Part shown: positions 1 through 56,771 of the stretch, piece after piece | Layout of the letters: each line of letters starts with the position of its first letter | How positions within the stretch are numbered: the first letter of the stretch is position 1 | Origin: an uncultured Lachnospiraceae bacterium | GTDB taxonomy: Bacteria > Bacillota > Clostridia > Oscillospirales > CAG-272 | NCBI GenBank assembly: GCA_964466625.1 | Contig: CAYXQF010000002.1 | Span: 1 to 56,771, forward strand | Direction: 5' to 3' | DNA length: 56,771 nt | Translations under genes and position numbers: made by a program | Notes under the pieces: generated by a model | The model's database searches: none | What the model was told of the DNA's origin: nothing | What the model saw: the letters and a program-made list of their open reading frames with translations, nothing else

Positions 1-1
1 A

Positions 2-607
2 ACCATCAGTTGTGCAAGTTGGTGCAGTAACTACACCGTGTTCGCCGCGATGTTTAACATGGTCGGCTCCGCGTTCGGCGGCGAAAACGAGATCATCATC
101 ACCGCGGGTATCATTAACAACGTGATCGAATTTTTCGGCGGCGAAGCCATCAACTGGATCAACGCCGGCTCCTCCTATGCGGCAAACATCGCCGTTATGG
201 TCATTTACATCGTATGGAACGCGCTGCCCTTCAAGATCCTCATTCTTTTAGGCGGTCTTCAGAGCATCAATAAACAATATTACGACGCGGCAAAGGTAGA
301 CGGCACACCGCGCAGACGTGTGTTCACCAAGATCACCGTTCCGCTCCTCTCCCCCATGCTTGCGTACGTTGTCATCACGGGCTTTATCGGCGGCTTTAAG
401 GAATATTCCAGCATCGTCGGTATTTTCGGTGAGGATATGGGCCCCACAGGCAATCCGAAAAGACTCAACACCATGGTCGGATTTATTTATGACGCGCTGA
501 ACAACCATCAGGGACGCGCAAGTGCGGCAGCACTGATCCTCTTTGGTATCATATTCGTCGTCACGCTGATCAATCTTTACGTCAGCAAGAAAAAGACGCA
601 TTATTAA
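2..607 (+). CDS. Carbohydrate-type (CUT1) ABC transporter permease, MalF/UgpA-like; the 5' end lies upstream of the window
   Basis: The frame is open from nt 2. It has hydrophobic TM segments and an EAA-loop region 'NKQYYDAAKVDGTPRRRVFTKITVPLLSP'. A second permease follows 12 nt downstream. Confidence 0.85.
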   Translation, partial: TISCASWCSNYTVFAAMFNMVGSAFGGENEIIITAGIINNVIEFFGGEAINWINAGSSYAANIAVMVIYIVWNALPFKILILLGGLQSINKQYYDAAKVDGTPRRRVFTKITVPLLSPMLAYVVITGFIGGFKEYSSIVGIFGEDMGPTGNPKRLNTMVGFIYDALNNHQGRASAAALILFGIIFVVTLINLYVSKKKTHY

Positions 608-619
608 GGAGGTGCTGCA

Positions 620-1513
620 ATGTCTGAAAAAACAATCAAAACCATGAATGAAAAAGATATGCAAAAGGTTTCCTCCCGTCAGAAAGTCGTGAAGATCGCG
701 GTGCAGGTAATGCTTTATACGTTTCTTTTCATCATGGCGCTCATCGTCATCTTCCCGTTTTACTGGATGCTGATCTCCTCTGTGAAGTCCCTTTCGGAAT
801 ATAAGCTTTCCGTACCCACCCTCTTCCCGAAAGAGATCCTTTTCTCCAACTACGTGGAAGCCTTCACACAAGCCAACCTCGGCAGACTTTTCCTCAATAC
901 GCTTTACGTTGGTCTTGTTTCCACGCTTCTCTCCCTTGTGATCACCGTGCTTTCCGCGTTCGCGTTCGCGCGACTGGAATTCAAGGGCAAAAACGCGCTC
1001 TTTGCCGCTTTGCTTGCGACCATGATGATCCCCGGTGAGCTTTTCACCATCACAAACTATGCGACGGTCAATACCTTCGGTTGGATGGATTCCTTTACCG
1101 TCCTTATCGTTCCGTTCCTCGTCAGCGTATTTTACATCTATCTCCTAAGGCAAAACTTCATGCAGATCCCAAACGAGCTTTACCTCGCGGCAAAGGTCGA
1201 TGGGACAAGCGATCTGAAATATCTCTGGAAGGTCATGATCCCGCTCTCGCTCCCGACGCTGATCTCGATCACGATCCTCAAAATGATGGGTGCATGGAAC
1301 TCCTACGTCTGGCCGCGTCTTGTTGCCAACAAGGAAGAATACCGCCTCATCACGAACGGTCTGAGAAATGCCTTCACCGAATCTACGGGCGACGTCAATA
1401 TCCCCGTGCAGATGGCGGCAGTCGCGATCGTTTCGCTCCCGCTGTTCCTCGTGTTTATTTTCCTGAGAAAATATATCATGAAGGGTGTTTCCCGCAGCGG
1501 TATCAAAGGTTAA
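620..1513 (+). CDS. Carbohydrate-type ABC transporter permease, MalG/UgpE-like
   Basis: An AAGGAGG RBS lies upstream. It is a multi-TM protein with the EAA motif 'ELYLAAKVDGTSDLKYLWKVMIPLSLP'. Confidence 0.9.
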   Translation: MSEKTIKTMNEKDMQKVSSRQKVVKIAVQVMLYTFLFIMALIVIFPFYWMLISSVKSLSEYKLSVPTLFPKEILFSNYVEAFTQANLGRLFLNTLYVGLVSTLLSLVITVLSAFAFARLEFKGKNALFAALLATMMIPGELFTITNYATVNTFGWMDSFTVLIVPFLVSVFYIYLLRQNFMQIPNELYLAAKVDGTSDLKYLWKVMIPLSLPTLISITILKMMGAWNSYVWPRLVANKEEYRLITNGLRNAFTESTGDVNIPVQMAAVAIVSLPLFLVFIFLRKYIMKGVSRSGIKG

Positions 1514-1567
1514 TACGCCGCGCGTGCGGTTAACAATATTTTTTATTCAAGAAAGGATATTTCACCT

Positions 1568-2986
1568 ATGAAAAGAGTGCTTGTCGCAATCCTCATGCTT
1601 CTTGCGTTCTGTATCAACTGCTTCGCGTTCGCGGGCTGTGGAAACACAAGTGTTGCCACGGATCTCGTGATCCCCGAAAACGGTTACGACGGAAGCGAAG
1701 TGACGATCAAATTCTATCACACCATGGGCTCCAACCTTCGTGATGTTCTTGAACGTTACATTGTAGAATTCAACAAACTCTACCCCAACATTCACATCGA
1801 ACACGAACAGGTCGGCGGCTATGATGATGTGCGTGATCAGATCAAAACGGAGATTACCGTTGGCAATCAGCCTAACATCGCATACTGCTATCCTGACCAT
1901 GTTGCGCTTTACAATCTGGCAAAAGCAGTAACGACACTGGATTCGCTCATCGAAAGCGATATCGAAATCACCCGTGCTGACGGCACCACCGAGATTCTTG
2001 GTCTTACTGATGAACAGGTTTCTGATTTCATCGCAGGCTACTATGCAGAAGGTCAGCAATTCGGTGACGGCAAGATGTATACCCTTCCCCTTTCCAAATC
2101 CACGGAAGTTCTCTATTACAACAAAACATTCTTTGATGCAAACGGCTTGACACCTCCCAAAACATGGGACGAAATGGAAGAACTTTGCGAAAAGATCAAA
2201 GAAATCGATCCCACCTGCATTCCGCTCGGTTATGACAGTGAATCCAACTGGTTCATCACTATGTGCGAACAGTATGGTTCCGACTACACCAGCGCAACAG
2301 GCGATCACTTCCTCTTTGACAACGAAACCAACAGAAACTTCGTGACTCGTTTCCGCGAATGGTATCAGAAAGGTTATGTAACCACACAGGAGCTTTCCGG
2401 CGCTTATACCTCTGAACTTTTCAAAAAACAGGACGGCATCAATAGCTATATGTCCATCGGTTCTTCCGCAGGTGCGACACATCAAAGACCTGATAAAGTG
2501 AACGAAGAATATCCTTTCGAAGTGGCGATCACCACCATTCCGCAGGTAAATCCCGAAGAACCCAAGGTTATTTCCCAAGGACCTTCTCTGTGCATCTTCA
2601 AAAAAGACAACGTGCAAGAAGTTCTCGCGTCTTGGCTTTTCGTGAAATATCTTACCACCACCGTTGAATTTCAGGCAGAATTCTCCATGGCTTCCGGTTA
2701 CGTTCCCGTGATCAAGTCCGTTGGCGAAAACGAGATCTACAAAACCGAATTCCTTGACAAAGCAGACGGTGGCGATTTTATTTCCGCGCTTTCCGCAAAA
2801 GTATGTCTTGCACAGGAAGCTGCTTATTACACCTCCCCTGCGTTCAACGGTTCTTCCGATGCGCGCGATCAGGTTGGTCTTCTCATGCAGAAATGCTTCT
2901 CTTCTGAAGACGGCGGCAACGTCACCAAAATGATTGAGGAAGCATTCGAAGATGCTGTTTCCGAATGTATCTATCAAGCAGGATAA
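1568..2986 (+). CDS. ABC transporter extracellular solute-binding lipoprotein (family 1 SBP)
   Basis: Signal peptide with lipobox 'FAFAGC'. Its size (472 aa), composition and position after the two permeases fit a sugar-type SBP. Confidence 0.8.
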   Translation: MKRVLVAILMLLAFCINCFAFAGCGNTSVATDLVIPENGYDGSEVTIKFYHTMGSNLRDVLERYIVEFNKLYPNIHIEHEQVGGYDDVRDQIKTEITVGNQPNIAYCYPDHVALYNLAKAVTTLDSLIESDIEITRADGTTEILGLTDEQVSDFIAGYYAEGQQFGDGKMYTLPLSKSTEVLYYNKTFFDANGLTPPKTWDEMEELCEKIKEIDPTCIPLGYDSESNWFITMCEQYGSDYTSATGDHFLFDNETNRNFVTRFREWYQKGYVTTQELSGAYTSELFKKQDGINSYMSIGSSAGATHQRPDKVNEEYPFEVAITTIPQVNPEEPKVISQGPSLCIFKKDNVQEVLASWLFVKYLTTTVEFQAEFSMASGYVPVIKSVGENEIYKTEFLDKADGGDFISALSAKVCLAQEAAYYTSPAFNGSSDARDQVGLLMQKCFSSEDGGNVTKMIEEAFEDAVSECIYQAG

Positions 2987-2992
2987 TCAAAA

Positions 2993-4318
2993 ATGAAACT
3001 GCTTCGTATCTTATCCCTTGTTTTAACACTCTCGCTTGCGCTCGGCATGCTCATCTCTTGCGGCACACCCGATACGTCCGATGAATCCAAGGTTTTGGAC
3101 TATGCCGCTGAGATCAAGTTCGACATGACTTCCGAAACGCGCAAGACAGAAGTCACCGTGAAGTCCTTCATTGACGGTGACACCACACACTTTTTCGTTC
3201 CCGATTCCGCAGGAATCGAGGGCGGCGTGCTGAAAGCAAGATACCTTGCCATCAACACACCCGAATCTACCGGTAAGATCGAAGAATGGGGCAAGGCGGC
3301 GGCAAACTTCACCAAAGAGAAGCTTTCTTCCGCCATCTCTATCATTCTGGAATCTGACGATGATAAATGGAACGCGGATTCCACGGGCGGCAGATATCTC
3401 GTTTGGGTTTGGTATAAGACTGCGGATTCCGCAGAATACCGCAACCTGAACCTTGAGATCCTGCAAAACGGCCTTGCCATCGCCTCCAATTCCGCCAACA
3501 ACCGCTACGGTGACGTTTGCATGGCGGCAATTAACCAAGCCAAAACACAAAAGCTCCACATTTATTCGGGAACGAAAGACCCGAACTTCCCCTACGGTGA
3601 AGCCGCGGAGCTGACACTGAAAGAACTGCGTTGCAACGTCACGGAATATGACGGCGCGAAAGTTGCATTTGAAGGTGTTATCACCAAAAACAGCAGTAAC
3701 ACCGTTTACGTTGAGGAATATGATCCCGAAACCGATCTGTATTACGGTATGACCGTTTATTACGGCTATGCGCTCAACGGCACGGGACTTCAGATCCTTT
3801 CCGTCGGCAACCGTGTGCGCATCGTCGGTACCGTTCAGTATTACGAAACGGGCGATTCCTATCAGGTTTCGGGGCTTGAATATTCCCCCATGCGCCCCAC
3901 GGATCCCAATAATATTCAAAAAATCAGCGAAGGTCACGCCCCCGTGTATAAGCTCACCGAGGCAGAAACCTTCATGGGTGGCAAAGTCACAGTCCCCGTC
4001 GGCGACGAAACGCGGGAATATGACTATGCTGAGCTTGCGCTCTACACTTCCGTGGAAATGAAAAATCTCCGCGTGAAAAGCGTTTACACCACCCAAAACG
4101 AGGAAAGCTCCTCCAATGGTGCGATGACACTCACTTGTGACGTGAACGGCACGGAAATTTCCGTTCGCACGATCGTCCTTCGTGATGCGGAAGGCAAGGT
4201 CATCACCGCGGAGCTTTTCGAAAACAAAACGATCGACGTCAAAGGTCTTGTTGACCGCTTCGACGGCGATTACCAGATCAAAGTTTTCTCTATCAACGAT
4301 ATTACAATTCATGATTAA
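2993..4318 (+). CDS. Surface lipoprotein with an N-terminal staphylococcal-nuclease (thermonuclease/SNase) domain followed by OB-fold-like domains
   Basis: Lipobox 'MLISC'. SNase motifs are 'FIDGDTTHF', 'ARYLAINTPES', 'GGRYLVWVW' and 'LEILQNGLA'. It starts 6 nt after the SBP stop. Confidence 0.75.
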   Translation: MKLLRILSLVLTLSLALGMLISCGTPDTSDESKVLDYAAEIKFDMTSETRKTEVTVKSFIDGDTTHFFVPDSAGIEGGVLKARYLAINTPESTGKIEEWGKAAANFTKEKLSSAISIILESDDDKWNADSTGGRYLVWVWYKTADSAEYRNLNLEILQNGLAIASNSANNRYGDVCMAAINQAKTQKLHIYSGTKDPNFPYGEAAELTLKELRCNVTEYDGAKVAFEGVITKNSSNTVYVEEYDPETDLYYGMTVYYGYALNGTGLQILSVGNRVRIVGTVQYYETGDSYQVSGLEYSPMRPTDPNNIQKISEGHAPVYKLTEAETFMGGKVTVPVGDETREYDYAELALYTSVEMKNLRVKSVYTTQNEESSSNGAMTLTCDVNGTEISVRTIVLRDAEGKVITAELFENKTIDVKGLVDRFDGDYQIKVFSINDITIHD

Positions 4319-4336
4319 ACATCAAAAGGAGATATT

Positions 4337-6247
4337 ATGAAAAAGCTGATCTCGATCATCATGGTATTGGCACTCTGCCTTACAGCCTTTGCCGCTTGCG
4401 GCACAAATGAAAGCCTCGTTGCAGCAGGCGATTATCTTTTCAACCTTTATAAAAACGATGCCACCGTTACCCCTTCCGACTTTGAAGTTGCAGGCCGCGT
4501 TATGGTAGACGGCGTGCTCTACACCGTTGAATGGACTGTCGATTCCGAAGAAGTTACCATCACGGAAAGCGAAAAAGACGGTTTCTATCTCGTTGACATC
4601 AACGAAAAGACCGAAACCGAAGTTGCTTACACCCTCACCGCTACCATCAAAAATGAAGCAGGCAAATCCGTAGCAAAGACCTTCGCTCGCACCATTCCTG
4701 CATACAAAGTATTCTCTTATGCGGAATATGCGGCAGCAGCAGACGATTCCACCGTTGTGGTAAAAGGTATCGTTGCCGGTATCTTCTCTAAATCCAATGG
4801 CTCCAGCGGCAACGGCATTTACATTCAGGACGAAAAGAACGAAGGCGGTTACTACGTTTACGGCCTCGTTGACGCTAAAGATCCCGAAGCAGACCTCGGT
4901 ATCAAGGTTGGTATGACCGTTGAAGCAGCAGGCGCGAAAGACACTTATAACGGCATGTACGAAGTTGTAAACGCTGCCATCACGATCCTCGATTCCACAA
5001 TCAAGGAAGTTACTCCCGTAGATTACACCGAGATCTACAAGAATGCGGAAAAACTTTCCGATGCGGCACTCGTTGACAGACAGGCTATGCTCGTTACCAT
5101 CAAGGGCGCTGAGATCACCGGTCAGGAAACCGCCAGCGGTTACTACAAATTCTCCCTCGACGGTAAGGAAGCTTACGTTCGTATCTCTTCCTCCAACAAC
5201 TGCATCACCAAAGATGAACAGACCGCTTTCATCGCGGCTCACACCGAAAACTTCGGCTACACCGCTGATATCACCGGTATCGTTTCTCTTTACAGCGGCA
5301 ATTTCTATCTCATTCCTGCAGATGCAAATGCACTCGCAAACTTCAAGCTTCCCGAAAGAAGTGCTTCTGAAAAGCTTGAAATGGAAGTTGGCACTGTTGA
5401 GATCGCAGGCGTGATCTCCGAAAACACAACAATTGCTCTTCCCCAGACAGGCGCAACCTACAGCGATGTTACTTACGCTTGGACTTCTGACAGTGAATAC
5501 GCAGTCGTTGACGGCGCGAACCTCGTTGTAACCGTTCCCGAAGCTCCTGCAACCGCAACACTCACCCTCACCGCTATCTGCGGCACGGAAACCGTTACCA
5601 AAACCTTCGCCGTCAGCCTTACCGCTCTCGCAACAGAAGCTGACGTTGTGAATGCTGCTTATGCACTCAACGCAGGCGAATCTATCCCCGGCACATACAC
5701 ACTCTCCGGCGTGATCACCGAAATCGACACTCCTTACAGCGAACAGTACGGCAACATCACCGTTATCATCGTTGTTGGCGATATGTCCGACAAACCCATC
5801 ATGTGCTACCGCCTCAAGGGTGAAGGCGCGGCTGATCTCGCAGTTGGCGACAACATCACCGTAACAGGCACGATCACCAACTATAAAGGCACCGTTGAAT
5901 TCAATAGCGGTTGCACTCTCGACGCGGCAAAATCCGCTACAGCGCTCGTTGACGAAGCATTTGCTCTGGCTGAAGGCGCTTCCATGGACGCAAAATGCAC
6001 CCTCACCGGTGTGATCACCACCATCGACACTCCTTATAGCGAACAGTATGGCAACATCACCGTTACCATTCAGATCGGTGATATGGCTGAAAAAGCGATC
6101 ATGTGCTACCGCCTCAAGGGCGAAGGCGCGGCTGACCTTGCAGTTGGTCAGACCATCACCGTTCACGGCGAGATCATGAACTATAAAGGCACTGTAGAAT
6201 TCGGCAGCGGTTGTGTGATCGTTCCCACAGTCACAGCAGCAGAATAA
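4337..6247 (+). CDS. Multi-domain lipoprotein with several OB-fold-like modules, one Ig-like module and a duplicated ~100-aa C-terminal module
   Basis: Lipobox 'AFAAC'. Segments of the type 'VVVKGIV...NGIYIQD...VGMTVEAAGAKDTYNGMYEV' and 2x '...ITVTGTITNYKGTVEF' resemble nuclease-associated OB folds. It lies 18 nt after the nuclease gene. Confidence 0.5.
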   Translation: MKKLISIIMVLALCLTAFAACGTNESLVAAGDYLFNLYKNDATVTPSDFEVAGRVMVDGVLYTVEWTVDSEEVTITESEKDGFYLVDINEKTETEVAYTLTATIKNEAGKSVAKTFARTIPAYKVFSYAEYAAAADDSTVVVKGIVAGIFSKSNGSSGNGIYIQDEKNEGGYYVYGLVDAKDPEADLGIKVGMTVEAAGAKDTYNGMYEVVNAAITILDSTIKEVTPVDYTEIYKNAEKLSDAALVDRQAMLVTIKGAEITGQETASGYYKFSLDGKEAYVRISSSNNCITKDEQTAFIAAHTENFGYTADITGIVSLYSGNFYLIPADANALANFKLPERSASEKLEMEVGTVEIAGVISENTTIALPQTGATYSDVTYAWTSDSEYAVVDGANLVVTVPEAPATATLTLTAICGTETVTKTFAVSLTALATEADVVNAAYALNAGESIPGTYTLSGVITEIDTPYSEQYGNITVIIVVGDMSDKPIMCYRLKGEGAADLAVGDNITVTGTITNYKGTVEFNSGCTLDAAKSATALVDEAFALAEGASMDAKCTLTGVITTIDTPYSEQYGNITVTIQIGDMAEKAIMCYRLKGEGAADLAVGQTITVHGEIMNYKGTVEFGSGCVIVPTVTAAE

Positions 6248-6267
6248 ACAGATCTTCCAAAGCAAAA

Positions 6268-6300
6268 GGACAGAGATTTTCAAAATCTCTGTCCTTTTTT
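6268..6300. terminator. Bidirectional intrinsic terminator between convergent genes
   Basis: Hairpin GGACAGAGATTTT/AAAATCTCTGTCC flanked by an A-run and a T-run. Confidence 0.75.
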
Positions 6301-7021
6301 AATTAAATTCATCTTTCAATTTTTCAAAAGCCGCAAACGCTGTTTTTTCCCATGCGATGGGAGTTATGGATATGTAACCGTTTCGGTATGCGTTGATGTC
6401 AATGTTCGGATCTTTATCCTTCGATTCCACAGGCTCACCGACTTGAATATACATATCGTTTCCTTTACAAACAAACGCATCGGAATAAAACATTCCGCCC
6501 TGGCGCGTAATGCGAAAGCCTTTACTTTCTTTCGGGATATTCACGTTATAATGACCGTTTTCCGCAAAAAGATCGTTTTCAAAAATAAAATCCATCACTT
6601 GGTCCATCTGTGCAATTGCCGCTTCATAATCGTGGGGTTCCGCAGAAAAAGCGATCCCTCGGATCCCAAGGCGCGCCCCCTCCTGGATCACGCCGACCGT
6701 CCCCGAATAGGCAATATCTTCTCCGAGATTAAGTCCCAGATTCACACCGGAAATGACAAGATCATAGTCCGCACCAAGTCCCGTCACACCAAAGCGCACG
6801 CAATCGGCAGGGGTGGAATCCATCGACCAGACCGTCACGTCGGGCGCGATATCCACCTTTTTGATCTCCGTTACACGGCGAAAATCAATGGCTTGGCTCA
6901 TGCCGCTCTGTTCAAATTTCGGCACCACCACGGTCACCTCGCCGTATTTTTTCGCCCATCGCACAAGATGCGGCAAAGCAGGCGAGGAAATTCCGTCATC
7001 GTTGGCAATCAATATTCTCAT
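6299..7021 (-). CDS. surE: 5'/3'-nucleotidase SurE
   Basis: N-terminus 'MRILIANDDGISSPAL'. An ATGA start/stop overlap with the upstream gene favours the Met at 7021 over the TTG at 7027. Confidence 0.9.
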   Translation of the reverse strand: MRILIANDDGISSPALPHLVRWAKKYGEVTVVVPKFEQSGMSQAIDFRRVTEIKKVDIAPDVTVWSMDSTPADCVRFGVTGLGADYDLVISGVNLGLNLGEDIAYSGTVGVIQEGARLGIRGIAFSAEPHDYEAAIAQMDQVMDFIFENDLFAENGHYNVNIPKESKGFRITRQGGMFYSDAFVCKGNDMYIQVGEPVESKDKDPNIDINAYRNGYISITPIAWEKTAFAAFEKLKDEFN

Positions 7022-8004
7022 AACCAACCCTCGCTTGCCTTTTTATATTCACCGAGAAGCGTATCTGCTTCCGCGATCAGCGCTTTCATTTCTTTCTTGC
7101 TGTAAACGGTGGCACCGCTTGCCGAAGCATGACCGCCGCCGTGATATTTTTCCGCAAGCGCATTGATCGTCACAAAGCGTGAGCGCAAACGCACACGAAT
7201 GGATTTATCCGCACCCTCAATGAAAGCGATCCAAATAAGACTATTTTTGATCGAATCCATATAAGAGACGGAAGCGCCTGCTTCTTCGCTCGAAAGATTA
7301 AATTTCTTCTGCATCGCGCGGTCAACGTAGAGATAAACCACACCGTTTTCCGTGATCTTCATGCGCTTATAAACGTACGCTTGGAATTTCAGCGCGTCAA
7401 AATCCTTGAGATAAAGGTGCGCATAGAGCATATCCGTATCCACGCCAACATCAAGAAGCATACCTGCCAGACGCATCGTATCACCCGAAACCGAGCGGAA
7501 GCGGAATCTGCCCGAATCCGTGACCATGCCCGTATAGATATATTTTGCTGCTTCTTCATTGATCGTAAGCTCTGTGCGGAAAGCATCATAAAATGCGGCA
7601 ACCATCTCACAAGTAGAAGAGCGTTCTTCTTCCACCCAGGAAAGATCGCCATAGGGGGAAACGTCGATGTGATGGTCGATCTTCACAAGCTCACGGCAAA
7701 GTGCATATTTGGGATTGGAAATGCGTTCGGTCGTCGCGGTATCCAAAACGATACCGAGCGCATCACTGTAATATTCATCGGGTTTTGCCTCGTCTTCCCC
7801 ACCGAGAAAACCAACGTAATCGGAATAGTCACAGTTCAAAAGAAGGATTTCCTTTTCAGGGAAAGAAAGGCGCAAGATCTCTCGCAAGCCTTTGGTGGAG
7901 CCAACGGCGTCACCGTCGGGACGCTTGTGGCGGAAAAGGATAATTTTTTGATATTCCCTGATCTTTTCTAAAATTTTAGCCATCGCTTCGATATTCATCG
8001 TCAT
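7018..8004 (-). CDS. DHH/DHHA1 phosphoesterase (NrnA-like oligoribonuclease/pAp phosphatase)
   Basis: Motifs 'HKRPDGDAVGS', 'DHHIDV' and 'GGGHASASGA'. ATGA overlap with the upstream paralogue. Confidence 0.85.
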   Translation of the reverse strand: MTMNIEAMAKILEKIREYQKIILFRHKRPDGDAVGSTKGLREILRLSFPEKEILLLNCDYSDYVGFLGGEDEAKPDEYYSDALGIVLDTATTERISNPKYALCRELVKIDHHIDVSPYGDLSWVEEERSSTCEMVAAFYDAFRTELTINEEAAKYIYTGMVTDSGRFRFRSVSGDTMRLAGMLLDVGVDTDMLYAHLYLKDFDALKFQAYVYKRMKITENGVVYLYVDRAMQKKFNLSSEEAGASVSYMDSIKNSLIWIAFIEGADKSIRVRLRSRFVTINALAEKYHGGGHASASGATVYSKKEMKALIAEADTLLGEYKKASEGWL

Positions 8005-8936
8005 TCCTCCATCAACTGTTCGAGATCTTTCAGCATCGCCATCGCTTCTTCACGGTTTTTGAGCGTAGCGCCGCTGGCTTTTTCATGGCCGCCGCCACCG
8101 TATTTTTTCGCGATGGGATTGATATTATAGCGAGAAGAACGGATCTCACAAAGCACACCTTCGTCGCTTTCCGTGAAGTTCACCCAGATATCCACACCGC
8201 GAATATCCGACATGACGCCCACCATGCCGCGAGAAATCGTAAAAAGGCTGGCGTCATAGCTTTTCGCTTCGTCATACGGGGTGTAAATATACGCCACGTT
8301 TTTTTCGGTAAACTGCACCTTGAGAACAAACTGCGCACGCAATTTCATATGCGAAAAATCATCGGCATAAAGACTGCGATAGATATCTGTCGTGGAAAAT
8401 TTCTTTTCCATCAAAAAAGCTGCGATGCGGAAAGTATTGGCATTGGTCGAATCATAACGGAAACGACCGGAATCGGTGATCATGCCCGTATAAAGAAGTT
8501 TTGCCGCTTTCGGTGAAACACACCAGCCGCAAGCCATCGCCAAAGCGGTGACAAGACCGCAACAGCTCTCATAAGAAGTATCGGTAAGCTCACATTCCGC
8601 GATCTTTTCACAGAAGATGTGGTGGTCGATGCGTATTGTTTTTTCGGCGAGCGTATAGCGATCATCGCTGATCAGCGCCTTTGCGGAAGTATCCAAAATC
8701 ACGGCAAGTGCGCCTTGATACATGCTGTCTTCAACGGTATTCATCACGCTGTCTTCCATAAAAGCATATCGCCCTGCTTCATCACCCACGGCAAGGATCG
8801 TTTTTTCGGGATAATTTTCCTGCAAAATGTTTTTTAGTCCCAGTTGGCTGCCCAAAGCATCGCCATCGGGATTTTTATGGCGGTGCAAAATCACGGTGTC
8901 ATATGCTTCGATATATTTTCGTATTTGTTCAAACAT
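8001..8936 (-). CDS. DHH/DHHA1 phosphoesterase (NrnA-like), paralogue
   Basis: Motifs 'HKNPDGDALGS', 'DHHIF' and 'GGGHEKASGA'. The start is moved to Met38 of the track ORF (MFEQIRKY), which has a GAAGAGG RBS. Confidence 0.85.
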   Translation of the reverse strand: MFEQIRKYIEAYDTVILHRHKNPDGDALGSQLGLKNILQENYPEKTILAVGDEAGRYAFMEDSVMNTVEDSMYQGALAVILDTSAKALISDDRYTLAEKTIRIDHHIFCEKIAECELTDTSYESCCGLVTALAMACGWCVSPKAAKLLYTGMITDSGRFRYDSTNANTFRIAAFLMEKKFSTTDIYRSLYADDFSHMKLRAQFVLKVQFTEKNVAYIYTPYDEAKSYDASLFTISRGMVGVMSDIRGVDIWVNFTESDEGVLCEIRSSRYNINPIAKKYGGGGHEKASGATLKNREEAMAMLKDLEQLMEE

Positions 8937-9037
8937 AAAAACCTCTTCACTTCGATTGTTGATTGAAATATAAATGCGTATATTCAGTATACCATATTCA
9001 CGCATATTTTGCAAAGGAAAATGGAAAGTTATAAAAG

Positions 9038-9070
9038 AAACTCTCACAGATTTTTATCCGTGAGAGTTTT
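9038..9070 (-). terminator. Intrinsic terminator-like hairpin downstream of the serine hydrolase gene
   Basis: Stem AAACTCTCAC/GTGAGAGTTT with U-rich flanks on both strands. Confidence 0.45.
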
Positions 9071-9101
9071 TCTTTTTCTAATAAAAATGAAAGCAACAAA
9101 T

Positions 9102-10577
9102 TTATCCGTTCTCGCGTTTTCCGAGCGCGAGTCCTTGATAAGTATCGAGGAATGCTTCGGCGGTCTTGATCATATTCACGCATACGCGCTCGTCCTTAAA
9201 GCTGAAAACGAAGCACGCCGTGCCGAAATATTTGTCGATGATCTGCACCTTGATGCGGAGCTTTTTCTCCTCCGAAAAATCTGCCGAGCAAGCAACGTCA
9301 TAAAAATGTCCTTTCGTGACGGTTCCTGCCACAAGGTCGGAATATCCTTCCTCGGGAAATTTTCCAAATTCATTATAGCCCACACCGAACACAAGATTTT
9401 TTTCACCTTGCTGATTTTGATAAGTAAGTGTACCTTTTCGTCCTTCAAAAGCAAAGCGGAACCATTCGATGCCCATCGGATTTTCCTCCAAACGGTAAGT
9501 CACGCCATGAAGCTCCTGCATAAACGCGTGCTCGCCATCATCAGCAAGCGCATAAAGCTTTCTTGATGCCGCATAGTCCAAAAGTTCCGCATAGGAAGCA
9601 TCATCTTCCGGCAATTCTTCCGAAAGGTTTTCCACAAGAGTGTGGTAAATCTCATGGAAAAGGATCGGTCTTGACGTAGGATTGCCTTGATTATCGGAGG
9701 TGATCACAAAAATAAAATCCGTTTGGGGATCGCAAACGGCAAATTGATCGCCCATACCGCTGAAGAAAAAGCCATCACGAGGAGTTTTCCAGATCTGATA
9801 GCCATAGCCGTAATGATCAGAGGCAGTATATCCCTTGATATCGTTGCAGACCTGCTTTTTCACCGCTTCTTTCATATAGTCGCGGCTGACATACTGTTTT
9901 CCTTCCCAAGAACCGCCGTTCAAAACAAAACGCGCGAAGTGAAGAAGATCCAGCGCAGAACACATCACGCCCGAATCCCCAAAAGAATGTCCGCCGGGAA
10001 CCTTCAGCGTATAGGTATCCTCAGAAAAGCCGATCTCGCGAAGTGCTTTATCCTTGAGATAATCCAAAAACGGTTTTCCCGTGAGTCTTTCCACAAGGAC
10101 ACAAAGCATCTGTGATGCAGGGCTGTCATAATCAAAAAGCGTGCCGGGAATCTTATCGCTTTTTTTGCGGAAATAGACTTCTGTTCTGTCTTCTGTGCCG
10201 GAATAAAACCAGTTGACACCATATTTCATGCTACTTTCCATGCGAAGAAGATCACGGATCGTTGCTTCACGAAGCTTTTCATCCGCTTTTTCCATATATT
10301 CGGGGAAAAACTTCATAAAAAGATCGTCAATCGAAAGCAGTCCGTCATCAATCGCCATGCCAACAGCAATAGAAACAAAGCTTTTGCTGACAGAATACAT
10401 TCTGTGCTTAAAATCTTTTGTAAAAGGTGCATAGTAAACTTCCGCAAAAAGCTTTTCACCTCTTGCCATCAAAACGCTGTGTGTGCTGAAACCGCATTCG
10501 TCAAGCGTTTTCAAAAAAGAAAGCACACGCTTCGATGAGATACCTGCCTTTTCGGGTGTTGTTTTCTGAAAATACAT
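9102..10577 (-). CDS. Serine hydrolase of the beta-lactamase/PBP (class C-like) family
   Basis: SxxK motif in 'MYSVSKSFVSIAVGMAIDDG'; 491 aa with a C-terminal extension. Confidence 0.8.
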   Translation of the reverse strand: MYFQKTTPEKAGISSKRVLSFLKTLDECGFSTHSVLMARGEKLFAEVYYAPFTKDFKHRMYSVSKSFVSIAVGMAIDDGLLSIDDLFMKFFPEYMEKADEKLREATIRDLLRMESSMKYGVNWFYSGTEDRTEVYFRKKSDKIPGTLFDYDSPASQMLCVLVERLTGKPFLDYLKDKALREIGFSEDTYTLKVPGGHSFGDSGVMCSALDLLHFARFVLNGGSWEGKQYVSRDYMKEAVKKQVCNDIKGYTASDHYGYGYQIWKTPRDGFFFSGMGDQFAVCDPQTDFIFVITSDNQGNPTSRPILFHEIYHTLVENLSEELPEDDASYAELLDYAASRKLYALADDGEHAFMQELHGVTYRLEENPMGIEWFRFAFEGRKGTLTYQNQQGEKNLVFGVGYNEFGKFPEEGYSDLVAGTVTKGHFYDVACSADFSEEKKLRIKVQIIDKYFGTACFVFSFKDERVCVNMIKTAEAFLDTYQGLALGKRENG

Positions 10578-10593
10578 CGCTTTTCCTTTCTAT

Positions 10594-10676
10594 CATTGGG
10601 GCGCTGCCCCAAACCTCGCTTGGCGCGCCGCTCCAAGACCTCGCAAAAGGGATTTCTCCCTTTTGAATCCCCAATG
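10594..10676. repeat. REP/MITE-like palindromic element, copy A (inverted relative to copies B and C)
   Basis: 8-bp terminal inverted repeats CATTGGGG/CCCCAATG. Internal hairpins are GGGGC-GCT-GCCCC, CTTGG..CCAAG and AAAAGGGA-TTTC-TCCCTTTT. It starts 5 nt after the GNAT stop codon. Confidence 0.55.
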
Positions 10677-10680
10677 GTTT

Positions 10681-11181
10681 TTACTTATTTTTTCTGTAGT
10701 ATACACATTCGTGCAATTTTCCACGGTATTCGATCGTTGCGTGGGTATTCATCTTTGTCATGCCGCATTTCTCCATCACGCGGATACTGGCAAGATTGCT
10801 TGCAAACGCACCCGTAATGACTGAGGCATATCCATTTTGCAAAAGATAATGGATCACGGCGGTGAGTGCTTCTGTCATATATCCTCTGCCCCAAAACATC
10901 GGCGAAATCACATAACCAAGCTCGATCATATCCCCTTTGATCTCCGTGTCGTTCAAAAAACCGACAAGCGTTTCTCCGCAATAGATTCCTCGCACAAAAT
11001 GCGCATCGGAAGCGGAAAGCGCAAGAAACCGTGAAAAAAGCTTCGTTTTTGCTTCCTCTGTCACAAGGTCGGGGAGCATATAGGTCTGCTTGATCTTTTC
11101 ATCAACGAAAAGAGCTATCATCGCGTCCTTGTCCGCTTCGGAAAAGGGCTTCACCGTCAAACGGTTTGTTTTGATCATCAT
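10681..11181 (-). CDS. GNAT family N-acetyltransferase (RimJ/RimL-like)
   Basis: N-terminus 'RLTVKPFSEADKD' and 'FWGRGYMTEAL' (acetyl-CoA site region). The start is set at the Met after the upstream stop. Confidence 0.8.
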   Translation of the reverse strand: MMIKTNRLTVKPFSEADKDAMIALFVDEKIKQTYMLPDLVTEEAKTKLFSRFLALSASDAHFVRGIYCGETLVGFLNDTEIKGDMIELGYVISPMFWGRGYMTEALTAVIHYLLQNGYASVITGAFASNLASIRVMEKCGMTKMNTHATIEYRGKLHECVYYRKNK

Positions 11182-11195
11182 AAAAGCTCCTTTCC

Positions 11196-12566
11196 TTATA
11201 TCACAATATCCGTGCGGCGGAAATCGCAAAGACGATTGTCAAAGCCCGTGGTATCACGGTGCAAGCGAACGGTCTGCACGTGCTTTTGTCCATTCGGCAA
11301 GGTCACCTCGATCTCGTAATCACCATAGAAACCGCCAAAACGAACTTCACCATGCTTCGAAACAGTATCAATTTCTGTACGCCATTCCTTATTGATCAGT
11401 TCATCAAGCGCTTCATATGCTTTTTTCGCGGTGCAATCGCGATGAATAAGACCTGCATGGAAGATATTTTCGCCTTGGAATGCGGTATCGTCCGCAAAAT
11501 TCCACCAAACGATGGACTGGCAAGCCTTACTGCTGAACCACAAGCGGTAAAGACGGCGCACCAGCTCTGCTTGTGCGTCTTCATCTTCCCCTTCACCGTG
11601 CCAAGACGGAATGGAAACCTCGGAAAGGCTGATCGGCAAGCCAAATTCGCCATAGCATTCCAAAACGTCCAAAAGACGAAGCGGATTGCAAACACGGCTA
11701 TTTTCACCATAAAGACTCTGATTTTTCCAATGCGGCCAAAACGCATGGAACTGCATACCGATACCTTCAATCGGAGCACCTTTATCGAGCCATTCACGAA
11801 GCGCCATATAGTAATAACTGCGATAACCGCGGTAATGCTCCCCAAAGCTTTCCTGCATACCTTCATTCCAATAGAGGCGAGAATGTGGAAAATGACGTTT
11901 ACAAAGATCAAAGCACCATTTTTCATGATCACGTTCGTCCGTGATTTGCAAATTGCGGCAGCCATTGCCTTTATAGCAATTCTTATATATCGTAAGCATC
12001 TCATTGATGACGTCTACGTCTATAAATTTATTGCCATAGCGCGCGGCAAGCTCGGAAAGGCGCTGATCAATGGCGATCTTGATCTCACGATTATCTTTTG
12101 AGAGCCAATCGGGCTGGAAGGAATTATAGATCAGACAATGTCCTTTCATATCGAGCCCGTTCTTTTCGCAAAATTCCACAGCTGTATCCAGCGGCGGACG
12201 GCGGCTGATGAACGGCGCGTCTTTTTCAAAGCGCGGCTTTCCTTTTTCAGGTTCTAAGGTATCCCAATACAGCGGGATCACGGCAAAATTAAAAATATTT
12301 TTGAATTGCGCTTCATACGCCGCATTGAGTTCCGGCGTTTCCATCTGACCGAGGAAAAACGTAGTCGCACCGAAATGAAATGCGTGGCGAACAAGCTTTG
12401 CTTTTACACGAATACCCTCATGTGTTTCCCCTTTTTCATCAAGGAAACGCAAGCGAAACTCGCCTTTTCGATTCTCTTCGATACCGCGGTTTACTTTATC
12501 TTCCACACAGTAGTCAAAGCGAGCAAAATTTTCCACCAAACGCACAAGATCGTTTTTCTTTTCCAT
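11196..12566 (-). CDS. Glycoside hydrolase, GH10-like (xylanase family), no signal peptide
   Basis: (beta/alpha)8-type motifs: 'AVIPLYWDTLEPEKG', 'KGHCLIY', 'VDVINEM' (acid/base Glu position) and 'ISLSEVSIP' (nucleophile position). Confidence 0.55.
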   Translation of the reverse strand: MEKKNDLVRLVENFARFDYCVEDKVNRGIEENRKGEFRLRFLDEKGETHEGIRVKAKLVRHAFHFGATTFFLGQMETPELNAAYEAQFKNIFNFAVIPLYWDTLEPEKGKPRFEKDAPFISRRPPLDTAVEFCEKNGLDMKGHCLIYNSFQPDWLSKDNREIKIAIDQRLSELAARYGNKFIDVDVINEMLTIYKNCYKGNGCRNLQITDERDHEKWCFDLCKRHFPHSRLYWNEGMQESFGEHYRGYRSYYYMALREWLDKGAPIEGIGMQFHAFWPHWKNQSLYGENSRVCNPLRLLDVLECYGEFGLPISLSEVSIPSWHGEGEDEDAQAELVRRLYRLWFSSKACQSIVWWNFADDTAFQGENIFHAGLIHRDCTAKKAYEALDELINKEWRTEIDTVSKHGEVRFGGFYGDYEIEVTLPNGQKHVQTVRLHRDTTGFDNRLCDFRRTDIVI

Positions 12567-12727
12567 AGAAATATCATCTCCTTTCTTTCTAAAGTCATTT
12601 TAACACAAATTTTCAGAAAAATCTTGCGGATATTTACATAAAAACTTGAAATTCGGATACTTTTTTCATTGACAACGGACAAAACGGTATTTATAATAAA
12701 AAATAGAGTCAACAAAGGAGATATCAC

Positions 12728-13549
12728 ATGGAACAACATATCCTACTTTCGGACTTTTATCAAATTTCACTCGCGCACATCAAAGGTGTTCTGCAAAGAT
12801 CCGCTTGGGACCCAACCGCTCATTCCCATGACCATTTTGAGCTTTTCGTTCACATCAAAGGGCATATTCAAATTTTTGTGGAGGAAAACCGTTATTCACT
12901 TTCGGGCGGAGAAATCCGATTTTACAGCGCCGGTGAACTGCATGGCGGCGATCTCGGCGGTGACGAAGAAATTGAATGGTATCAGATCAATATACCCGCC
13001 GCATTTCTCAGCGCGCCCAACGGAAAAGCGCTCACACGAATCTTTTGGGATCGAAAATTCGGCACGGGAAACGTGATCCGTTCTCAAAAGCAAGAGGAGA
13101 TCGTGAGTATGTTAGAAAATGCTTTCGCTCTCTATAAAAACAACGATCCGCTCGCTATGTGTTATGCACAAACCGTTGTGGTCGGATTGCTTTGTTTGAT
13201 CTATGCAGATGAAAATCGTTTGTCCAGTGCCGCGGAAAAACGAACACCTGCACTGGAAAAAATTTTCGATATGATCTATCATGATTTCGCAAATCTATCC
13301 TCCGTATACGATATTGCCGAGCGTACCCATTTCAGCGTTTCCTATATCAATAAGCTTTTCCACACACACGTAGGCGTAAGTCCTTATCAATTTTTGCTCG
13401 GAAAAAAGCTTGACGAAGCAAAAAAAGCGCTCAAAAACGGAAAAAGTGTCACGGAAGCCGCACGCCTTGCAGGATTTCGGGATTATTCGGGATTCATCAC
13501 CCTTTTTCGAAAGCGTTTTGGCGTGACGCCCCATAAATATAAGAAATAA
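12728..13549 (+). CDS. AraC family transcriptional regulator (cupin sensor + HTH)
   Basis: C-terminal 'ERTHFSVSYINKLFHTHVGVSPYQFL...AARLAGFRDYSGFITLFRKRFGVTP'. It is divergent from the GH10-like gene. Confidence 0.9.
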   Translation: MEQHILLSDFYQISLAHIKGVLQRSAWDPTAHSHDHFELFVHIKGHIQIFVEENRYSLSGGEIRFYSAGELHGGDLGGDEEIEWYQINIPAAFLSAPNGKALTRIFWDRKFGTGNVIRSQKQEEIVSMLENAFALYKNNDPLAMCYAQTVVVGLLCLIYADENRLSSAAEKRTPALEKIFDMIYHDFANLSSVYDIAERTHFSVSYINKLFHTHVGVSPYQFLLGKKLDEAKKALKNGKSVTEAARLAGFRDYSGFITLFRKRFGVTPHKYKK

Positions 13550-13576
13550 AAACAGACTAACAAGGAGTTCCAGACC

Positions 13577-14524
13577 ATGACCGAAACCACAAAGACCGTC
13601 TTTGAAAAATACGAGATCCGCAAAACAAAAAAGCAAAAGACGGCGTTTATCGAATATATCAAAACCGTCGCCGCGGAGCGCGGATATTCTTGCCGCATGG
13701 AAAAAGGCTCGTTCGGCGCACGCAACATCGTCATCGGCGATCCCGCAAAAGCAAAGCTTCTTTACACGGCGCATTATGACACTTGTCCGCGTTTGCCCTT
13801 TCCAAACTTCATCACGCCGAAAAATTTTCTCATCTATCTGCTCTACCAGATCGTGATTTCCCTTGTCTTCATGATCGCGCCCATTCTCCTCGGCGTATAT
13901 CTTTGGTTCGTACTCGCAGGTGCGCTGGAACTTCCAAGCGAGCTTGCCGAGGCACTTTCCCTGCCGATCTTTTATCTGCTTCTCATCGGTATCATGCTTC
14001 TGCTCATGGCAGGTCCTGCCAACCGCCACACGGCAAATGACAATACCTCAGGCGTGACGCTGCTGCTCGACATCATGCACGCACTCCCCGAGGAAGACAG
14101 GGAAAACGTCGCTTTCGTTTTCTTTGATCTTGAGGAAATGGGACTTTTCGGCTCATCGAGCTTCGCTTCCAAGCATAAAAAACGCATGCAAGAAAAGCTT
14201 CTCGTCAATTTCGACTGTGTTTCCGATGGGGAAACGATACTCTTTGCGCTTCGCAAAGGTGCAAAAAAATACGCGCCTCTTTTTGAAAAAGCGTTTGAAC
14301 CAAATGAAAATATCCGTGTTGAAGTCTTGACAAAAGGCGTTTTCTATCCGTCCGATCAAGCAAATTTCCCCTGTGGTGTCGGTGTAGCGGCGCTGAAAAA
14401 AGCGAAATTTTGCAATTTGCTTTATATGGATAAGATCCACACGCCGCGTGACACCGTTTATCGTGAGGAAAATATTACATATCTCACGGACGGTGCGATC
14501 AAACTGATCCAAGAAATGAATTAA
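13577..14524 (+). CDS. M28 family metallopeptidase with a hydrophobic insertion inside the catalytic domain
   Basis: Candidate metal ligands in 'AHYDT', 'NDNTSGV', 'DLEEMGLFGS', 'NFDCVSD' and 'KIHTPRD'. About 75 hydrophobic residues are inserted after the first motif. Confidence 0.65.
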   Translation: MTETTKTVFEKYEIRKTKKQKTAFIEYIKTVAAERGYSCRMEKGSFGARNIVIGDPAKAKLLYTAHYDTCPRLPFPNFITPKNFLIYLLYQIVISLVFMIAPILLGVYLWFVLAGALELPSELAEALSLPIFYLLLIGIMLLLMAGPANRHTANDNTSGVTLLLDIMHALPEEDRENVAFVFFDLEEMGLFGSSSFASKHKKRMQEKLLVNFDCVSDGETILFALRKGAKKYAPLFEKAFEPNENIRVEVLTKGVFYPSDQANFPCGVGVAALKKAKFCNLLYMDKIHTPRDTVYREENITYLTDGAIKLIQEMN

Positions 14525-14530
14525 AAAAAC

Positions 14531-14559
14531 GGGAAGATTCAAAGATCTTCCCTATTTTT
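14531..14559. terminator. Bidirectional terminator hairpin
   Basis: GGGAAGAT-loop-ATCTTCCC with A/T runs, between convergent genes. Confidence 0.6.
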
Positions 14560-15244
14560 ATATACCGTATTTGATCTTTACTCTTTCAAGCTTTTCGCCA
14601 AAAGGCTTTGCGCAGAAAAAGAGGAAAATGAAGTTGGAAGCAGAATACAGGAGCGTGTGCGGCAGTGCTGTGAGGATCGCCGCCACATAAAGCTGCATGC
14701 TGAAATCTCCACCTGCCCAAACGACAGACCAGATATCCATGAGAAGCGAATAAAAAACACCTGCAAGCACGCCTGAAATCAGCAAGAGCGGCTTGTTTTT
14801 TTTGAGCCATTTTGCAAAAACACCTGCCAAAAAACCCGTCATACCCCATGCAAACATTTGAAACGGTGTCCAAGGTCCTTGTCCAAAATAGAAATTGGAA
14901 ATGATCGCGGAAAGCGCGCCCACGAGAAAGCCTGCTTCTCCGCCGAGATACATACCCGTGATCATCGTGAAGGTGGTAACCGGCTTGAAAAACGGCAGAA
15001 ATCGTCCTACGACGGAAAGTGCCGTCATCACGCAAACGATGATGAGCCGTCTTGTGCCGATCTTTTTCTTTTCAAATCCGCAAAGAAAAAGGGAAACGGA
15101 AAGCGCCGCCACCGAAACCGTGATAAAAGCATGGCGTTTTTCATCAAAAACGAAAATACCGAGAATCACGGCGATGGGAATCAGCAAAAATGGGATCAGA
15201 ATCCGAAAAAGATCTCTCACCTTTTTATTTCGAATGACGATCAT
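14558..15244 (-). CDS. ECF transporter S (substrate-capture) component, substrate unknown
   Basis: A 6-TM small membrane protein ('GQGPWTPFQMFAWGMTGF'). ATGA overlap with the ECF ATPase stop. It is the last gene of the T-A-S cluster. Confidence 0.6.
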   Translation of the reverse strand: MIVIRNKKVRDLFRILIPFLLIPIAVILGIFVFDEKRHAFITVSVAALSVSLFLCGFEKKKIGTRRLIIVCVMTALSVVGRFLPFFKPVTTFTMITGMYLGGEAGFLVGALSAIISNFYFGQGPWTPFQMFAWGMTGFLAGVFAKWLKKNKPLLLISGVLAGVFYSLLMDIWSVVWAGGDFSMQLYVAAILTALPHTLLYSASNFIFLFFCAKPFGEKLERVKIKYGI

Positions 15245-16875
15245 ACACACGTCCTTTCCCCGTTGGCAAGACAAAGGTCAATGACGTCTTTCGCGGTGAC
15301 CGCGCCGTCATAATATCCTTTGGTCATGCGCGCGGTGGCAGTGGTATAAAACGTATTCGCAGAAAAGAAAGCCTTGGGTGTATCAATGGATATCATTTCT
15401 CCGCGGAAAAAGAGCGCACAGCGGTCTGCGATCTCGGCGGCAAATTCCATATCATGTGTCACCAAAACGATCGTCACGCCATTTTGCGAGAGTGTGCGCA
15501 GGATCTTCGCAATGCCGTCCTTCGCATAAGCGTCAAGTGCTTTAGTGGGTTCGTCAAGAAGGAGCAATTTTGGCTTTGTGGCAAGCACCTTTGCCAGCGC
15601 CACAAGCTGTTGTTCTCCACCGCTGAGATCATACGGGTGTTTATCATAAAGCGGCGAAAGATCATAAGGAAGCATTTCTGCCTCGGCACCTGCTTCCAAA
15701 AGCTCTTCACGCACCGTATTTTTGAGGAAAACCGTCTGTACGTCCTGCGGCAGATATGCCAAACACTCACGGTAAAGCGCGCCGTTTTTGTAATCCTTCA
15801 GCTTTTTGCCAAACACACGCACGTCCCCGTTATAAAATCTGCGGATCCCTGCCGCATTCACAAGCGTCGTGGTCTTACCCGATCCGTTGCCGCCGAGAAT
15901 ACAGAAGATCTCATTTTCATAAACCGTAAACGAAAGATTTTTCAGCACGTCGGGCAGATTTCTTTCATAACGAAATGATACGTCGCGAAAAGCGAGTGCT
16001 TCTTTTCCTTGCGCAAGCACCTCTTTTTTTGCGAGTGTTCGCGTATCGTTCTGAAAATTTGAGGTGATATACTGTCTGCCATCACGCACAGAAAGCGGTA
16101 CTTCACCTGCACCGCCCGTTTTTTGAAAGACCTGAGTGGCGGTCGGCAAAGCAAGTGAAAAGCGATCTTCCGCGCGAATTTTCGCGATCGCACGTCGGGG
16201 TGTGTCATACGCCATCATTTCGCCCTCGCGCAAAAGCAAAAGCTTGTCACAAACGGGAAAAACCTCTTCCATGCGATGTTCGATCATGATGACTGTCATC
16301 GAAAGCTCACGGTGAAGCTTGGAAACGGTGGCAATAAATTCTGCGGCGGCGATCGGATCGAGCTGTGCTGTCGGCTCATCAAGAAGCAGGATCTTCGGTC
16401 CCATGACCATCACGGAAGCGAGAGAAAGGAGCTGTTTTTGTCCGCCCGACAGCGAAGCCACATCTTTTTCAAACCAATCTTCAATGCCGAAATATCCTGA
16501 GATCTCCGCCACACGGCGACGGATCTCATTCTGCTCCACACCGAGGTTTTCCAGCCCAAAGGCAAGCTCATGCCAAACCTTATCCGCTACGATCTGCTGC
16601 TCGGGTTTTTGAAGTACATAGCCGACTTTCGCGGCGGCATCACGGTCAGAAAGCACCTCCTGCTTTTCGCCCATCAAGCGAATGTTACCGCACATTTCGC
16701 CAAGGGGAGCAAGTTCTTTTTTCAAAAGGCGCATCAGCGTGGATTTTCCGCTGCCCGTCGCACCGGCAAGAAGCACAAAATCCCCTTCATTCACCGAAAA
16801 AGACACGTCACGGATCGTCGGCGTTTGCATATTCGGATAAGTAAAGCTTAAATTTTCGACTGCAAGTATTTCCAT
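15241..16875 (-). CDS. ECF transporter ATPase, fused EcfA1-EcfA2
   Basis: Two ABC cassettes: Walker A 'GATGSGKST' and 'GGNGSGKTT', signatures 'LSGGQKQ' and 'LSGGEQQ', Walker B 'LLLDEPT' twice. Confidence 0.9.
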   Translation of the reverse strand: MEILAVENLSFTYPNMQTPTIRDVSFSVNEGDFVLLAGATGSGKSTLMRLLKKELAPLGEMCGNIRLMGEKQEVLSDRDAAAKVGYVLQKPEQQIVADKVWHELAFGLENLGVEQNEIRRRVAEISGYFGIEDWFEKDVASLSGGQKQLLSLASVMVMGPKILLLDEPTAQLDPIAAAEFIATVSKLHRELSMTVIMIEHRMEEVFPVCDKLLLLREGEMMAYDTPRRAIAKIRAEDRFSLALPTATQVFQKTGGAGEVPLSVRDGRQYITSNFQNDTRTLAKKEVLAQGKEALAFRDVSFRYERNLPDVLKNLSFTVYENEIFCILGGNGSGKTTTLVNAAGIRRFYNGDVRVFGKKLKDYKNGALYRECLAYLPQDVQTVFLKNTVREELLEAGAEAEMLPYDLSPLYDKHPYDLSGGEQQLVALAKVLATKPKLLLLDEPTKALDAYAKDGIAKILRTLSQNGVTIVLVTHDMEFAAEIADRCALFFRGEMISIDTPKAFFSANTFYTTATARMTKGYYDGAVTAKDVIDLCLANGERTCV

Positions 16876-17720
16876 TTGATTCTCACCCCCACTTCCAAAA
16901 ACGTCGGCATCATAACAAGTGCCGCATAAGCAACATAAGAAATATACGTTAAGATGGTCCCTGTGTTCATTTCAAACATAGGATAATAGCGCACCGACAC
17001 GGCGCCTGCTGCCATGCCGATGATCGTCAAACCTGCAAAAAGCACCGTCAAGCCAAGGAAAATCGCATCTGCGGCACCAAATCGAAAAATTTTGAAAAAC
17101 GTTCGTTTTCCCGTGCCGTAGCCACGCGCGGTCATGCTGTCCGCCGTGACGATGCCATTTTCCAGCGCCCACGTCACCATGACGGAAAAAATACGAATCC
17201 CTCCGCGAAAACGGTCGATAATATTATCTTCCTTATAAAGCCCCATGCCCTTTTGCGCATCGTTTACCTTTTTCGTTTGCGCGGCAAAAAGAGGAATATA
17301 TCTAAGTGTCATAGAAAGCATGAGCGAAAGCTTCGGTGAAAATGCACCGAAAAGATAGAGCAGCTTATCCGCTGTCATCATCGAAGAAAAATGGGAAAAC
17401 CACAGCATCACCGCCGCGAGCATTACGCCAGAAACCGCACCATAGATCACGGCTTCCAGCGTGATAGGGTTATCATTCAAGACAAAAAGCACCGTTTTTC
17501 CGTTGTGATAAAAGAGCGGATTGAGAATCAGCGCCCCTAAAAACAAAACCAAAAGCCAGCAGAGCAAGCGTTTTTTCTGTCCCGACACAAAAAGGAAAAG
17601 GAGCGCACCGACAAGCGACAATGCGATCATAACGGGATTCATCTGAAACATGACGAGTCCTGCCGCCATCAAAAAATATAAAAAGACTGCAATAGGATTT
17701 TTCTCTGATAACACTGTCAC
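16848..17720 (-). CDS. ECF transporter transmembrane T component (EcfT/CbiQ family)
   Basis: A multi-TM protein of the expected size directly upstream of the ATPase. The start is uncertain: GTG at 17720 or 17714, with the AGGAGG spacing favouring 17714. Confidence 0.8.
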   Translation of the reverse strand: MTVLSEKNPIAVFLYFLMAAGLVMFQMNPVMIALSLVGALLFLFVSGQKKRLLCWLLVLFLGALILNPLFYHNGKTVLFVLNDNPITLEAVIYGAVSGVMLAAVMLWFSHFSSMMTADKLLYLFGAFSPKLSLMLSMTLRYIPLFAAQTKKVNDAQKGMGLYKEDNIIDRFRGGIRIFSVMVTWALENGIVTADSMTARGYGTGKRTFFKIFRFGAADAIFLGLTVLFAGLTIIGMAAGAVSVRYYPMFEMNTGTILTYISYVAYAALVMMPTFLEVGVRIKWKYLQSKI

Positions 17721-17752
17721 ACTCCTCCTTTCTCCGCTTTTCTTTAGGAAAA

Positions 17753-18030
17753 GAAAAGCTTGGCAAAAGAAACCGTTCGGGGTTCTTCGTTTTTTTAACT
17801 AAATTTTTTATTCTACGCTCCGTATGAAAACAAAGCTTGGCGAAAGAAACCGCTCGAGGCTCTTCGTTTTTTTAACTAAATTTTTTATTCTACGCTCCGT
17901 ATGAAAACAAAGCTTGGCAAAAGAAACCGCTCGTGGTTCTTCGTTTTTTATTTTAACTAAATTTTGTTCCGTATAAAAATAAAGTTTGGCAAAAACCCTT
18001 TCATGACTCTTCGCTCTGTGTTTTTGTAAA
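17753..18030. repeat. Tandem repeat, ~77-bp unit, 3 full copies plus a degenerate fourth
   Basis: The motif AGCTTGGC recurs at 17757, 17834 and 17911, and a degenerate form (AGTTTGGC) at 17983. Units 1 and 2 are nearly identical except around a small hairpin (GAAACCG-NTCG-NGGYTC) that precedes a T-run. Confidence 0.9.
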
Positions 18031-18035
18031 TTTTA

Positions 18036-18096
18036 CCCCCTCAACCGGGATTCCAAAGGGATCGGTCCCTTTGGCGGGGGAAAGGGGCAGAGCCCC
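18036..18096. repeat. REP-like palindromic element, copy B
   Basis: GGGATTCCAAAGGGA-TCGG-TCCCTTTGG followed by GGGGC-AGA-GCCCC. It lies directly after the stop of the 519-aa gene. Confidence 0.55.
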
Positions 18097-18098
18097 CT

Positions 18099-19658
18099 TT
18101 AAGAAAAGTCCTTGCCAAGCGTCAGCGTATATGTCCATACGATCTCGTCCCCGTCGGAAAGATCGTAGCCATCACAGCCGACGTCCGCGCGCTCACCGCC
18201 AACGGTGTACGTCCAGCCGGAAAGATCACCGAAATCAAATTCATAAAGATAACCGATTCCTGAAACGTAAACAAGTCCTTCTGCGCCTTTTTTATCTATA
18301 TGGATTTTATACGTTCTCGCCGCTTCGGTGAGAATATCATAAACGGTGTCATTCGCATCGATCGCAAACACGGTCACGGGAAGGATCACACCATCTTCGG
18401 GAATATGATCGTCCCTGCCTGCCACGGTGTCACAGCGTATCGTCATGGTGACACTACCCACGATCTCACCCTTTTCCGTTTCACCGCCGTAATAGCCCTC
18501 ACGGCTTTCAATTTTCATAAACCAAACAAAACAGAGCAAAAGAGCAAAAACGATCGCCACCGCAAAGAAATTCTTCGGGTGTCGCTTTCCTGCAAGGAAA
18601 AGCACAAGGCATGCGACGAGTGCCACAGCAGCAAGGATCAACGTCACGGTCACGCGATAGTCAAGAGGGGTACCGCTGTCTGTCGGCTCGTTTTTCAAAG
18701 GAGAGAACACTGCATTCTCCGAAAGATCCAGATCGTAAAAAGATGTTTTTTCCGTCTGCATGCGGCGAAGCGCGATCAATGCGCAAAATGCCTGCGCCGT
18801 CGCGTTTTCACTCACTTCCCCGTCCAAGGTGTGCGCAAAGGCACCGTTTGGCAGACGAAAAACCGAAAGCGTATCAAGAAGTGTTTTTTCATTTTTTATA
18901 AAACGCGCATCGGTAAAAATATCAATATCCAGCGCCGCAAGCGCCATGATGACCTGCGCCGTGCTCTCTGCGTTCACCACGCCGTAGTTCACATAATGCC
19001 CGTCCTCACGCATGAGTGCAGACAAGCAATTGACGGCATCGGAAAGTGCTTTTTGCACCTTTTCCTGTTCGCGAAAATGCGCGAGTGCTTGTACCGCCAT
19101 CGCCGTCACGTCCGCATCGGCGCGCTCACCCGTCAGCGCAAAACCACCGTCCGCAAGTTGTTTGGAAAGGAGCATTTCTAAAATGGAATCCGCTGTATAT
19201 ATTTCAGAAAGAAGCCCGTTTGCCGCCATGTGAAGCCCGAAAACAAGGCTCATCACACCCAGCTTGCCCACGGAATCCTCGGCAGTTTCTGCCGTAAACT
19301 CATTTTTTACGCCACACGCAAGAAACGCGAGTGCATATTTTTGTTTGGTCACCGCATTGGATATTTTATTTTCCGAAACGTAAGCGCCAAGCGCTTGCAG
19401 ATAGTTCGAAAAATCATAAGCTTCGCCGCTCTGCGCGAGCGCCAGCACATACCATTCCGCACCACCCGCATTTTCACAAAGCGCACCGTCAAGCCATGCC
19501 TGCGCGTCTTCCTTTGCGGTGCTCCCTGCTTGATAGGTGAAAATACCATCAAGCAGAGCATCTGTCTTTTCGACAGAGCTTGCGGCGCTCACCGTCCCCG
19601 CAAAAAGAGAAAAGATCAGCGCCGTCAAAAGACAAAAAGCTCCTATTTTATGCTTCAT
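18099..19658 (-). CDS. Membrane-anchored protein: signal peptide, alpha/alpha-toroid (prenyltransferase/terpene-cyclase-like) domain, TM hairpin, DUF4430 (transcobalamin-like C-terminal) domain
   Basis: Signal peptide 'LFAGTVSAAS'. Repeated 'DGGF/NGAF..A.AQA..AL' helical-repeat signatures. Two adjacent TM helices (LILAAVALVACLVLFLAG / FFAVAIVFALLLCFVWF). C-terminal 'SGWTYTVGGERADVGCDGYDLSDGDEIVWTY'. Confidence 0.6.
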   Translation of the reverse strand: MKHKIGAFCLLTALIFSLFAGTVSAASSVEKTDALLDGIFTYQAGSTAKEDAQAWLDGALCENAGGAEWYVLALAQSGEAYDFSNYLQALGAYVSENKISNAVTKQKYALAFLACGVKNEFTAETAEDSVGKLGVMSLVFGLHMAANGLLSEIYTADSILEMLLSKQLADGGFALTGERADADVTAMAVQALAHFREQEKVQKALSDAVNCLSALMREDGHYVNYGVVNAESTAQVIMALAALDIDIFTDARFIKNEKTLLDTLSVFRLPNGAFAHTLDGEVSENATAQAFCALIALRRMQTEKTSFYDLDLSENAVFSPLKNEPTDSGTPLDYRVTVTLILAAVALVACLVLFLAGKRHPKNFFAVAIVFALLLCFVWFMKIESREGYYGGETEKGEIVGSVTMTIRCDTVAGRDDHIPEDGVILPVTVFAIDANDTVYDILTEAARTYKIHIDKKGAEGLVYVSGIGYLYEFDFGDLSGWTYTVGGERADVGCDGYDLSDGDEIVWTYTLTLGKDFS

Positions 19659-20457
19659 TTTTTTCTTTACCCGAAATCTTACGTGTGTAAATCACAACGG
19701 CGAATGCTACGCAGATGGCAAACACAATGATAAATGCCGCCACACCAAGCATCGTGTAGATCATGGCATTCGAAAGACCTTCCACATTTACCACGCAAAC
19801 AGGCGGAACCAAGGTCATACCTTCTTTTTCTGCACTGATGAGAAGTTCACCGGCATCATCAAGCGTCAAAGTAACTTTGCCGTTTGCATCGGTGATAAAC
19901 TCGGTCGCTTTGCCGTTTTGAGTGATCACAGCACCCGAAAGCGGTGTGCTGACGGGGTTCCAATTTTCATCGTAGCCTGCCTGCATGAGTGTGAGCGTCA
20001 CCTCGTCACCTCTTTCGCACTGATAGAGGATATTGCTGTCAAAATAGCTGTAAGTATCAGAAAAACCAAGCGTATCCGTGTAAACGAAAGCATAGATATG
20101 ATCGCCGCTCTGCACGGTGTCAAGCAAGCTGGAAGGGGAGGCATTGTTCACGTAATAGCCGTAAGAGCCGCCGTTTTCCACGCCCCAAAGTTTCACCATG
20201 GAGCGTCCCCACTCGGTTGCCTCGGAAATATAGCCGTTTTCGCCATCGAAAAATTCTTCGTGCGCGATACGCAAAACATCGTCAAGCGTCATATTATTTC
20301 TTTCAATCCACAATTCCGCACTCGCCAAGACAAGCGCGCCGTTTTCATCGGCGATGGTAACGTATACCCTATATCCCGGCTTCGAAGCGAAAACAGGCAA
20401 TGCAAACAAAGTAAACGCAAAAACTGCCGCAAGGCAAATAGAAATGATTTTTTTCAT
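19648..20457 (-). CDS. Secreted DUF4430-domain protein with an Ig-like/CarboxypepD_reg-like domain and a C-terminal TM anchor
   Basis: Signal peptide, 'GGSYGYYVNNASPSSLLDTVQSGDHIYAFVY', 'TDANGKVTLTL' and a C-terminal hydrophobic helix. AAAAAGGAG RBS. Confidence 0.65.
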   Translation of the reverse strand: MKKIISICLAAVFAFTLFALPVFASKPGYRVYVTIADENGALVLASAELWIERNNMTLDDVLRIAHEEFFDGENGYISEATEWGRSMVKLWGVENGGSYGYYVNNASPSSLLDTVQSGDHIYAFVYTDTLGFSDTYSYFDSNILYQCERGDEVTLTLMQAGYDENWNPVSTPLSGAVITQNGKATEFITDANGKVTLTLDDAGELLISAEKEGMTLVPPVCVVNVEGLSNAMIYTMLGVAAFIIVFAICVAFAVVIYTRKISGKEKNEA

Positions 20458-20505
20458 AAAAGATTCTCCTTTTTATTCTATACGGCAGTTTTGCTTGCCG
20501 TCATT

Positions 20506-21204
20506 TTATTTTACAGTAATCACACAAACGGGCGGAACAAGGTTCACGCCATCTTTTTCTGCGGTGATCACGTATTCACCTTTTTTATCAAGCGTCACGG
20601 TGACCTTGCCGTTTGCATCGGTCTTCATTTCGGAAGCTTTGCCGTTGATGTAGATCACAGCGCCCTCGGTCGCGGTGTCCAGCGGATTCCAGTTCGCATC
20701 GTAACCTGCCTGCATGAGTGTCAGCGTTACGCTGTCACCTTTTTTTGCGGAAACCGTAACAGCGTCAAAAAAGCTGTAAGTATCCGAGAAGCTGACCGTA
20801 TCGGTGTAGATATAAGCATACACATGGTCGCCTTCTTTCACTTCATCGGTAAGACCCATTGCCGAAGCGTTGTTGACACGATAGCCGTAAGAGCCGCCGT
20901 TTTCCACGCCCCAAAGTTTCACCATGGAGCGTCCCCACTGGGTTTCTTCCGCACGGAAGCCTGCCGCAGCGCCGCCTTCATAATTTTCATCATGCGCGGT
21001 GGTAAGGATATCGTAAATGGTGATCTTGCCGTCCGCGTCCGTGTCGGCAAGCGCGGTTGCCTGTGCCGAAAGAACAACTTCGCCGTTTTCATCGGCGATG
21101 CTCACGTATGCCACAGGACCTTTGGGTTCGGATTCGCACGCGGTGAATACGAAAACACCGAATGCAAGGACTGCCACAAGGCAGAGTGAAAAAATTCTTT
21201 TCAT
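20506..21204 (-). CDS. DUF4430-domain lipoprotein with an Ig-like domain (paralogue of 19648..20457)
   Basis: The start is moved to Met76 of the track ORF (MKRIFSLCLVAV...FTAC lipobox, AAAAGGAGAAAA RBS). Motif 'GGSYGYRVNNASAMGLTDEVKEGDHVYAYIY'. Confidence 0.65.
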   Translation of the reverse strand: MKRIFSLCLVAVLAFGVFVFTACESEPKGPVAYVSIADENGEVVLSAQATALADTDADGKITIYDILTTAHDENYEGGAAAGFRAEETQWGRSMVKLWGVENGGSYGYRVNNASAMGLTDEVKEGDHVYAYIYTDTVSFSDTYSFFDAVTVSAKKGDSVTLTLMQAGYDANWNPLDTATEGAVIYINGKASEMKTDANGKVTVTLDKKGEYVITAEKDGVNLVPPVCVITVK

Positions 21205-21280
21205 GATTTTTTCTCCTTTTATATTATAATATATGATACAGCGCCAAAGCGCGAGTATCCGAAGCATCGGCATTTCTCCC

Positions 21281-21326
21281 AAAACCAAAAATGCACTTTT
21301 TTGACGGATCTCATCAAAAAAGTGCA
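21281..21326 (-). terminator. Leader (attenuator) terminator upstream of the DUF4430 genes
   Basis: On the minus strand: TGCACTTTTTTGA-loop-TCAAAAAAGTGCA followed by TTTTTGGTTTT. It sits about 80 nt before the start codon at 21204. Confidence 0.75.
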
Positions 21327-21547
21327 GAAATTTCCTATCGCAACGCGCATAAGGCGCTCGGAGAAAAGCCGCATTTTCCAAATTTGCCCGAAAATGTGTT
21401 TCAACAAAGCTTCGCAAAACGGGGAGCATTCCGACTCAGGAACTAAGGTTCACATGACGGCAATGGCTGTTGCGTCGGATTTTCACCGAACTTTCCTCCT
21501 TACTTCCTTTTCTTACGAAAAGGATACCGTTTGCATCGTATTTCATT
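21281..21547 (-). promoter_or_regulatory. Candidate cobalamin-type riboswitch leader (aptamer about 21415..21520 plus terminator expression platform)
   Basis: The minus-strand RNA contains AAGGAGGAAAGUUCGGUGAAAAUCCGACGC. From memory, the consensus is AGGGAA..GGUG.AA.UCC...GC. It also contains GCCAUUG (compare GCCACUG), CCGUCAUGUGA (compare CGCUACUGUGA) and GAGUCGGAAUGCUCC closing against GGAG. A terminator follows. Confidence 0.5.
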
Positions 21548-21553
21548 GCTTCC

Positions 21554-21582
21554 ATTATAGCACAGCGATTTTTTCTTGTCAA
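21554..21582 (-). promoter_or_regulatory. SigA-type promoter with perfect consensus hexamers
   Basis: Minus strand TTGACA-17 nt-TATAAT (reverse complement of 21577..21582 and 21554..21559). Confidence 0.75.
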
Positions 21583-21690
21583 TGTATGCTTGTCCTTTTT
21601 TCTTGTAGAAAAAGGATTTTTCGGCGGCAGTCTGCAAGAGCAGGAAATGAAAAAGCTTGCATAATCGCATGAGAAATCCCAAAATAACTA

Positions 21691-21719
21691 TTGTAATTTG
21701 CACCCGATTGCGTTATAAT
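21691..21719 (+). promoter_or_regulatory. Probable asnS promoter
   Basis: TTGTAA-17 nt-TATAAT, about 58 nt upstream of the asnS ATG. Confidence 0.55.
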
Positions 21720-21776
21720 AACAATATATATCTAAAAATTAACAATAATTTTCTCAAATGAAAGGGACTATAAATT

Positions 21777-23171
21777 ATGAAACGCACAACGATCAAGGAG
21801 TTATATACCTCTCCCGAAAGTTTTGGCGGCAAAGAAGTCACCGTTGCGGGCTGGATCCGCACTGTACGCGCAAGCAACGTGTTCGGTTTTATTGAACTCG
21901 CAGACGGCAGCACTTTCCCCAGACTGCAAATCGTACTCGAAGCGGACAAGCTTGCTAACTATACGGAAATCGCAAAACTCAACGTAGGCGCGGCAATCGT
22001 TGCCAAGGGTACTTTTGTTCTCACCCCCGATGCCAAACAGCCTTTTGAACTCAAAGCAGAAAACATTGAGATCGAAGGTGTTTCCACACCCGATTTCCCG
22101 CTCCAGAAGAAGAAAACTTCTCTCGAATTTTTGCGCACGATCCCGCATCTCCGCGCAAGAACCAACACTTTCCAGGCTGTATTCCGCGTTCGTTCCGAAG
22201 CGGCTTACGCGATCCACAAATTCTTCAATGAAGAAGGCTTCGTTTACGTAAACACCCCCCTTATCACCGTTTCTGACTGTGAAGGCGCCGGTGATATGTT
22301 CCGCGTAACTGCTCTTGATATGGACAATCCCCCCAAGACCGAAGACGGCAAAGTGGATTTCTCCCAGGACTTCTTCGGCAAAGCTGCAAACCTCACCGTT
22401 TCCGGTCAGCTCCAGGGTGAATGCTTTGCGCAGGCTTTCGCAAAGATCTATACTTTCGGTCCCACATTCCGTGCAGAACGCTCTTTCACACAGCGTCATG
22501 CGGCAGAATTCTGGATGATTGAGCCCGAGATCGCTTTTGCAGATCTTGGTGACTACATGGATCTCGCAGAAAAAATGACCAAATCCGTAGTGGCACACGT
22601 TCTTGCGGCTTGTCCTTACGAACTTGAATTTTTCAATAAATTTATTGATAACACGCTTCTCGAACGCTTGCATAATATAGTATCGAGCGATTTCGCACGT
22701 ATTTCTTACACGGAAGCGATCAAGATGCTCGAAGAAAGCGGCAAAGACTTTGATTACAAACCCTATTGGGGCTGTGATATGCAGACAGAACACGAACGCT
22801 ACCTCTGCGAACAGGTATTCAAAAAACCTGTATTCGTTACCGACTATCCGAAGGAGATCAAATCCTTCTACATGCGCCTGAACGATGACGGCAAGACCGT
22901 TGCAGCAGCAGATATGCTCGTTCCCGGCGTCGGCGAGCTCATCGGCGGCAGCCAGAGAGAAGAACGCCCCGAAATGCTCACAGCGGCTTATGAACGCTGC
23001 GGTCTGAACGAAGAAGATTACTGGTGGTACTCCGAGCTTCGCAAATACGGCACGACCCGTCACGCAGGCTTCGGTCTTGGATTCGAAAGACTTATTATGT
23101 ATATCACCGGCATTTCCAATATCCGCGACGTTGAAGCATTCCCCAGAACCACCGGCAACGCCGACATTTGA
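21777..23171 (+). CDS. asnS: Asparagine--tRNA ligase
   Basis: Class IIb aaRS: N-terminal OB '[25 protein letters not shown]', motif 2/3 regions 'FGPTFRAE' and 'GFGLGFERL'. Confidence 0.95.
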
Positions 23172-23200
23172 TTTTCCCACAGAAAGAAGGCAACTATCCC

Positions 23201-24487
23201 ATGTCCAAATGCATCACCGAAATGGCAGAAGCAGAGCTGAAAAGCGAATATTCTGCCTTGCGCAATGAATATCAAAAAGTAAAAGCAAAAGGTCTTTCGC
23301 TCGATATGTCGCGCGGAAAACCCTGCACCGAGCAGCTCGGTCTTTCTGACGAGCTTCTCTTCTCCCTCAAAAGCAAAGACGACTGCAAGACCGCGTCAGG
23401 CTTTGATATTAGAAATTACGGTCTTCCCGGCGGCGTCCCCGAGCTTTCTGAGCTTTTCGCAGAGCTTCTCGACGTTCCCGCGAAAAACATCATTCTCGGC
23501 GGTAACTCCAGCCTTAACATGATGTATGACACCATGTGCCGTGCGATCCTTTTCGGTACTTACGGCAACTGCTTGCCTTGGAAAGATCAGGGCAAGATCA
23601 AATTCCTCTGCCCCGTTCCCGGCTATGACAGACATTTTGCCATCTGCGAACGCTGCGGCATCGAGCTCGTTCCGGTTTCCATGACGGGCAAAGGCCCCAA
23701 CATGGACGAAGTGGAAGAACTCGTGAAAGATCCTTCTGTCAAAGGTATCTGGTGCGTTCCAAAATACTCCAATCCCACGGGTGAAACCTACAGCGATGAA
23801 ACGGTCAGACGCATCGCCGCACTTCGTCCCGCGGCGGAAGACTTCCGCGTATTCTGGGATATGGCGTATGCGCTCCACGACCTTGACGATACCCCCGACA
23901 AGCTTCTCAATATCTTTGATCTCATCAAAGGCACCGAGAATGAAAACCTCGTTTATGCGTTCTTCTCCACCTCGAAGATCACTTATGCGGGCGCGGGTAT
24001 TGCACTCATGGTTTCCAGCGATGAAAATATCCGCCGCGCAAAAGCGGATATCGCGTTCCAGACCATCTCTCCCGACAAGATCAATCAGCTTCGCCACATG
24101 AAGTATCTCAAAGATGCGGATAACGTGCGCACGCTGATGAAAAAACACGCTTCTATCCTGAAGCCCAAATTCGATGCGACCATTCGTATCTTCCGTGAAA
24201 ACCTCGGCGATTGCAGCTACGTTCACTGGACGGAGCCCCACGGCGGCTATTTCATCTCTCTTGATGTGATGCCCGGCACAGCCATGCGCGTTGCTGAGCT
24301 TTGCAAAGAAGCAGGCGTCACCCTCACAGCCGCAGGCGCGACCTTCCCCTACAAAAACGATCCCGAAGACAAAAATCTGCGCATTGCTCCCTCGTATCCC
24401 ACCGCGGACGAGGTGACAAAAGCAATGGAAGTTGTTTGTCTTTGCGTAAAACTCGCGGCGACAGAAAAACTCGTCAACAACAAATAA
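23201..24487 (+). CDS. Class I/II PLP-dependent aminotransferase
   Basis: 'FSTSKITYAGAGIA' (PLP-Lys motif). The start is set at Met12 (MSKCITEM), after the asnS stop. Confidence 0.75.
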   Translation: MSKCITEMAEAELKSEYSALRNEYQKVKAKGLSLDMSRGKPCTEQLGLSDELLFSLKSKDDCKTASGFDIRNYGLPGGVPELSELFAELLDVPAKNIILGGNSSLNMMYDTMCRAILFGTYGNCLPWKDQGKIKFLCPVPGYDRHFAICERCGIELVPVSMTGKGPNMDEVEELVKDPSVKGIWCVPKYSNPTGETYSDETVRRIAALRPAAEDFRVFWDMAYALHDLDDTPDKLLNIFDLIKGTENENLVYAFFSTSKITYAGAGIALMVSSDENIRRAKADIAFQTISPDKINQLRHMKYLKDADNVRTLMKKHASILKPKFDATIRIFRENLGDCSYVHWTEPHGGYFISLDVMPGTAMRVAELCKEAGVTLTAAGATFPYKNDPEDKNLRIAPSYPTADEVTKAMEVVCLCVKLAATEKLVNNK

Positions 24488-24526
24488 GTAAGGAATAGAA
24501 AAATCAGAAAGGATTGGTTCTTAACA

Positions 24527-25954
24527 ATGGCAACAAACCGTTACGAAAGCGCATTTTCCGGCAGATATGCAAGCCCTGAAATGCAGTACCTCTTCTCTTC
24601 CGACAAGAAATTTTCCACATGGAGAAAACTTTGGATCTCCCTTGCAAAAGCGGAAAAAGCGATGGGCCTTGACATCACCGACGAGCAGATCGCGGAATTG
24701 GAAGCCCACGTTACCGATATCGACTATGCAGCGGCAGGCGAATATGAGAAAAAGCTTCGCCATGACGTTATGGCACATATCCATGCTTGGGGTGACGTTT
24801 GCCCGAACGCACGTCCGATCATTCACCTCGGTGCCACCTCCTGCTACGTTGGTGACAACACCGATATGATCATCATGAAAGACGCGCTCGCGCTCGTTCG
24901 TGAAAAACTTCTCGCCGTGATCAAAAACCTTCGCGATTTCGCGGATACATACAAAGCACTTCCTGCTTTGGCATATACGCATCTCCAGCCTGCACAGCTT
25001 ACTACCGTCGGCAAACGTGCAACCCTTTGGCTTTATGAGCTTACCCTTGACCTCCATGACCTCGATTTCGTGATGGAATCCTTGGCGCTCCTCGGTCAGA
25101 AAGGCACCACCGGCACACAGGCAAGCTTCGTAGAGCTCTTTGAAGGTGACACGGAAAAGATCGACAAGCTGGAAAAAATGATCGCTGACGATTTCGGTTT
25201 TGATAAAGTTGTTCCCGTTTCCGGTCAAACCTACACCAGAAAATTTGACAGCCGTGTGATGAACGTCCTTTCCGGCATCGCACAGAGCGCATATAAATTC
25301 GCAAACGATATGCGTATCCTCCAGTCCTTCAAGGAAATGGAAGAACCTTTTGAAAAGAATCAGATCGGTTCCTCCGCAATGCCTTACAAACGCAATCCCA
25401 TGAGAAGCGAACGCATCTGCGCACTCGCAAGATACGTCATCGCGGACACCGTAAACCCTGCCATCACCGCCGCTACCCAGTGGTTTGAACGCACACTCGA
25501 CGACTCTGCCAACAAGAGAATCGCCATGAGTGAAGCTTTCATGGCAGTTGACGCGATCTTGAATATCTATATCAACGTGACCTCCGGTCTTGTCGTATAT
25601 CCCAAGGTCGTTGAGGCAAGAATCATGCGTGAGCTTCCTTTCATCGCTAGCGAAAACATCATGATGGATCTTGTGAAAAAAGGTGGCGACCGTCAGGAAA
25701 TCCACGAAAAGATCCGTGTTCACTCCATCGCGGCAGGTAAACGCGTCAAAGAAGAAGGTCTTGACAACGATATGCTCGAACGCCTTTGCGCGGATCCTTC
25801 CATCAACACCACCATGGAAGAACTCAAAGCGATCCTTATCCCCTCCAAATACATCGGCAGATGTGTGGAACAGGTGGAAAGATTCCTCGCCAATGACGTG
25901 GATCCTCTCCTTGCAGACGGCGACCACGCAATGAAAGTGGAACTCAGCGTTTAA
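24527..25954 (+). CDS. purB: Adenylosuccinate lyase
   Basis: 'RYASPEMQYLFS' N-terminus and fumarate-lyase signature 'GSSAMPYKRNPMRSE'. Confidence 0.95.
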   Translation: MATNRYESAFSGRYASPEMQYLFSSDKKFSTWRKLWISLAKAEKAMGLDITDEQIAELEAHVTDIDYAAAGEYEKKLRHDVMAHIHAWGDVCPNARPIIHLGATSCYVGDNTDMIIMKDALALVREKLLAVIKNLRDFADTYKALPALAYTHLQPAQLTTVGKRATLWLYELTLDLHDLDFVMESLALLGQKGTTGTQASFVELFEGDTEKIDKLEKMIADDFGFDKVVPVSGQTYTRKFDSRVMNVLSGIAQSAYKFANDMRILQSFKEMEEPFEKNQIGSSAMPYKRNPMRSERICALARYVIADTVNPAITAATQWFERTLDDSANKRIAMSEAFMAVDAILNIYINVTSGLVVYPKVVEARIMRELPFIASENIMMDLVKKGGDRQEIHEKIRVHSIAAGKRVKEEGLDNDMLERLCADPSINTTMEELKAILIPSKYIGRCVEQVERFLANDVDPLLADGDHAMKVELSV

Positions 25955-25990
25955 TTTTTACAAAACTAACAAACGCAAAAGGGCGGGCTT

Positions 25991-26024
25991 TTACGCCCGT
26001 CCTTCTCTTTTTTCTTAAAAATAT
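25991..26024 (+). terminator. Intrinsic terminator after purB
   Basis: GGGCGGGC-loop-GCCCGTCC followed by a T-rich tail. Confidence 0.7.
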
Positions 26025-26045
26025 TCGATTCGGAGTGTATCAACT

Positions 26046-27056
26046 TTGAAAATTACCGTACTCGCAGGCGGTTTCAGTCCCGAACGCGACGTTTCTTTGC
26101 TTTCGGGTTCCCTCATCGCCAATTCCCTTTGCCACAGCGGCCACGCCGTGGCACTCGTTGACGTCTTTTTCCCTTACACGGGCGCGCTTGATGACAGCGC
26201 TTTCACCACGGACGGCAACTTTATGTATACCATTCCCAGCACACCGCCAAACCTTACAGAGCTTCGCGAAAAAGTACCCGGCACGGCGCTCATCGGTGAC
26301 GGCGTACTTGATCTTTGCAAGCAAAGTGACGTCGTTTTCCTCGCACTTCACGGCGGTATGGGTGAGGACGGACGCTTGCAAGCGATCCTCTCTTCCCTTG
26401 GAATCCCTTACACGGGCAGTCATTTTTCCGCGTGTCTTGCCGCGATGGATAAATCCATCTCCAAGCTCATTTTCCGTGCAAGCGGTGTTCCGACAGCAGA
26501 TTATACCCTCATCAAAGGCGGCACAAGACCGAAAGCCGTGCGTTTTCCTTGTGTTGTCAAGCCTTGTTCCTGCGGCTCTTCCGTCGGCGTTTCTATCGTA
26601 GAAAACGAAGCAGAGCTGGAAAAAGCACTTGCGGCGGCAGAAAAATATGAAGAAAAGATCCTCATCGAAGATAAGATCGAAGGCAGAGAATTTTCCGTCG
26701 GTATCCTCATGGGACGCGCACTTCCTGCCATCGAGATCCGTCCCAAAGAAGGCTTTTACGATTACGAGCGTAAATATCAATCGGGACTCACCGAAGAGAT
26801 CTGCCCCGCGCCTCTCACAGAGGAAGAAGCTTCTCGTCTGGCAGATGCGGCACTTCGCGCGCATCGCGCTCTTGGTCTTGGCAGTTACAGCCGCATCGAC
26901 TTTATCAAAGAAGATAGCACCGGCAAATTCATGTGTCTGGAGGCCAACACGCTTCCCGGTATGACACCGATGAGCCTTCTCCCCCAGGAAGCGGCGGCGG
27001 CAGGCATTGACTATGACACGCTTTGCCTCATGATCGCAAACGACGCACGCGGATAA
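26046..27056 (+). CDS. ddl: D-alanine--D-alanine ligase (TTG start)
   Basis: 'KITVLAGGFSPERDVSLLSG', 'ALHGGMGEDG' and an ATP-grasp C-terminus 'EANTLPGMT'. Confidence 0.9.
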   Translation: MKITVLAGGFSPERDVSLLSGSLIANSLCHSGHAVALVDVFFPYTGALDDSAFTTDGNFMYTIPSTPPNLTELREKVPGTALIGDGVLDLCKQSDVVFLALHGGMGEDGRLQAILSSLGIPYTGSHFSACLAAMDKSISKLIFRASGVPTADYTLIKGGTRPKAVRFPCVVKPCSCGSSVGVSIVENEAELEKALAAAEKYEEKILIEDKIEGREFSVGILMGRALPAIEIRPKEGFYDYERKYQSGLTEEICPAPLTEEEASRLADAALRAHRALGLGSYSRIDFIKEDSTGKFMCLEANTLPGMTPMSLLPQEAAAAGIDYDTLCLMIANDARG

Positions 27057-27100
27057 CCCCACCAAAAACAAAAAAATTCACTTGGAAAGAAGATGAAAGA

Positions 27101-27916
27101 ATGAAAGCCATTATCGGTATTGACGTCGGCGGAAGCACCACGAAGATCGTTGGTTTTCGCGGCGGCGAAATGATCCCTCCGCAATTTGTCAAAGCTACGC
27201 ACCCCCTCACCTCGCTTTACGGCGCTTTCGGCAAGTTTACCGAGGAAAACAACGTGGACCTCGGAGACATTGAAAAGGTGATCCTCACAGGTGTCGGTTC
27301 TTCCTATCTCACAAAGCCGCTCTACGGTCTGCCTTGTGAACGCGCGCAAGAATTTGAATGTATCGGCAGAGGCGGCATCTATCTTTCCGAGCTTTCCGAG
27401 GCGATCGTGGTCAGCATGGGTACAGGTACAGCGATCATTCACGCCAAGGAAAGTGGCTCTGCCGATTATTTCGGCGGCACAGGCGTCGGCGGCGGTACCG
27501 TTGTGGGACTTTCCCGAAAAATGCTCGGTATGGATAGCATTGAACACATCGTGGAGCTTGCCAAAGGCGGCAGTCTTGCCAACGTCGATCTTCGCATCGG
27601 CGACATGTACAGCACGAAATCTGCGACCAGCCTTTCCGAAACGATGACGGCGGCAAACTTCGGCAAGCTTTCCGACATTGCTACCCCTGCAGATATCGCA
27701 CTCGCGATCATCAACATGGTCTTTGAAACGGTCGGCATGCTCGGCATTTTCGCCGCACGCGGACAAAATCTGCGTGACATCGTTCTCATCGGCAATTTGA
27801 CTTCCATTCCCCAGGCAAAAGAAATCTTTGAAAATCTCAACAAGCTTTTCGACATGAATTTCATCATTCCCGAAAACGCCCAATTCGCCACCGCGATCGG
27901 CGCCGCTCTCGCATAA
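27101..27916 (+). CDS. coaW: Type II pantothenate kinase (CoaW-like)
   Basis: 'MKAIIGIDVGGSTTKIV', 'GGTGVGGGTVVGL', 'MTAANFG' and 'NAQFATAIGAAL' align with my recollection of S. aureus CoaW. The start is moved to Met27 of the track ORF. Confidence 0.7.
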   Translation: MKAIIGIDVGGSTTKIVGFRGGEMIPPQFVKATHPLTSLYGAFGKFTEENNVDLGDIEKVILTGVGSSYLTKPLYGLPCERAQEFECIGRGGIYLSELSEAIVVSMGTGTAIIHAKESGSADYFGGTGVGGGTVVGLSRKMLGMDSIEHIVELAKGGSLANVDLRIGDMYSTKSATSLSETMTAANFGKLSDIATPADIALAIINMVFETVGMLGIFAARGQNLRDIVLIGNLTSIPQAKEIFENLNKLFDMNFIIPENAQFATAIGAALA

Positions 27917-27952
27917 GTTTACTTTTTTCTTTGCAAAAAGAAAAAAGTAAAC
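27917..27952 (+). terminator. Perfect 16-bp AT-rich hairpin with a GCAA loop immediately after coaW
   Basis: GTTTACTTTTTTCTTT-GCAA-AAAGAAAAAAGTAAAC. Confidence 0.5.
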
Positions 27953-27964
27953 AAAAAAGAAATG

Positions 27965-27996
27965 CCAAACTTTTCTTTACGAAAAGAAAAGTTTGG
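27965..27996. terminator. Second hairpin in the convergent intergenic region
   Basis: CCAAACTTTTCTTT-ACGA-AAAGAAAAGTTTGG. Confidence 0.45.
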
Positions 27997-28043
27997 ATCA
28001 AAAGAAACGGGTTGTTTGGTTTATACTCAAGATTTGATTTCGC

Positions 28044-28080
28044 AAAAAAACCTCCTATGGCTTTCGCCATAGGAGGTTTT
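28044..28080. terminator. Bidirectional terminator, copy 1 of a duplicated hairpin
   Basis: AAAAAAA-CCTCCTATGGC-TTTC-GCCATAGGAGG-TTTT. It is nearly identical to 28836..28878. Confidence 0.75.
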
Positions 28081-28085
28081 CATTT

Positions 28086-28652
28086 TTAAGCCTTATGCAT
28101 CGTTTCCCAAATTTTTGCGTAATCGGGTGTTTCTGCACCCATCTTTGCCGACGCAGTGCAATCACGAACCCAATTCAAAAACTGCTGTTTTTCAGCTGCT
28201 TCGTTTTTGGGTTTCAGATCGTCCACCATCTTCTCATAAAAAGCGAGAAGTCTTTGATTGGTGGTTTCCCTTGCGCGTACAATATCCGCCATATTCGCTG
28301 CAGAATCATCGCTTCCGCCATCTATCGCGCGAAAAGCCTCGTTCAAATTCGTGGAAATGATGCTGTTCGTGATCTTTTCGATCTGCGCAAGCGCATATTC
28401 AAGCGTGTAGGTCGCGGTTGTTTCGGGTTCTTTGGGGATTTTCGCCTCTGTATTTTTCATTTCTTTATTTTCTGTATTTGTCATGGTGATTTCCTCCGAA
28501 ATATTTTGTGGTTTCGGCGGACACGCAAGACAGATCGTATCTTCATCTATGAAGCGCGCCCTGCCGTGTTTTACGAGCCCTTTTGCCCGTTTCGCATAAG
28601 TCGCTTCATACCGATTGCCGGCTTCATCGACAACGTGTATCGTTTTTTCCAA
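28086..28652 (-). CDS. Hypothetical protein; the N-terminal ~40 aa resemble the RRXRR/PLMP domain, and the C-terminal region is helical (TTG start)
   Basis: 'IHVVDEAGNRYEATYAKRAKGLVKHGRARFIDEDTICL'. AAGGGGGAAG RBS 7 nt before the TTG. Confidence 0.55.
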   Translation of the reverse strand: MEKTIHVVDEAGNRYEATYAKRAKGLVKHGRARFIDEDTICLACPPKPQNISEEITMTNTENKEMKNTEAKIPKEPETTATYTLEYALAQIEKITNSIISTNLNEAFRAIDGGSDDSAANMADIVRARETTNQRLLAFYEKMVDDLKPKNEAAEKQQFLNWVRDCTASAKMGAETPDYAKIWETMHKA

Positions 28653-28835
28653 TGGGTGTCTTCCCCCTTTTATTCAATTTCGTTTGATCAGCCGACTGTG
28701 GTATGCCGGACTTTTCAAAATGATTGCTGTTTTTTGTGATGGGTGCCGTCCCCATATTTAGGATACCACAGGACTCTTACTTCCGCAAGACGGAAATTTC
28801 ACCAAATTTTCCCCATGCTTTTTGCTATTTTTTAC

Positions 28836-28878
28836 AAAAAAATCTCCTATAGCCTTCGCCATAGGAGGTTTTCTTTTT
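28836..28878 (-). terminator. Terminator after the EIIC-like gene, copy 2 of the duplicated hairpin
   Basis: AAAAAAA-TCTCCTATAGC-CTTC-GCCATAGGAGG-TTTTCTTTTT. On the minus strand it is fully paired apart from one G-U. Confidence 0.7.
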
Positions 28879-28952
28879 GGGATTCACAAGGGATACGTCC
28901 CTTGTGCAGGTTCCAAGGACAGCGCCCTTGGCGGAGTATGAGGCGGAGCCTC
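28879..28952. repeat. REP-like palindromic element, copy C
   Basis: GGGATTCACAAGGGA-TACG-TCCCTTGTG, then CCAAGG..CCTTGG and GAGGC-GGA-GCCTC. It abuts or overlaps the stop of the EIIC-like gene. Confidence 0.55.
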
Positions 28953-30039
28953 ACAAATTCAGCTTCATGTCGCCGTCTTTCACAAGACCAAGCTTGCGCA
29001 TGATAAAGTCAAAGAAAGGCGTGAGAACGGCAGGAAGAACGAAGCAAACAAGGAGAAGTCCGATCCATTGAAGCGCACCGAGCTCACCCGTGTAGCCGTT
29101 GTCTTTGTCGAGCCAGCCGAGGATCATACCAATGGGACCAAGCAGACCACAAGTACCCATACCGGAATTGATCGCCGCCGCATCATACATACGAAGACCA
29201 AAAACACAAACGGCAAGAGGACCCGTGATGGCAGAAGTTAAGATCGGTGCGATCCAGATGCAAGGATTTTTAATGATGTTCGGCATTTGGAGCATACTGG
29301 TGCCAATGCCTTGGGAGAGAAGACCGCCCCATTTATTTTCACGGAAGCTACTGACGGCAAAGCCGACCATCTGCGCACAGCAACCGGCAACCGCCGCCGC
29401 ACCTGCGATAGCAAGACCTTCCGTGCCGCCTGCCGCCACACTGCCCGTAAGCCCAAGGCTCAAACAGATCGCCGCGCTGGAGATGGGGAGTGTCAATGCA
29501 ATACCGATGACAACGGAAATGATGAGCGCCGAGATGAAAGGTGCCTGCAAAGCTGCCCAACCGATGAAATCTTTGATATAACCGACGAGCGTGCCGATCA
29601 CAGGCGCCACAAAAATGGAAAGCAAGCCACCCACCAAAAGTGTGACAAAGGGGGTCACGATGATATCCACCTTCGTTTTTTTGGAAACGAGCATACCGAT
29701 CTCTGCCGTGATGATCGCGATAAAGAAGACCGCAAGCGGGCCGCCTGCACCACCTTCGCTGTTCGCCGCATAACCCACAGCGGCGGAAGCAAACATGACA
29801 AGCGGGTGCGCACCGAGCGAATAAGCGATCGCCATTGCCATAGCAGGACCTGCCATCGCTTGCGCAAAACCGCCAATGGTGGCGAAAATACCGAGGTGAG
29901 GGATCATACCGATCGCCTTAAAGATCGTACCAATGAGAAGGGACGAAAAAAGTCCCTGCGCCATCGCGCCCATGGCGTCGATAAAATAGCGCTTACCGAG
30001 ACGTTTTGCCACGGTGCTGAACGTTTTTTTATTTTCCAT
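28951..30039 (-). CDS. PTS EIIC-like membrane protein (PTS_EIIC_2 / PfoR-like family)
   Basis: A polytopic Gly/Ala-rich membrane protein of about 360 aa ('GAMAQGLFSSLLIGTI'). No EIIA/EIIB partner lies nearby. Confidence 0.55.
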   Translation of the reverse strand: MENKKTFSTVAKRLGKRYFIDAMGAMAQGLFSSLLIGTIFKAIGMIPHLGIFATIGGFAQAMAGPAMAMAIAYSLGAHPLVMFASAAVGYAANSEGGAGGPLAVFFIAIITAEIGMLVSKKTKVDIIVTPFVTLLVGGLLSIFVAPVIGTLVGYIKDFIGWAALQAPFISALIISVVIGIALTLPISSAAICLSLGLTGSVAAGGTEGLAIAGAAAVAGCCAQMVGFAVSSFRENKWGGLLSQGIGTSMLQMPNIIKNPCIWIAPILTSAITGPLAVCVFGLRMYDAAAINSGMGTCGLLGPIGMILGWLDKDNGYTGELGALQWIGLLLVCFVLPAVLTPFFDFIMRKLGLVKDGDMKLNL

Positions 30040-30159
30040 GAGATATTTGAAACCTCCGCTGTATTTTTTTGAGAAAAATTGATGGAAAATATTATATCAC
30101 TCTGCTCTCTTTCTGTCAAGCGAAATGCTTGAAAATCCAATCTTTTTATGAATAAACTC

Positions 30160-30188
30160 TTGCACTTTCCATACAAATGCATTATAAT
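30160..30188 (+). promoter_or_regulatory. Probable pncB promoter
   Basis: TTGCAC-17 nt-TATAAT. Confidence 0.55.
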
Positions 30189-30241
30189 TTAAATATATTG
30201 CTTTGCTTTCTAAATGAAAAAAGAAATGGGAGGATCCTTTT

Positions 30242-31684
30242 ATGTTTACACACGCCAATTATACCATGCTTCTCGACTTTTACGAGCTGACCATGGCAAA
30301 CGGTTATTTCCTTTCCGGCAAACAAGACGAAATTGCCTATTTCGACGTATTTTTCCGTGATATTCCCGACGGCGGCGGCTATGCGATCGCGGCAGGTCTT
30401 GAGGAAGTCATCGACTACATCAAAAACCTGAAATTCACAGAAGAAGACATCGCATATCTGCGCGAAAAAAATCTTTTCGATGAAAGATTTTTGGAATATC
30501 TTAAAAATTTCCGCTTTACGGGTGATATTTACGCGATCCCCGAAGGCACACCGATCTTCCCCCGTGAACCAATGATGGTCGTTCGCGCACCTACCATGGA
30601 AGCCCAGCTCATTGAAACCTTCGTGCTTCTCGCTTTGAACCATCAGTCGCTCATCGCAACCAAAGCAAGCCGCATCGTTCGCGCGGCAAAAGGCAGAGTG
30701 GTTTCCGAATTCGGTGCCAGACGTGCGCAAGGTGCGGAATCCTCCATCTACGGTGCAAGAGCCGCTTACATCGGCGGTTGCCATTCCACCTCCAACACCA
30801 TCGCTGACCGTGACTTCGGCGTGAATGCTTCCGGCACGATGGCACACGCTTGGGTGCAAATGTTTGACACAGAATATGAAGCGTTTGAAGCTTACTGCCG
30901 CATTTATCCGAACAATGCAACGCTCCTTATTGATACATATAACGTCATGAAGAGCGGTCTTCCCAATGCGATCCGCGCATTTAAGGAGATCCTTGTGCCG
31001 CAAGGCATTCACAATTTTGCCGTTCGTCTTGACTCGGGTGACATCACCTATCTCACCAAAAAGATCCGCGCAAAGCTCATCGAAGAAGGTCTTCCCGAAT
31101 GCAAGATCGTCGTTTCCAACTCGCTTGACGAACATATTATTCGTGACATCATCAACCAAGGCGCGGAAATTGATGGCTTCGGCGTTGGTGAAAGACTCAT
31201 CACCGCAAAGAGCAACCCCGTTTTCGGCGGTGTTTATAAGCTCGTTGCCATGGAAAAAGGCGGCGAGATCGTGCCGAAGATCAAAGTCAGCGAAAACCCT
31301 GAAAAGATCACCAATCCTCATTTCAAAAAGGTATATCGCATCTATGATAATGACAGCAACGAAGCGGTGGCAGACTTGCTTTGTATCCATGATGAAGTGC
31401 TCAATGAAAATGAACCGATTGAAATTTTCCACCCCCAGCACACATGGAAGAGAAAAACGCTCACAAATTATCATCTGCGCGAGCTTCTCGTGCCGATCTT
31501 TGTGAACGGTGAATGCGTTTACGAATCGCCCTCCACCGAAAAGATCCGTGAATACTGCATTGACCAGGTGGCGCATCTTTGGGACGAAGTCAAGCGCTTT
31601 GAAAATCCGCACATCTATTACGTTGACCTTTCCCAGAAGCTTTGGGATCTCAAGCAGAAGATGCTCAGAGGCGATCATACATAA
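30242..31684 (+). CDS. pncB: Nicotinate phosphoribosyltransferase
   Basis: 'LLDFYELTMANGYF', 'GARRAQG' and 'GTMAHAWVQ'. Confidence 0.9.
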   Translation: MFTHANYTMLLDFYELTMANGYFLSGKQDEIAYFDVFFRDIPDGGGYAIAAGLEEVIDYIKNLKFTEEDIAYLREKNLFDERFLEYLKNFRFTGDIYAIPEGTPIFPREPMMVVRAPTMEAQLIETFVLLALNHQSLIATKASRIVRAAKGRVVSEFGARRAQGAESSIYGARAAYIGGCHSTSNTIADRDFGVNASGTMAHAWVQMFDTEYEAFEAYCRIYPNNATLLIDTYNVMKSGLPNAIRAFKEILVPQGIHNFAVRLDSGDITYLTKKIRAKLIEEGLPECKIVVSNSLDEHIIRDIINQGAEIDGFGVGERLITAKSNPVFGGVYKLVAMEKGGEIVPKIKVSENPEKITNPHFKKVYRIYDNDSNEAVADLLCIHDEVLNENEPIEIFHPQHTWKRKTLTNYHLRELLVPIFVNGECVYESPSTEKIREYCIDQVAHLWDEVKRFENPHIYYVDLSQKLWDLKQKMLRGDHT

Positions 31685-31752
31685 GAATTTTTCATCGGGC
31701 GAGGGACAAACTCTCTCGCCCATTATTTGATTTACGCAAAGGAGAACCTTTC

Positions 31753-33738
31753 ATGAAACAATCCAAATGGATCTGGCACCCCGGAGATTTTGAGCTTTAT
31801 CACAGCATGCTCCTACACAACAGAAGAAGCAAATTCGGCGTTTATTATTCCCCGATGTGGCGCATTGACGCACCGCACCGCAACGTACTTCTTTATAAGA
31901 TCGCAAACCTCGAAAAAGAAGAAAAGATCACCGTTTATTCCAATGCAAAGGACGCAAGCTTTCTTGTCAACGGCGCACGTTTCCCCGTCGGCATGACTGT
32001 AACACTTGCCCCCGGCAGAAATTTCATCAAGCTCACCGCCTTCAAAGACGGCGGTTTTCCTGCGTTTTATTGCGTAGGTGAGAGCTTTGCTTCCGATGAA
32101 ACGTGGAAGCTCGGCTCTTGGGGCGCAAAAGATCTCCCCGCAGGCACAAATGATATGTATACGGAGCTTTCCGATAATCCTGAGATCTTCAAATTCTCCT
32201 ATGAACGCATCACACCCGTTTGTGCAGAAGAAACCGACGGCGGCACGCTTTACGATTTCGGAAAAGAAACCTTTGGTAAGATCATTCTGGAAAACGTAGA
32301 ACCGAAGGACGTTTCTTGCACGCTCATTTGCGGCGAATCCCGTGAGGAAGCACTCGATCCCGAAAACGCAGTCGTTCACGTGGATATGACTGCCGAAAAC
32401 GGTTCGTTTACCTCCACCTCCGTCGCTTTCCGTTATATTTTTGTGCCTGATGCCCTCACCGATCACGATCTTTCCGCAGATTATGAATATCTCCCTCTCG
32501 AAGATAAAGGTGCATTCCGCAGTGACAACGAGCTTATCAATAAGATCTGGGACGTTGCGGCATATACGCTTCACCTCAATGCGCGTGAAGGCTTCTTCGA
32601 CGGCATCAAACGTGATCGCTGGGTATGGGGCGGTGACGCTTACCAGAGCTATTTTGTAAACTACTACCTCATGAACGATAAAGACATCGTTCGCCGCACA
32701 CAAAAGATCCTGCGCGGCGCGGACCCGATGACGATGCACATCAACACCATCTCTGACTACACCTTCTACTGGATCGCGGCGATCTGGGAATATTATTTCC
32801 ACACGGGTGACATGGCGTTTGTGCGCGCGATTTACACGGATATGCTCTCCACGATGGCGTTTGTGGGTGAACGCCTTGACGAGGAAGGTCTTTACGTCAA
32901 GCGCCGCGGCGACTGGGTATTTGTGGATTGGTCGCTCCACTTTGATAAAGACGCAGGCCCGCTTTGTGCAGAACAAATGCTTCTCTGCCGCGCTTACGAT
33001 TGCATGGCAAAATGTGCCGCTCTTATGGAAGACGGCGAAACGGAAGCAAAATTCACGACCCTTGCAAAAGATCTCCATGAAAAGATCAACGCTCGCTATT
33101 GGGACGAAGAAAAGAACGCTTTCATCGACGATTATCACACGGGCAATCGCAATGTGACTCGCCACGCAAATATTTTTGCGCTCCTTTACGGACTCACAAC
33201 GGAAGAAAGACAGAAAAAGATCATCACGTACGTCATCAAAAACCCTGAAATTCCTGCGATCACCACGCCTTATTTCGAATTTTTCGAGCTGGACGCGATG
33301 TGCCAGATCGAAGAATACGAGTATATGACCGACATGCTCAAAAGCTACTGGGGCGGTATGCTTGCGCAAGGCGCCACCACGTTCTGGGAAGAATATTTCC
33401 CCGAAAAGAGCCGTGTCGAAAACTATGCGATGTACGGTCAGCCCTATGACAAAAGCCTTTGCCACGCATGGGGCGCTTCCCCCATCTATCTGCTCGGCAA
33501 ATATGCGCTCGGCGTTCGCCCGACCTCGCCGGCTTATGCGACCTATGAAGTAAGACCGAACCTCATGTGCTTTGGTGAATTTGAAGGCAAAGTTCCTGCC
33601 ATGGACGGCATCATCAGCGTCAAGATGACAAAAACGGAAGTGACCGTTCTTTCCGATCTGGAAGGCGGCACGCTCGTCCTCGGTGAAAACACCCATCCGA
33701 TCGAAAAAGGAAAGGCACTCACCGTTGCGCTTCCGTAA
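31753..33738 (+). CDS. Six-hairpin glycosidase, GH78 (alpha-L-rhamnosidase)-like
   Basis: 'MKQSKWIWHPGD' N-terminus, 'DGIKRDRWVWGGDAYQ' and 'TFWEEY...HAWGASP'. The start is moved to Met38 (AAAGGAGAA RBS). Confidence 0.55.
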   Translation: MKQSKWIWHPGDFELYHSMLLHNRRSKFGVYYSPMWRIDAPHRNVLLYKIANLEKEEKITVYSNAKDASFLVNGARFPVGMTVTLAPGRNFIKLTAFKDGGFPAFYCVGESFASDETWKLGSWGAKDLPAGTNDMYTELSDNPEIFKFSYERITPVCAEETDGGTLYDFGKETFGKIILENVEPKDVSCTLICGESREEALDPENAVVHVDMTAENGSFTSTSVAFRYIFVPDALTDHDLSADYEYLPLEDKGAFRSDNELINKIWDVAAYTLHLNAREGFFDGIKRDRWVWGGDAYQSYFVNYYLMNDKDIVRRTQKILRGADPMTMHINTISDYTFYWIAAIWEYYFHTGDMAFVRAIYTDMLSTMAFVGERLDEEGLYVKRRGDWVFVDWSLHFDKDAGPLCAEQMLLCRAYDCMAKCAALMEDGETEAKFTTLAKDLHEKINARYWDEEKNAFIDDYHTGNRNVTRHANIFALLYGLTTEERQKKIITYVIKNPEIPAITTPYFEFFELDAMCQIEEYEYMTDMLKSYWGGMLAQGATTFWEEYFPEKSRVENYAMYGQPYDKSLCHAWGASPIYLLGKYALGVRPTSPAYATYEVRPNLMCFGEFEGKVPAMDGIISVKMTKTEVTVLSDLEGGTLVLGENTHPIEKGKALTVALP

Positions 33739-33759
33739 AAAGCGAAAGGAAAAGCCAAG

Positions 33760-33855
33760 ATGAAAATCCTTTTCCAAGGCGATTCCATCACCGATGGCGC
33801 TCGCGAATTTTTGAAAACTATAAAAGAGATTTTTGATACCCAAACAACGATATGA
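33760..33855 (+). pseudogene. 31-codon remnant of an SGNH/GDSL hydrolase gene
   Basis: 'MKILFQGDSITDGA' is the SGNH block I motif. The frame stops after 31 codons and a terminator follows directly. Confidence 0.45.
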
Positions 33856-33859
33856 CCGT

Positions 33860-33893
33860 AAACGGGCGATCCTCCCAAAGGATTCGCCCGTTT
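33860..33893 (+). terminator. Intrinsic terminator
   Basis: AAACGGGCGA..TCGCCCGTTT hairpin. Confidence 0.65.
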
Positions 33894-34033
33894 ATCTATA
33901 TATGGATATTTTTCACGTTTCTATAACCCATAAATTTTGAAAGAAAAAGTTGAGAAAAAACATAAGGAATTTCCCGTTTTCCAACGTATAATAAGTGAAA
34001 GCCAAAAAAATCCTTCAAAAAAGGAGAAAAAAC

Positions 34034-34588
34034 ATGATAGACAACGGTGCCAGTAGCTACCGCCGTTTTCTAAATGGAGAAGAAAGCGCTTTTGACGAGA
34101 TCATCAAAGCTTATCGTGAAAATCTCGTCTTTTTCATCAACCGCTATGTGCATGACATGAACGCCGCAGAGGATATTGCCGTCGATGCTTTTTTGGATCT
34201 GCTCGTTCATCGCCACCGCTATCACGGAAAAACCACGTTCAAAACCTATCTTTTTATGATCGGCAGAAGCCGTGCGCTTGATTATCTGCGGATAAAATGC
34301 CGCGAGATGACAGTACCTCTTTCGGAAGCAGAAAATGAACTGCCAAGTGTTCCCTCTCCTGAGGAATCCGTTTTTCAAAATGATGCCGCAAGAAGACTGA
34401 ATATGGCTATGGAAAATCTGCCCGAAGAAATGAAGATCGCCGTTCATCTGGTTTATTTTGAAAATCTTTCCTATGAGGAAACCGCACGCGTGATGAAAAA
34501 GACAAGAAAACAAGTGGATAACCTTTTATATCGCGCCAAAAATGAGCTTCGCTCCATATTAGGAAAGGAGGGCGTACTTCTTTTATGA
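34034..34588 (+). CDS. ECF-type sigma-70 family RNA polymerase sigma factor
   Basis: Region 2 'AEDIAVDAFLDLL...FKTYLFMIGRSRALDYLR' and region 4 'LVYFENLSYEETARVMKKTRKQVDNLLYRAKNELR'. AAAAGGAGAAAA RBS before the ATG at 34034. Confidence 0.85.
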   Translation: MIDNGASSYRRFLNGEESAFDEIIKAYRENLVFFINRYVHDMNAAEDIAVDAFLDLLVHRHRYHGKTTFKTYLFMIGRSRALDYLRIKCREMTVPLSEAENELPSVPSPEESVFQNDAARRLNMAMENLPEEMKIAVHLVYFENLSYEETARVMKKTRKQVDNLLYRAKNELRSILGKEGVLLL

Positions 34589-35220
34589 GAAGAAACGACA
34601 CGGAATTCAAAGCGGAAATTTTTCGCCGCTATGATATTCATAAGAAAAAACAACGAAAAAAATATATCACGGCAGGCTCCTCATGTGCCGCGGTCATGCT
34701 TTGTGCCGCGCTCACGTTGCCGCTCCTCACGGGCATGACAACAGAGGAAAGTGCGCCGCCTCTCACGCAGATCGAAAATGCCACCATCGCGACAACGACG
34801 GAAAGCATCGCGATACCCGACACGGTGAAGCTCTCTTTCGGTGAAAAAACGTGGGAATTTGCAGGCGAAGATGCCAAAGCCGTGATGGAATACCTCACGG
34901 AAAACCGCAGACCCGATTATCAGATATTCACCTACGGAGGTGCCACGACCACAGAAGCCACGACCTCGGAAGCAACCGCGGCGACTGACGGAAAAGACGA
35001 TGCCGCCGAGAACGGCAATTATCTTCTGACCGCATACTACCAGATGGATACGGCAACTGTCATAACGGCGGAATCCGCAACGATCTGCGGCACGTCAAGC
35101 ACAAAAAACGAGAACAGCAAAACTTATATTCTGACCGAAATTTATTGGGATTTCAAAAAGCTGGAAACGTTTTTAGATGATCTGAAAAGCGGCAAGTCCG
35201 AGGAAGGAGATACCCCATGA
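34585..35220 (+). CDS. Single-pass membrane protein, putative anti-sigma/sensor partner
   Basis: ATGA overlap with the sigma gene. It has a short basic N-terminus, one TM (AAVMLCAALTLPLL) and a Thr/Ala/Glu-rich extracytoplasmic domain. Confidence 0.45.
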   Translation: MRRNDTEFKAEIFRRYDIHKKKQRKKYITAGSSCAAVMLCAALTLPLLTGMTTEESAPPLTQIENATIATTTESIAIPDTVKLSFGEKTWEFAGEDAKAVMEYLTENRRPDYQIFTYGGATTTEATTSEATAATDGKDDAAENGNYLLTAYYQMDTATVITAESATICGTSSTKNENSKTYILTEIYWDFKKLETFLDDLKSGKSEEGDTP

Positions 35221-36479
35221 TGAAAAAACTACTGAAAACCGCCGTGAGCTTTGCACTTCTCGCTTCCATGGCGCTCGGCGCCGTCAGTTGCGGCAATGAA
35301 ACCATAGGTAGCCTCACGGACGGCATCACCCAAAACGCGGTTCGCGGCAAAAATGCCGACGAAAAATTCATCTCCTCGCAGATGGATTTCGCGGTCAAGC
35401 TTTTCCAGAGATCTTCCGCAGAAAAGGGAGAAAATACGCTCATCTCGCCTCTTTCCGTGATGTCAGCACTCGCGATGACCGCAAACGGCGCAAAAGGCGA
35501 AACCCTCTCCCAGATGGAAAAAACGCTCGGCGGAAAGCTTTCCATCGAGGAACTGAACGAATATCTCCACAGCTATGTGGAAAACCTGCCGACGAGTGAA
35601 AAAGCAAGCTTTCACCTGGCAAACTCCATTTGGGCAGATGAAGCGGATATTGTCATCAACAAAGAATTTTTGCAGACCACCGCCGATTACTACCACGCGA
35701 GCGTTTACAGCGAACCCTTTGGCGCTAAAACTGCAGACAAGATCAATGAATGGGTAGACGAAAACACCCACGGCATGATCAAAAAGATCATTGATGAAGT
35801 ACCTCCGGAGGCGGTGATGTTCCTTGTCAATGCGCTCGCTTTCGAAGCGGAATGGGCAACGCCTTACGACAAATTCTATATCAAAAACGGCACCTTCACA
35901 AACGCTGACGGTGGGGAAGTGACCGTGGAAATGATGGGTGCGAGCGAAAACTACTATCTGGAGGACAAAAACACCACGGGTTTTGTCAAAAACTACGCCG
36001 GCGGCGACTACAGCTTCGTGGCACTTCTGCCCGATGAAGATATTGCCATCGAAGACTATGTGGCAAGCCTCACGGGTGAGAAGCTGACAAAGCTTTTGGA
36101 AAATAAAACACGCACCGAAGTCAGCGCGAAAATGCCGAAATTTGAGTTCGACTACGATATCCGCCTCAACGATGCCCTGAAAGCCATGGGCATCACTAAC
36201 GCTTTCGATAACGCGGATCTTTCGGGGCTCGGCACGTCAAACGATCCGCTCTACATCAGCTACGTTCAGCACAAGACCTTTATCAAGGTCGACGCACTCG
36301 GCACGAAGGCAGGTGCCGCAACCGCGGTCGCAGTCTACGGCGAAAGCGGCTCGACAAGCATCACAAAGCCCAAGATCGTCATTCTCGACCGTCCGTTTGT
36401 CTATATGATCGTGCATAACGAAACGGGTCTTCCGCTTTTCATTGGCGCGGTAACGAACCTCGACGGCGCGGCAAACTAA
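35217..36479 (+). CDS. Serpin family protease inhibitor, lipoprotein (serpin 1)
   Basis: Lipobox 'GAVSC'. 'ENTLISPLSVMSALAMTANGAKGET', hinge 'GTKAGAATAV' and 'ILDRPFVYMIVHNETGLPLFIG'. Its start overlaps the upstream stop (ATGATG). Confidence 0.9.
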   Translation: MMKKLLKTAVSFALLASMALGAVSCGNETIGSLTDGITQNAVRGKNADEKFISSQMDFAVKLFQRSSAEKGENTLISPLSVMSALAMTANGAKGETLSQMEKTLGGKLSIEELNEYLHSYVENLPTSEKASFHLANSIWADEADIVINKEFLQTTADYYHASVYSEPFGAKTADKINEWVDENTHGMIKKIIDEVPPEAVMFLVNALAFEAEWATPYDKFYIKNGTFTNADGGEVTVEMMGASENYYLEDKNTTGFVKNYAGGDYSFVALLPDEDIAIEDYVASLTGEKLTKLLENKTRTEVSAKMPKFEFDYDIRLNDALKAMGITNAFDNADLSGLGTSNDPLYISYVQHKTFIKVDALGTKAGAATAVAVYGESGSTSITKPKIVILDRPFVYMIVHNETGLPLFIGAVTNLDGAAN

Positions 36480-36501
36480 AACACGCAAAAGGAGGTTTTT
36501 T

Positions 36502-37755
36502 ATGAAAAACACGATAAAAATTCTGACTTCTCTGCTTCTGCTTACGTCGATGCTTCTTAGCATCGTTTCCTGCGGCACCGTCAGCGCTGCAAATCTCATG
36601 GACGATGTGAAGGCGCAAGCGGTCACGGGAAAAACCGCTGACGAAAAATTCATTTCCTCGCAGATGGATTTTGCCGCGGAAATCTTTCGACTTTCCGCCA
36701 AGGAAAGTGACTATGAAAATACGCTCATCTCTCCCCTTTCCATCATGGTAGCACTCGCGATGACCGCAAACGGCGCAGACGGAGAAACTCGTGCGCAGAT
36801 GGAAGAAATCCTCGGCGCAGAGATCACCCTTGATGATCTGAACGAATATCTTTACAGCTATCTTAACACCCTGCCCTCCTCGGAAAAATACAAAGTCCAC
36901 CTCGCAAATTCCATTTGGGCGCGTGACGGCAAGCTCGAACCGCAAAAGGATTTTTTGCAGACAGTTGCAAACTATTACGGTGCGGATTTTTACAAAGCAC
37001 CCTTTGACACCTCGACGGTAGAGGACGTGAACGCTTGGGTAAAGAAAAACACAAGCGGCATGATCGACAAGATCATCAATGAGATCACGCCCACCACCGT
37101 GATGTATCTCATCAATGCACTTTCTTTTGATGCCGAATGGGCAGAAAAATACGAAAAGAGTGACGTGCATGACCGCACCTTCACCACGCTTTCGGGGGAA
37201 ACACAGACCGTTTCCATGATGTATTCCGAGGAATCGAAATATATCGAAGACGAAAACACGAGCGGCTTTATCAAAGACTACGCCGACGGCAAATACAGCT
37301 TCGTGGCACTCCTGCCCGATGAAAACGTGGATTTTGAAGACTACGTTTCGTCGCTGACGGGTGAGAAGATCGAAGCTCTCATGAAAAGCAAACAGCGCAC
37401 CGCCGTGGACGCGGGGCTTCCGCAGTTTGAGTATTCCTATGATATCTCGCTTGTTGAAGTTTTGAAAACGATGGGTATGACGGACGCTTTCGATGCAACG
37501 GGCGCTGATTTTTCGAAGATCGGCAAGACGGTGGACGGCAATCCGCTTTACATCAGCGAAGTGCTCCACAAGACCTTCATTTCCGTGGACACCGAACGCA
37601 CGAAAGCCGCCGCCATCACGCTCGTAGCAATGGAAGAATGCACTTCCGTGGCGATCACAAAATCCGTGATTCTTGACAGACCGTTTGTTTATATGATCGT
37701 GGAAAACGAAACGGAGCTGCCGATCTTCATCGGCACCGTGACCGCGATCGGATAA
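36502..37755 (+). CDS. Serpin family protease inhibitor, lipoprotein (serpin 2)
   Basis: Lipobox 'SIVSC', hinge 'RTKAAAITLV' and 'ILDRPFVYMIVENETELPIFIG'. Confidence 0.9.
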   Translation: MKNTIKILTSLLLLTSMLLSIVSCGTVSAANLMDDVKAQAVTGKTADEKFISSQMDFAAEIFRLSAKESDYENTLISPLSIMVALAMTANGADGETRAQMEEILGAEITLDDLNEYLYSYLNTLPSSEKYKVHLANSIWARDGKLEPQKDFLQTVANYYGADFYKAPFDTSTVEDVNAWVKKNTSGMIDKIINEITPTTVMYLINALSFDAEWAEKYEKSDVHDRTFTTLSGETQTVSMMYSEESKYIEDENTSGFIKDYADGKYSFVALLPDENVDFEDYVSSLTGEKIEALMKSKQRTAVDAGLPQFEYSYDISLVEVLKTMGMTDAFDATGADFSKIGKTVDGNPLYISEVLHKTFISVDTERTKAAAITLVAMEECTSVAITKSVILDRPFVYMIVENETELPIFIGTVTAIG

Positions 37756-37764
37756 GGAGGAACC

Positions 37765-39027
37765 ATGAAAACGAAAATCAAAATCATAACGGCGCTTTTA
37801 CTCCTCATCGCCTTGACAGTGAACGTCGTTTCCTGCGGCGCTGTGGGCGCCTCTGACCTGATGGACGGCATCAAAGCCAGAGAGATTCCCGAAAAAAGCG
37901 CCGATGAAATATTCACAAGCACCCAATTTGCGTTCGCCGCAGCGCTTTTTCGCCGTGCGGCAGAAGAAAGCGGCTGTGAAAACACGCTCATCTCTCCCCT
38001 TTCTGTGATATCTGCGCTCGCGATGACGGCAAACGGTGCAAAAGGCGAAACCCTTGCGCAGATGGAAAAAGTCCTCGGCGGCGGTTTAACCTTAGCGGAG
38101 CTGAACGAATATCTCCACAGCTATGTGGAAAACCTGCCATCGGGAGAGGATTATAAGCTCCACCTTGCCAATTCCATTTGGGCAAAGAAAAATCATTTGA
38201 CGATTCGTCCCGATTTCTTGCAAACCAACGCCGATTACTATGGTGCTGATCTCTTTGAAGCGCCCTTTGACACATCGACCGTGAAGGACATCAACGATTG
38301 GGTAAGCAAAAATACCGACGATATGATCAAAAACATCGTGGACGAGATCCATGATGACAACGTGATGTTCCTCATCAACGCGCTCTGTTTTGACGCAGCT
38401 TGGGAAACGCCCTACAGCGAAAGCGCGGTGAGAGATTATGATTTCCGTACGCTCAGCGGTAGCTATCAGACCGTGAAAATGATGTATTCCTCGGAGGATA
38501 TCTATCTTTCCGATGAAAACACCGAGGGGTTTATCAAAAGCTACAAGGACGGCAAATACAGCTTTGTGGCACTCCTGCCCGATCAAAAGGAAGATTTCTC
38601 GGAATACGTTTCTTCCTTGACGGGTGAAAAGCTGCAAACACTCCTTGAAAATAAGCAATATCACACCGTCTACGCAGGACTTCCGAAATTTGAATACGAA
38701 TACGAGCTTTCCATGAATAAGATCCTGCAGGATATGGGCATCACCGATGCCTTTGACGGTGGGAAAGCCGACCTTTCGGGCATCGGGGACGCTTCCATCG
38801 GCAATCTTTTCATCGGTAACGTGAAGCACAAAACATTCATTTCCGTTGGTGAAAAGCGCACCAAAGCCGCCGCTGTGACATCCGTCATCGTTTGCACCTT
38901 GAGCGCGGAGATCACAGGAGAACGCCCGAAGACCGTCATTCTTGACCGTCCGTTCGTTTATATGATCATCGAAAACGAAACGGCCCTCCCCATTTTCATC
39001 GGCACCGTGACGGAAATCGAAAGCTAA
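37765..39027 (+). CDS. Serpin family protease inhibitor, lipoprotein (serpin 3)
   Basis: Lipobox 'NVVSC', hinge 'RTKAAAVTSV' and 'ILDRPFVYMIIENETALPIFIG'. Confidence 0.9.
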   Translation: MKTKIKIITALLLLIALTVNVVSCGAVGASDLMDGIKAREIPEKSADEIFTSTQFAFAAALFRRAAEESGCENTLISPLSVISALAMTANGAKGETLAQMEKVLGGGLTLAELNEYLHSYVENLPSGEDYKLHLANSIWAKKNHLTIRPDFLQTNADYYGADLFEAPFDTSTVKDINDWVSKNTDDMIKNIVDEIHDDNVMFLINALCFDAAWETPYSESAVRDYDFRTLSGSYQTVKMMYSSEDIYLSDENTEGFIKSYKDGKYSFVALLPDQKEDFSEYVSSLTGEKLQTLLENKQYHTVYAGLPKFEYEYELSMNKILQDMGITDAFDGGKADLSGIGDASIGNLFIGNVKHKTFISVGEKRTKAAAVTSVIVCTLSAEITGERPKTVILDRPFVYMIIENETALPIFIGTVTEIES

Positions 39028-39031
39028 AGCA

Positions 39032-39068
39032 AAAACCGCATTTGTTTTTCAAATGCGGTTTTCCTTTT
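39032..39068 (+). terminator. Intrinsic terminator ending the serpin operon
   Basis: AAAACCGCATTTG-loop-AAATGCGGTTTT + CCTTTT. Confidence 0.8.
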
Positions 39069-39164
39069 GCGCGAAACATACCATAAAAATAGTTATTTGT
39101 ATAAATTGTTATAATAAATTTCAAGAAAATATTGCCCAATTTGTGAATTTAGTGGATTCTGCTC

Positions 39165-39193
39165 TTGATTTTTGGCGAAAAATAGGCTATACT
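39165..39193 (+). promoter_or_regulatory. Probable promoter of the ABC-2/GldG-like operon
   Basis: TTGATT-17 nt-TATACT. A TGTTATAAT extended -10 also lies about 70 nt upstream. Confidence 0.5.
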
Positions 39194-39286
39194 GATTAGG
39201 TATATCTATTCAGTTCTGGAAATGACTTTTTGATTATATACACATTTTCCGGCGCAAGATTTTTCACAAGTATTAAGGAGTAGGCA

Positions 39287-40255
39287 ATGATAAAAGTTGA
39301 ACACTTAACCAAACAGTACGGCGACCGCTACGCCGTAAACGACATCAGCTTTGAGGTGCATAAAGGTGAGATCGTCGGTTTTCTCGGCCCTAACGGTGCG
39401 GGTAAATCCACGACCATGAATATCCTCACAGGCTATCTTTCCTCCACATCGGGCAAAGCCATGATCGATGGCTTGGATATTCTCGAACACCCGCTCGCAG
39501 TGAAGCAGAAGATCGGTTTCCTCCCCGAAACCCCTCCGCTTTATCTGGAAATGACAGTTAAAGAATATCTCAGCTTCATCTATGATCTGAAACGTTGTAA
39601 GCTTAATCGCAAAGCACATATCGAAGAAGTCTGCCGTGTTGTCAAGATCGAGGATACCATGAACCGTATGATCAAAAACCTTTCCAAAGGTTACCGCCAG
39701 AGAGTCGGTATCGCGGGCGCTATCATCGGCAATCCCGAGGTCATCATTTTTGACGAACCGACCAACGGCCTTGACCCCAAGCAGATCATCGACATTCGTA
39801 ACCTCATTCGTGAGCTTGGCAAAGAAAGAACCATCATTCTCAGCACACATATCCTCTCCGAGGTAAAAGCCGTTTGCGATCGAATCCTCATCATCAACGA
39901 AGGCAAGATCGTCGCTGACGAAAAGACAGAAAATATCGAAGGCGCGCTCCGCGGTAACCGCAGACTCGCGATCCGCATTGACGGCCCCGCGCAGACAATT
40001 CAAAATGCGCTCAAACGCATCAACGGTATTGTTTACGCAGAGGTTTCCACCTCTCATGAAGACGGAAGCTCCACATTCATCGTTGAAAGCAAAAATAATA
40101 TCGACGTGCGCAAGCCGATCTTCTATATGCTCGCACAAAACTCATGGCCCATTCTTTCTCTTGAATTCACAGGAGCAAATCTTGAGGATATTTTCATTTC
40201 CGTTGTCGACGAAGCGGAAGCCGCAGAAAACGGCACAAAAACCAAAAAGGCTTAA
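39287..40255 (+). CDS. ABC transporter ATP-binding protein (ABC-2/GldA-like)
   Basis: Walker A 'GPNGAGKST', signature 'LSKGYRQR' and Walker B 'IIFDEPTNGLD'. Confidence 0.9.
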   Translation: MIKVEHLTKQYGDRYAVNDISFEVHKGEIVGFLGPNGAGKSTTMNILTGYLSSTSGKAMIDGLDILEHPLAVKQKIGFLPETPPLYLEMTVKEYLSFIYDLKRCKLNRKAHIEEVCRVVKIEDTMNRMIKNLSKGYRQRVGIAGAIIGNPEVIIFDEPTNGLDPKQIIDIRNLIRELGKERTIILSTHILSEVKAVCDRILIINEGKIVADEKTENIEGALRGNRRLAIRIDGPAQTIQNALKRINGIVYAEVSTSHEDGSSTFIVESKNNIDVRKPIFYMLAQNSWPILSLEFTGANLEDIFISVVDEAEAAENGTKTKKA

Positions 40256-40276
40256 AACCAAAGGAGGCTACTTACC

Positions 40277-40993
40277 ATGCTCGCCATTTACAAACGTGAA
40301 ATGCGTGCCTATTTCAGCTCCCCCGTGGGCTATATGTTCTGTGCGATCTTCTTCGCTGTCAGCGCATTTCTTTTCATGATCTACACCGTGCAGGCGGGAG
40401 AAAGCGCAAGCTATTCCAGCTATTTCTCTCTTTTGCTCTATCTTTTCATCGTTATCATTCCCCTTCTCACCATGAAGCTCATCAGTGAAGAGCGCAAAAT
40501 GCGCACCGATCAGCTGATCATGACCGCGCCTGTTACCCTCGCGGGTATCGTTATGGGTAAATATCTCGCGGCACTGACCATGTTCGGCGGTTCCTTTATC
40601 GTTTCTTCCGCGATCTATTATATTCCGCTCGCTCTCTACGGCACGCCCAATGCAGCTATGTATATCGGTTGCGTCATCGGTGTTTTCCTTGTCGGCAGTG
40701 CGTTTATTTCGATCGGTATCTTTATTTCTTCCCTCACGGAAAACCAGTTCATCGCGGCACTCGGCACCATTGGCGCCATCGTCTTCCTTTTGATGGTCAG
40801 CGCGCTCAACAGCTATATCAATAGCGAAGTGATCCGTAATTTCCTCTCTGCGCTTTCCGTAACCAGCCGTTATGCCTACTTCGCATACGGTATTTTCAGC
40901 TATGATTCCCTCATTTATTATATTTCTCTCTCGGCGGTCTTCCTCTTTTTGACGGTAAGAGTCTTTGAAAAACGCCGTTGGTCCAAATCTTAA
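40277..40993 (+). CDS. ABC-2 type transporter permease (GldF-like)
   Basis: 'MLAIYKREMRAYFSSPVGY' N-terminus and 6 TM segments. Confidence 0.8.
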   Translation: MLAIYKREMRAYFSSPVGYMFCAIFFAVSAFLFMIYTVQAGESASYSSYFSLLLYLFIVIIPLLTMKLISEERKMRTDQLIMTAPVTLAGIVMGKYLAALTMFGGSFIVSSAIYYIPLALYGTPNAAMYIGCVIGVFLVGSAFISIGIFISSLTENQFIAALGTIGAIVFLLMVSALNSYINSEVIRNFLSALSVTSRYAYFAYGIFSYDSLIYYISLSAVFLFLTVRVFEKRRWSKS

Positions 40994-41011
40994 AAAGGAG
41001 AAGACTTGAAA

Positions 41012-42595
41012 ATGGCAAACAAACCTACAAGCAAAAAGACGGCAAAACGTCCGTCCGATAAAAGAAACTTGAAATACGGTTCCCTTTCCGTTGCCGTGAC
41101 CGTGATCTTCGTGGCACTCGTCATCATCATCAATGTCATCGCGACATCTCTTTCCGGCGTTTACGGCTGGTACACAGACATGACTGCCTCCGGCATCTAT
41201 TCTCTCTCCGACGCCTTCAAAACGCAGATGGAAGAGATCCTGACACCCGAAGACGGCGGTGAGCCCGTTCACGTCAACATCGTCCTCATGGCAGAGGAAG
41301 ATTATTTCAAGGGATACAGCGTTTATGCCAACTATCTCTACCACACCATTCAGGAATTGGTAGAAGCTTTTGATAATTTCCACCTCGTGGCATACAACAC
41401 CACGATCCACCCCGAGCTTGCGGAAAAATACAAAATGACCACGCTCGATACCCCCGCGCTTGACGATATCGTTTTTGAGCTTGCAGATGAAAACGGTGTG
41501 GCGCTTGAAAACAGCCCCGCGAAAAAATACACCGCTCGTTCCTTCTTCATCTCCGATTCCGACAGCGGTAACGTTGTCGGCTATAACGCCGAAGCGAAAT
41601 TCCTCTCCGCAGTAGCACTTCTCACCGGCAAGACCGAAAAACCCACCGCATACTATTTGCAGGGTCACGGCGAGCCCACCTTGGCAGAAGCTTCCGATTG
41701 GACAAACGTTCTTGAGCTTGCCGGCTTTGACGTTTGCGAAATCAACCTCGCGGAAGAAGATTTTGACGCAGACCGCCATGATGATGACATCGTGATCATC
41801 AACTGCCCCAAATATGACTTGATGTCCACCACTTCGTTCTCCGAAGTCAAAGAGATCCGTGATTTCCTTGGTTCTTCCTATGGTAACATGATCGTGATCG
41901 AAGACGCAAGCGTTCCCACACTCCCCGCACTCGAAGGTCTTCTTTCCGAATGGGGACTCGGTTTTGGCGGTTCTGTGATCGATGATAAACACTCCGTTTC
42001 CTCCTCCGGTGCGGCAAAGGTTATTGCAGATTATGCACAGACTTACAATCCGAGCGCAGAAACACAGCCTTTCTCCGGTCAGATCCTCAAAAAGCTTTTC
42101 GGCACCAAATCCAACCTGCCCATCACCCTTTTCTCCACACCTAAGGAAGTAAAGATCCTTGATGACAGCGAGATCGTAAAGGCGATGAACGGCTCGGTTT
42201 CTTCCTTCTCCCTTTTGAACTCTTACAGCACCGCGCAGACCTCGGATAAAAACGGCACCGTAACAGGCTCCGTATCCCTTCTCGGTGTTTCCCGTATGAT
42301 CTGGGAGCTTAACTCCGACGAGATCAGCTACGTAGTAGCGCTCAGCTCGCAGGACTTCCTCTCCGGTGAATACGAAAGCTCCTGCGCAAACCGCAGCATC
42401 ATGTTCGCGCTTCTCAACCTGATGTGGGACAGCTCGGTTTCCTTCTCCGATATCGACTACAAAGAATTTGACTATTCTTCTCTTACCGTTTCCACCGCTC
42501 AGGCAAACACATGGACGATCGTCGGTGTGGTTGCGATCCCTGTGGTTATGGCGGCGCTCGGTATCTATGTTTATGTAAGGAGACGTCATTCATAA
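41012..42595 (+). CDS. GldG-like accessory protein of an ABC-type uncharacterized transport system
   Basis: N- and C-terminal TM anchors with a large extracytoplasmic domain ('YYLQGHGE'). The ATG at 41012 is preferred to the TTG at 41006 on RBS spacing. Confidence 0.65.
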   Translation: MANKPTSKKTAKRPSDKRNLKYGSLSVAVTVIFVALVIIINVIATSLSGVYGWYTDMTASGIYSLSDAFKTQMEEILTPEDGGEPVHVNIVLMAEEDYFKGYSVYANYLYHTIQELVEAFDNFHLVAYNTTIHPELAEKYKMTTLDTPALDDIVFELADENGVALENSPAKKYTARSFFISDSDSGNVVGYNAEAKFLSAVALLTGKTEKPTAYYLQGHGEPTLAEASDWTNVLELAGFDVCEINLAEEDFDADRHDDDIVIINCPKYDLMSTTSFSEVKEIRDFLGSSYGNMIVIEDASVPTLPALEGLLSEWGLGFGGSVIDDKHSVSSSGAAKVIADYAQTYNPSAETQPFSGQILKKLFGTKSNLPITLFSTPKEVKILDDSEIVKAMNGSVSSFSLLNSYSTAQTSDKNGTVTGSVSLLGVSRMIWELNSDEISYVVALSSQDFLSGEYESSCANRSIMFALLNLMWDSSVSFSDIDYKEFDYSSLTVSTAQANTWTIVGVVAIPVVMAALGIYVYVRRRHS

Positions 42596-44784
42596 TGAAA
42601 AATTTCTGGCAAAAAATCAAAGCGCTGTTTACGAAAAGCGACGTTGAAAAAACGTCGCTCCAGAAGACAGCCCGTATTTCCATCATTTTCGGCGGCATCG
42701 CCATCATCGGTGTGATCGTTTATTTCGCGATCATCGCACCGCTGCTCGTCTCCGAAGAAGCAAGAGTTCCCGATCTTTACGAAGGTGAAATTTATCAGTA
42801 TAGCACCATCTATATGCTCCGCCCCTATGAACGCTCGGAGATCGCTTCCGTTGAGATCAAAAACAGCTTTGAACAGTACAAGCTGAACGCTTACACAAGC
42901 GAAGGTGCCACGGACGTGCTTTTCCATGTTGAGGGCAAAGAAGAATACACTGTGACCGCAGAGCAGATCTCTTCCATTCTCGCTGACGTGCGTCTTCTTA
43001 TGACAAACTCCCCCACAGGACAAGACCGTGTCAACGAAATGGCAACCGCAGAAGACCTCAAAAACTACGGTCTTGACGCGGCTTCCGATCCTTCCTGGTT
43101 TGAAGTTACCCTCACTGACGGATCCTCTTACCGTGTCATCATCGGTAAGTCCCTCGTCACCTCCTCGGGCTACTACGCAATGCTCGAAGGCAGAAAGAAC
43201 GCCGTGACCGATGAAAACGGCGTGACCACCGAATACGATATCATCTATTCTCTCCAGTCCGCGCTTTCCGACACCGTTCTCCAACCCAGCACGATCCTTC
43301 TTTCCACAGAGCTCACCCCCTATTACACTACCTATTCCGCTTCAGACTTCATTTTGCTCCGCAACAACAAAGCAGAAGAACGTGAGCTTATCGTTCGCAT
43401 CGGTCTTGCGGAAGAACAAGGTGTTTCTGCGGCAAGCTCTGTTTATGAAATGTCCTATCCCGGCGCTTACGTCATCAACGAAGACTCCTTCGGCAGTGAC
43501 GTTCTCGGCGCACTTGCTTATATCACGGCAAACAACATCGTTGCTTACGGTGAAGAAATTCATACCCCTGAAGTATATGAAAAATACGGTCTTGACCTCG
43601 ATATCGAGCGTCTTGAAAACGTGACTGACACAAACTATGCCGTTCTCGTTTTCAACTGCATAGATCCCACGACCGAAAATTATGACGATTATACCCATGC
43701 GCTCTATTTCAGCGAAAAATTCACCGATCTTGACGGCTACGATTACTATTACGTTTACTCACCTTACCGCGAAGTCATCGGCAAGGTGCTTGCAGAAGAC
43801 TTCGAATTCATTGAGTGGACAGTCGCGCATTACACCAGCCCTTATATGTATTTTGAATACTTCACCAGTACGGAATATGTGGAACTCGTTTCCGAAAGAG
43901 ATGGCATCGACCACAGATTCATCATCTCCGGCAAGGAAAAATTCCGACACGTAGACGTTACCACATCGGGCGATGACGGTGAGATCATTTATAAAGAAGG
44001 CACACAGACACCTCTCACTTATGATGTCGACATCGTGACGGATAAATACGGTTATTCCGATTATTACGGCGATTTTGAGATCTTCCGTGATCTTTATTAC
44101 GTTCTCATCACGAGAACCTTAGCACTCTATGCTGACGTGGATTCTTCCACAACGATCGCCGGCGACGAGCCTGCTCGCAGCATCACCGTGCAGACAGCGG
44201 CAAAGGATCACCCCATCACGTATTATCGCTATGATGCAGACGGCAACAAAGTGGAATCTATCCGCGATCAAGGCGGCAACATCATCTGCCATGACGTGAC
44301 TGTGAAAACCACGCTTTCCAGCGGAGAAGTGGTCGACCTCACCTATGACACCGCTTATTTTGACGAAGACGCAAAGAAATTCTTCCTCAAGACCTATGAC
44401 ACCAACGACGGCTACGATAAGCCCAGCGCTTTCGAAAATGATGGCAACGGTAATGTAAAAGCCACCACTTTCCTCCCTGATTCCGCAAGCGGCACTTATA
44501 AGGAAACCATTTATTCCTATGACATTTATGATCTCTATGATGTCTACACCAATGCAGACGGCATAGAAGTGACACAGCTCAACCCCACTTATATGTATAT
44601 CATTCCCACCGTGACCGTGAACACCTATCGCATCTCCACAGGCGGCGAAAAGGTGCTTCTCGAAAGCGATGCAACGACCGCGGAAGTCGGCGTATATATC
44701 CGCACAGCGACCATTGACAAGCTCTTCTCTGATACCAACAAGCTTCTTGACGGCATCGAGATCGACACCTTGGCATTGAACTGA
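42595..44784 (+). CDS. DUF4340-like large extracytoplasmic protein with an N-terminal TM anchor
   Basis: TAATG start/stop overlap with the GldG-like gene. One N-terminal TM. Its position matches the usual fourth gene of such clusters. Confidence 0.55.
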   Translation: MKNFWQKIKALFTKSDVEKTSLQKTARISIIFGGIAIIGVIVYFAIIAPLLVSEEARVPDLYEGEIYQYSTIYMLRPYERSEIASVEIKNSFEQYKLNAYTSEGATDVLFHVEGKEEYTVTAEQISSILADVRLLMTNSPTGQDRVNEMATAEDLKNYGLDAASDPSWFEVTLTDGSSYRVIIGKSLVTSSGYYAMLEGRKNAVTDENGVTTEYDIIYSLQSALSDTVLQPSTILLSTELTPYYTTYSASDFILLRNNKAEERELIVRIGLAEEQGVSAASSVYEMSYPGAYVINEDSFGSDVLGALAYITANNIVAYGEEIHTPEVYEKYGLDLDIERLENVTDTNYAVLVFNCIDPTTENYDDYTHALYFSEKFTDLDGYDYYYVYSPYREVIGKVLAEDFEFIEWTVAHYTSPYMYFEYFTSTEYVELVSERDGIDHRFIISGKEKFRHVDVTTSGDDGEIIYKEGTQTPLTYDVDIVTDKYGYSDYYGDFEIFRDLYYVLITRTLALYADVDSSTTIAGDEPARSITVQTAAKDHPITYYRYDADGNKVESIRDQGGNIICHDVTVKTTLSSGEVVDLTYDTAYFDEDAKKFFLKTYDTNDGYDKPSAFENDGNGNVKATTFLPDSASGTYKETIYSYDIYDLYDVYTNADGIEVTQLNPTYMYIIPTVTVNTYRISTGGEKVLLESDATTAEVGVYIRTATIDKLFSDTNKLLDGIEIDTLALN

Positions 44785-44795
44785 TCACAAAACAA

Positions 44796-44828
44796 GAAAA
44801 AAATCCACGGTCACCCGTGGATTTTTTT
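44796..44828 (+). terminator. Intrinsic terminator
   Basis: AAATCCACGG-TCAC-CCGTGGATTT + TTTT. Confidence 0.8.
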
Positions 44829-44848
44829 ACAAGCAAAGGAGAAATCAA

Positions 44849-45304
44849 ATGGAAACAGAAGAAATGATCCTGATCAATAAAAAAGAGAGCAAGATCACGC
44901 TTTCCTCCGGCGGCAGATCGGCAGCGCTTTATTGCGCGCCCGAGGAGATGCGTGATTGCAGCCGCATCGCAATTGAACTTTTTATGGAAGGCTCGTTTAT
45001 TCACATTGACCTTGTCGAAGTCTGCGATCTTGCGGCGGCAAAACAAAAGGTTCGTGTGATCAAGGGCTTTGCCCTCGGTGAAAACCGCGCAGAGGAAGCC
45101 GCAAGGAAAGCTTTTGAAAATATGGGCGAGGAGCTTACCGTTTTGATGATGCTCAAAATGTCACCAAACGCCTCGCTCGCAGAAGCAGAAGCGGCAACCA
45201 CCACGGCTGTATCCTTCATTCACCCGGAAGCAACGGTGCTTTGGAGTGTGGATCTTTGTGAGGAGATCGGTGAGGGTTTTGCCGTCGAGGCACTCGTCTT
45301 TTAA
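44849..45304 (+). CDS. Stand-alone FtsZ C-terminal-subdomain-like protein (no GTPase domain, no C-terminal tail peptide)
   Basis: 'GFALGENRAEEAARKAF' against B. subtilis FtsZ 'GIATGENRAAEAAKKAI'. 'TVLMMLKMSPNASLAEAEAA...ATVLWSVDLCEEIGEGFAVEALVF' against 'GVLMNITGGTNLSLYEVQEAA...VNMIFGSVINENLKDEIVVTVIATGF' (FtsZ from memory). AAAGGAG RBS. Confidence 0.55.
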   Translation: METEEMILINKKESKITLSSGGRSAALYCAPEEMRDCSRIAIELFMEGSFIHIDLVEVCDLAAAKQKVRVIKGFALGENRAEEAARKAFENMGEELTVLMMLKMSPNASLAEAEAATTTAVSFIHPEATVLWSVDLCEEIGEGFAVEALVF

Positions 45305-45315
45305 GGAAAATACTC

Positions 45316-45344
45316 TTGCTTTTCCCTGCACGCTGTGCTAAAAT
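45316..45344 (+). promoter_or_regulatory. Probable promoter of the esterase genes
   Basis: TTGCTT-17 nt-TAAAAT with a TG at the extended -10 position. Confidence 0.5.
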
Positions 45345-45376
45345 GAAACCAAGAAAACTTATTTTAGGAGGTCTTT

Positions 45377-46213
45377 ATGCTCACGCCAACCAAAGTTGAA
45401 ACCTATCCGCTTCTGGAGGAAAGACCGCTTGCCAAGCTCATCGCATATACCGCAGGCACTTCATCCGAAATGCCTTTTAATGAAAAAAGAAAAGCCGTTC
45501 TCATCATTCCGGGCGGTGCTTATTGGCTCCAAAGTGATATGGAAGCCGATCCCGTGGCACATTTTTTCCTTTCGGAAGGCTTTAATGCCTTCGTTCTGCG
45601 CTATTCCGTGGGACGCGGCGTAGATTCCGTTTGGCCCAAGCCCCTTATGGAAGCTTCCGCGGCAATGAAATTTATCCGTGATCACGCGGAAGATTTTCAC
45701 ATTGATCCCGATTACGTTTTCGTCATCGGTTTTTCCGCAGGCGGACATCTCGCCGGTGCGCTCGGCACGATGTGGGATCACGACGAGATCGAAAAAACAC
45801 TCGGCATGGAAAAGGGCTACAACCGTCCGACCGCGATGATCCTTTCCTATCCCGTGATCACGGGCGTGGGTGAGATCGCGCACCGTGGCTCCATCAATAA
45901 TATCCTTGGCAAAATGCGCGAAGATGAAGACGCGCGTGCTTCCGTTTCCATCGAACGCGCCGTTTCGGAAAAGACCGTTCCCACGTTCCTTTGGACGATG
46001 ATCACCGATCGCGAGGTTTCGCCGCAGAATACGCTTCTCATGGCAGACGCGCTCGCAAAACACAAGATTCCCTTTGAAATGCACATCTATCCCGAAGGCA
46101 GTCACGGCATTTCTCTTGGCACAAAAGCGCTCGGCTTTGATTTTCCGTCGCTTGCAGGCTGGTCACGTGACGCCGTTCGCTTCCTTCACAGCATTCAACA
46201 AAAAAAAGATTGA
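45377..46213 (+). CDS. Alpha/beta hydrolase (acetyl esterase/lipase-like)
   Basis: 'LIIPGGAY' and the nucleophile elbow 'GFSAGGHLA'; C-terminal 'YPEGSHG'. Confidence 0.8.
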   Translation: MLTPTKVETYPLLEERPLAKLIAYTAGTSSEMPFNEKRKAVLIIPGGAYWLQSDMEADPVAHFFLSEGFNAFVLRYSVGRGVDSVWPKPLMEASAAMKFIRDHAEDFHIDPDYVFVIGFSAGGHLAGALGTMWDHDEIEKTLGMEKGYNRPTAMILSYPVITGVGEIAHRGSINNILGKMREDEDARASVSIERAVSEKTVPTFLWTMITDREVSPQNTLLMADALAKHKIPFEMHIYPEGSHGISLGTKALGFDFPSLAGWSRDAVRFLHSIQQKKD

Positions 46214-46237
46214 CCACGAAAGAAAGGATTTTTCCCC

Positions 46238-47065
46238 ATGCGTACACCGACTTCGATTCAAACCGTACAGATTCTTGAAAATAAACCGAACGTCACACTT
46301 ACCGCTTATATCGCAGGCACCTCGGACGAGATGCCCTTCAACGAAAAAAGAAAAGCGCTGCTCGTCATTCCCGGCGGCGGCTATCATTGGTGTTCCGACC
46401 GTGAAGGCGATCCCGTGGCGCTTCATTTTCTTTCGCAAGACTTCAATACCTTCGTTCTGGAATATTCCACCGCGCACAACGCTGACACCGTCTGGCCCTC
46501 GCCGCTTGTCGATGCGTCTGCGGCAATGAAATATATTCGCGATCATGCCGAAGAATTTCGCATTGATCCCAAATACGTTTTCGCCATCGGTTTTTCCGCA
46601 GGCGGACATCTTGCCGCTTCGCTTGCTACCCTTTGGGATAATGATGAAATCGAAAAAATGCTTGGCATGGAAAAAGGCTACAACCGTCCCACGGGCGTCA
46701 TTCTTTCTTATCCCGTCATTTCCGGGCTCGAATATGCGCATCGCGGCTCTTTTGATAACATTCTTGGTGAGAAAAAGGACGATGAAGATGCACGCCGCGC
46801 ACTTTCTCTGGAATATTGCGTGACGGAAAAGACCTCACCTTGCTTCATCTGGTCGACACGCCCCGACAGAACTGTGCCGATTCAGAATTCGATCCTTTTT
46901 GCCGAAGCGCTCGCAAAAGCCAAAATTCCTTTTGAAATGCACGTCTATCCCATGGGTTGGCACGGCACCTCGCTTGCCACACCGAACGTCGGCTGCGATT
47001 TCCCCGTGATCAGCCATTGGACTGTCGATGCCCTGCGTTGGTTAAACAGCATCGAAGCAGAATAA
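46238..47065 (+). CDS. Alpha/beta hydrolase, tandem paralogue
   Basis: 'LVIPGGGY', 'GFSAGGHLA' and 'YPMGWHG'. It is collinear with the upstream gene. Confidence 0.8.
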   Translation: MRTPTSIQTVQILENKPNVTLTAYIAGTSDEMPFNEKRKALLVIPGGGYHWCSDREGDPVALHFLSQDFNTFVLEYSTAHNADTVWPSPLVDASAAMKYIRDHAEEFRIDPKYVFAIGFSAGGHLAASLATLWDNDEIEKMLGMEKGYNRPTGVILSYPVISGLEYAHRGSFDNILGEKKDDEDARRALSLEYCVTEKTSPCFIWSTRPDRTVPIQNSILFAEALAKAKIPFEMHVYPMGWHGTSLATPNVGCDFPVISHWTVDALRWLNSIEAE

Positions 47066-47115
47066 AAAAGCGGCGAGAGCTATTCGAGCAATTTCCTATA
47101 GTTTGAAAAACAGTG

Positions 47116-47153
47116 CCCCCGACAGAGAGAAAAATCTGTCGGGGGTATTTTTT
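47116..47153 (+). terminator. Intrinsic terminator
   Basis: CCCCCGACAGA-loop-TCTGTCGGGGG + TATTTTTT. Confidence 0.8.
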
Positions 47154-47178
47154 CTGATGGACGCGGAGTGTTAAACGA

Positions 47179-47550
47179 TCATAGACCGTAGTGAATAATC
47201 CATTTATTTTCCAAGAGGGCTTTTTTTGACAGCTTTTTTAGTTCAGATAATTCGGGAATGTCTTTGATGACATCGACAAATGCTTCGATGGAATCAGGCG
47301 GTATGAGCGTGATTCCGCAATACGCAATCCCCTTTCCCTTCACGTCAAGTGTATGCCAATAAAAATCTATATGATCGAAGTTCCCAACAATATCCTCTAA
47401 ATGATCGTCGTCGACAGAAATACAGTTATATTTCCGTGGTTCATAAATATCATAGCGTTTTCCTTGTTGGGGTGCATTTTGCATAATACCGAATTCGTGC
47501 TTTGCCAACAGATCACTTCCTTTTGCCAAATTCAAATTTTTCACCAACAA
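47179..47550 (-). CDS. Hypothetical protein (orphan, AT-rich; TTG/GTG start uncertain)
   Basis: A 123-codon ORF 20 nt downstream of the GH116 gene on the same strand. I recognised no motif. Confidence 0.4.
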   Translation of the reverse strand: MLVKNLNLAKGSDLLAKHEFGIMQNAPQQGKRYDIYEPRKYNCISVDDDHLEDIVGNFDHIDFYWHTLDVKGKGIAYCGITLIPPDSIEAFVDVIKDIPELSELKKLSKKALLENKWIIHYGL

Positions 47551-47570
47551 ACGTTGTCCATTCCCCGCTT

Positions 47571-50084
47571 TTATTTCGCCGTTACGAAAACAATGTTTTC
47601 CGTGATCGTTGTTTCTGCAAAGGAGATCTTATCACCGTCCACGGTAAATGCGATAGGCTTTCCGTCAATATGTACCGCCCGGATCTCTTTCGCACCGCCG
47701 AGCGTGACGGAAGAAAGCGTCAGCGAGCCATCAAGAATGGAAATCTTAGTTTGAGCACCAGTCTTCTCGAAGTTACCCCAACCTGTGCCAAGGCTCCAGA
47801 ATGCTCTGAAATCACCCTCTACGATCGGCGCAAAGCCGATGGTCTTTTTCGGCAGATCAAAAGTAAATCCGCTGAAAATGGGGAGAAGCGCAAAGCTTGC
47901 CATCGCGCGCGCATAGTTATTACCGCACTCGATCTCATTCCACGGATTGCGTTTTTCACCGTCGTAACGGTCACGGATCGCACGAACAGCCACAAGTCCT
48001 TCTTCGATATAACCTTCGCTGATGAGAAGTCCTGCAAAGGCATATTCAAAGCCCGTCATACATTCCTCGCAGTAAGGGATCGGGATCACAGGCTTTTCAG
48101 CGCCTTCGGGATAATCACAAATCACCGTTCCGCCCTCATCATTCATGGCAAACACACGCCACATATTCGCAAATTCACGAAGACTCGGTTTGAAATTGTT
48201 CCGAATCATGCTGGCAAGAGCAATTTGACGCTGTTCTTTGTCGAAAATATCACCAAGTCCTAAGAGATTGGCATGCCATTGACCAAGCATCTGGTCGATC
48301 TCGGAGCCGTCCGCGATCTGATATTTAAGCTGACCTTTTTCTTCATTCCAGTAGTTCGGGCAATTATAATGCTCCGTATAAGCCTTATTGGTGAGATCAA
48401 CTTTCTGGATAAAATATTTGCCGTTAAAGAGATTTTCTTTGGTATACGCATAGCCTTTGGCAAAGAGCGCGCGGTAATCCGCCGCTTTTTCTTTTTCACC
48501 GAGATAGTCTGCCATCTCTGCCGCCGCGGAAAGTGCCGCAAGGTAAAGGCCTTCCAGCCAAGAGGACGGACCAAACATTTCCATATCCAGGGTGTGATGC
48601 TGTCTGCCTTCCAAAACGCCGTCACGGTCAAGGTCCCATTCGTCAGGATTTTCTTCACTCCAAGCATAAGAGAGGATCTTTTGCACCGTGTCCCAATGCT
48701 TTTTCAGCCACGCATCGTCACCGCTGATCTTCCATTCGCGCAAGGTCTTCACGACGGTGAGCATGGAGCCATCTACACAAGCACGAGTTTTAGAAACCCC
48801 TCTGCCAAGCGGAAGCAACGTGCGGAAGCCCATCTTTCCGTTTTCCTCCACGTCTTGCTGAAATTCCGTTTCACGGAGCGAACGCTCAAGATCGGGGAAA
48901 AGGAAGCAAAGCGCATACGCATAGCTCCAAACGTGCGTGCAAGTGCCTTCACAGGAGCCGATATTGGTGTGAACACCCTCCCAGCCGTAAAATGCGCCGT
49001 TTTCAAGGCGCAAAACCGTCGGCGATTTCAAAACGGACATGGTGGACGAGATCGCGTCAATGACGGCAGGATCCAGCGTGGACATATGAAGCGTATCGCG
49101 GAAAAGCACTGTTTTTTCAAGGAGCGAAGCATAATTTTCCAGCGCGTAAACGGCAGAAGCACGGGAATTTTTAAAGCGTGTGGCATAATAATTTTTCCAC
49201 GTCACGTCTTTATCGTTTTCGTCCTTGCATCGCCACCAATAGTTATAGTTGTTCGGCACGTTCCATGCAAGAACGAAACGTGTCTTTTCATCTTCCGTGA
49301 TCGGTGCGCCAAGCGTGCAACGGTCAGCTCTGTGAGGTGAATCGTAATGACGGTCGCGAAGCTCCCCTTTTGTCATCTCATACCAGAAGGTGGAAACCGG
49401 ATCTCGCCATTCACCGCGATACCAATATTCCTGCGCGATCGCATTTTTGGCATCGGTCGCCACAGTGAGGTCGCCATATTCGGTGCTGTCGGCAGGCTCT
49501 CCGGCGAAGCGGAGCATGATCGCGGCATTTTCATCATCGGAAACGATCTTATTTTCGGTGCGCTCAAAGGGGTTGGTGACGGAGAAATAGACAGCATATT
49601 TCACGTCTTTTTCCGCATTTTTGAGTGTGATATCAAAAAAAGCGGCAGGAATGCTGGAATTTTCAGAATCAAGCGGAACCATCGGATTCCACGCGGTAAG
49701 GATCACGTCACCGGGGAAATTATTGTCGCGGAACGTAAGCGTCGCAATCGGGAAACGTCCGTCAAAGGTGACATCCTCAAAATGCGGATACGCGCACATC
49801 GTGTCCGATGCGCACCCTTCCCCAAAGCCGATGTGTCGAGGACCGCGTGCAAAACCGATAAGATTTTTCGTCACGTCCCCTTGCAGGATCTTTACGATGC
49901 GGTGTCCGTCGGGATATTCCGCCGTCACCGCAAAAAACGTACAACCGTTGATGCTGTTTTTATTCGGTCGGTTATAAATTTCAAAATCAATCAGCGAACC
50001 GTTACCGGCAATGCCGATGGAACCCGTGCCAATGCCACCCAAGGGGAAAGATATCTCTTTTAATTTTTCTTTCGTATAGATCAT
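47571..50084 (-). CDS. GH116 family beta-glucosidase / glucosylceramidase-like (GBA2 family)
   Basis: 'FPLGGIGTGSIGI' N-terminal domain and 'GSCEGTCTHVWSYA' catalytic region. The start is moved to Met14 (GGAG RBS). Confidence 0.8.
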   Translation of the reverse strand: MIYTKEKLKEISFPLGGIGTGSIGIAGNGSLIDFEIYNRPNKNSINGCTFFAVTAEYPDGHRIVKILQGDVTKNLIGFARGPRHIGFGEGCASDTMCAYPHFEDVTFDGRFPIATLTFRDNNFPGDVILTAWNPMVPLDSENSSIPAAFFDITLKNAEKDVKYAVYFSVTNPFERTENKIVSDDENAAIMLRFAGEPADSTEYGDLTVATDAKNAIAQEYWYRGEWRDPVSTFWYEMTKGELRDRHYDSPHRADRCTLGAPITEDEKTRFVLAWNVPNNYNYWWRCKDENDKDVTWKNYYATRFKNSRASAVYALENYASLLEKTVLFRDTLHMSTLDPAVIDAISSTMSVLKSPTVLRLENGAFYGWEGVHTNIGSCEGTCTHVWSYAYALCFLFPDLERSLRETEFQQDVEENGKMGFRTLLPLGRGVSKTRACVDGSMLTVVKTLREWKISGDDAWLKKHWDTVQKILSYAWSEENPDEWDLDRDGVLEGRQHHTLDMEMFGPSSWLEGLYLAALSAAAEMADYLGEKEKAADYRALFAKGYAYTKENLFNGKYFIQKVDLTNKAYTEHYNCPNYWNEEKGQLKYQIADGSEIDQMLGQWHANLLGLGDIFDKEQRQIALASMIRNNFKPSLREFANMWRVFAMNDEGGTVICDYPEGAEKPVIPIPYCEECMTGFEYAFAGLLISEGYIEEGLVAVRAIRDRYDGEKRNPWNEIECGNNYARAMASFALLPIFSGFTFDLPKKTIGFAPIVEGDFRAFWSLGTGWGNFEKTGAQTKISILDGSLTLSSVTLGGAKEIRAVHIDGKPIAFTVDGDKISFAETTITENIVFVTAK

Positions 50085-50212
50085 GATAATCTCCATTCTT
50101 CGATCAGTATCCTTAAATAACACCGATCATTTTACCCTTTTTGTTTTATTGTAGCATAGGTTTTTGGTTTTTTCAAGACAAAAAACAGGATAGAAAAAGA
50201 GCTTCTGCTCTT

Positions 50213-51106
50213 TTAGTGTAAAAGCAGAAGCTCCTCACGGGAAAACACCGTTTGAAACGCGCGATTGATCGCATATCCGATGAGTTTTCCCGCGTCGGAC
50301 GCGATCACGTCGATCTCTTTTGGTGTCACAAGAAGATCGGAAAGCAAAGAAGGCTCGGCGGAGGAAAGACCTGCCCTCTCCATTTCCGAAAAGACGAGTG
50401 TTGCCGCATCAATGACGGTCGGAACGCCGATCGCGATCACAGGAATCCCCAGCGTTTGCCTTGTGAAAGCCGCTTTTCCACCACCAACGCCGGAGCCCGG
50501 CACGATGCCCGTATCGGAAAGCTGGATCGTTTTCGCAAGGCGATTTCCGTCACGCGCGACGAGAGAATCCACAGCGATCATCGCGTCGGGGCGCAAATTT
50601 TCCACAGCAAAACGGACAAGAGAAGCCGTTTCCACACCCGTTTTCAAAAAAACACTCGGCGTGAGCACAGACACGTCGAAAAGTCCGCTCTCCTCAAACC
50701 ACGCTTCCTCTTCCACACGCATACCATGTGTGGCAAGGACGTGAGATGCGGCGATCACACCCACGGCATCTGCCGCAAGCGCTTCGTTTCCGAGTCCCAA
50801 AACCAAAACGCTTCGAGCCTCTTTGCAAAGTGCCGTAAGCTCCGCCGCCACAAGATCGCCAAGCGTCAAAAAAACTTCGGGAGATGCCATATCCATGCCG
50901 CCGTGTGTCAGCGTGATATACCGCCCCATCGGCTTGCCGAGAAGTGCTTCTCCTTTTTGGTTTATGATCTCTACGGTGCTGAGCCGTATATTTTTTACCG
51001 TTCGCTCCGTATAGCGAATACCGTCCGGCTCCTCACTTCTGCCACCCATGGCATGATAGCGAAGCTCTTCTGCCAGATCTGTTCGAATCGAAAACAAAAA
51101 AATCAC
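50213..51106 (-). CDS. gpr: Germination protease GPR (spore endopeptidase)
   Basis: 'IRTDLAEE' N-terminal motif and 'GLGNEALAADAVG'. The start codon (GTG 51106 or TTG 51097) is uncertain. Confidence 0.8.
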   Translation of the reverse strand: MIFLFSIRTDLAEELRYHAMGGRSEEPDGIRYTERTVKNIRLSTVEIINQKGEALLGKPMGRYITLTHGGMDMASPEVFLTLGDLVAAELTALCKEARSVLVLGLGNEALAADAVGVIAASHVLATHGMRVEEEAWFEESGLFDVSVLTPSVFLKTGVETASLVRFAVENLRPDAMIAVDSLVARDGNRLAKTIQLSDTGIVPGSGVGGGKAAFTRQTLGIPVIAIGVPTVIDAATLVFSEMERAGLSSAEPSLLSDLLVTPKEIDVIASDAGKLIGYAINRAFQTVFSREELLLLH

Positions 51107-51177
51107 CGCCCACGAATAGTTTGTTCGTAGGCGGCGTTTTTATGCGTCCATTTTCATGTCCCCCAGGAATTTGTCCT

Positions 51178-51372
51178 TTATTTGATATCAAACTCCGGTG
51201 GCGTGTCGAGATCGTGCGGCACGGGCTTGCCGTTCTTTTTTCTCTGCTTCACACATTCGGTGAGAAGATATTCGATCTGTCCGTTCATGGAACGGAAATC
51301 ATCTTCTGCCCATGCGGCGATCGCCGCATAAAGCTTTGGCGAAAGACGGAGCGGAACTTGCTTTTTTTCCAC
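51178..51372 (-). CDS. Small ribbon-helix-helix (Arc/CopG-like) protein
   Basis: '[35 protein letters not shown]' shows a beta-strand + two-helix pattern. It lies 12 nt downstream of the SPFH gene. Confidence 0.55.
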
Positions 51373-51384
51373 AGTACACCTCTT

Positions 51385-52404
51385 TTAATAAAGACTACCG
51401 GAATTGACGACGGGCTGTGCATCTTTATTGCCGCAAAGCACCACGAGCAGATTGGAAACCATCGCCGCTTTGCGTTCTTCGTCAAGATGCACCGTATCGT
51501 TCTGAGAGAGGCGTTCGAGCGCCATTTCCACCATGCCCACAGCGCCGTCCACGATCATTTTTCTCGCGTCGATGATGGCAGACGCCTGCTGGCGCTGAAG
51601 CATCACAGCCGCGATCTCCGTCGCATATGCAAGATAAGTGATGCGCGCTTCCACGATCTCAATGCCGGCTTCCGTTACGCGTGCTTGAATCTCGTCTTTA
51701 ATACGCGATGCGACGATTTCGCTGGAGCCGCGCAAGCTGCCGTCATCAGCAACACCGTCACCCGTGGTGTCCACACCGGGTGCTACGTCGTAAGGATAGA
51801 TGCGAACGATATTGCGAAGCGCGGTATCGCACTGCAGGGAAAGAAATTCCTTGTAATTATCTACGTTAAATACGGCTTTTGCCGTATCCACGATGCGCCA
51901 TGTGACCGCAATACCGATCTCCACGGGGTTGCCGAGGCAGTCGTTGATCTTCTGGCGGTTGTTGCTGAGCGTCATAATTTTGAGCGAAAGCTTATTGTTC
52001 ACGACGGGAACACTCGTCGCGCCAGCCCCCTTTGCCGTAAGAACAGTTTCCACGGTGTTCACGTCACCGCTTTGGCTGAGCTTTGTTTTTGCCGCAGGAT
52101 TCACAGAAGAACAAAAAGGATTCACCGCATAGAAGCCTTCCCCTTTGAGTGTGCCGACGTATTTACCGAAAAGCGTCAGCACGAGCGCTTCCTGCGGACG
52201 AAGAATGCGAAGTCCCATATAAGGGAGCCAGCCGATGCAAAGCCAAACAAGACCAATGACGATCAGCGGCATTGCGTAAGGCAAGCCATTTTCATCAGCG
52301 ATCGCGCCGATAATCACAATGGCAGTTGCCGCGATAAGACCAAGTGTGGTGAGCACGAGCACAAGCATACCGTTTTTCTTATTTTTCAAAACTTTTTCTG
52401 TCAT
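51385..52404 (-). CDS. SPFH/band-7 (stomatin/flotillin-like) domain membrane protein
   Basis: N-terminal TMs followed by 'PQEALVLTLFGKYVGTLKGEGFYAVNPF'. The start is moved to Met17 (GGGAGG RBS). Confidence 0.8.
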   Translation of the reverse strand: MTEKVLKNKKNGMLVLVLTTLGLIAATAIVIIGAIADENGLPYAMPLIVIGLVWLCIGWLPYMGLRILRPQEALVLTLFGKYVGTLKGEGFYAVNPFCSSVNPAAKTKLSQSGDVNTVETVLTAKGAGATSVPVVNNKLSLKIMTLSNNRQKINDCLGNPVEIGIAVTWRIVDTAKAVFNVDNYKEFLSLQCDTALRNIVRIYPYDVAPGVDTTGDGVADDGSLRGSSEIVASRIKDEIQARVTEAGIEIVEARITYLAYATEIAAVMLQRQQASAIIDARKMIVDGAVGMVEMALERLSQNDTVHLDEERKAAMVSNLLVVLCGNKDAQPVVNSGSLY

Positions 52405-52521
52405 TTGGATAACCTCCCGATGATATTTTTCTTTACATCTATATGATATCATTTTGATATCACTTTGTCAAGATTTTTTTAAAAAATAAAAGGCCCTCGT
52501 AAAAGAGAGCCTTGCCATTAT

Positions 52522-53505
52522 TTATTCTTCTTCGCTTTGTTCCGCCTGGGAATAATAAGGATCGATCATGTATTTTTTGATCTTCGGATAAGCGGCGTAC
52601 ATCGCAAAGAACGCACTATTGGAAAAGAGGATCATGAAAATGCTGATCACGCCGAGCGGTAAAAAGAGCGAGCCGAGCCAGACCGTGAGGATCACGAGCA
52701 TCACGATGCAGATAAACATCACGAAATTGCGTCCAAACGCAAGGATCGAGAAGATCGCGGCGTTTTTGATGATCTTGAAGAAACCAAGCTCAAAGGTGAC
52801 CATGATGGTGTAGAGATAATAGCGCATGAAAGAATAGAGCATCGCAACGAGCACCATCGAATAGAACATGATGTAATAATTTTCATAGTTCACATAATAC
52901 ATAAAGAGCGAATACGAGCTGACGCCAAGGGTGATGATATCAAGGATACCCATGGGAACGGATTGCTTCCAGCCCGATTTGATCGTGCCGATGAAATCCT
53001 GCCACATGAAGATCGGTTCGCCTTTGACGAGGTTTTTGATGATGTAAGTACAGCCTGCGTTCACAGGGCCCCATGTAAGTATGATCAGCGCGGAAAGCCC
53101 ATAGAGGATATTGGTCATGACGGTGTTCGCATAGATCGTGGACATACCGCCGTGGATCCCCGCGAGGATCGACATGGACGGCGAAAAACCGCCTGCCGCC
53201 GTGCGGATACCGTTCAGCACGGGAAACATTTCGCTGGCAGGCGCCACGCCGGGGGTACTGAAAATACCGCTGAGCGCCAAAAGGAAAAAGATAAACGGAA
53301 AATTTCCCACAATATAAAGGGCATTCACCCAAATGAGCTTCACAAAGCGACGGGAATAGAGTTTAAAAAAGTTTTTGAAATTATATTCTGTGATGGGTGC
53401 TTCCTTTTTAATGCCACGGCCGTCCTTAGCATAGCTTGCAAAAAAGCCAAATTTTTTCTTTTTCGGCGTTTCCACAGGCTCGCCGAATTCATTAAATTCT
53501 TTCAC
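52522..53505 (-). CDS. DUF624/YesL-like integral membrane protein
   Basis: A basic N-terminus then 'RFVKLIWVNALYIVGNFPFIFFLL' and multiple TMs. Confidence 0.5.
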   Translation of the reverse strand: MKEFNEFGEPVETPKKKKFGFFASYAKDGRGIKKEAPITEYNFKNFFKLYSRRFVKLIWVNALYIVGNFPFIFFLLALSGIFSTPGVAPASEMFPVLNGIRTAAGGFSPSMSILAGIHGGMSTIYANTVMTNILYGLSALIILTWGPVNAGCTYIIKNLVKGEPIFMWQDFIGTIKSGWKQSVPMGILDIITLGVSSYSLFMYYVNYENYYIMFYSMVLVAMLYSFMRYYLYTIMVTFELGFFKIIKNAAIFSILAFGRNFVMFICIVMLVILTVWLGSLFLPLGVISIFMILFSNSAFFAMYAAYPKIKKYMIDPYYSQAEQSEEE

Positions 53506-53526
53506 GTTGTTCGTTTCCTTTCTTTT

Positions 53527-54108
53527 TTAATGCAAATCTTTGCCGTCGTCTTCATCTGCCGACCAGGAATCCGCAAGGTAATTCATGTCACCCGACAAAA
53601 GACTCAAAATGCCTTTATATACAAATTCGGCGCGGTCGTCGAAGTTGTATTTCATCAGTTCCGCTTCTCTTCTCGTGGGCAGCACCGCAGCGGTCTGCAT
53701 ATAAACGCCGTCGCGATTTTCCCATGTGCATTCCAGACGGAATCTGCCGTCCTCGGTTTCGGTCACACGGCTTTCCGTGCGGTCACCGCCTGCGCGATAG
53801 GAAAGCATACGCTTTGCCGAGCGAAGTCCTTTTTCGCGGATCGTTTTGAGCAGATCGCTTTGCAACGCTTCCGTCGCGGCACGTCCTGCCTCGGAGATGG
53901 CGAAATATTCCTTGCCGTCGACTGTCGTTTTGAGCACAGCGTCCGTTTCGCAAAGCTCGTAAAAACAATCCATAAAATCAAACTGTCCCACAAATTCGTC
54001 CTGCACCACGATATCGTTGAGCGTCACAAAATCCACGGGACGATCCAAATTCATGAGCAGATATAAGATAAATACTTTGATATCTGTTTTCTCCCGAAGT
54101 AAAAACAT
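53527..54108 (-). CDS. DUF4364-like protein (putative winged-helix regulator)
   Basis: 'DIKVFILYLLMNLDRPVDFVTLNDIV' N-terminal pattern. Confidence 0.45.
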   Translation of the reverse strand: MFLLREKTDIKVFILYLLMNLDRPVDFVTLNDIVVQDEFVGQFDFMDCFYELCETDAVLKTTVDGKEYFAISEAGRAATEALQSDLLKTIREKGLRSAKRMLSYRAGGDRTESRVTETEDGRFRLECTWENRDGVYMQTAAVLPTRREAELMKYNFDDRAEFVYKGILSLLSGDMNYLADSWSADEDDGKDLH

Positions 54109-54320
54109 GGCATTCTTCCTCTCTGTGCGTCAAAAAACGGATTTTTCTTCTTATTATTGTACCACAAAATTTCGCTTCTGTATATAACTTTGTGAAAATC
54201 GTTACAATTTTTTCATGAATACTTGTGTATTTTCCTTTTTTATGATAAAATTCTTTTTAGACGAAATCTCTTCCAAAAGAATTTCACCACGGACGGTTTC
54301 TTTTACGAGCTTTTCTTTTC

Positions 54321-54992
54321 CTAAAGAAAAGCGGAAAACTCCGTGTCCAAGATCGCGTATTCCACGATCGTGTGATACTCGCCTTTGATCAGCATCGACT
54401 TTTTGTGAACGGCTTCGCGGCGCATACCGCATTTTTCCGCCACGCGCATGCTGGCGTCGTTCCCTTCCATGATCTTCGCTTCCATGCGGTGCAGCTCCAG
54501 CTCATGAAAACCAAAGCGCATCAGACGGCGAAGCGCCTCGGCGGCGTAGCCTTTTCCCCAAAAATCGGGGCTTAACACATAGCCCACCTCCGCGGCGTTA
54601 TTGGCAAGATCAAATGACGTAAAGCCGCAGGTGCCGATCATTTTTCCGCTCTCCTTTTCCACCACGGCAAAATCGTAAAAAGAACCGTTGCGATATTGCC
54701 CTTGCAAATAAGAGAGATATTTTTTTGTGAATCGCGGCTTATCGTGCGGCGACCAAAGAAGATAGCGGCAGGTTTCGGACATTTTTGAATATTCGTACAT
54801 ATCCTTATGGTCGGATACGGCAAGCTTTCTGAGAATGAGTCTTTCCGTCACAAGTGTCGGCGGAGCGGAAAAGATCGAAAGATCAGATTCAAACAAAATG
54901 GTAAATTCCTTTCTGTGATCGTAAAAAATCAGTATAGACAAAAGATTTTTCGGAAATGATAAGAACTGCCCTGATTTTATCATAAATTTCAT
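54321..54992 (-). CDS. GNAT family N-acetyltransferase (RimJ/RimL-like); the N-terminal extent is uncertain
   Basis: 'TERLILRKLAVSDHKDMYEY' and 'FWGKGYAAEAL'. The first ~35 codons may not be translated. Confidence 0.75.
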   Translation of the reverse strand: MKFMIKSGQFLSFPKNLLSILIFYDHRKEFTILFESDLSIFSAPPTLVTERLILRKLAVSDHKDMYEYSKMSETCRYLLWSPHDKPRFTKKYLSYLQGQYRNGSFYDFAVVEKESGKMIGTCGFTSFDLANNAAEVGYVLSPDFWGKGYAAEALRRLMRFGFHELELHRMEAKIMEGNDASMRVAEKCGMRREAVHKKSMLIKGEYHTIVEYAILDTEFSAFL

Positions 54993-55114
54993 AAAAATTC
55001 AAGAAAAAAACCGCATATATTTACAGACGATTTGATTTCCATTCATTTCTTTGTAACAATTTGCGTGTAAAATAGAAACATAGAAAAAAATCCTCGAAAA
55101 AAGGAGAATAACAG

Positions 55115-56581
55115 ATGAACGATTTTGACAACAACCAAAACACCCCGAACGGCAACGACCCCTTGGAGCCGGAAAAAAACACACCCGAAACGGAAAAGCC
55201 CGCAGAGGAAGTGACGTCCCCCGAAGAGCCGACACCGGAAAAAGAGCCTTCTTACTCGGAGCCGCCTTACAGCGAATACGGCGCGCCCCGTAACGATAAC
55301 ACACAAGGCATGTATAACGGTCAGCGCCCCTACGGAAATATGGAGCCGCCGAAAAAGCCTCGCAAAGAGATCCGTATGTCCCGTGGCGGACTTGCACTTC
55401 TCGTTGTATTTTGTCTTGCGATCTCCATCATCGCAAGTGCAGGCATCAATGCCTTTTTCTCCACCGCAGATGCCACCACGCAGAATACGTCAAACCAAGA
55501 AACCACGCTCGACACACAAAGCAGACTTGATGCCGAAACCACAGCGGCAAACGCAAACAAACAGACAGAAACCGCACCTGCTGTCATTGCAGGAAAGACC
55601 GAAGGTGTTGCCACCTCCACTTATACACAGATCGCCAATGAATGTATCCAGTCCGTCGTCATCATCAACGTGACGGAAACCACCGTTTCTTACGGTCAGG
55701 AATACACCACAGGCGGTGCCGGCTCCGGCGTTATCTACACCCAGGACGGCTATATCATCACAAACTATCACGTTGTCAATGAAAAAACCTCCACGATCTC
55801 CGTTGTGCTTTATGACGGCAGTGTCTACGAGGGCAGATATATCTACGGCGACGAATACGTTGACCTTGCGGTCATCAAGATCGAAAAAAATGATTGCAGC
55901 TATGCGAAGATCGGTGATTTTTCCGAAATGCAGCTCGGTGACGAGGTTCTTGCCATCGGTAATCCCCTCGGCTACGGTCTTTCCGTGACCAACGGCATCA
56001 TCAGCGCACTCGAACGTCAAGTGACCATCGAAAATACAACGATGACACTCCTTCAGACCAGTGCGGCGATCAACAGCGGTAACTCCGGCGGCGGTCTTTT
56101 CAACATGAAGGGTGAGCTGATCGGCATCGTAAATGCGAAAGTCGGCGGCACTTCTGTGGAAGGCATGGGCTTTGCGATCCCCTCCACCACCGTTGTGAAG
56201 AGCCTCAACGATCTCAAAGAACACGGCTATATCACAGGTCAGGCACGCCTTGGCGTCACAGTTTCTCAAAGACAATATTCCACTTGGCCTTATATGCAGA
56301 CATATTATTATATTCAAGTTTCCGAAATCAATGAAAACGGCAGCGCTGCAAAATCGGGACTTCAGGTCGGCGATATCCTCCAGAAATTCAATGGCGAGGA
56401 GATCACTTCCTTTACGATCCTTTCCCAGCAGCTCACCAAATATAAGGTCGGTGACACCGTAACGCTCACCGTTCGCCGTCCCACCATCGAGCAGACCGAA
56501 AAAAACCTTGCGGAATATCTCAATTCCTGCGAGATCGTGGAAATCCAGATCACGTTCGTGGAATTTAATCCGAATGCTTAA
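55115..56581 (+). CDS. htrA: HtrA/DegP-family S1C serine protease with a PDZ domain, a TM anchor and a Pro/Glu-rich N-terminal tail
   Basis: Catalytic triad contexts 'ITNYHVV', 'DLAVIKI' and 'GNSGGGLFN'. C-terminal PDZ 'GLQVGDILQKFNGEEI'. Confidence 0.9.
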   Translation: MNDFDNNQNTPNGNDPLEPEKNTPETEKPAEEVTSPEEPTPEKEPSYSEPPYSEYGAPRNDNTQGMYNGQRPYGNMEPPKKPRKEIRMSRGGLALLVVFCLAISIIASAGINAFFSTADATTQNTSNQETTLDTQSRLDAETTAANANKQTETAPAVIAGKTEGVATSTYTQIANECIQSVVIINVTETTVSYGQEYTTGGAGSGVIYTQDGYIITNYHVVNEKTSTISVVLYDGSVYEGRYIYGDEYVDLAVIKIEKNDCSYAKIGDFSEMQLGDEVLAIGNPLGYGLSVTNGIISALERQVTIENTTMTLLQTSAAINSGNSGGGLFNMKGELIGIVNAKVGGTSVEGMGFAIPSTTVVKSLNDLKEHGYITGQARLGVTVSQRQYSTWPYMQTYYYIQVSEINENGSAAKSGLQVGDILQKFNGEEITSFTILSQQLTKYKVGDTVTLTVRRPTIEQTEKNLAEYLNSCEIVEIQITFVEFNPNA

Positions 56582-56626
56582 ACAAAAACAGAGAGTCTTA
56601 TAGAGTGTCACTCTAAAGGATAGTTT

Positions 56627-56672
56627 TGCAAGAATACGGTATATCTCAAAAGAGGTATGCCGTATTCTTGCA
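56627..56672 (+). terminator. Long hairpin downstream of htrA (possible terminator)
   Basis: TGCAAGAATACGG...CCGTATTCTTGCA, with only a weak T tail. Confidence 0.4.
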
Positions 56673-56771
56673 TTTGAGCCCACAAATGCAGTGCTTGTCA
56701 GGAAAATTGACAAGTTATAGATGAACATAAAAAAGGCTCCCTTGTGTAAAGGGAGCTGACGCCGAAGGCGG

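Follow-up and report, generated by a model that had tools for sequence, protein, structure and literature searches.

The locus described here lies on the minus strand throughout and comes from a gut Clostridia bacterium (56,771-nt window, the whole stretch of DNA that was analysed). We consider it likely to be a cobalamin-repressed corrinoid-uptake operon, in which three extracytoplasmic proteins, P1, P2 and P3, would serve a dedicated ECF transporter. In order, the locus comprises a promoter, a leader with a terminator, the genes for P1–P3, a repeat-containing spacer, ecfT, a fused ecfA1A2 and the gene for an S component, and it ends at a bidirectional terminator hairpin (14531..14552) found in a terminator scan. 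Similar B12-scavenging operons were already predicted in silico in 2007 (Burroughs et al., PMC1796856), and the novelty claimed in a preliminary description of this DNA was overstated. Among the genes for B12-dependent enzymes that were scanned for, none was found in the window.

A compact cobalamin riboswitch in the leader

The preliminary description had called a perfect TTGACA-17-TATAAT promoter followed by a ~340-nt leader with a terminator, and both calls hold. The sigma-70-type promoter (21554..21582, minus strand) consists of TTGACA (21582..21577), a 17-nt spacer and TATAAT (21559..21554) with a TG extension of the −10 element; it is the sole 12/12 hexamer match within 14400..21800, and both hexamers are invariant across five syntenic relatives. 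The leader is ~343 nt long, and a terminator scan together with an MFE fold places an intrinsic terminator, the expression platform, at 21281..21326 (minus strand), where a 15-bp stem (21326..21292) is followed by a T-run (a U-run in RNA). One pair of this stem is kept in a related locus, L085, via a compensatory change.

Upstream of the terminator, a ~121-nt segment with helices P1–P6 (21414..21534, minus strand) forms the aptamer of a genuine compact cobalamin riboswitch. Its Rfam score is low: a scan of the leader at the gathering score gave no match, and RF01689 reached 32.9 bits (E 7.9e-6) against a gathering score of 36.5. We nevertheless accept the riboswitch because its helices covary and orthologous leaders pass RF00174. 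A manual structure of the aptamer is 98.8% paired in close relatives, with five compensatory pairs, and 72 aptamer matches among relatives show 92.3% pairing and compensatory change in 26 of 32 pairs, compared with 27–52% pairing in slid controls. The MFE fold of the leader reproduces the aptamer helices (z −2.75), RF00174 matches at its gathering score at the same position in 13 related loci, and all 72 matches to the riboswitch model fall on the operon strand. More broadly, strong evidence for a cobalamin riboswitch is present at this position, directly upstream, in 64 of 80 related loci. Thus, the proposed B12-riboswitch control stands on covariation and orthologous RF00174 matches, whereas the suggested check of this leader against RF00174 and RF01689 stayed below gathering. 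From the aptamer and the terminator, we infer a switch in which scarcity of B12 would leave the riboswitch unliganded and permit readthrough of the leader terminator, and binding of B12 would stop transcription at 21326..21281.

A transcobalamin-like membrane protein and its probable partners

P3 (519 aa; 18099..19658, minus strand) begins with a signal peptide, followed by an alpha/alpha toroid, a two-helix transmembrane (TM) hairpin and a DUF4430/SLBB beta-grasp domain that matches PF14478 above cutoff (E 5.9e-16). The P3 frame starts before the P2 stop, with an 11-nt overlap, in agreement with the preliminary description of a toroid–DUF4430 membrane protein overlapping the preceding stop. 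An AF2 model (pLDDT 91) places the hairpin helices, which are a conserved feature, at residues 334–355 and 361–380. In a Foldseek search with P3, the best 15 matches were all transcobalamin, intrinsic factor or haptocorrin, covered both domains and had E values of about 1e-8; the isolated transcobalamin beta domain superimposes on P3 with a TM score of 0.79. Sequence identity to these three animal proteins is 10–13%, and Pfam PF01122 gave no match to P3. As modelled, P3 is a two-domain transcobalamin-like protein, anchored in the membrane and exposed outside it, which bears out for the P3 fold the earlier proposal of a transcobalamin-like extracytoplasmic binder. The animal proteins likewise combine an alpha6/alpha6 toroid with a beta-grasp domain but are soluble and have a flexible linker, whereas P3 is membrane-anchored and carries the two-helix hairpin at the linker's place. 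In this arrangement, the toroid and beta-grasp domains would both face outward, and P3 probably clamps a corrinoid between them at the membrane surface and then passes it to the S component.

By profile comparison, the P3 toroid is closer in sequence to class II terpene cyclases than to transcobalamin. The P3 family profile matches squalene-hopene-type cyclases with an E value of 8e-12 around a DxD(V/A)TAM motif that aligns with the cyclase DxDD, and the HMM comparison of the toroid gave no match for transcobalamin. These results could suggest that the toroid is an envelope-acting enzyme or a lipid- or glycan-binding module related to terpene cyclases, with a purely regulatory link to B12. We regard this explanation as highly improbable: the third Asp of DxDD is V or A in the P3 sequences used for building the search pattern, the toroid is extracytoplasmic, transcobalamin, intrinsic factor and haptocorrin best match the two-domain architecture, and the reading offers no account of why a CbrT-like ECF transporter under a B12 riboswitch is conserved alongside P3.

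The surface-tethered P1 and P2 are paralogues of each other (58% identity) and belong to a separate, unannotated family. P1 (232 aa; 20506..21204, minus strand) is a lipoprotein with the lipobox FTAC, and its AF2 model (pLDDT 91) shows an alpha/beta domain at the N-terminus, which carries a DxDxDG loop, and a C-terminal Ig/transthyretin-like beta-sandwich. P2 (269 aa; 19648..20457, minus strand) starts with a signal peptide and is anchored by a C-terminal TM segment; in 12 of 40 P1/P2 relatives, an LPXTG motif serves as the anchor. The lipid and C-terminal anchors had both been described correctly, but of the three proteins assigned to DUF4430, only P3 retains the assignment. PF14478 gave no match to P1 or P2 even at E<=10 and none at E<=1 to 40 members of their family; profile–profile comparison returned a probability of 1.2–1.3%, no better than column-shuffled controls, and we reject P1 and P2 as DUF4430 proteins. 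Similarly, the 678 P1 homologues are ‘hypothetical’ wherever named, and none has a PF14478 assignment. Comparisons by sequence, profile and PDB search detected no similarity of P1 or P2 to known B12-binding domains. Members of the P1/P2 family almost always occur alongside P3, with a P1/P2-like gene upstream of P3 in 78 of 80 related loci, and are sometimes fused to it, as in the natural P1–P3 fusion P0120. Most likely, P1 and P2 work with P3 as outer partners for capture or relay.

The ECF module and its link to the surface proteins

The S component (14558..15244, minus strand) matches PF07155 and PF12822 above their cutoffs and carries an N-terminal extension of ~55 aa. A single-sequence PDB search returned 6FNP_A (CbrT) as its sole significant match (E 3.1e-10), and the family profile matches CbrT at 9.7e-15 versus 9e-4 for the next S component, a gap of 11 orders of magnitude. 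By these comparisons, the protein is a CbrT homologue, which supports the earlier linking of this S component to B12, and we take B12 to be its probable substrate; CbrT itself transports B12 and cobinamide (PMC5997447). EcfT (16848..17720, minus strand) matches PF02361 CbiQ above cutoff (E 2.2e-9), and the fused EcfA1–EcfA2 ATPase (15241..16875, minus strand) has two ABC_tran domains and scores 340.8 bits against TIGR04520 (cutoff 315). Together with the overlapping starts and stops, these assignments agree with the preliminary gene calls, and the operon encodes a dedicated (group I) ECF transporter. Although PF02361 is named ‘Cobalt transport protein’ and the ATPase matches cbiO models, we give almost no credence to a CbiMNQO-type ECF system for cobalt or nickel, as a CbiM/CbiN-type S unit is absent, the S component is of the vitamin type with CbrT closest, and the CbiQ equivalog model TIGR02454 scores 19.9 bits versus a cutoff of 111.8.

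The spacer between the P3 gene and ecfT, described earlier as 380 bp and filled with repeats, measures 378 bp and contains a 77-nt unit present in three tandem copies (17750..17980). Among relatives, L081 has 1–1.5 copies in this spacer and L085 has none, and the spacer of L082 is 22 nt long. The array has expanded in a lineage-specific manner and probably does not belong to the core of the system.

The proposed link of the binder genes to the ECF module recurs across relatives: 63 of 66 informative loci contain a complete module. Nevertheless, the L. delbrueckii ECF-CbrT is active in proteoliposomes without any accessory binder (PMC5997447), and the binders may therefore be dispensable for transport. 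One could then suppose that the transporter imports alone, with P1–P3 hoarding corrinoids as a surface reservoir or stripping host or dietary B12 carriers. Surface B12 reservoir proteins are described for Bacteroides (bioRxiv 10.1101/2025.07.01.662609), the ECF genes lie 5′ of the binder genes in five loci, and the ECF genes of L074 have a second riboswitch in front of them, so that each module has its own and the two are separable. We find this scheme rather unlikely, since binder and ECF genes are tightly packed, overlap and co-occur in nearly all informative loci, and since the conserved TM hairpin keeps P3 at the plane of the membrane, a position better suited to hand-over than to remote storage.

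Comparison with known uptake systems

The L. delbrueckii ECF-CbrT (6FNP; Santos et al. 2018, PMC5997447) is likewise an ECF importer and includes the closest solved S component, from which the one described here differs by low identity (profile E 1e-14) and its extra N-terminal segment. That transporter draws on a group II module also used by other S components, its ATPases EcfA and EcfA′ are separate subunits, and it functions without extracytoplasmic accessory proteins, whereas the present operon has a dedicated module, fused ATPases and P1–P3.

A pairing of ECF transporters with extracytoplasmic capture proteins had been presented as new but was already proposed for B12 (PMC1796856) and for heme (bioRxiv 10.1101/864751). 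In the latter case, L. sakei lsa1836–1840 also combines ECF S/AA′/T genes with exported transcobalamin alpha-like and beta-like proteins, although these are separate proteins rather than fused through a TM hairpin as in P3, and the likeness drawn here is one of components. Heme-uptake phenotypes reported for that operon raise the prospect that transcobalamin-like proteins scavenge heme or another tetrapyrrole here too. We think this very unlikely: a cobalamin riboswitch controls this operon and at least 64 of 80 relatives, among solved structures, CbrT is closest to the S component, and ECF-CbrT takes up B12 without competition from hemin (PMC5997447). The resemblance to Bacteroides BtuG and BtuH, lipid-anchored surface B12 binders that adjoin B12 transporter genes and improve B12 acquisition (PMC8941943, PMC10404256), would be one of function. 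The suggestion of a Gram-positive counterpart survives in this functional sense but not as homology. [quoted passage not shown] PDB searches with the locus proteins found no BtuG or BtuH chain and no sequence similarity. Moreover, BtuG and BtuH serve a TonB-dependent outer-membrane transporter in place of an ECF system.

A close precedent is the set of CbiO/CbiQ operons for which Burroughs, Balaji, Iyer and Aravind (Biol Direct 2:4, PMC1796856) predicted, computationally and from gene context, surface transcobalamin-like proteins in B12 scavenging. As in the present operon, the passages on these systems describe a secreted or surface-anchored beta-grasp (DUF4430/SLBB) protein, often fused to a toroid and frequently accompanied by a second protein outside the cell. 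The authors term that partner a paralogous SLBB protein; for P1 and P2, the sequence and profile comparisons detected no similarity to DUF4430. The same passages contain no riboswitch, CbrT-type S component or interdomain TM hairpin, all of which are present here. With P3 relatives encoded in at least 519 species genomes, this type of operon, known computationally before, is real and widespread.

Operon layout and the cobalamin-riboswitch leader

This is a coherent locus whose operon very probably serves corrinoid uptake under repression by B12. All of its features lie on the minus strand, from 21582 to 14531, with the coordinates and gene order that the preliminary description had assigned to them. 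The promoter consists of TTGACA (21582..21577) and TATAAT (21559..21554) hexamers separated by 17 nt, with an extended -10 TG 5' of the latter; it is the sole 12/12 match in a promoter scan of 14400..21800, and both hexamers are unchanged across five syntenic relatives. A leader of ~343 nt then extends to the first start codon, an ATG at 21204, and includes a terminator, a 15-bp hairpin followed by a U-run, found at 21326..21281 by a terminator scan and in the minimum-free-energy (MFE) fold. Three extracytoplasmic proteins are encoded next: P1 (20506..21204; 232 aa, lipobox FTAC), P2 (19648..20457; 269 aa), which has a signal peptide and, at its C-terminus, a transmembrane (TM) segment, and P3 (18099..19658; 519 aa), whose first 11 nt overlap the end of P2. 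After a spacer of 378 bp come ecfT (16848..17720), a fused ecfA1A2 (15241..16875) and the S-component gene (14558..15244), and the operon ends with a bidirectional terminator at 14531..14552.

We assign the leader, on comparative sequence evidence, to the cobalamin riboswitches (a cobalamin-class aptamer), even though Rfam does not call it. At Rfam gathering thresholds there were no matches in the entire window, and in a sensitive search of 701 nt the leader matched RF01689 (AdoCbl-II; E 7.9e-6) with 32.9 bits, where the cutoff is 36.5. A check against RF00174 and RF01689, proposed in the preliminary description, thus fell short of the gathering score, but covariation and orthologous leaders support the riboswitch. 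First, 13 relatives have a leader that Rfam does call, as RF00174 (37-93 bits), in the corresponding place immediately upstream of the operon; the core of the window leader aligns with the RF00174-positive leaders of three loci (L003, L051 and L078), and the shorter RF00174-positive leaders share its core sequence. Second, the leader is ~79% identical in four syntenic loci (L081, L082, L084 and L085) whose P3 proteins are 58-86% identical, so that in the more distant of these relatives the leader is better conserved than the protein. Compensatory changes across syntenic relatives fall in helix P2 and in the P6-extension hairpins, and a manual structure of aptamer helices P1-P6 is 98.8% paired in close relatives, with five doubly substituted pairs, compared with 33-55% for slid controls. 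The single-sequence MFE fold reproduces both the aptamer helices and the terminator (z -2.75).

Third, a covariance model built from an alignment of close-relative leaders found 72 matches in 85 sources, every one on the operon strand. With the proviso that the 72-sequence alignment was itself fitted to the model, 92.3% of its cells are paired (27-52% in slid controls), 26 of 32 pairs show compensatory changes, and the covariation score is 0.292, compared with 0.02-0.05 when the 3' partners are slid. RNAalifold on mixed close and distant leaders had given a poor consensus because MAFFT misaligned helices P1, P2 and P6, and the manual structure and covariance model were used instead. Across 80 loci, riboswitch evidence directly upstream is strong in 64, weak in eight and absent in eight, five of which have no upstream DNA.

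The window copy (21414..21534) belongs to a compact form of the cobalamin riboswitch, ~105-135 nt long, that scores below the Rfam gathering thresholds. In 17 loci searched, Rfam called seven, and R1, the model built from window-type leaders, added seven more (L001, L011, L013, L016, L040, L042 and L053; E 7e-5 to 1.7e-13), in each case upstream of the operon, with position and strand unchanged. B12 regulation in Clostridia is therefore probably under-counted in surveys that rely on Rfam. Another related locus, L074, has two riboswitch matches (5945..6100 and 8819..8935), one ahead of the binder genes and the other separating P3 from ecfT, which indicates that B12 control can be imposed on the binder module and the transporter module separately. 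At a contig end, L042 carries two adjoining copies of the Gut-1 RNA (RF01706, 56.6 and 54.3 bits; 18..231).

The spacer between P3 and ecfT is filled in part by three tandem 77-nt units (17750..17980; 100, 92 and 69% identity to the reference copy), each of which reads as a small hairpin between A/T runs. Neither of two regulatory roles that we considered for these repeats found support. The spacer contains no covariance-model match that would mark a second riboswitch and its fold is non-significant (z -1.64); as for an internal promoter, the best candidate is a weak, promoter-like 9/12 site. The unit is present in 1-1.5 copies in L081 and absent from L085, and the spacer of L082 is just 22 nt long, variation that points to a recent, lineage-specific expansion of the array.

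Elsewhere in the window, two serpin genes stand in tandem (35217..36479 and 36502..37755; E about 1e-94 for each). They are preceded by a gene for an ECF-type sigma factor (33995..34588) and an ORF without Pfam matches (34585..35220), and followed by a third ORF equal in size to the serpin genes (37765..39027). Tandem serpins are uncommon in bacteria. Two adjoining DHH/DHHA1 phosphoesterase paralogues (7018..9047) lie beside surE, and for a 653-aa ORF at 4322..6283 Pfam gave no match at E<=1e-5.

A transcobalamin-like protein and a CbrT-like transporter

P3 is predicted, from its sequence and an AlphaFold model (pLDDT 91), to be an outward-facing, membrane-anchored, two-domain protein resembling transcobalamin. 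Residues 436-511 match PF14478 (DUF4430; E 5.9e-16) with a score of 59.1 bits, for which the cutoff is 23.8, and the N-terminal part is an alpha/alpha toroid with sub-threshold Prenyltrans and SQHop_cyclase matches. In the model, the toroid is followed by a pair of long helices (334-355, 361-380) and a domain with the element order b-b-a-b-b-b-b. A conserved basic loop, GKRHxKN, sits between the helices and, together with the N-terminal signal peptide, would place both domains outside the cell. A Foldseek search with P3 returned transcobalamin, intrinsic factor or haptocorrin for all of the top 15 PDB matches, covering both domains (E 1e-8 to 1e-7; about 520 aligned columns, target-relative TM 0.48-0.55), with an RMSD of 10-15 Å that is high because the domain orientation differs and a TM hairpin is inserted. 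Next in order came the isolated transcobalamin beta domain 5no0 (TM 0.79) and the Ruminococcus gnavus protein 3U7Z. By sequence, PF01122, the eukaryotic cobalamin-binding family, is absent among Pfam matches to P3 at E<=0.01, and an HMM search of PDB sequences with P3 returned no transcobalamin or intrinsic factor chains. What the P3 family profile does match in PDB sequences is squalene-hopene-type cyclases (E 8e-12), as would be expected if the toroid were an enzyme. At the position of the terpene-cyclase DxDD motif, the P3 toroid has DxD(V/A)TAM, and the missing last aspartate speaks against catalysis; we consider an enzymatic toroid unlikely.

The transporter genes overlap one another and, by their domain content, form a group I (dedicated) ECF module, with T, two ATPase domains and S encoded together. 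EcfT matches PF02361 above its cutoff, the ATPase has two PF00005 (ABC) domains and matches TIGR04520 above cutoff, and the S component matches PF07155 and PF12822, both above their cutoffs. Used as a single sequence, the S component has one significant PDB match, 6FNP_A (E 3.1e-10), a chain of 182 residues that we take to be CbrT. A profile of 21 family members, compared with the solved structures, scores CbrT at 9.7e-15 versus 9e-4 for the next S component, 4hzu_S. Among solved S components, the window protein is thus closest in sequence to CbrT and can be called CbrT-like. 6FNP is the structure of ECF-CbrT, which transports B12 and cobinamide (PMC5997447); a metal transporter, the other function considered for the module, is unlikely.

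The arrangement differs from that in L. delbrueckii, where CbrT shares a group II module: in the window the module is a dedicated one (group I) and its ATPases are fused. The window S component also has ~55 extra N-terminal residues, and CbrT alignments begin at residue 59-61. The extension (15080..15244, residues 1-55) contains two hydrophobic stretches and is conserved in the family alignment. As a speculation, it might provide a docking site for the P3 TM hairpin.

An operon of L. sakei with the same components has been claimed to take up heme (bioRxiv 10.1101/864751), and the same substrate could be proposed here. The cobalamin riboswitch and the similarity of the S component to CbrT both argue against heme, which we disfavour relative to a corrinoid. 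The functional reading of the preliminary description, corrinoid capture and import, is largely upheld by the riboswitch, the CbrT-like ECF module and the transcobalamin-like P3.

P1, P2 and their linkage to P3

The same description had called all three surface proteins DUF4430 proteins, which is correct for P3 but not for P1 and P2, neither of which matches PF14478 even at E<=10. P1 and P2 are paralogues (58% identity) that carry no Pfam domain, and their conserved features are a DxDxDG loop and a WGVENGGSYGY motif. Their family comprises at least 678 clusters, in which every named member is a "hypothetical protein", no cluster is assigned to PF14478 and a few have CarboxypepD_reg-like or LPXTG-anchor domains. 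Among 40 family members, none matches PF14478 at E<=1, and 12 carry an LPXTG anchor, so that surface tethering takes more than one form in this family. A trimmed-domain hhalign comparison of the P1/P2 N-domain with the P3 DUF4430 domain gave a probability of 1.2-1.3%, a value reached in eight of 60 column shuffles. With Pfam scans, trimmed-domain alignment and permutation control all negative, we rejected the assignment of P1 and P2 to DUF4430. A whole-family hhalign match between P1/P2 and P3 is driven by P0120, a natural fusion protein; it is evidence of linkage and is silent on domain homology.

In the P1 model (pLDDT 91), an N-domain (31-132) containing the DxDxDG loop precedes a C-terminal Ig/transthyretin-like sandwich. 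The N-domain has the b-b-a-b-b-b-b order also seen in the modelled DUF4430 domain of P3 (residues 399-511), and on this likeness between models remote homology of P1/P2 to DUF4430 is possible. Burroughs et al. call the SLBB clade very divergent and report forms fused to Ig domains or anchored by LPXTG (PMC1796856). A whole-chain Foldseek search with P1 gave weak Ig-like matches alone (TM < 0.3), with transcobalamin absent from the top 50, and PDB profile and fold searches found no B12 binders for P1/P2.

Comparison with other loci ties the two families closely together. The P3 family comprises at least 879 clusters, with members in at least 519 species-representative genomes, most of them from gut and rumen Clostridia. 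A P1/P2-like gene lies directly 5' of P3 in 78 of 80 loci; most have a single such gene, and two are found in the window, L081, L085 and L060. A complete T+A+S module on the same strand accompanies 63 of 66 informative loci, five of which have it upstream of the binder genes. The fusion P0120 (845 aa; on a 66.8-kb NCBI contig) joins a P1/P2-like module, aligned to profile columns 1-288, to a P3-like part with toroid, TM hairpin and DUF4430 domain, and as Rosetta-stone evidence suggests that the two families work together. The window locus is an ordinary member of this family.

Proposed corrinoid capture and its precedents

How is the operon most likely to function? Binding of B12 to the aptamer would favour the terminator, and the operon would be expressed only under B12 scarcity. 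P3 probably clamps a corrinoid between its toroid and beta-grasp domains, much as transcobalamin does, and would then release it to the neighbouring S component. P1 and P2 would most likely serve as outer capture or relay proteins, for which the staphylococcal Isd system, which relays heme from the cell wall to the membrane, offers an analogy. Less probably, P1-P3 hoard B12 instead of delivering it. For a delivering system, we can propose, with more doubt than confidence, a two-tier form of ECF capture in which P1/P2, as a new kind of corrinoid binder or relay, pass their ligand to P3, an ancestral transcobalamin whose hairpin could dock the N-terminal helices of the S component. Were this correct, an ECF transporter could rely on extracytoplasmic binding proteins, and P3 would exemplify the membrane-bound bacterial protein that may have given rise to the B12 carriers of animals.

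The preliminary description had presented the locus as a Gram-positive counterpart of BtuG/BtuH surface capture and as an ECF system that does use extracytoplasmic capture proteins, a claim of novelty that went too far. Burroughs et al. 2007 (PMC1796856) had predicted that bacterial transcobalamin-like SLBB proteins are secreted or anchored at the surface, that they are often fused to a toroid and often have another extracellular SLBB protein beside them, that their genes lie with CbiO-like and CbiQ-like genes in hosts without B12 synthesis, and that they scavenge B12; the same authors proposed that animals gained transcobalamin from bacteria of this kind. The authors of the L. sakei work expressly considered an ECF system assisted by extracellular, transcobalamin-like scavengers (bioRxiv 10.1101/864751), and Putnam et al. 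2022 note a btuH homologue in Firmicutes that lies close to an ECF-like transporter for cobamides (PMC8941943). This kind of locus is therefore already known computationally; the window adds one more member, and the idea is not new. The literature searched, with subscription journals largely outside its range, contained no biochemical assays of either corrinoid binding or hand-over by members of the family.

BtuH is described as consisting of PKD domains and a globular B12-binding domain without known structural homologues (PMC8941943). Neither the BtuG beta-propeller nor the C-terminal B12 domain of BtuH shows homology to P1 or P3: PDB sequence searches at E<=10 with P1, P3 and the family profiles returned no BtuG or BtuH chains, and none is among the listed fold matches. 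We likewise rejected P1/P2 as BtuH homologues, a reading prompted by the Firmicutes btuH homologue of Putnam et al., given the lack of a sequence match and the description of the BtuH B12 domain as a much larger globular domain.

More broadly, B12 is a contested gut nutrient, and the locus bears on how gut Firmicutes acquire it; identifying B12 transporters in many gut genomes has been called "an open problem" (Rodionov et al. 2019; PMC6593275). The gene set is present in at least 519 species-level genomes, and the main accessory proteins carry no annotation beyond "DUF4430 domain-containing" or "hypothetical". Among the most interesting residual points are the compact riboswitch subclass below Rfam thresholds, the TM-hairpin architecture of P3 and the unannotated P1/P2 family. 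If hand-over from these proteins to the transporter is real, the textbook rule that ECF transporters work without an extracytoplasmic binding protein would need modifying, and the family would serve as a bacterial model of how transcobalamin and intrinsic factor arose.

Follow-up and report, generated by a model that had tools for sequence, protein, structure and literature searches.

The window, which is the whole analyzed stretch of 56,771 nucleotides from the genome of an uncultured Lachnospiraceae bacterium, a gut member of the Clostridia, contains five genes on the same strand, flanked by a strong 5' hairpin and a strong terminator, that encode an ECF sigma factor, a membrane partner and three lipoprotein serpins. 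The features of this locus are as follows.

33860..33893, + strand: hairpin closing the upstream unit (fold 33856-33900, dG -23.6 kcal/mol, z -6.5)
33962..33992, + strand: ECF-type promoter, ATAAGGAAT-N14-CGTATAAT, the sole match in the window
34034..34588, + strand: ECF (group 4) sigma factor, 184 aa (Pfam Sigma70_r2 and Sigma70_r4_2)
34585..35220, + strand: single-pass membrane partner, 211 aa, putative anti-sigma factor, overlapping both neighbors by 4 nt
35217..36479, + strand: serpin 1, 420-aa lipoprotein (PF00079, E 2e-95)
36502..37755, + strand: serpin 2, 417-aa lipoprotein (PF00079, E 1e-93)
37765..39027, + strand: serpin 3, 420-aa lipoprotein (PF00079, E 4e-92)
39031..39063, both strands: bidirectional intrinsic terminator ending the operon, with a 14-bp stem and a T-run

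All junctions in the operon are either 4-nt overlaps or gaps of 9-22 nt. The TGA of the sigma gene shares ATGA (34585-34588) with the partner ATG, the partner ends within ccATGATG (serpin 1 ATG at 35217, partner TGA at 35218-35220), and serpins 2 and 3 follow after 22 nt (36479 to 36502), containing AAAGGAGG, and 9 nt (37755 to 37765), containing TAAGGAGG, respectively. Each gene has its own ribosome-binding site, and the unit has a single promoter and a single terminator, a stem-loop followed by UUUUCCUUUU (dG -18.9 kcal/mol, z -5.1 compared with shuffles). The upstream hairpin, which none of 200 shuffles equaled and which is also kept in the related locus L001, insulates the sigma operon from the preceding unit; the latter consists of a rhamnosidase-like gene and a GDSL-lipase remnant. 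The overlaps, the gaps and the single strong terminator listed in an earlier, sequence-only reading of this DNA were all found again, and the view that the five genes form one transcription unit is supported by this anatomy, the flanking hairpins and the single promoter.

The assignment of the first gene product to the ECF sigma factors, made initially by eye, was borne out by HMM searches, with the two Pfam domains given above and a score of 95.3 bits against the NCBIfam model TIGR02937 (sigma70-ECF; cut-off 42.9); none of the NCBIfam equivalog models was reached. We placed the start at 34034 because the orthologues begin with MDNGASSYRRFL. The nearest solved sigma structures match this protein at only E 5e-18.

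The promoter upstream of the sigma gene comprises a -35 box (33962-33970) and a -10 box (33985-33992) separated by a 14-nt spacer, and its 3' end lies 41 nt from the sigma ATG. The motif occurs once in the window, with 0.07 matches expected. Both boxes, at an unchanged distance, are present in 16 of 21 orthologous loci, so that sequence and position of the promoter are both conserved between species. In a validation set of 77 independent metagenome loci, kept apart from those used to build the promoter matrix, the promoter recurs 5' of the orthologous sigma gene in 67, and just one further site across all 77 loci reaches at least 22 bits. The same motif is found in two species directly upstream of serpin genes that stand alone, in one case 30 nt 5' of a serpin without a nearby sigma gene and with the perfect score of 29.9 (L016), and in another directly 5' of a serpin without an adjacent sigma gene (L012).

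The gene order sigma-partner-serpin turned out to be conserved in many related species. It was detected in all 3 partner homologues, in 4 of 5 further members of the partner family, and in 10 of the 17 resolvable sigma lineages, serpins being the commonest cargo after dereplication. Among 57 serpin loci from different species, 17 carry an orthologous, strongly related sigma gene (E 1e-48 to 1e-75) and an overlapping partner gene just upstream, and the arrangement is far beyond chance. The synteny persists down to 33% partner identity, across families of Clostridia. Sigma factors of other ECF subfamilies are also encoded 5' of serpins (L014, with a tengpin orthologue, L045, L053 and L056), and at about two thirds of the clostridial loci examined the serpin lacks a neighboring sigma gene. 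The sequence-only reading had called serpins sporadic in bacteria, which does not hold for Clostridia, where at least 583 serpin-matching stretches were counted among species-representative genomes. At two loci, both on short MAG contigs (L070 and L056), a full serpin, encoded immediately 3' of an ECF sigma gene, bears an anti-sigma-like tail and a membrane helix; the nearest relative of the L070 tail carries an ordinary outer domain.

Thus, given the synteny, the conserved promoter that is found also at stand-alone serpins, the lack of a second copy in the window, and the two fusions, comparison of sequences provides good support for the ECF sigma factor being the predicted regulator of the serpins. 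Conceivably, the sigma/partner pair and the serpins could be unrelated neighbors, the latter transcribed from a constitutive promoter of their own, in line with the weak sigma-70-like matches (9 of 12 positions) on the + strand, all within coding sequence. Such incidental adjacency is very unlikely considering the 4-nt overlap and the 22- and 9-nt gaps at the junctions, the depth of the synteny, and the sigma-type promoters of stand-alone serpins.

Searches of Pfam and NCBIfam with the 211-aa partner yielded no match. Its residues 1-28 form a basic cytoplasmic helix with a net charge of +7, followed by a membrane helix (approximately aa 29-50) and an acidic, Thr/Ala/Glu-rich outer part. The short tail and the Thr/Ala/Glu-rich outer part were already recognized in the sequence-only reading, and the layout is matched by the charge statistics of the 121-member partner family, with medians of 28 aa and +7 for the length and charge of the tail and of -17 for the charge of the outer part. 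In the family alignment, the N-terminal tail is the sole conserved segment. An anti-sigma role is made less certain by this tail, which at about 28 aa falls short of every anti-sigma domain described. Those of class I are four-helix structures of ~70-90 aa that often bind zinc, whereas the partner offers one helix of ~22-25 aa before the membrane. Judging from sequence and structure models, the architecture of the partner fits that of a single-pass anti-sigma-like protein.

In the AlphaFold2 model, the outer part of the partner starts with a disordered linker (aa 51-75), followed by a small predicted core (beta-beta-alpha / beta-alpha, aa 80-106 and 179-202) that is split by a disordered Thr/Ala/Glu-rich insert (~107-177). 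A membrane-adjacent disordered linker is predicted in both modeled partners (the window protein and P0009, aa 51-92). In most relatives, the outer part forms a well-folded domain of ~140 aa on a disordered linker of ~25-40 aa, and this majority-type domain weakly matches a Mago-like fold. The initial description of the outer domain as probably protease-labile is too simple, given the small core and the folded domain of most relatives; for the latter, binding of a ligand or protein is as good a fit as cleavage.

The three serpins each possess a signal peptide and a lipobox (AVSC with Cys25 at 35289-35291, IVSC with Cys24 at 36571-36573, and VVSC with Cys24 at 37834-37836, in serpins 1 to 3, respectively) and the C-terminal signature VILDRPFVYMI, in agreement with the original description and with the PF00079 searches. 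The hinges read GTKAGAAT or RTKAAA[IV]T, so that the claim of intact hinges needs a qualification: a hinge is present in all three proteins, but position P15 is Arg instead of Gly in serpins 2 and 3. The reactive-centre loops (hinge P15 to P5') map to 36300-36359 (GTKAGAATAVAVYGESGSTS), 37597-37656 (RTKAAAITLVAMEECTSVAI) and 38857-38916 (RTKAAAVTSVIVCTLSAEIT), and the canonical register puts Glu376, Cys380 and Leu379, respectively, at P1; the E-S pair of serpin 1 is kept by the L003 and L004 orthologues. Of 35 sigma-linked serpins, 34 have a lipobox; the hinges in this set are of the inhibitory type, and the reactive loops are hypervariable. The closest solved structure to serpin 3 is tengpin 2PEE (E 1.6e-114, N-terminal extension included).

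What the partner would sense is a separate question. To our knowledge, protease attack is the only known trigger of the serpin domain. Under the bait scheme proposed initially, exogenous host or microbial proteases would cut the exposed outer linkers of the partner, serving as site-1 cleavage, intramembrane proteolysis would free the sigma factor, and the induced serpins would shield the remaining partners, closing a negative feedback loop. Sequence features make this mechanism plausible, if tentative: polar, small-residue disordered segments are predicted outside the membrane (aa 51-75 and 115-177 in the window protein, 51-92 in P0009), the operon encodes no dedicated site-1 protease, the outer domains are hypervariable, as are the serpin reactive loops, and a serpin replaces the outer domain in two loci. 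The protease-induced bifidobacterial serpins, as cited in PMC8201313, are a further parallel. Against the bait scheme stand the compact outer domain of most relatives and a literature search that retrieved no described case of an anti-sigma factor cleaved by an exogenous protease.

The bait scheme also has to contend with non-serpin outputs. In some lineages of the same sigma/partner family, which are abundant in the human gut, a Big_14 lipoprotein and a DUF3221 protein replace the serpins under the same sigma, partner tail and promoter, and locus L085 carries both types of cargo. Thus, the sigma/partner family is not serpin-specific and, because it also drives these proteins, the signal need not be protease-specific. 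The partner might instead sense envelope damage, a host molecule or a glycan, with an endogenous site-1 protease (signal peptidase or PrsW-like) acting before site-2 cleavage, as in sigma-V/RsiV, sigma-P/RsiP and sigma-W/RsiW, and with serpins as one among a number of exchangeable surface cargoes. All characterized Firmicute single-pass anti-sigma factors work by such processing (PMC4183432, PMC8844934), and the folded majority-type outer domain, which weakly resembles a protein-binding platform fold, is compatible with a sensor of this kind. Nevertheless, we consider a generic sensor somewhat unlikely, given the predominance of serpins among the dereplicated cargoes, the independent pairing of several unrelated ECF subfamilies with serpins, and the anti-sigma-tail/serpin fusions, which are hard to account for without a protease-related signal.

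Alternatively, the serpins could restrain the bacterium's own secreted or cell-wall proteases, a role that has been proposed for cellulosomal serpins in Clostridium thermocellum, and the sigma factor would simply make their expression coincide with that of the proteases. Clostridial serpins have been proposed to act against subtilisin-like bacterial enzymes (PMC8201313), and one locus (L043) encodes six tandem serpins with dockerin-like modules. Such self-protection appears improbable here: the conserved module includes no protease gene, either in the window or at the other loci for which genes were examined, and the loops are hypervariable between close relatives, a better fit to changing external targets than to a fixed internal one.

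Among known systems, the operon resembles sigma-V/RsiV of Bacillus subtilis, Enterococcus and Clostridioides difficile, where a host defence enzyme serves as the signal and induces resistance to itself specifically (PMC4183432, PMC9044953), a logic that is proposed here as well. Both are Firmicute ECF operons, known or predicted to be autoregulated, with a known or putative single-pass anti-sigma factor that has a short cytoplasmic part, and sigma release by regulated intramembrane proteolysis, as for RsiV, is proposed here. However, the partner lacks DUF4179 and DUF3298 matches and has a shorter tail than RsiV, the sigma factor scores 58 bits on the SigV model (cut-off 190), and the cargo consists of serpins rather than peptidoglycan-modifying enzymes, while signal and cleavage are putative. 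In sigma-W/RsiW and sigma-E/RseA (class I anti-sigma domains; PDB 5WUQ, 1OR7), to which the sigma factor is distantly related (E 1e-8 to 3e-12), a membrane anti-sigma factor is likewise removed by site-1 and then site-2 cleavage. As a concept, an inducible shield against proteases also applies to a gut bifidobacterial serpin under two-component control with protease-responsive transcription, as cited in PMC8201313 (refs 135, 138); that locus differs in having a histidine kinase, a response regulator and a single serpin, and in belonging to Actinobacteria. Tengpin of Thermoanaerobacter/Caldanaerobacter (PDB 2PEE, 2PEF, 2VH4), an inhibitory serpin (PMC8201313), and the siropins of Eubacterium siraeum (PMC5127057) are from the same serpin clade and are inhibitory in experiments, neutrophil elastase being one example of a target. 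They have no described regulator, although in a Caldanaerobacter MAG (L014) the tengpin orthologue follows another ECF sigma gene and a DUF4367 anti-sigma-like gene; the window, in contrast, encodes three paralogues in tandem that differ in their reactive loops.

Taken together, the locus is probably a self-contained, autoregulated ECF sigma operon, the output of which is surface-anchored protease inhibitors. Sigma-bound RNA polymerase would start at the single promoter and produce one mRNA, ending at the terminator, for the sigma factor, the partner and the three serpins. The partner, as an anti-sigma factor, would keep sigma at the membrane through its conserved basic N-terminal helix, with its outer part as the sensor; loss of the outer part would lead to intramembrane proteolysis, freeing sigma and amplifying expression of the whole operon. 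The three serpins, with their different reactive loops, would sit, anchored by lipid, on the external side of the membrane and trap serine proteases attacking the cell surface, the likeliest signal being extracellular proteolytic activity. Literature searches found no link between serpins and ECF sigma factors, in accord with the earlier impression that such a module had not been described. The recurring pairing of regulator and serpins, together with the promoter, in many relatives points to an undescribed inducible anti-protease defence.

The five genes of the serpin operon lie on the same strand, with ATGA overlaps at the first two junctions, gaps of 22 and 9 nt between the serpin genes and a GGAGG-type ribosome-binding site in both gaps. 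The ORF coordinates thus confirm the anatomy proposed in the sequence-only reading, and Pfam likewise bears out its domain calls, with Sigma70_r2 and r4_2 in the sigma factor and PF00079 in all three serpins. Strong hairpins flank the operon on both sides:

33860-33893, upstream hairpin, dG -23.6 kcal/mol, z -6.5 (folding)
34034-34588, + strand, sigma gene, ECF sigma factor of 184 aa
34585-35220, + strand, partner gene, ORF with an ATGA overlap with the sigma gene
35217-36479, + strand, serpin 1 gene, PF00079, ATGA overlap with the partner gene
36502-37755, + strand, serpin 2 gene, PF00079, 22-nt gap from serpin 1
37765-39027, + strand, serpin 3 gene, PF00079, 9-nt gap from serpin 2
39031-39063, downstream hairpin followed by a T-run, dG -18.9 kcal/mol, z -5.1 (folding)

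An Rfam scan of the window found no RNA family. In the public collection, the five operon proteins were found only in the contig of the window itself or in a 91%-identical relative, GCA_045122995.1; the relatives belong to uncultured Clostridia and come from metagenomes of gut, rumen and faeces. At 33760-33855, a GDSL-lipase gene (MKILFQGDSITDG...) is reduced to a remnant of 31 codons, which has lost ~580 bp through an internal deletion and retains the first and last few codons together with the downstream hairpin; the full gene (~220 aa) is located at the equivalent position in a close relative (L001; L-numbers denote loci fetched from other genomes and metagenomes) and in the more distant L004. 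Downstream, beyond a 220-nt AT-rich spacer, a separate four-gene unit (39287-44784) consists of an ABC ATPase (39287-40255), an ABC-2-type permease (40277-40993) and two large ORFs, and in L004 this unit is also present, inverted, on the opposite side of the serpin module. The neighbourhood of the module is a rearranging one.

ECF (group 4) sigma factors contain the sigma-2 and sigma-4 regions only, without sigma-1.1 or sigma-3, within ~170-200 aa, and the 184-aa protein shows precisely this composition (Sigma70_r2 at aa 24-86, r4_2 at aa 120-172 and nothing else in Pfam). It scores 95.3 bits against TIGR02937, the NCBIfam ECF superfamily model with a cut-off of 42.9, and reaches no NCBIfam equivalog or subfamily cut-off, the best being TIGR02985 (103 vs 126 bits); on these models, it falls into no named or characterized ECF group.

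The promoter upstream of an autoregulated ECF gene has a -35 box of the AAC/AAT type and a -10 box of the CGT type. The regions upstream of orthologous sigma genes from other species have two boxes in common, ATAAGGAAT and (C/T)GTATAAT, 14-15 nt apart and ending ~40-45 nt 5' of the sigma ATG, and in the window the corresponding motif, GGAAT-N14-CGTATAAT, is located at 33962-33992 as a single copy, with 0.07 matches expected. With GGAAT at -35 and CGT at -10, the boxes have ECF character and thus match the expected autoregulatory promoter. A weight matrix built on 15 genome loci was tested on 80 independently fetched metagenome loci, where a site of at least 22 bits was found within 120 nt upstream of the sigma gene in 67 of 77 loci; elsewhere in the tested loci, there was one further site of this strength, also upstream of a sigma ORF. 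The same motif precedes serpins without a nearby sigma gene, at the perfect score of 29.9 and ending 30 nt before the ATG in L016, and as CAGGAAT-N14-CGTATAAA directly 5' of the serpin in L012, which ties this type of promoter to serpins independently of gene order. Given that the window contains no second copy of the motif and that the gaps between the operon genes are too small for a promoter, the serpins are most simply read as co-transcribed with the sigma factor. In a subset of the orthologous operons (L018, L027, L052, L073, L080, L084 and L085), the leader contains a conserved hairpin, GAAGGGGTCAGACGTGACCCC, which begins shortly (a few bases) past the -10 box and may be a 5'-end stabiliser or a regulatory element; it is absent from the sigma leader of the window.

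We examined the linkage from three starting points, namely the partner, the serpins and the sigma factor. A single-sequence search of 5.8 billion proteins with the partner recovered only 3 homologous clusters (91, 46 and 33% identity), all three showing the order sigma-partner-serpin with two or three serpins; only a profile of partners from related loci extended the family to 148 clusters, none of which carries a name, and further family members on long contigs showed the same order in 4 of 5 cases. Searches with the serpins yielded at least 583 matching stretches in species-representative genomes, the best 80 all from Clostridia, and a strongly related sigma gene on the same strand (E 1e-48 to 1e-75) was present in 17 of the 57 serpin loci with enough upstream sequence. 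In 18 of 19 sigma-bearing loci, as in the window, the stop of the sigma gene lies in a 4-nt overlap with a partner ORF. The search with the sigma factor gave 80 metagenome loci (57-64% identity), with a serpin downstream in 13 of 58, a fraction that is misleading as a serpin frequency because most of the sample stems from two abundant human-gut lineages. When the loci were dereplicated at 90% sigma identity, 10 sigma lineages carried a serpin, 7 did not and 9 were not judgeable. The gene order, for which the sequence-only reading had proposed a survey of relatives, is therefore kept from each of the three starting points.

In the lineages without serpins, their place is taken by a Big_14 lipoprotein of 521 aa, a DUF3221 protein of 435 aa and a further small protein, and in L085 a Big_14 lipoprotein is placed between the partner and the serpin. 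Judging from these operons and from the dereplicated counts, serpins are the commonest but not the only cargo of the sigma/partner family. The Big_14/DUF3221 operon, headed by the sigma family, the partner tail and the promoter, was observed in L087 (3953-7884) and in L100-L168 (for example, L101, 4501-8918), that is, in abundant human-gut lineages; its DUF3221 protein is a membrane protein, and the small protein is ~130-140 aa long. Other ECF subfamilies are found 5' of serpins in L014, L045, L053 and L056. In L014 (3101-6067, a Caldanaerobacter MAG), the genes for another type of ECF sigma factor and for an anti-sigma-like, single-pass DUF4367 protein overlap and lie upstream of an orthologue of tengpin, a serpin of known structure, and a second sigma/membrane-protein pair is located just upstream (1544-2968). 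The published RpoE1/TolB pair of T. tengcongensis was considered as a regulator of tengpin and rejected since it resides in a separate locus, TTE0322/0323.

The serpins themselves are complete, each of them matching PF00079 from position 2 to position 369 of the 370-position profile (E 1e-92 to 1e-95, Pfam). Inhibitory serpins have a hinge with small residues at P12-P9, Thr or Ser at P14 and Gly at P15. The hinge of serpin 1, GTKAGAAT, is fully canonical, so that the earlier claim of intact hinges stands for this protein; serpins 2 and 3 (RTKAAA[IV]T) are canonical at P14 and P12-P10 and carry Ile or Val at P9 and Arg for Gly at P15, the latter being counted as the sole departure. The Cys lipoboxes and the C-terminal signature claimed for all three were found, the former as GAVS-C25, SIVS-C24 and NVVS-C24, each predicted after a basic n-region and a hydrophobic h-region, and the latter as the PROSITE PS00284-type VILDRPFVYMI in 3 of 3; of 35 sigma-linked serpins, 34 have a lipobox-like motif. 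Among solved structures, tengpin comes closest (E 1.6e-114, the match taking in the N-terminal extension), and the serpins are ~50% identical to it. Tengpin and the siropins are inhibitory by experiment (PMC8201313, PMC5127057), and the serpins of the window are putative inhibitors as well.

Serpin 1 belongs to an orthologous group with the hinge LGTKAGAAT, and serpins 2 and 3 to a second one with E-x-RTKAAAVT; since L003 and L004 each contain both groups, the duplication predates these lineages. The reactive loops vary among paralogues and among orthologues, and the canonical register would place Glu, Cys and Leu at P1 of serpins 1, 2 and 3, respectively. Glu at the register P1 (Glu376 of serpin 1, 36342-36344), which is unusual for serpins, occurs in ~40% of the distinct reactive loops of the clade (38 of 96), suggesting either that many of these serpins target acid-specific proteases or that the register is shifted in this clade. 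It does not mark sigma-linked serpins, being as common in the unlinked members of the clade (18/38 against 20/58). A different arrangement is found in L043 (3827-13149, an Oscillospiraceae MAG from sheep omasum), where six serpin genes lie in tandem without a sigma gene upstream; in each, the serpin domain is preceded by a signal resembling that of lipoproteins and by a duplicated, dockerin-like segment for calcium binding (YGDVNLDG...DVNLDGN). This looks like a cellulosome-type serpin array.

Single-pass anti-sigma factors are typically encoded directly 3' of the ECF sigma gene, with translational coupling, and have a cytoplasmic N-terminus with a conserved cytoplasmic segment. The partner shows this layout, with the 4-nt overlap, a basic tail, an acidic outer part and conservation of the tail. 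Across 121 members of the family, the segment N-terminal to the membrane helix measures 28 aa at the median (range 25-33), with a net charge of +7, and the outer part 175 aa at the median, with a net charge of -17; the tail is the sole conserved segment, with the consensus M-R-x-F-E-E-R-K-A-E-I-F-R-R-S-E...R-R-K, and F8, E11, F13 and R15 are among the conserved residues of the partner. The class I or zinc-binding anti-sigma domain comprises ~70-90 aa in four helices, often with an HxxxCxxC motif, and RsiV-type proteins have DUF4179. In contrast, the cytoplasmic part of the partner is a single helix of ~28 aa, with no DUF4179 match, so that the tail fits no definition of a known anti-sigma domain; the window partner has no Pfam or NCBIfam match at E <= 0.01. 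From the position, the translational coupling and the conservation, we infer that the tail binds the sigma factor and would thereby sequester it.

In the AlphaFold2 model of the window partner (mean pLDDT 58), a continuous helix at aa 5-49 spans the tail and the membrane (pLDDT 83-94), disorder is predicted at aa 51-75 and 115-177, and a small core is formed by beta-beta-alpha (80-106) and beta-alpha (179-202) elements; Foldseek found no structural neighbour in PDB for this model of mean pLDDT 58 (best E 1.4). The model of P0009, a family member with the commoner type of outer domain, is better (mean pLDDT 81) and contains an equivalent helix, after which aa 51-92 form a disordered linker and aa 93-235 a well-folded alpha/beta outer domain of ~140 aa. 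The latter weakly matches the Mago-nashi fold (Foldseek, E 4e-4, TM ~0.55), which provided no functional lead. In an exhaustive profile search, the P0009-type outer domain was also found at the C-terminus of many longer, tail-less proteins of up to 594 aa. The models suggest a common design of the partners, with a short sigma-facing helix, a membrane span, a flexible tether and a variable head.

Taken together, the best-supported reading is an autoregulated ECF operon, in which the cargo would be a shield of lipid-anchored serpins and the gate would be the single-pass, anti-sigma-like partner, with the sigma factor presumably released through regulated proteolysis. The clearest hint at the signal comes from two proteins in which the serpin seems to have replaced the sensor head, pointing to protease attack. 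In L070 (3042-4424, an Agathobacter MAG), the ORF overlapping the sigma stop opens with MKNYEEVAQDVFRRRDEYQKKMAKRRK, followed by a membrane helix and a short linker, and ends in a complete serpin with the hinge GTKAGAAT; the tail alone scores 13.5 bits against the N-tail profile of the family. In L056 (653-2005, a Eubacteriales MAG), a protein of the tail-membrane helix-serpin type follows a different ECF sigma gene with a 4-nt overlap. In both fusions, a basic anti-sigma-like N-tail and a membrane helix replace the lipoprotein signal. An HMM of the N-tail found no more such fusions in the fetched loci, and a search with the N-terminus of L070 found a single protein, P0129, with a 90% identical tail and an ordinary, non-serpin outer domain. 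Given this ordinary head, and because both fusions come from short MAG contigs, they would be infrequent and of recent origin, or might even be artefacts of assembly.

These fusions, along with the flexible exposed tethers, a module that encodes no site-1 protease and the precedent of bifidobacterial serpins, which are protease-induced, make extracellular proteolysis the leading candidate for the signal. The more specific scheme, the core of which was already proposed in the sequence-only reading, in which the partner is a bait and a direct protease sensor, is possible although we consider it rather doubtful. Under this scheme, foreign serine proteases would attack the outer part of the partner as the site-1 event that frees the sigma factor, and the induced serpins would protect the sensor and end the signal; in the fusion variants, the attack would hit a membrane-tethered serpin acting as the outer domain of an anti-sigma factor. 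A serious alternative is that the partner responds to a generic signal, from the envelope or a ligand, and is cut at site 1 by an endogenous protease, as known from sigma-V/RsiV and sigma-P/RsiP (PMC4183432, PMC8844934). The folded heads of the partners and the non-serpin cargoes of the family would favour such a signal.

The components of the module are all of known kinds, namely an ECF sigma factor, a single-pass anti-sigma-like protein and serpins of the tengpin clade. What appears to be undescribed is their combination, the sigma subfamily with its promoter, the family of very short-tailed partners and the tail-serpin fusions. In agreement with the sequence-only reading, which knew of no sigma/anti-sigma-controlled serpin module, full-text literature searches found no paper joining serpins to ECF or anti-sigma regulation, and no anti-sigma factor described as cleaved by a host protease. 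No such link is mentioned in the siropin paper or in the review of the gut serpinome, and serpins are unmentioned in the main text of the ECF classification 2.0, the supplements of which could still list such a link.

Serpins of gut bacteria, the siropins and the Bifidobacterium serpin among them, are under study for their ability to modulate host proteases in inflammatory bowel disease, and to our knowledge almost nothing is known of their regulation outside bifidobacteria. The analysis delineates a module widely conserved in gut Clostridia, with a sigma family, a promoter consensus, a new, very short-tailed anti-sigma-like family and a lipoprotein serpin cargo. With the promoter motif, the regulon can be predicted in other genomes, and the sensing of the luminal protease load by commensals becomes directly testable. 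If the release of the sigma factor is indeed gated by proteases, this would be a new type of ECF input and a new role for serpins, with the first anti-sigma factor gated by exogenous proteases and the first bacterial serpin serving as a signalling domain.
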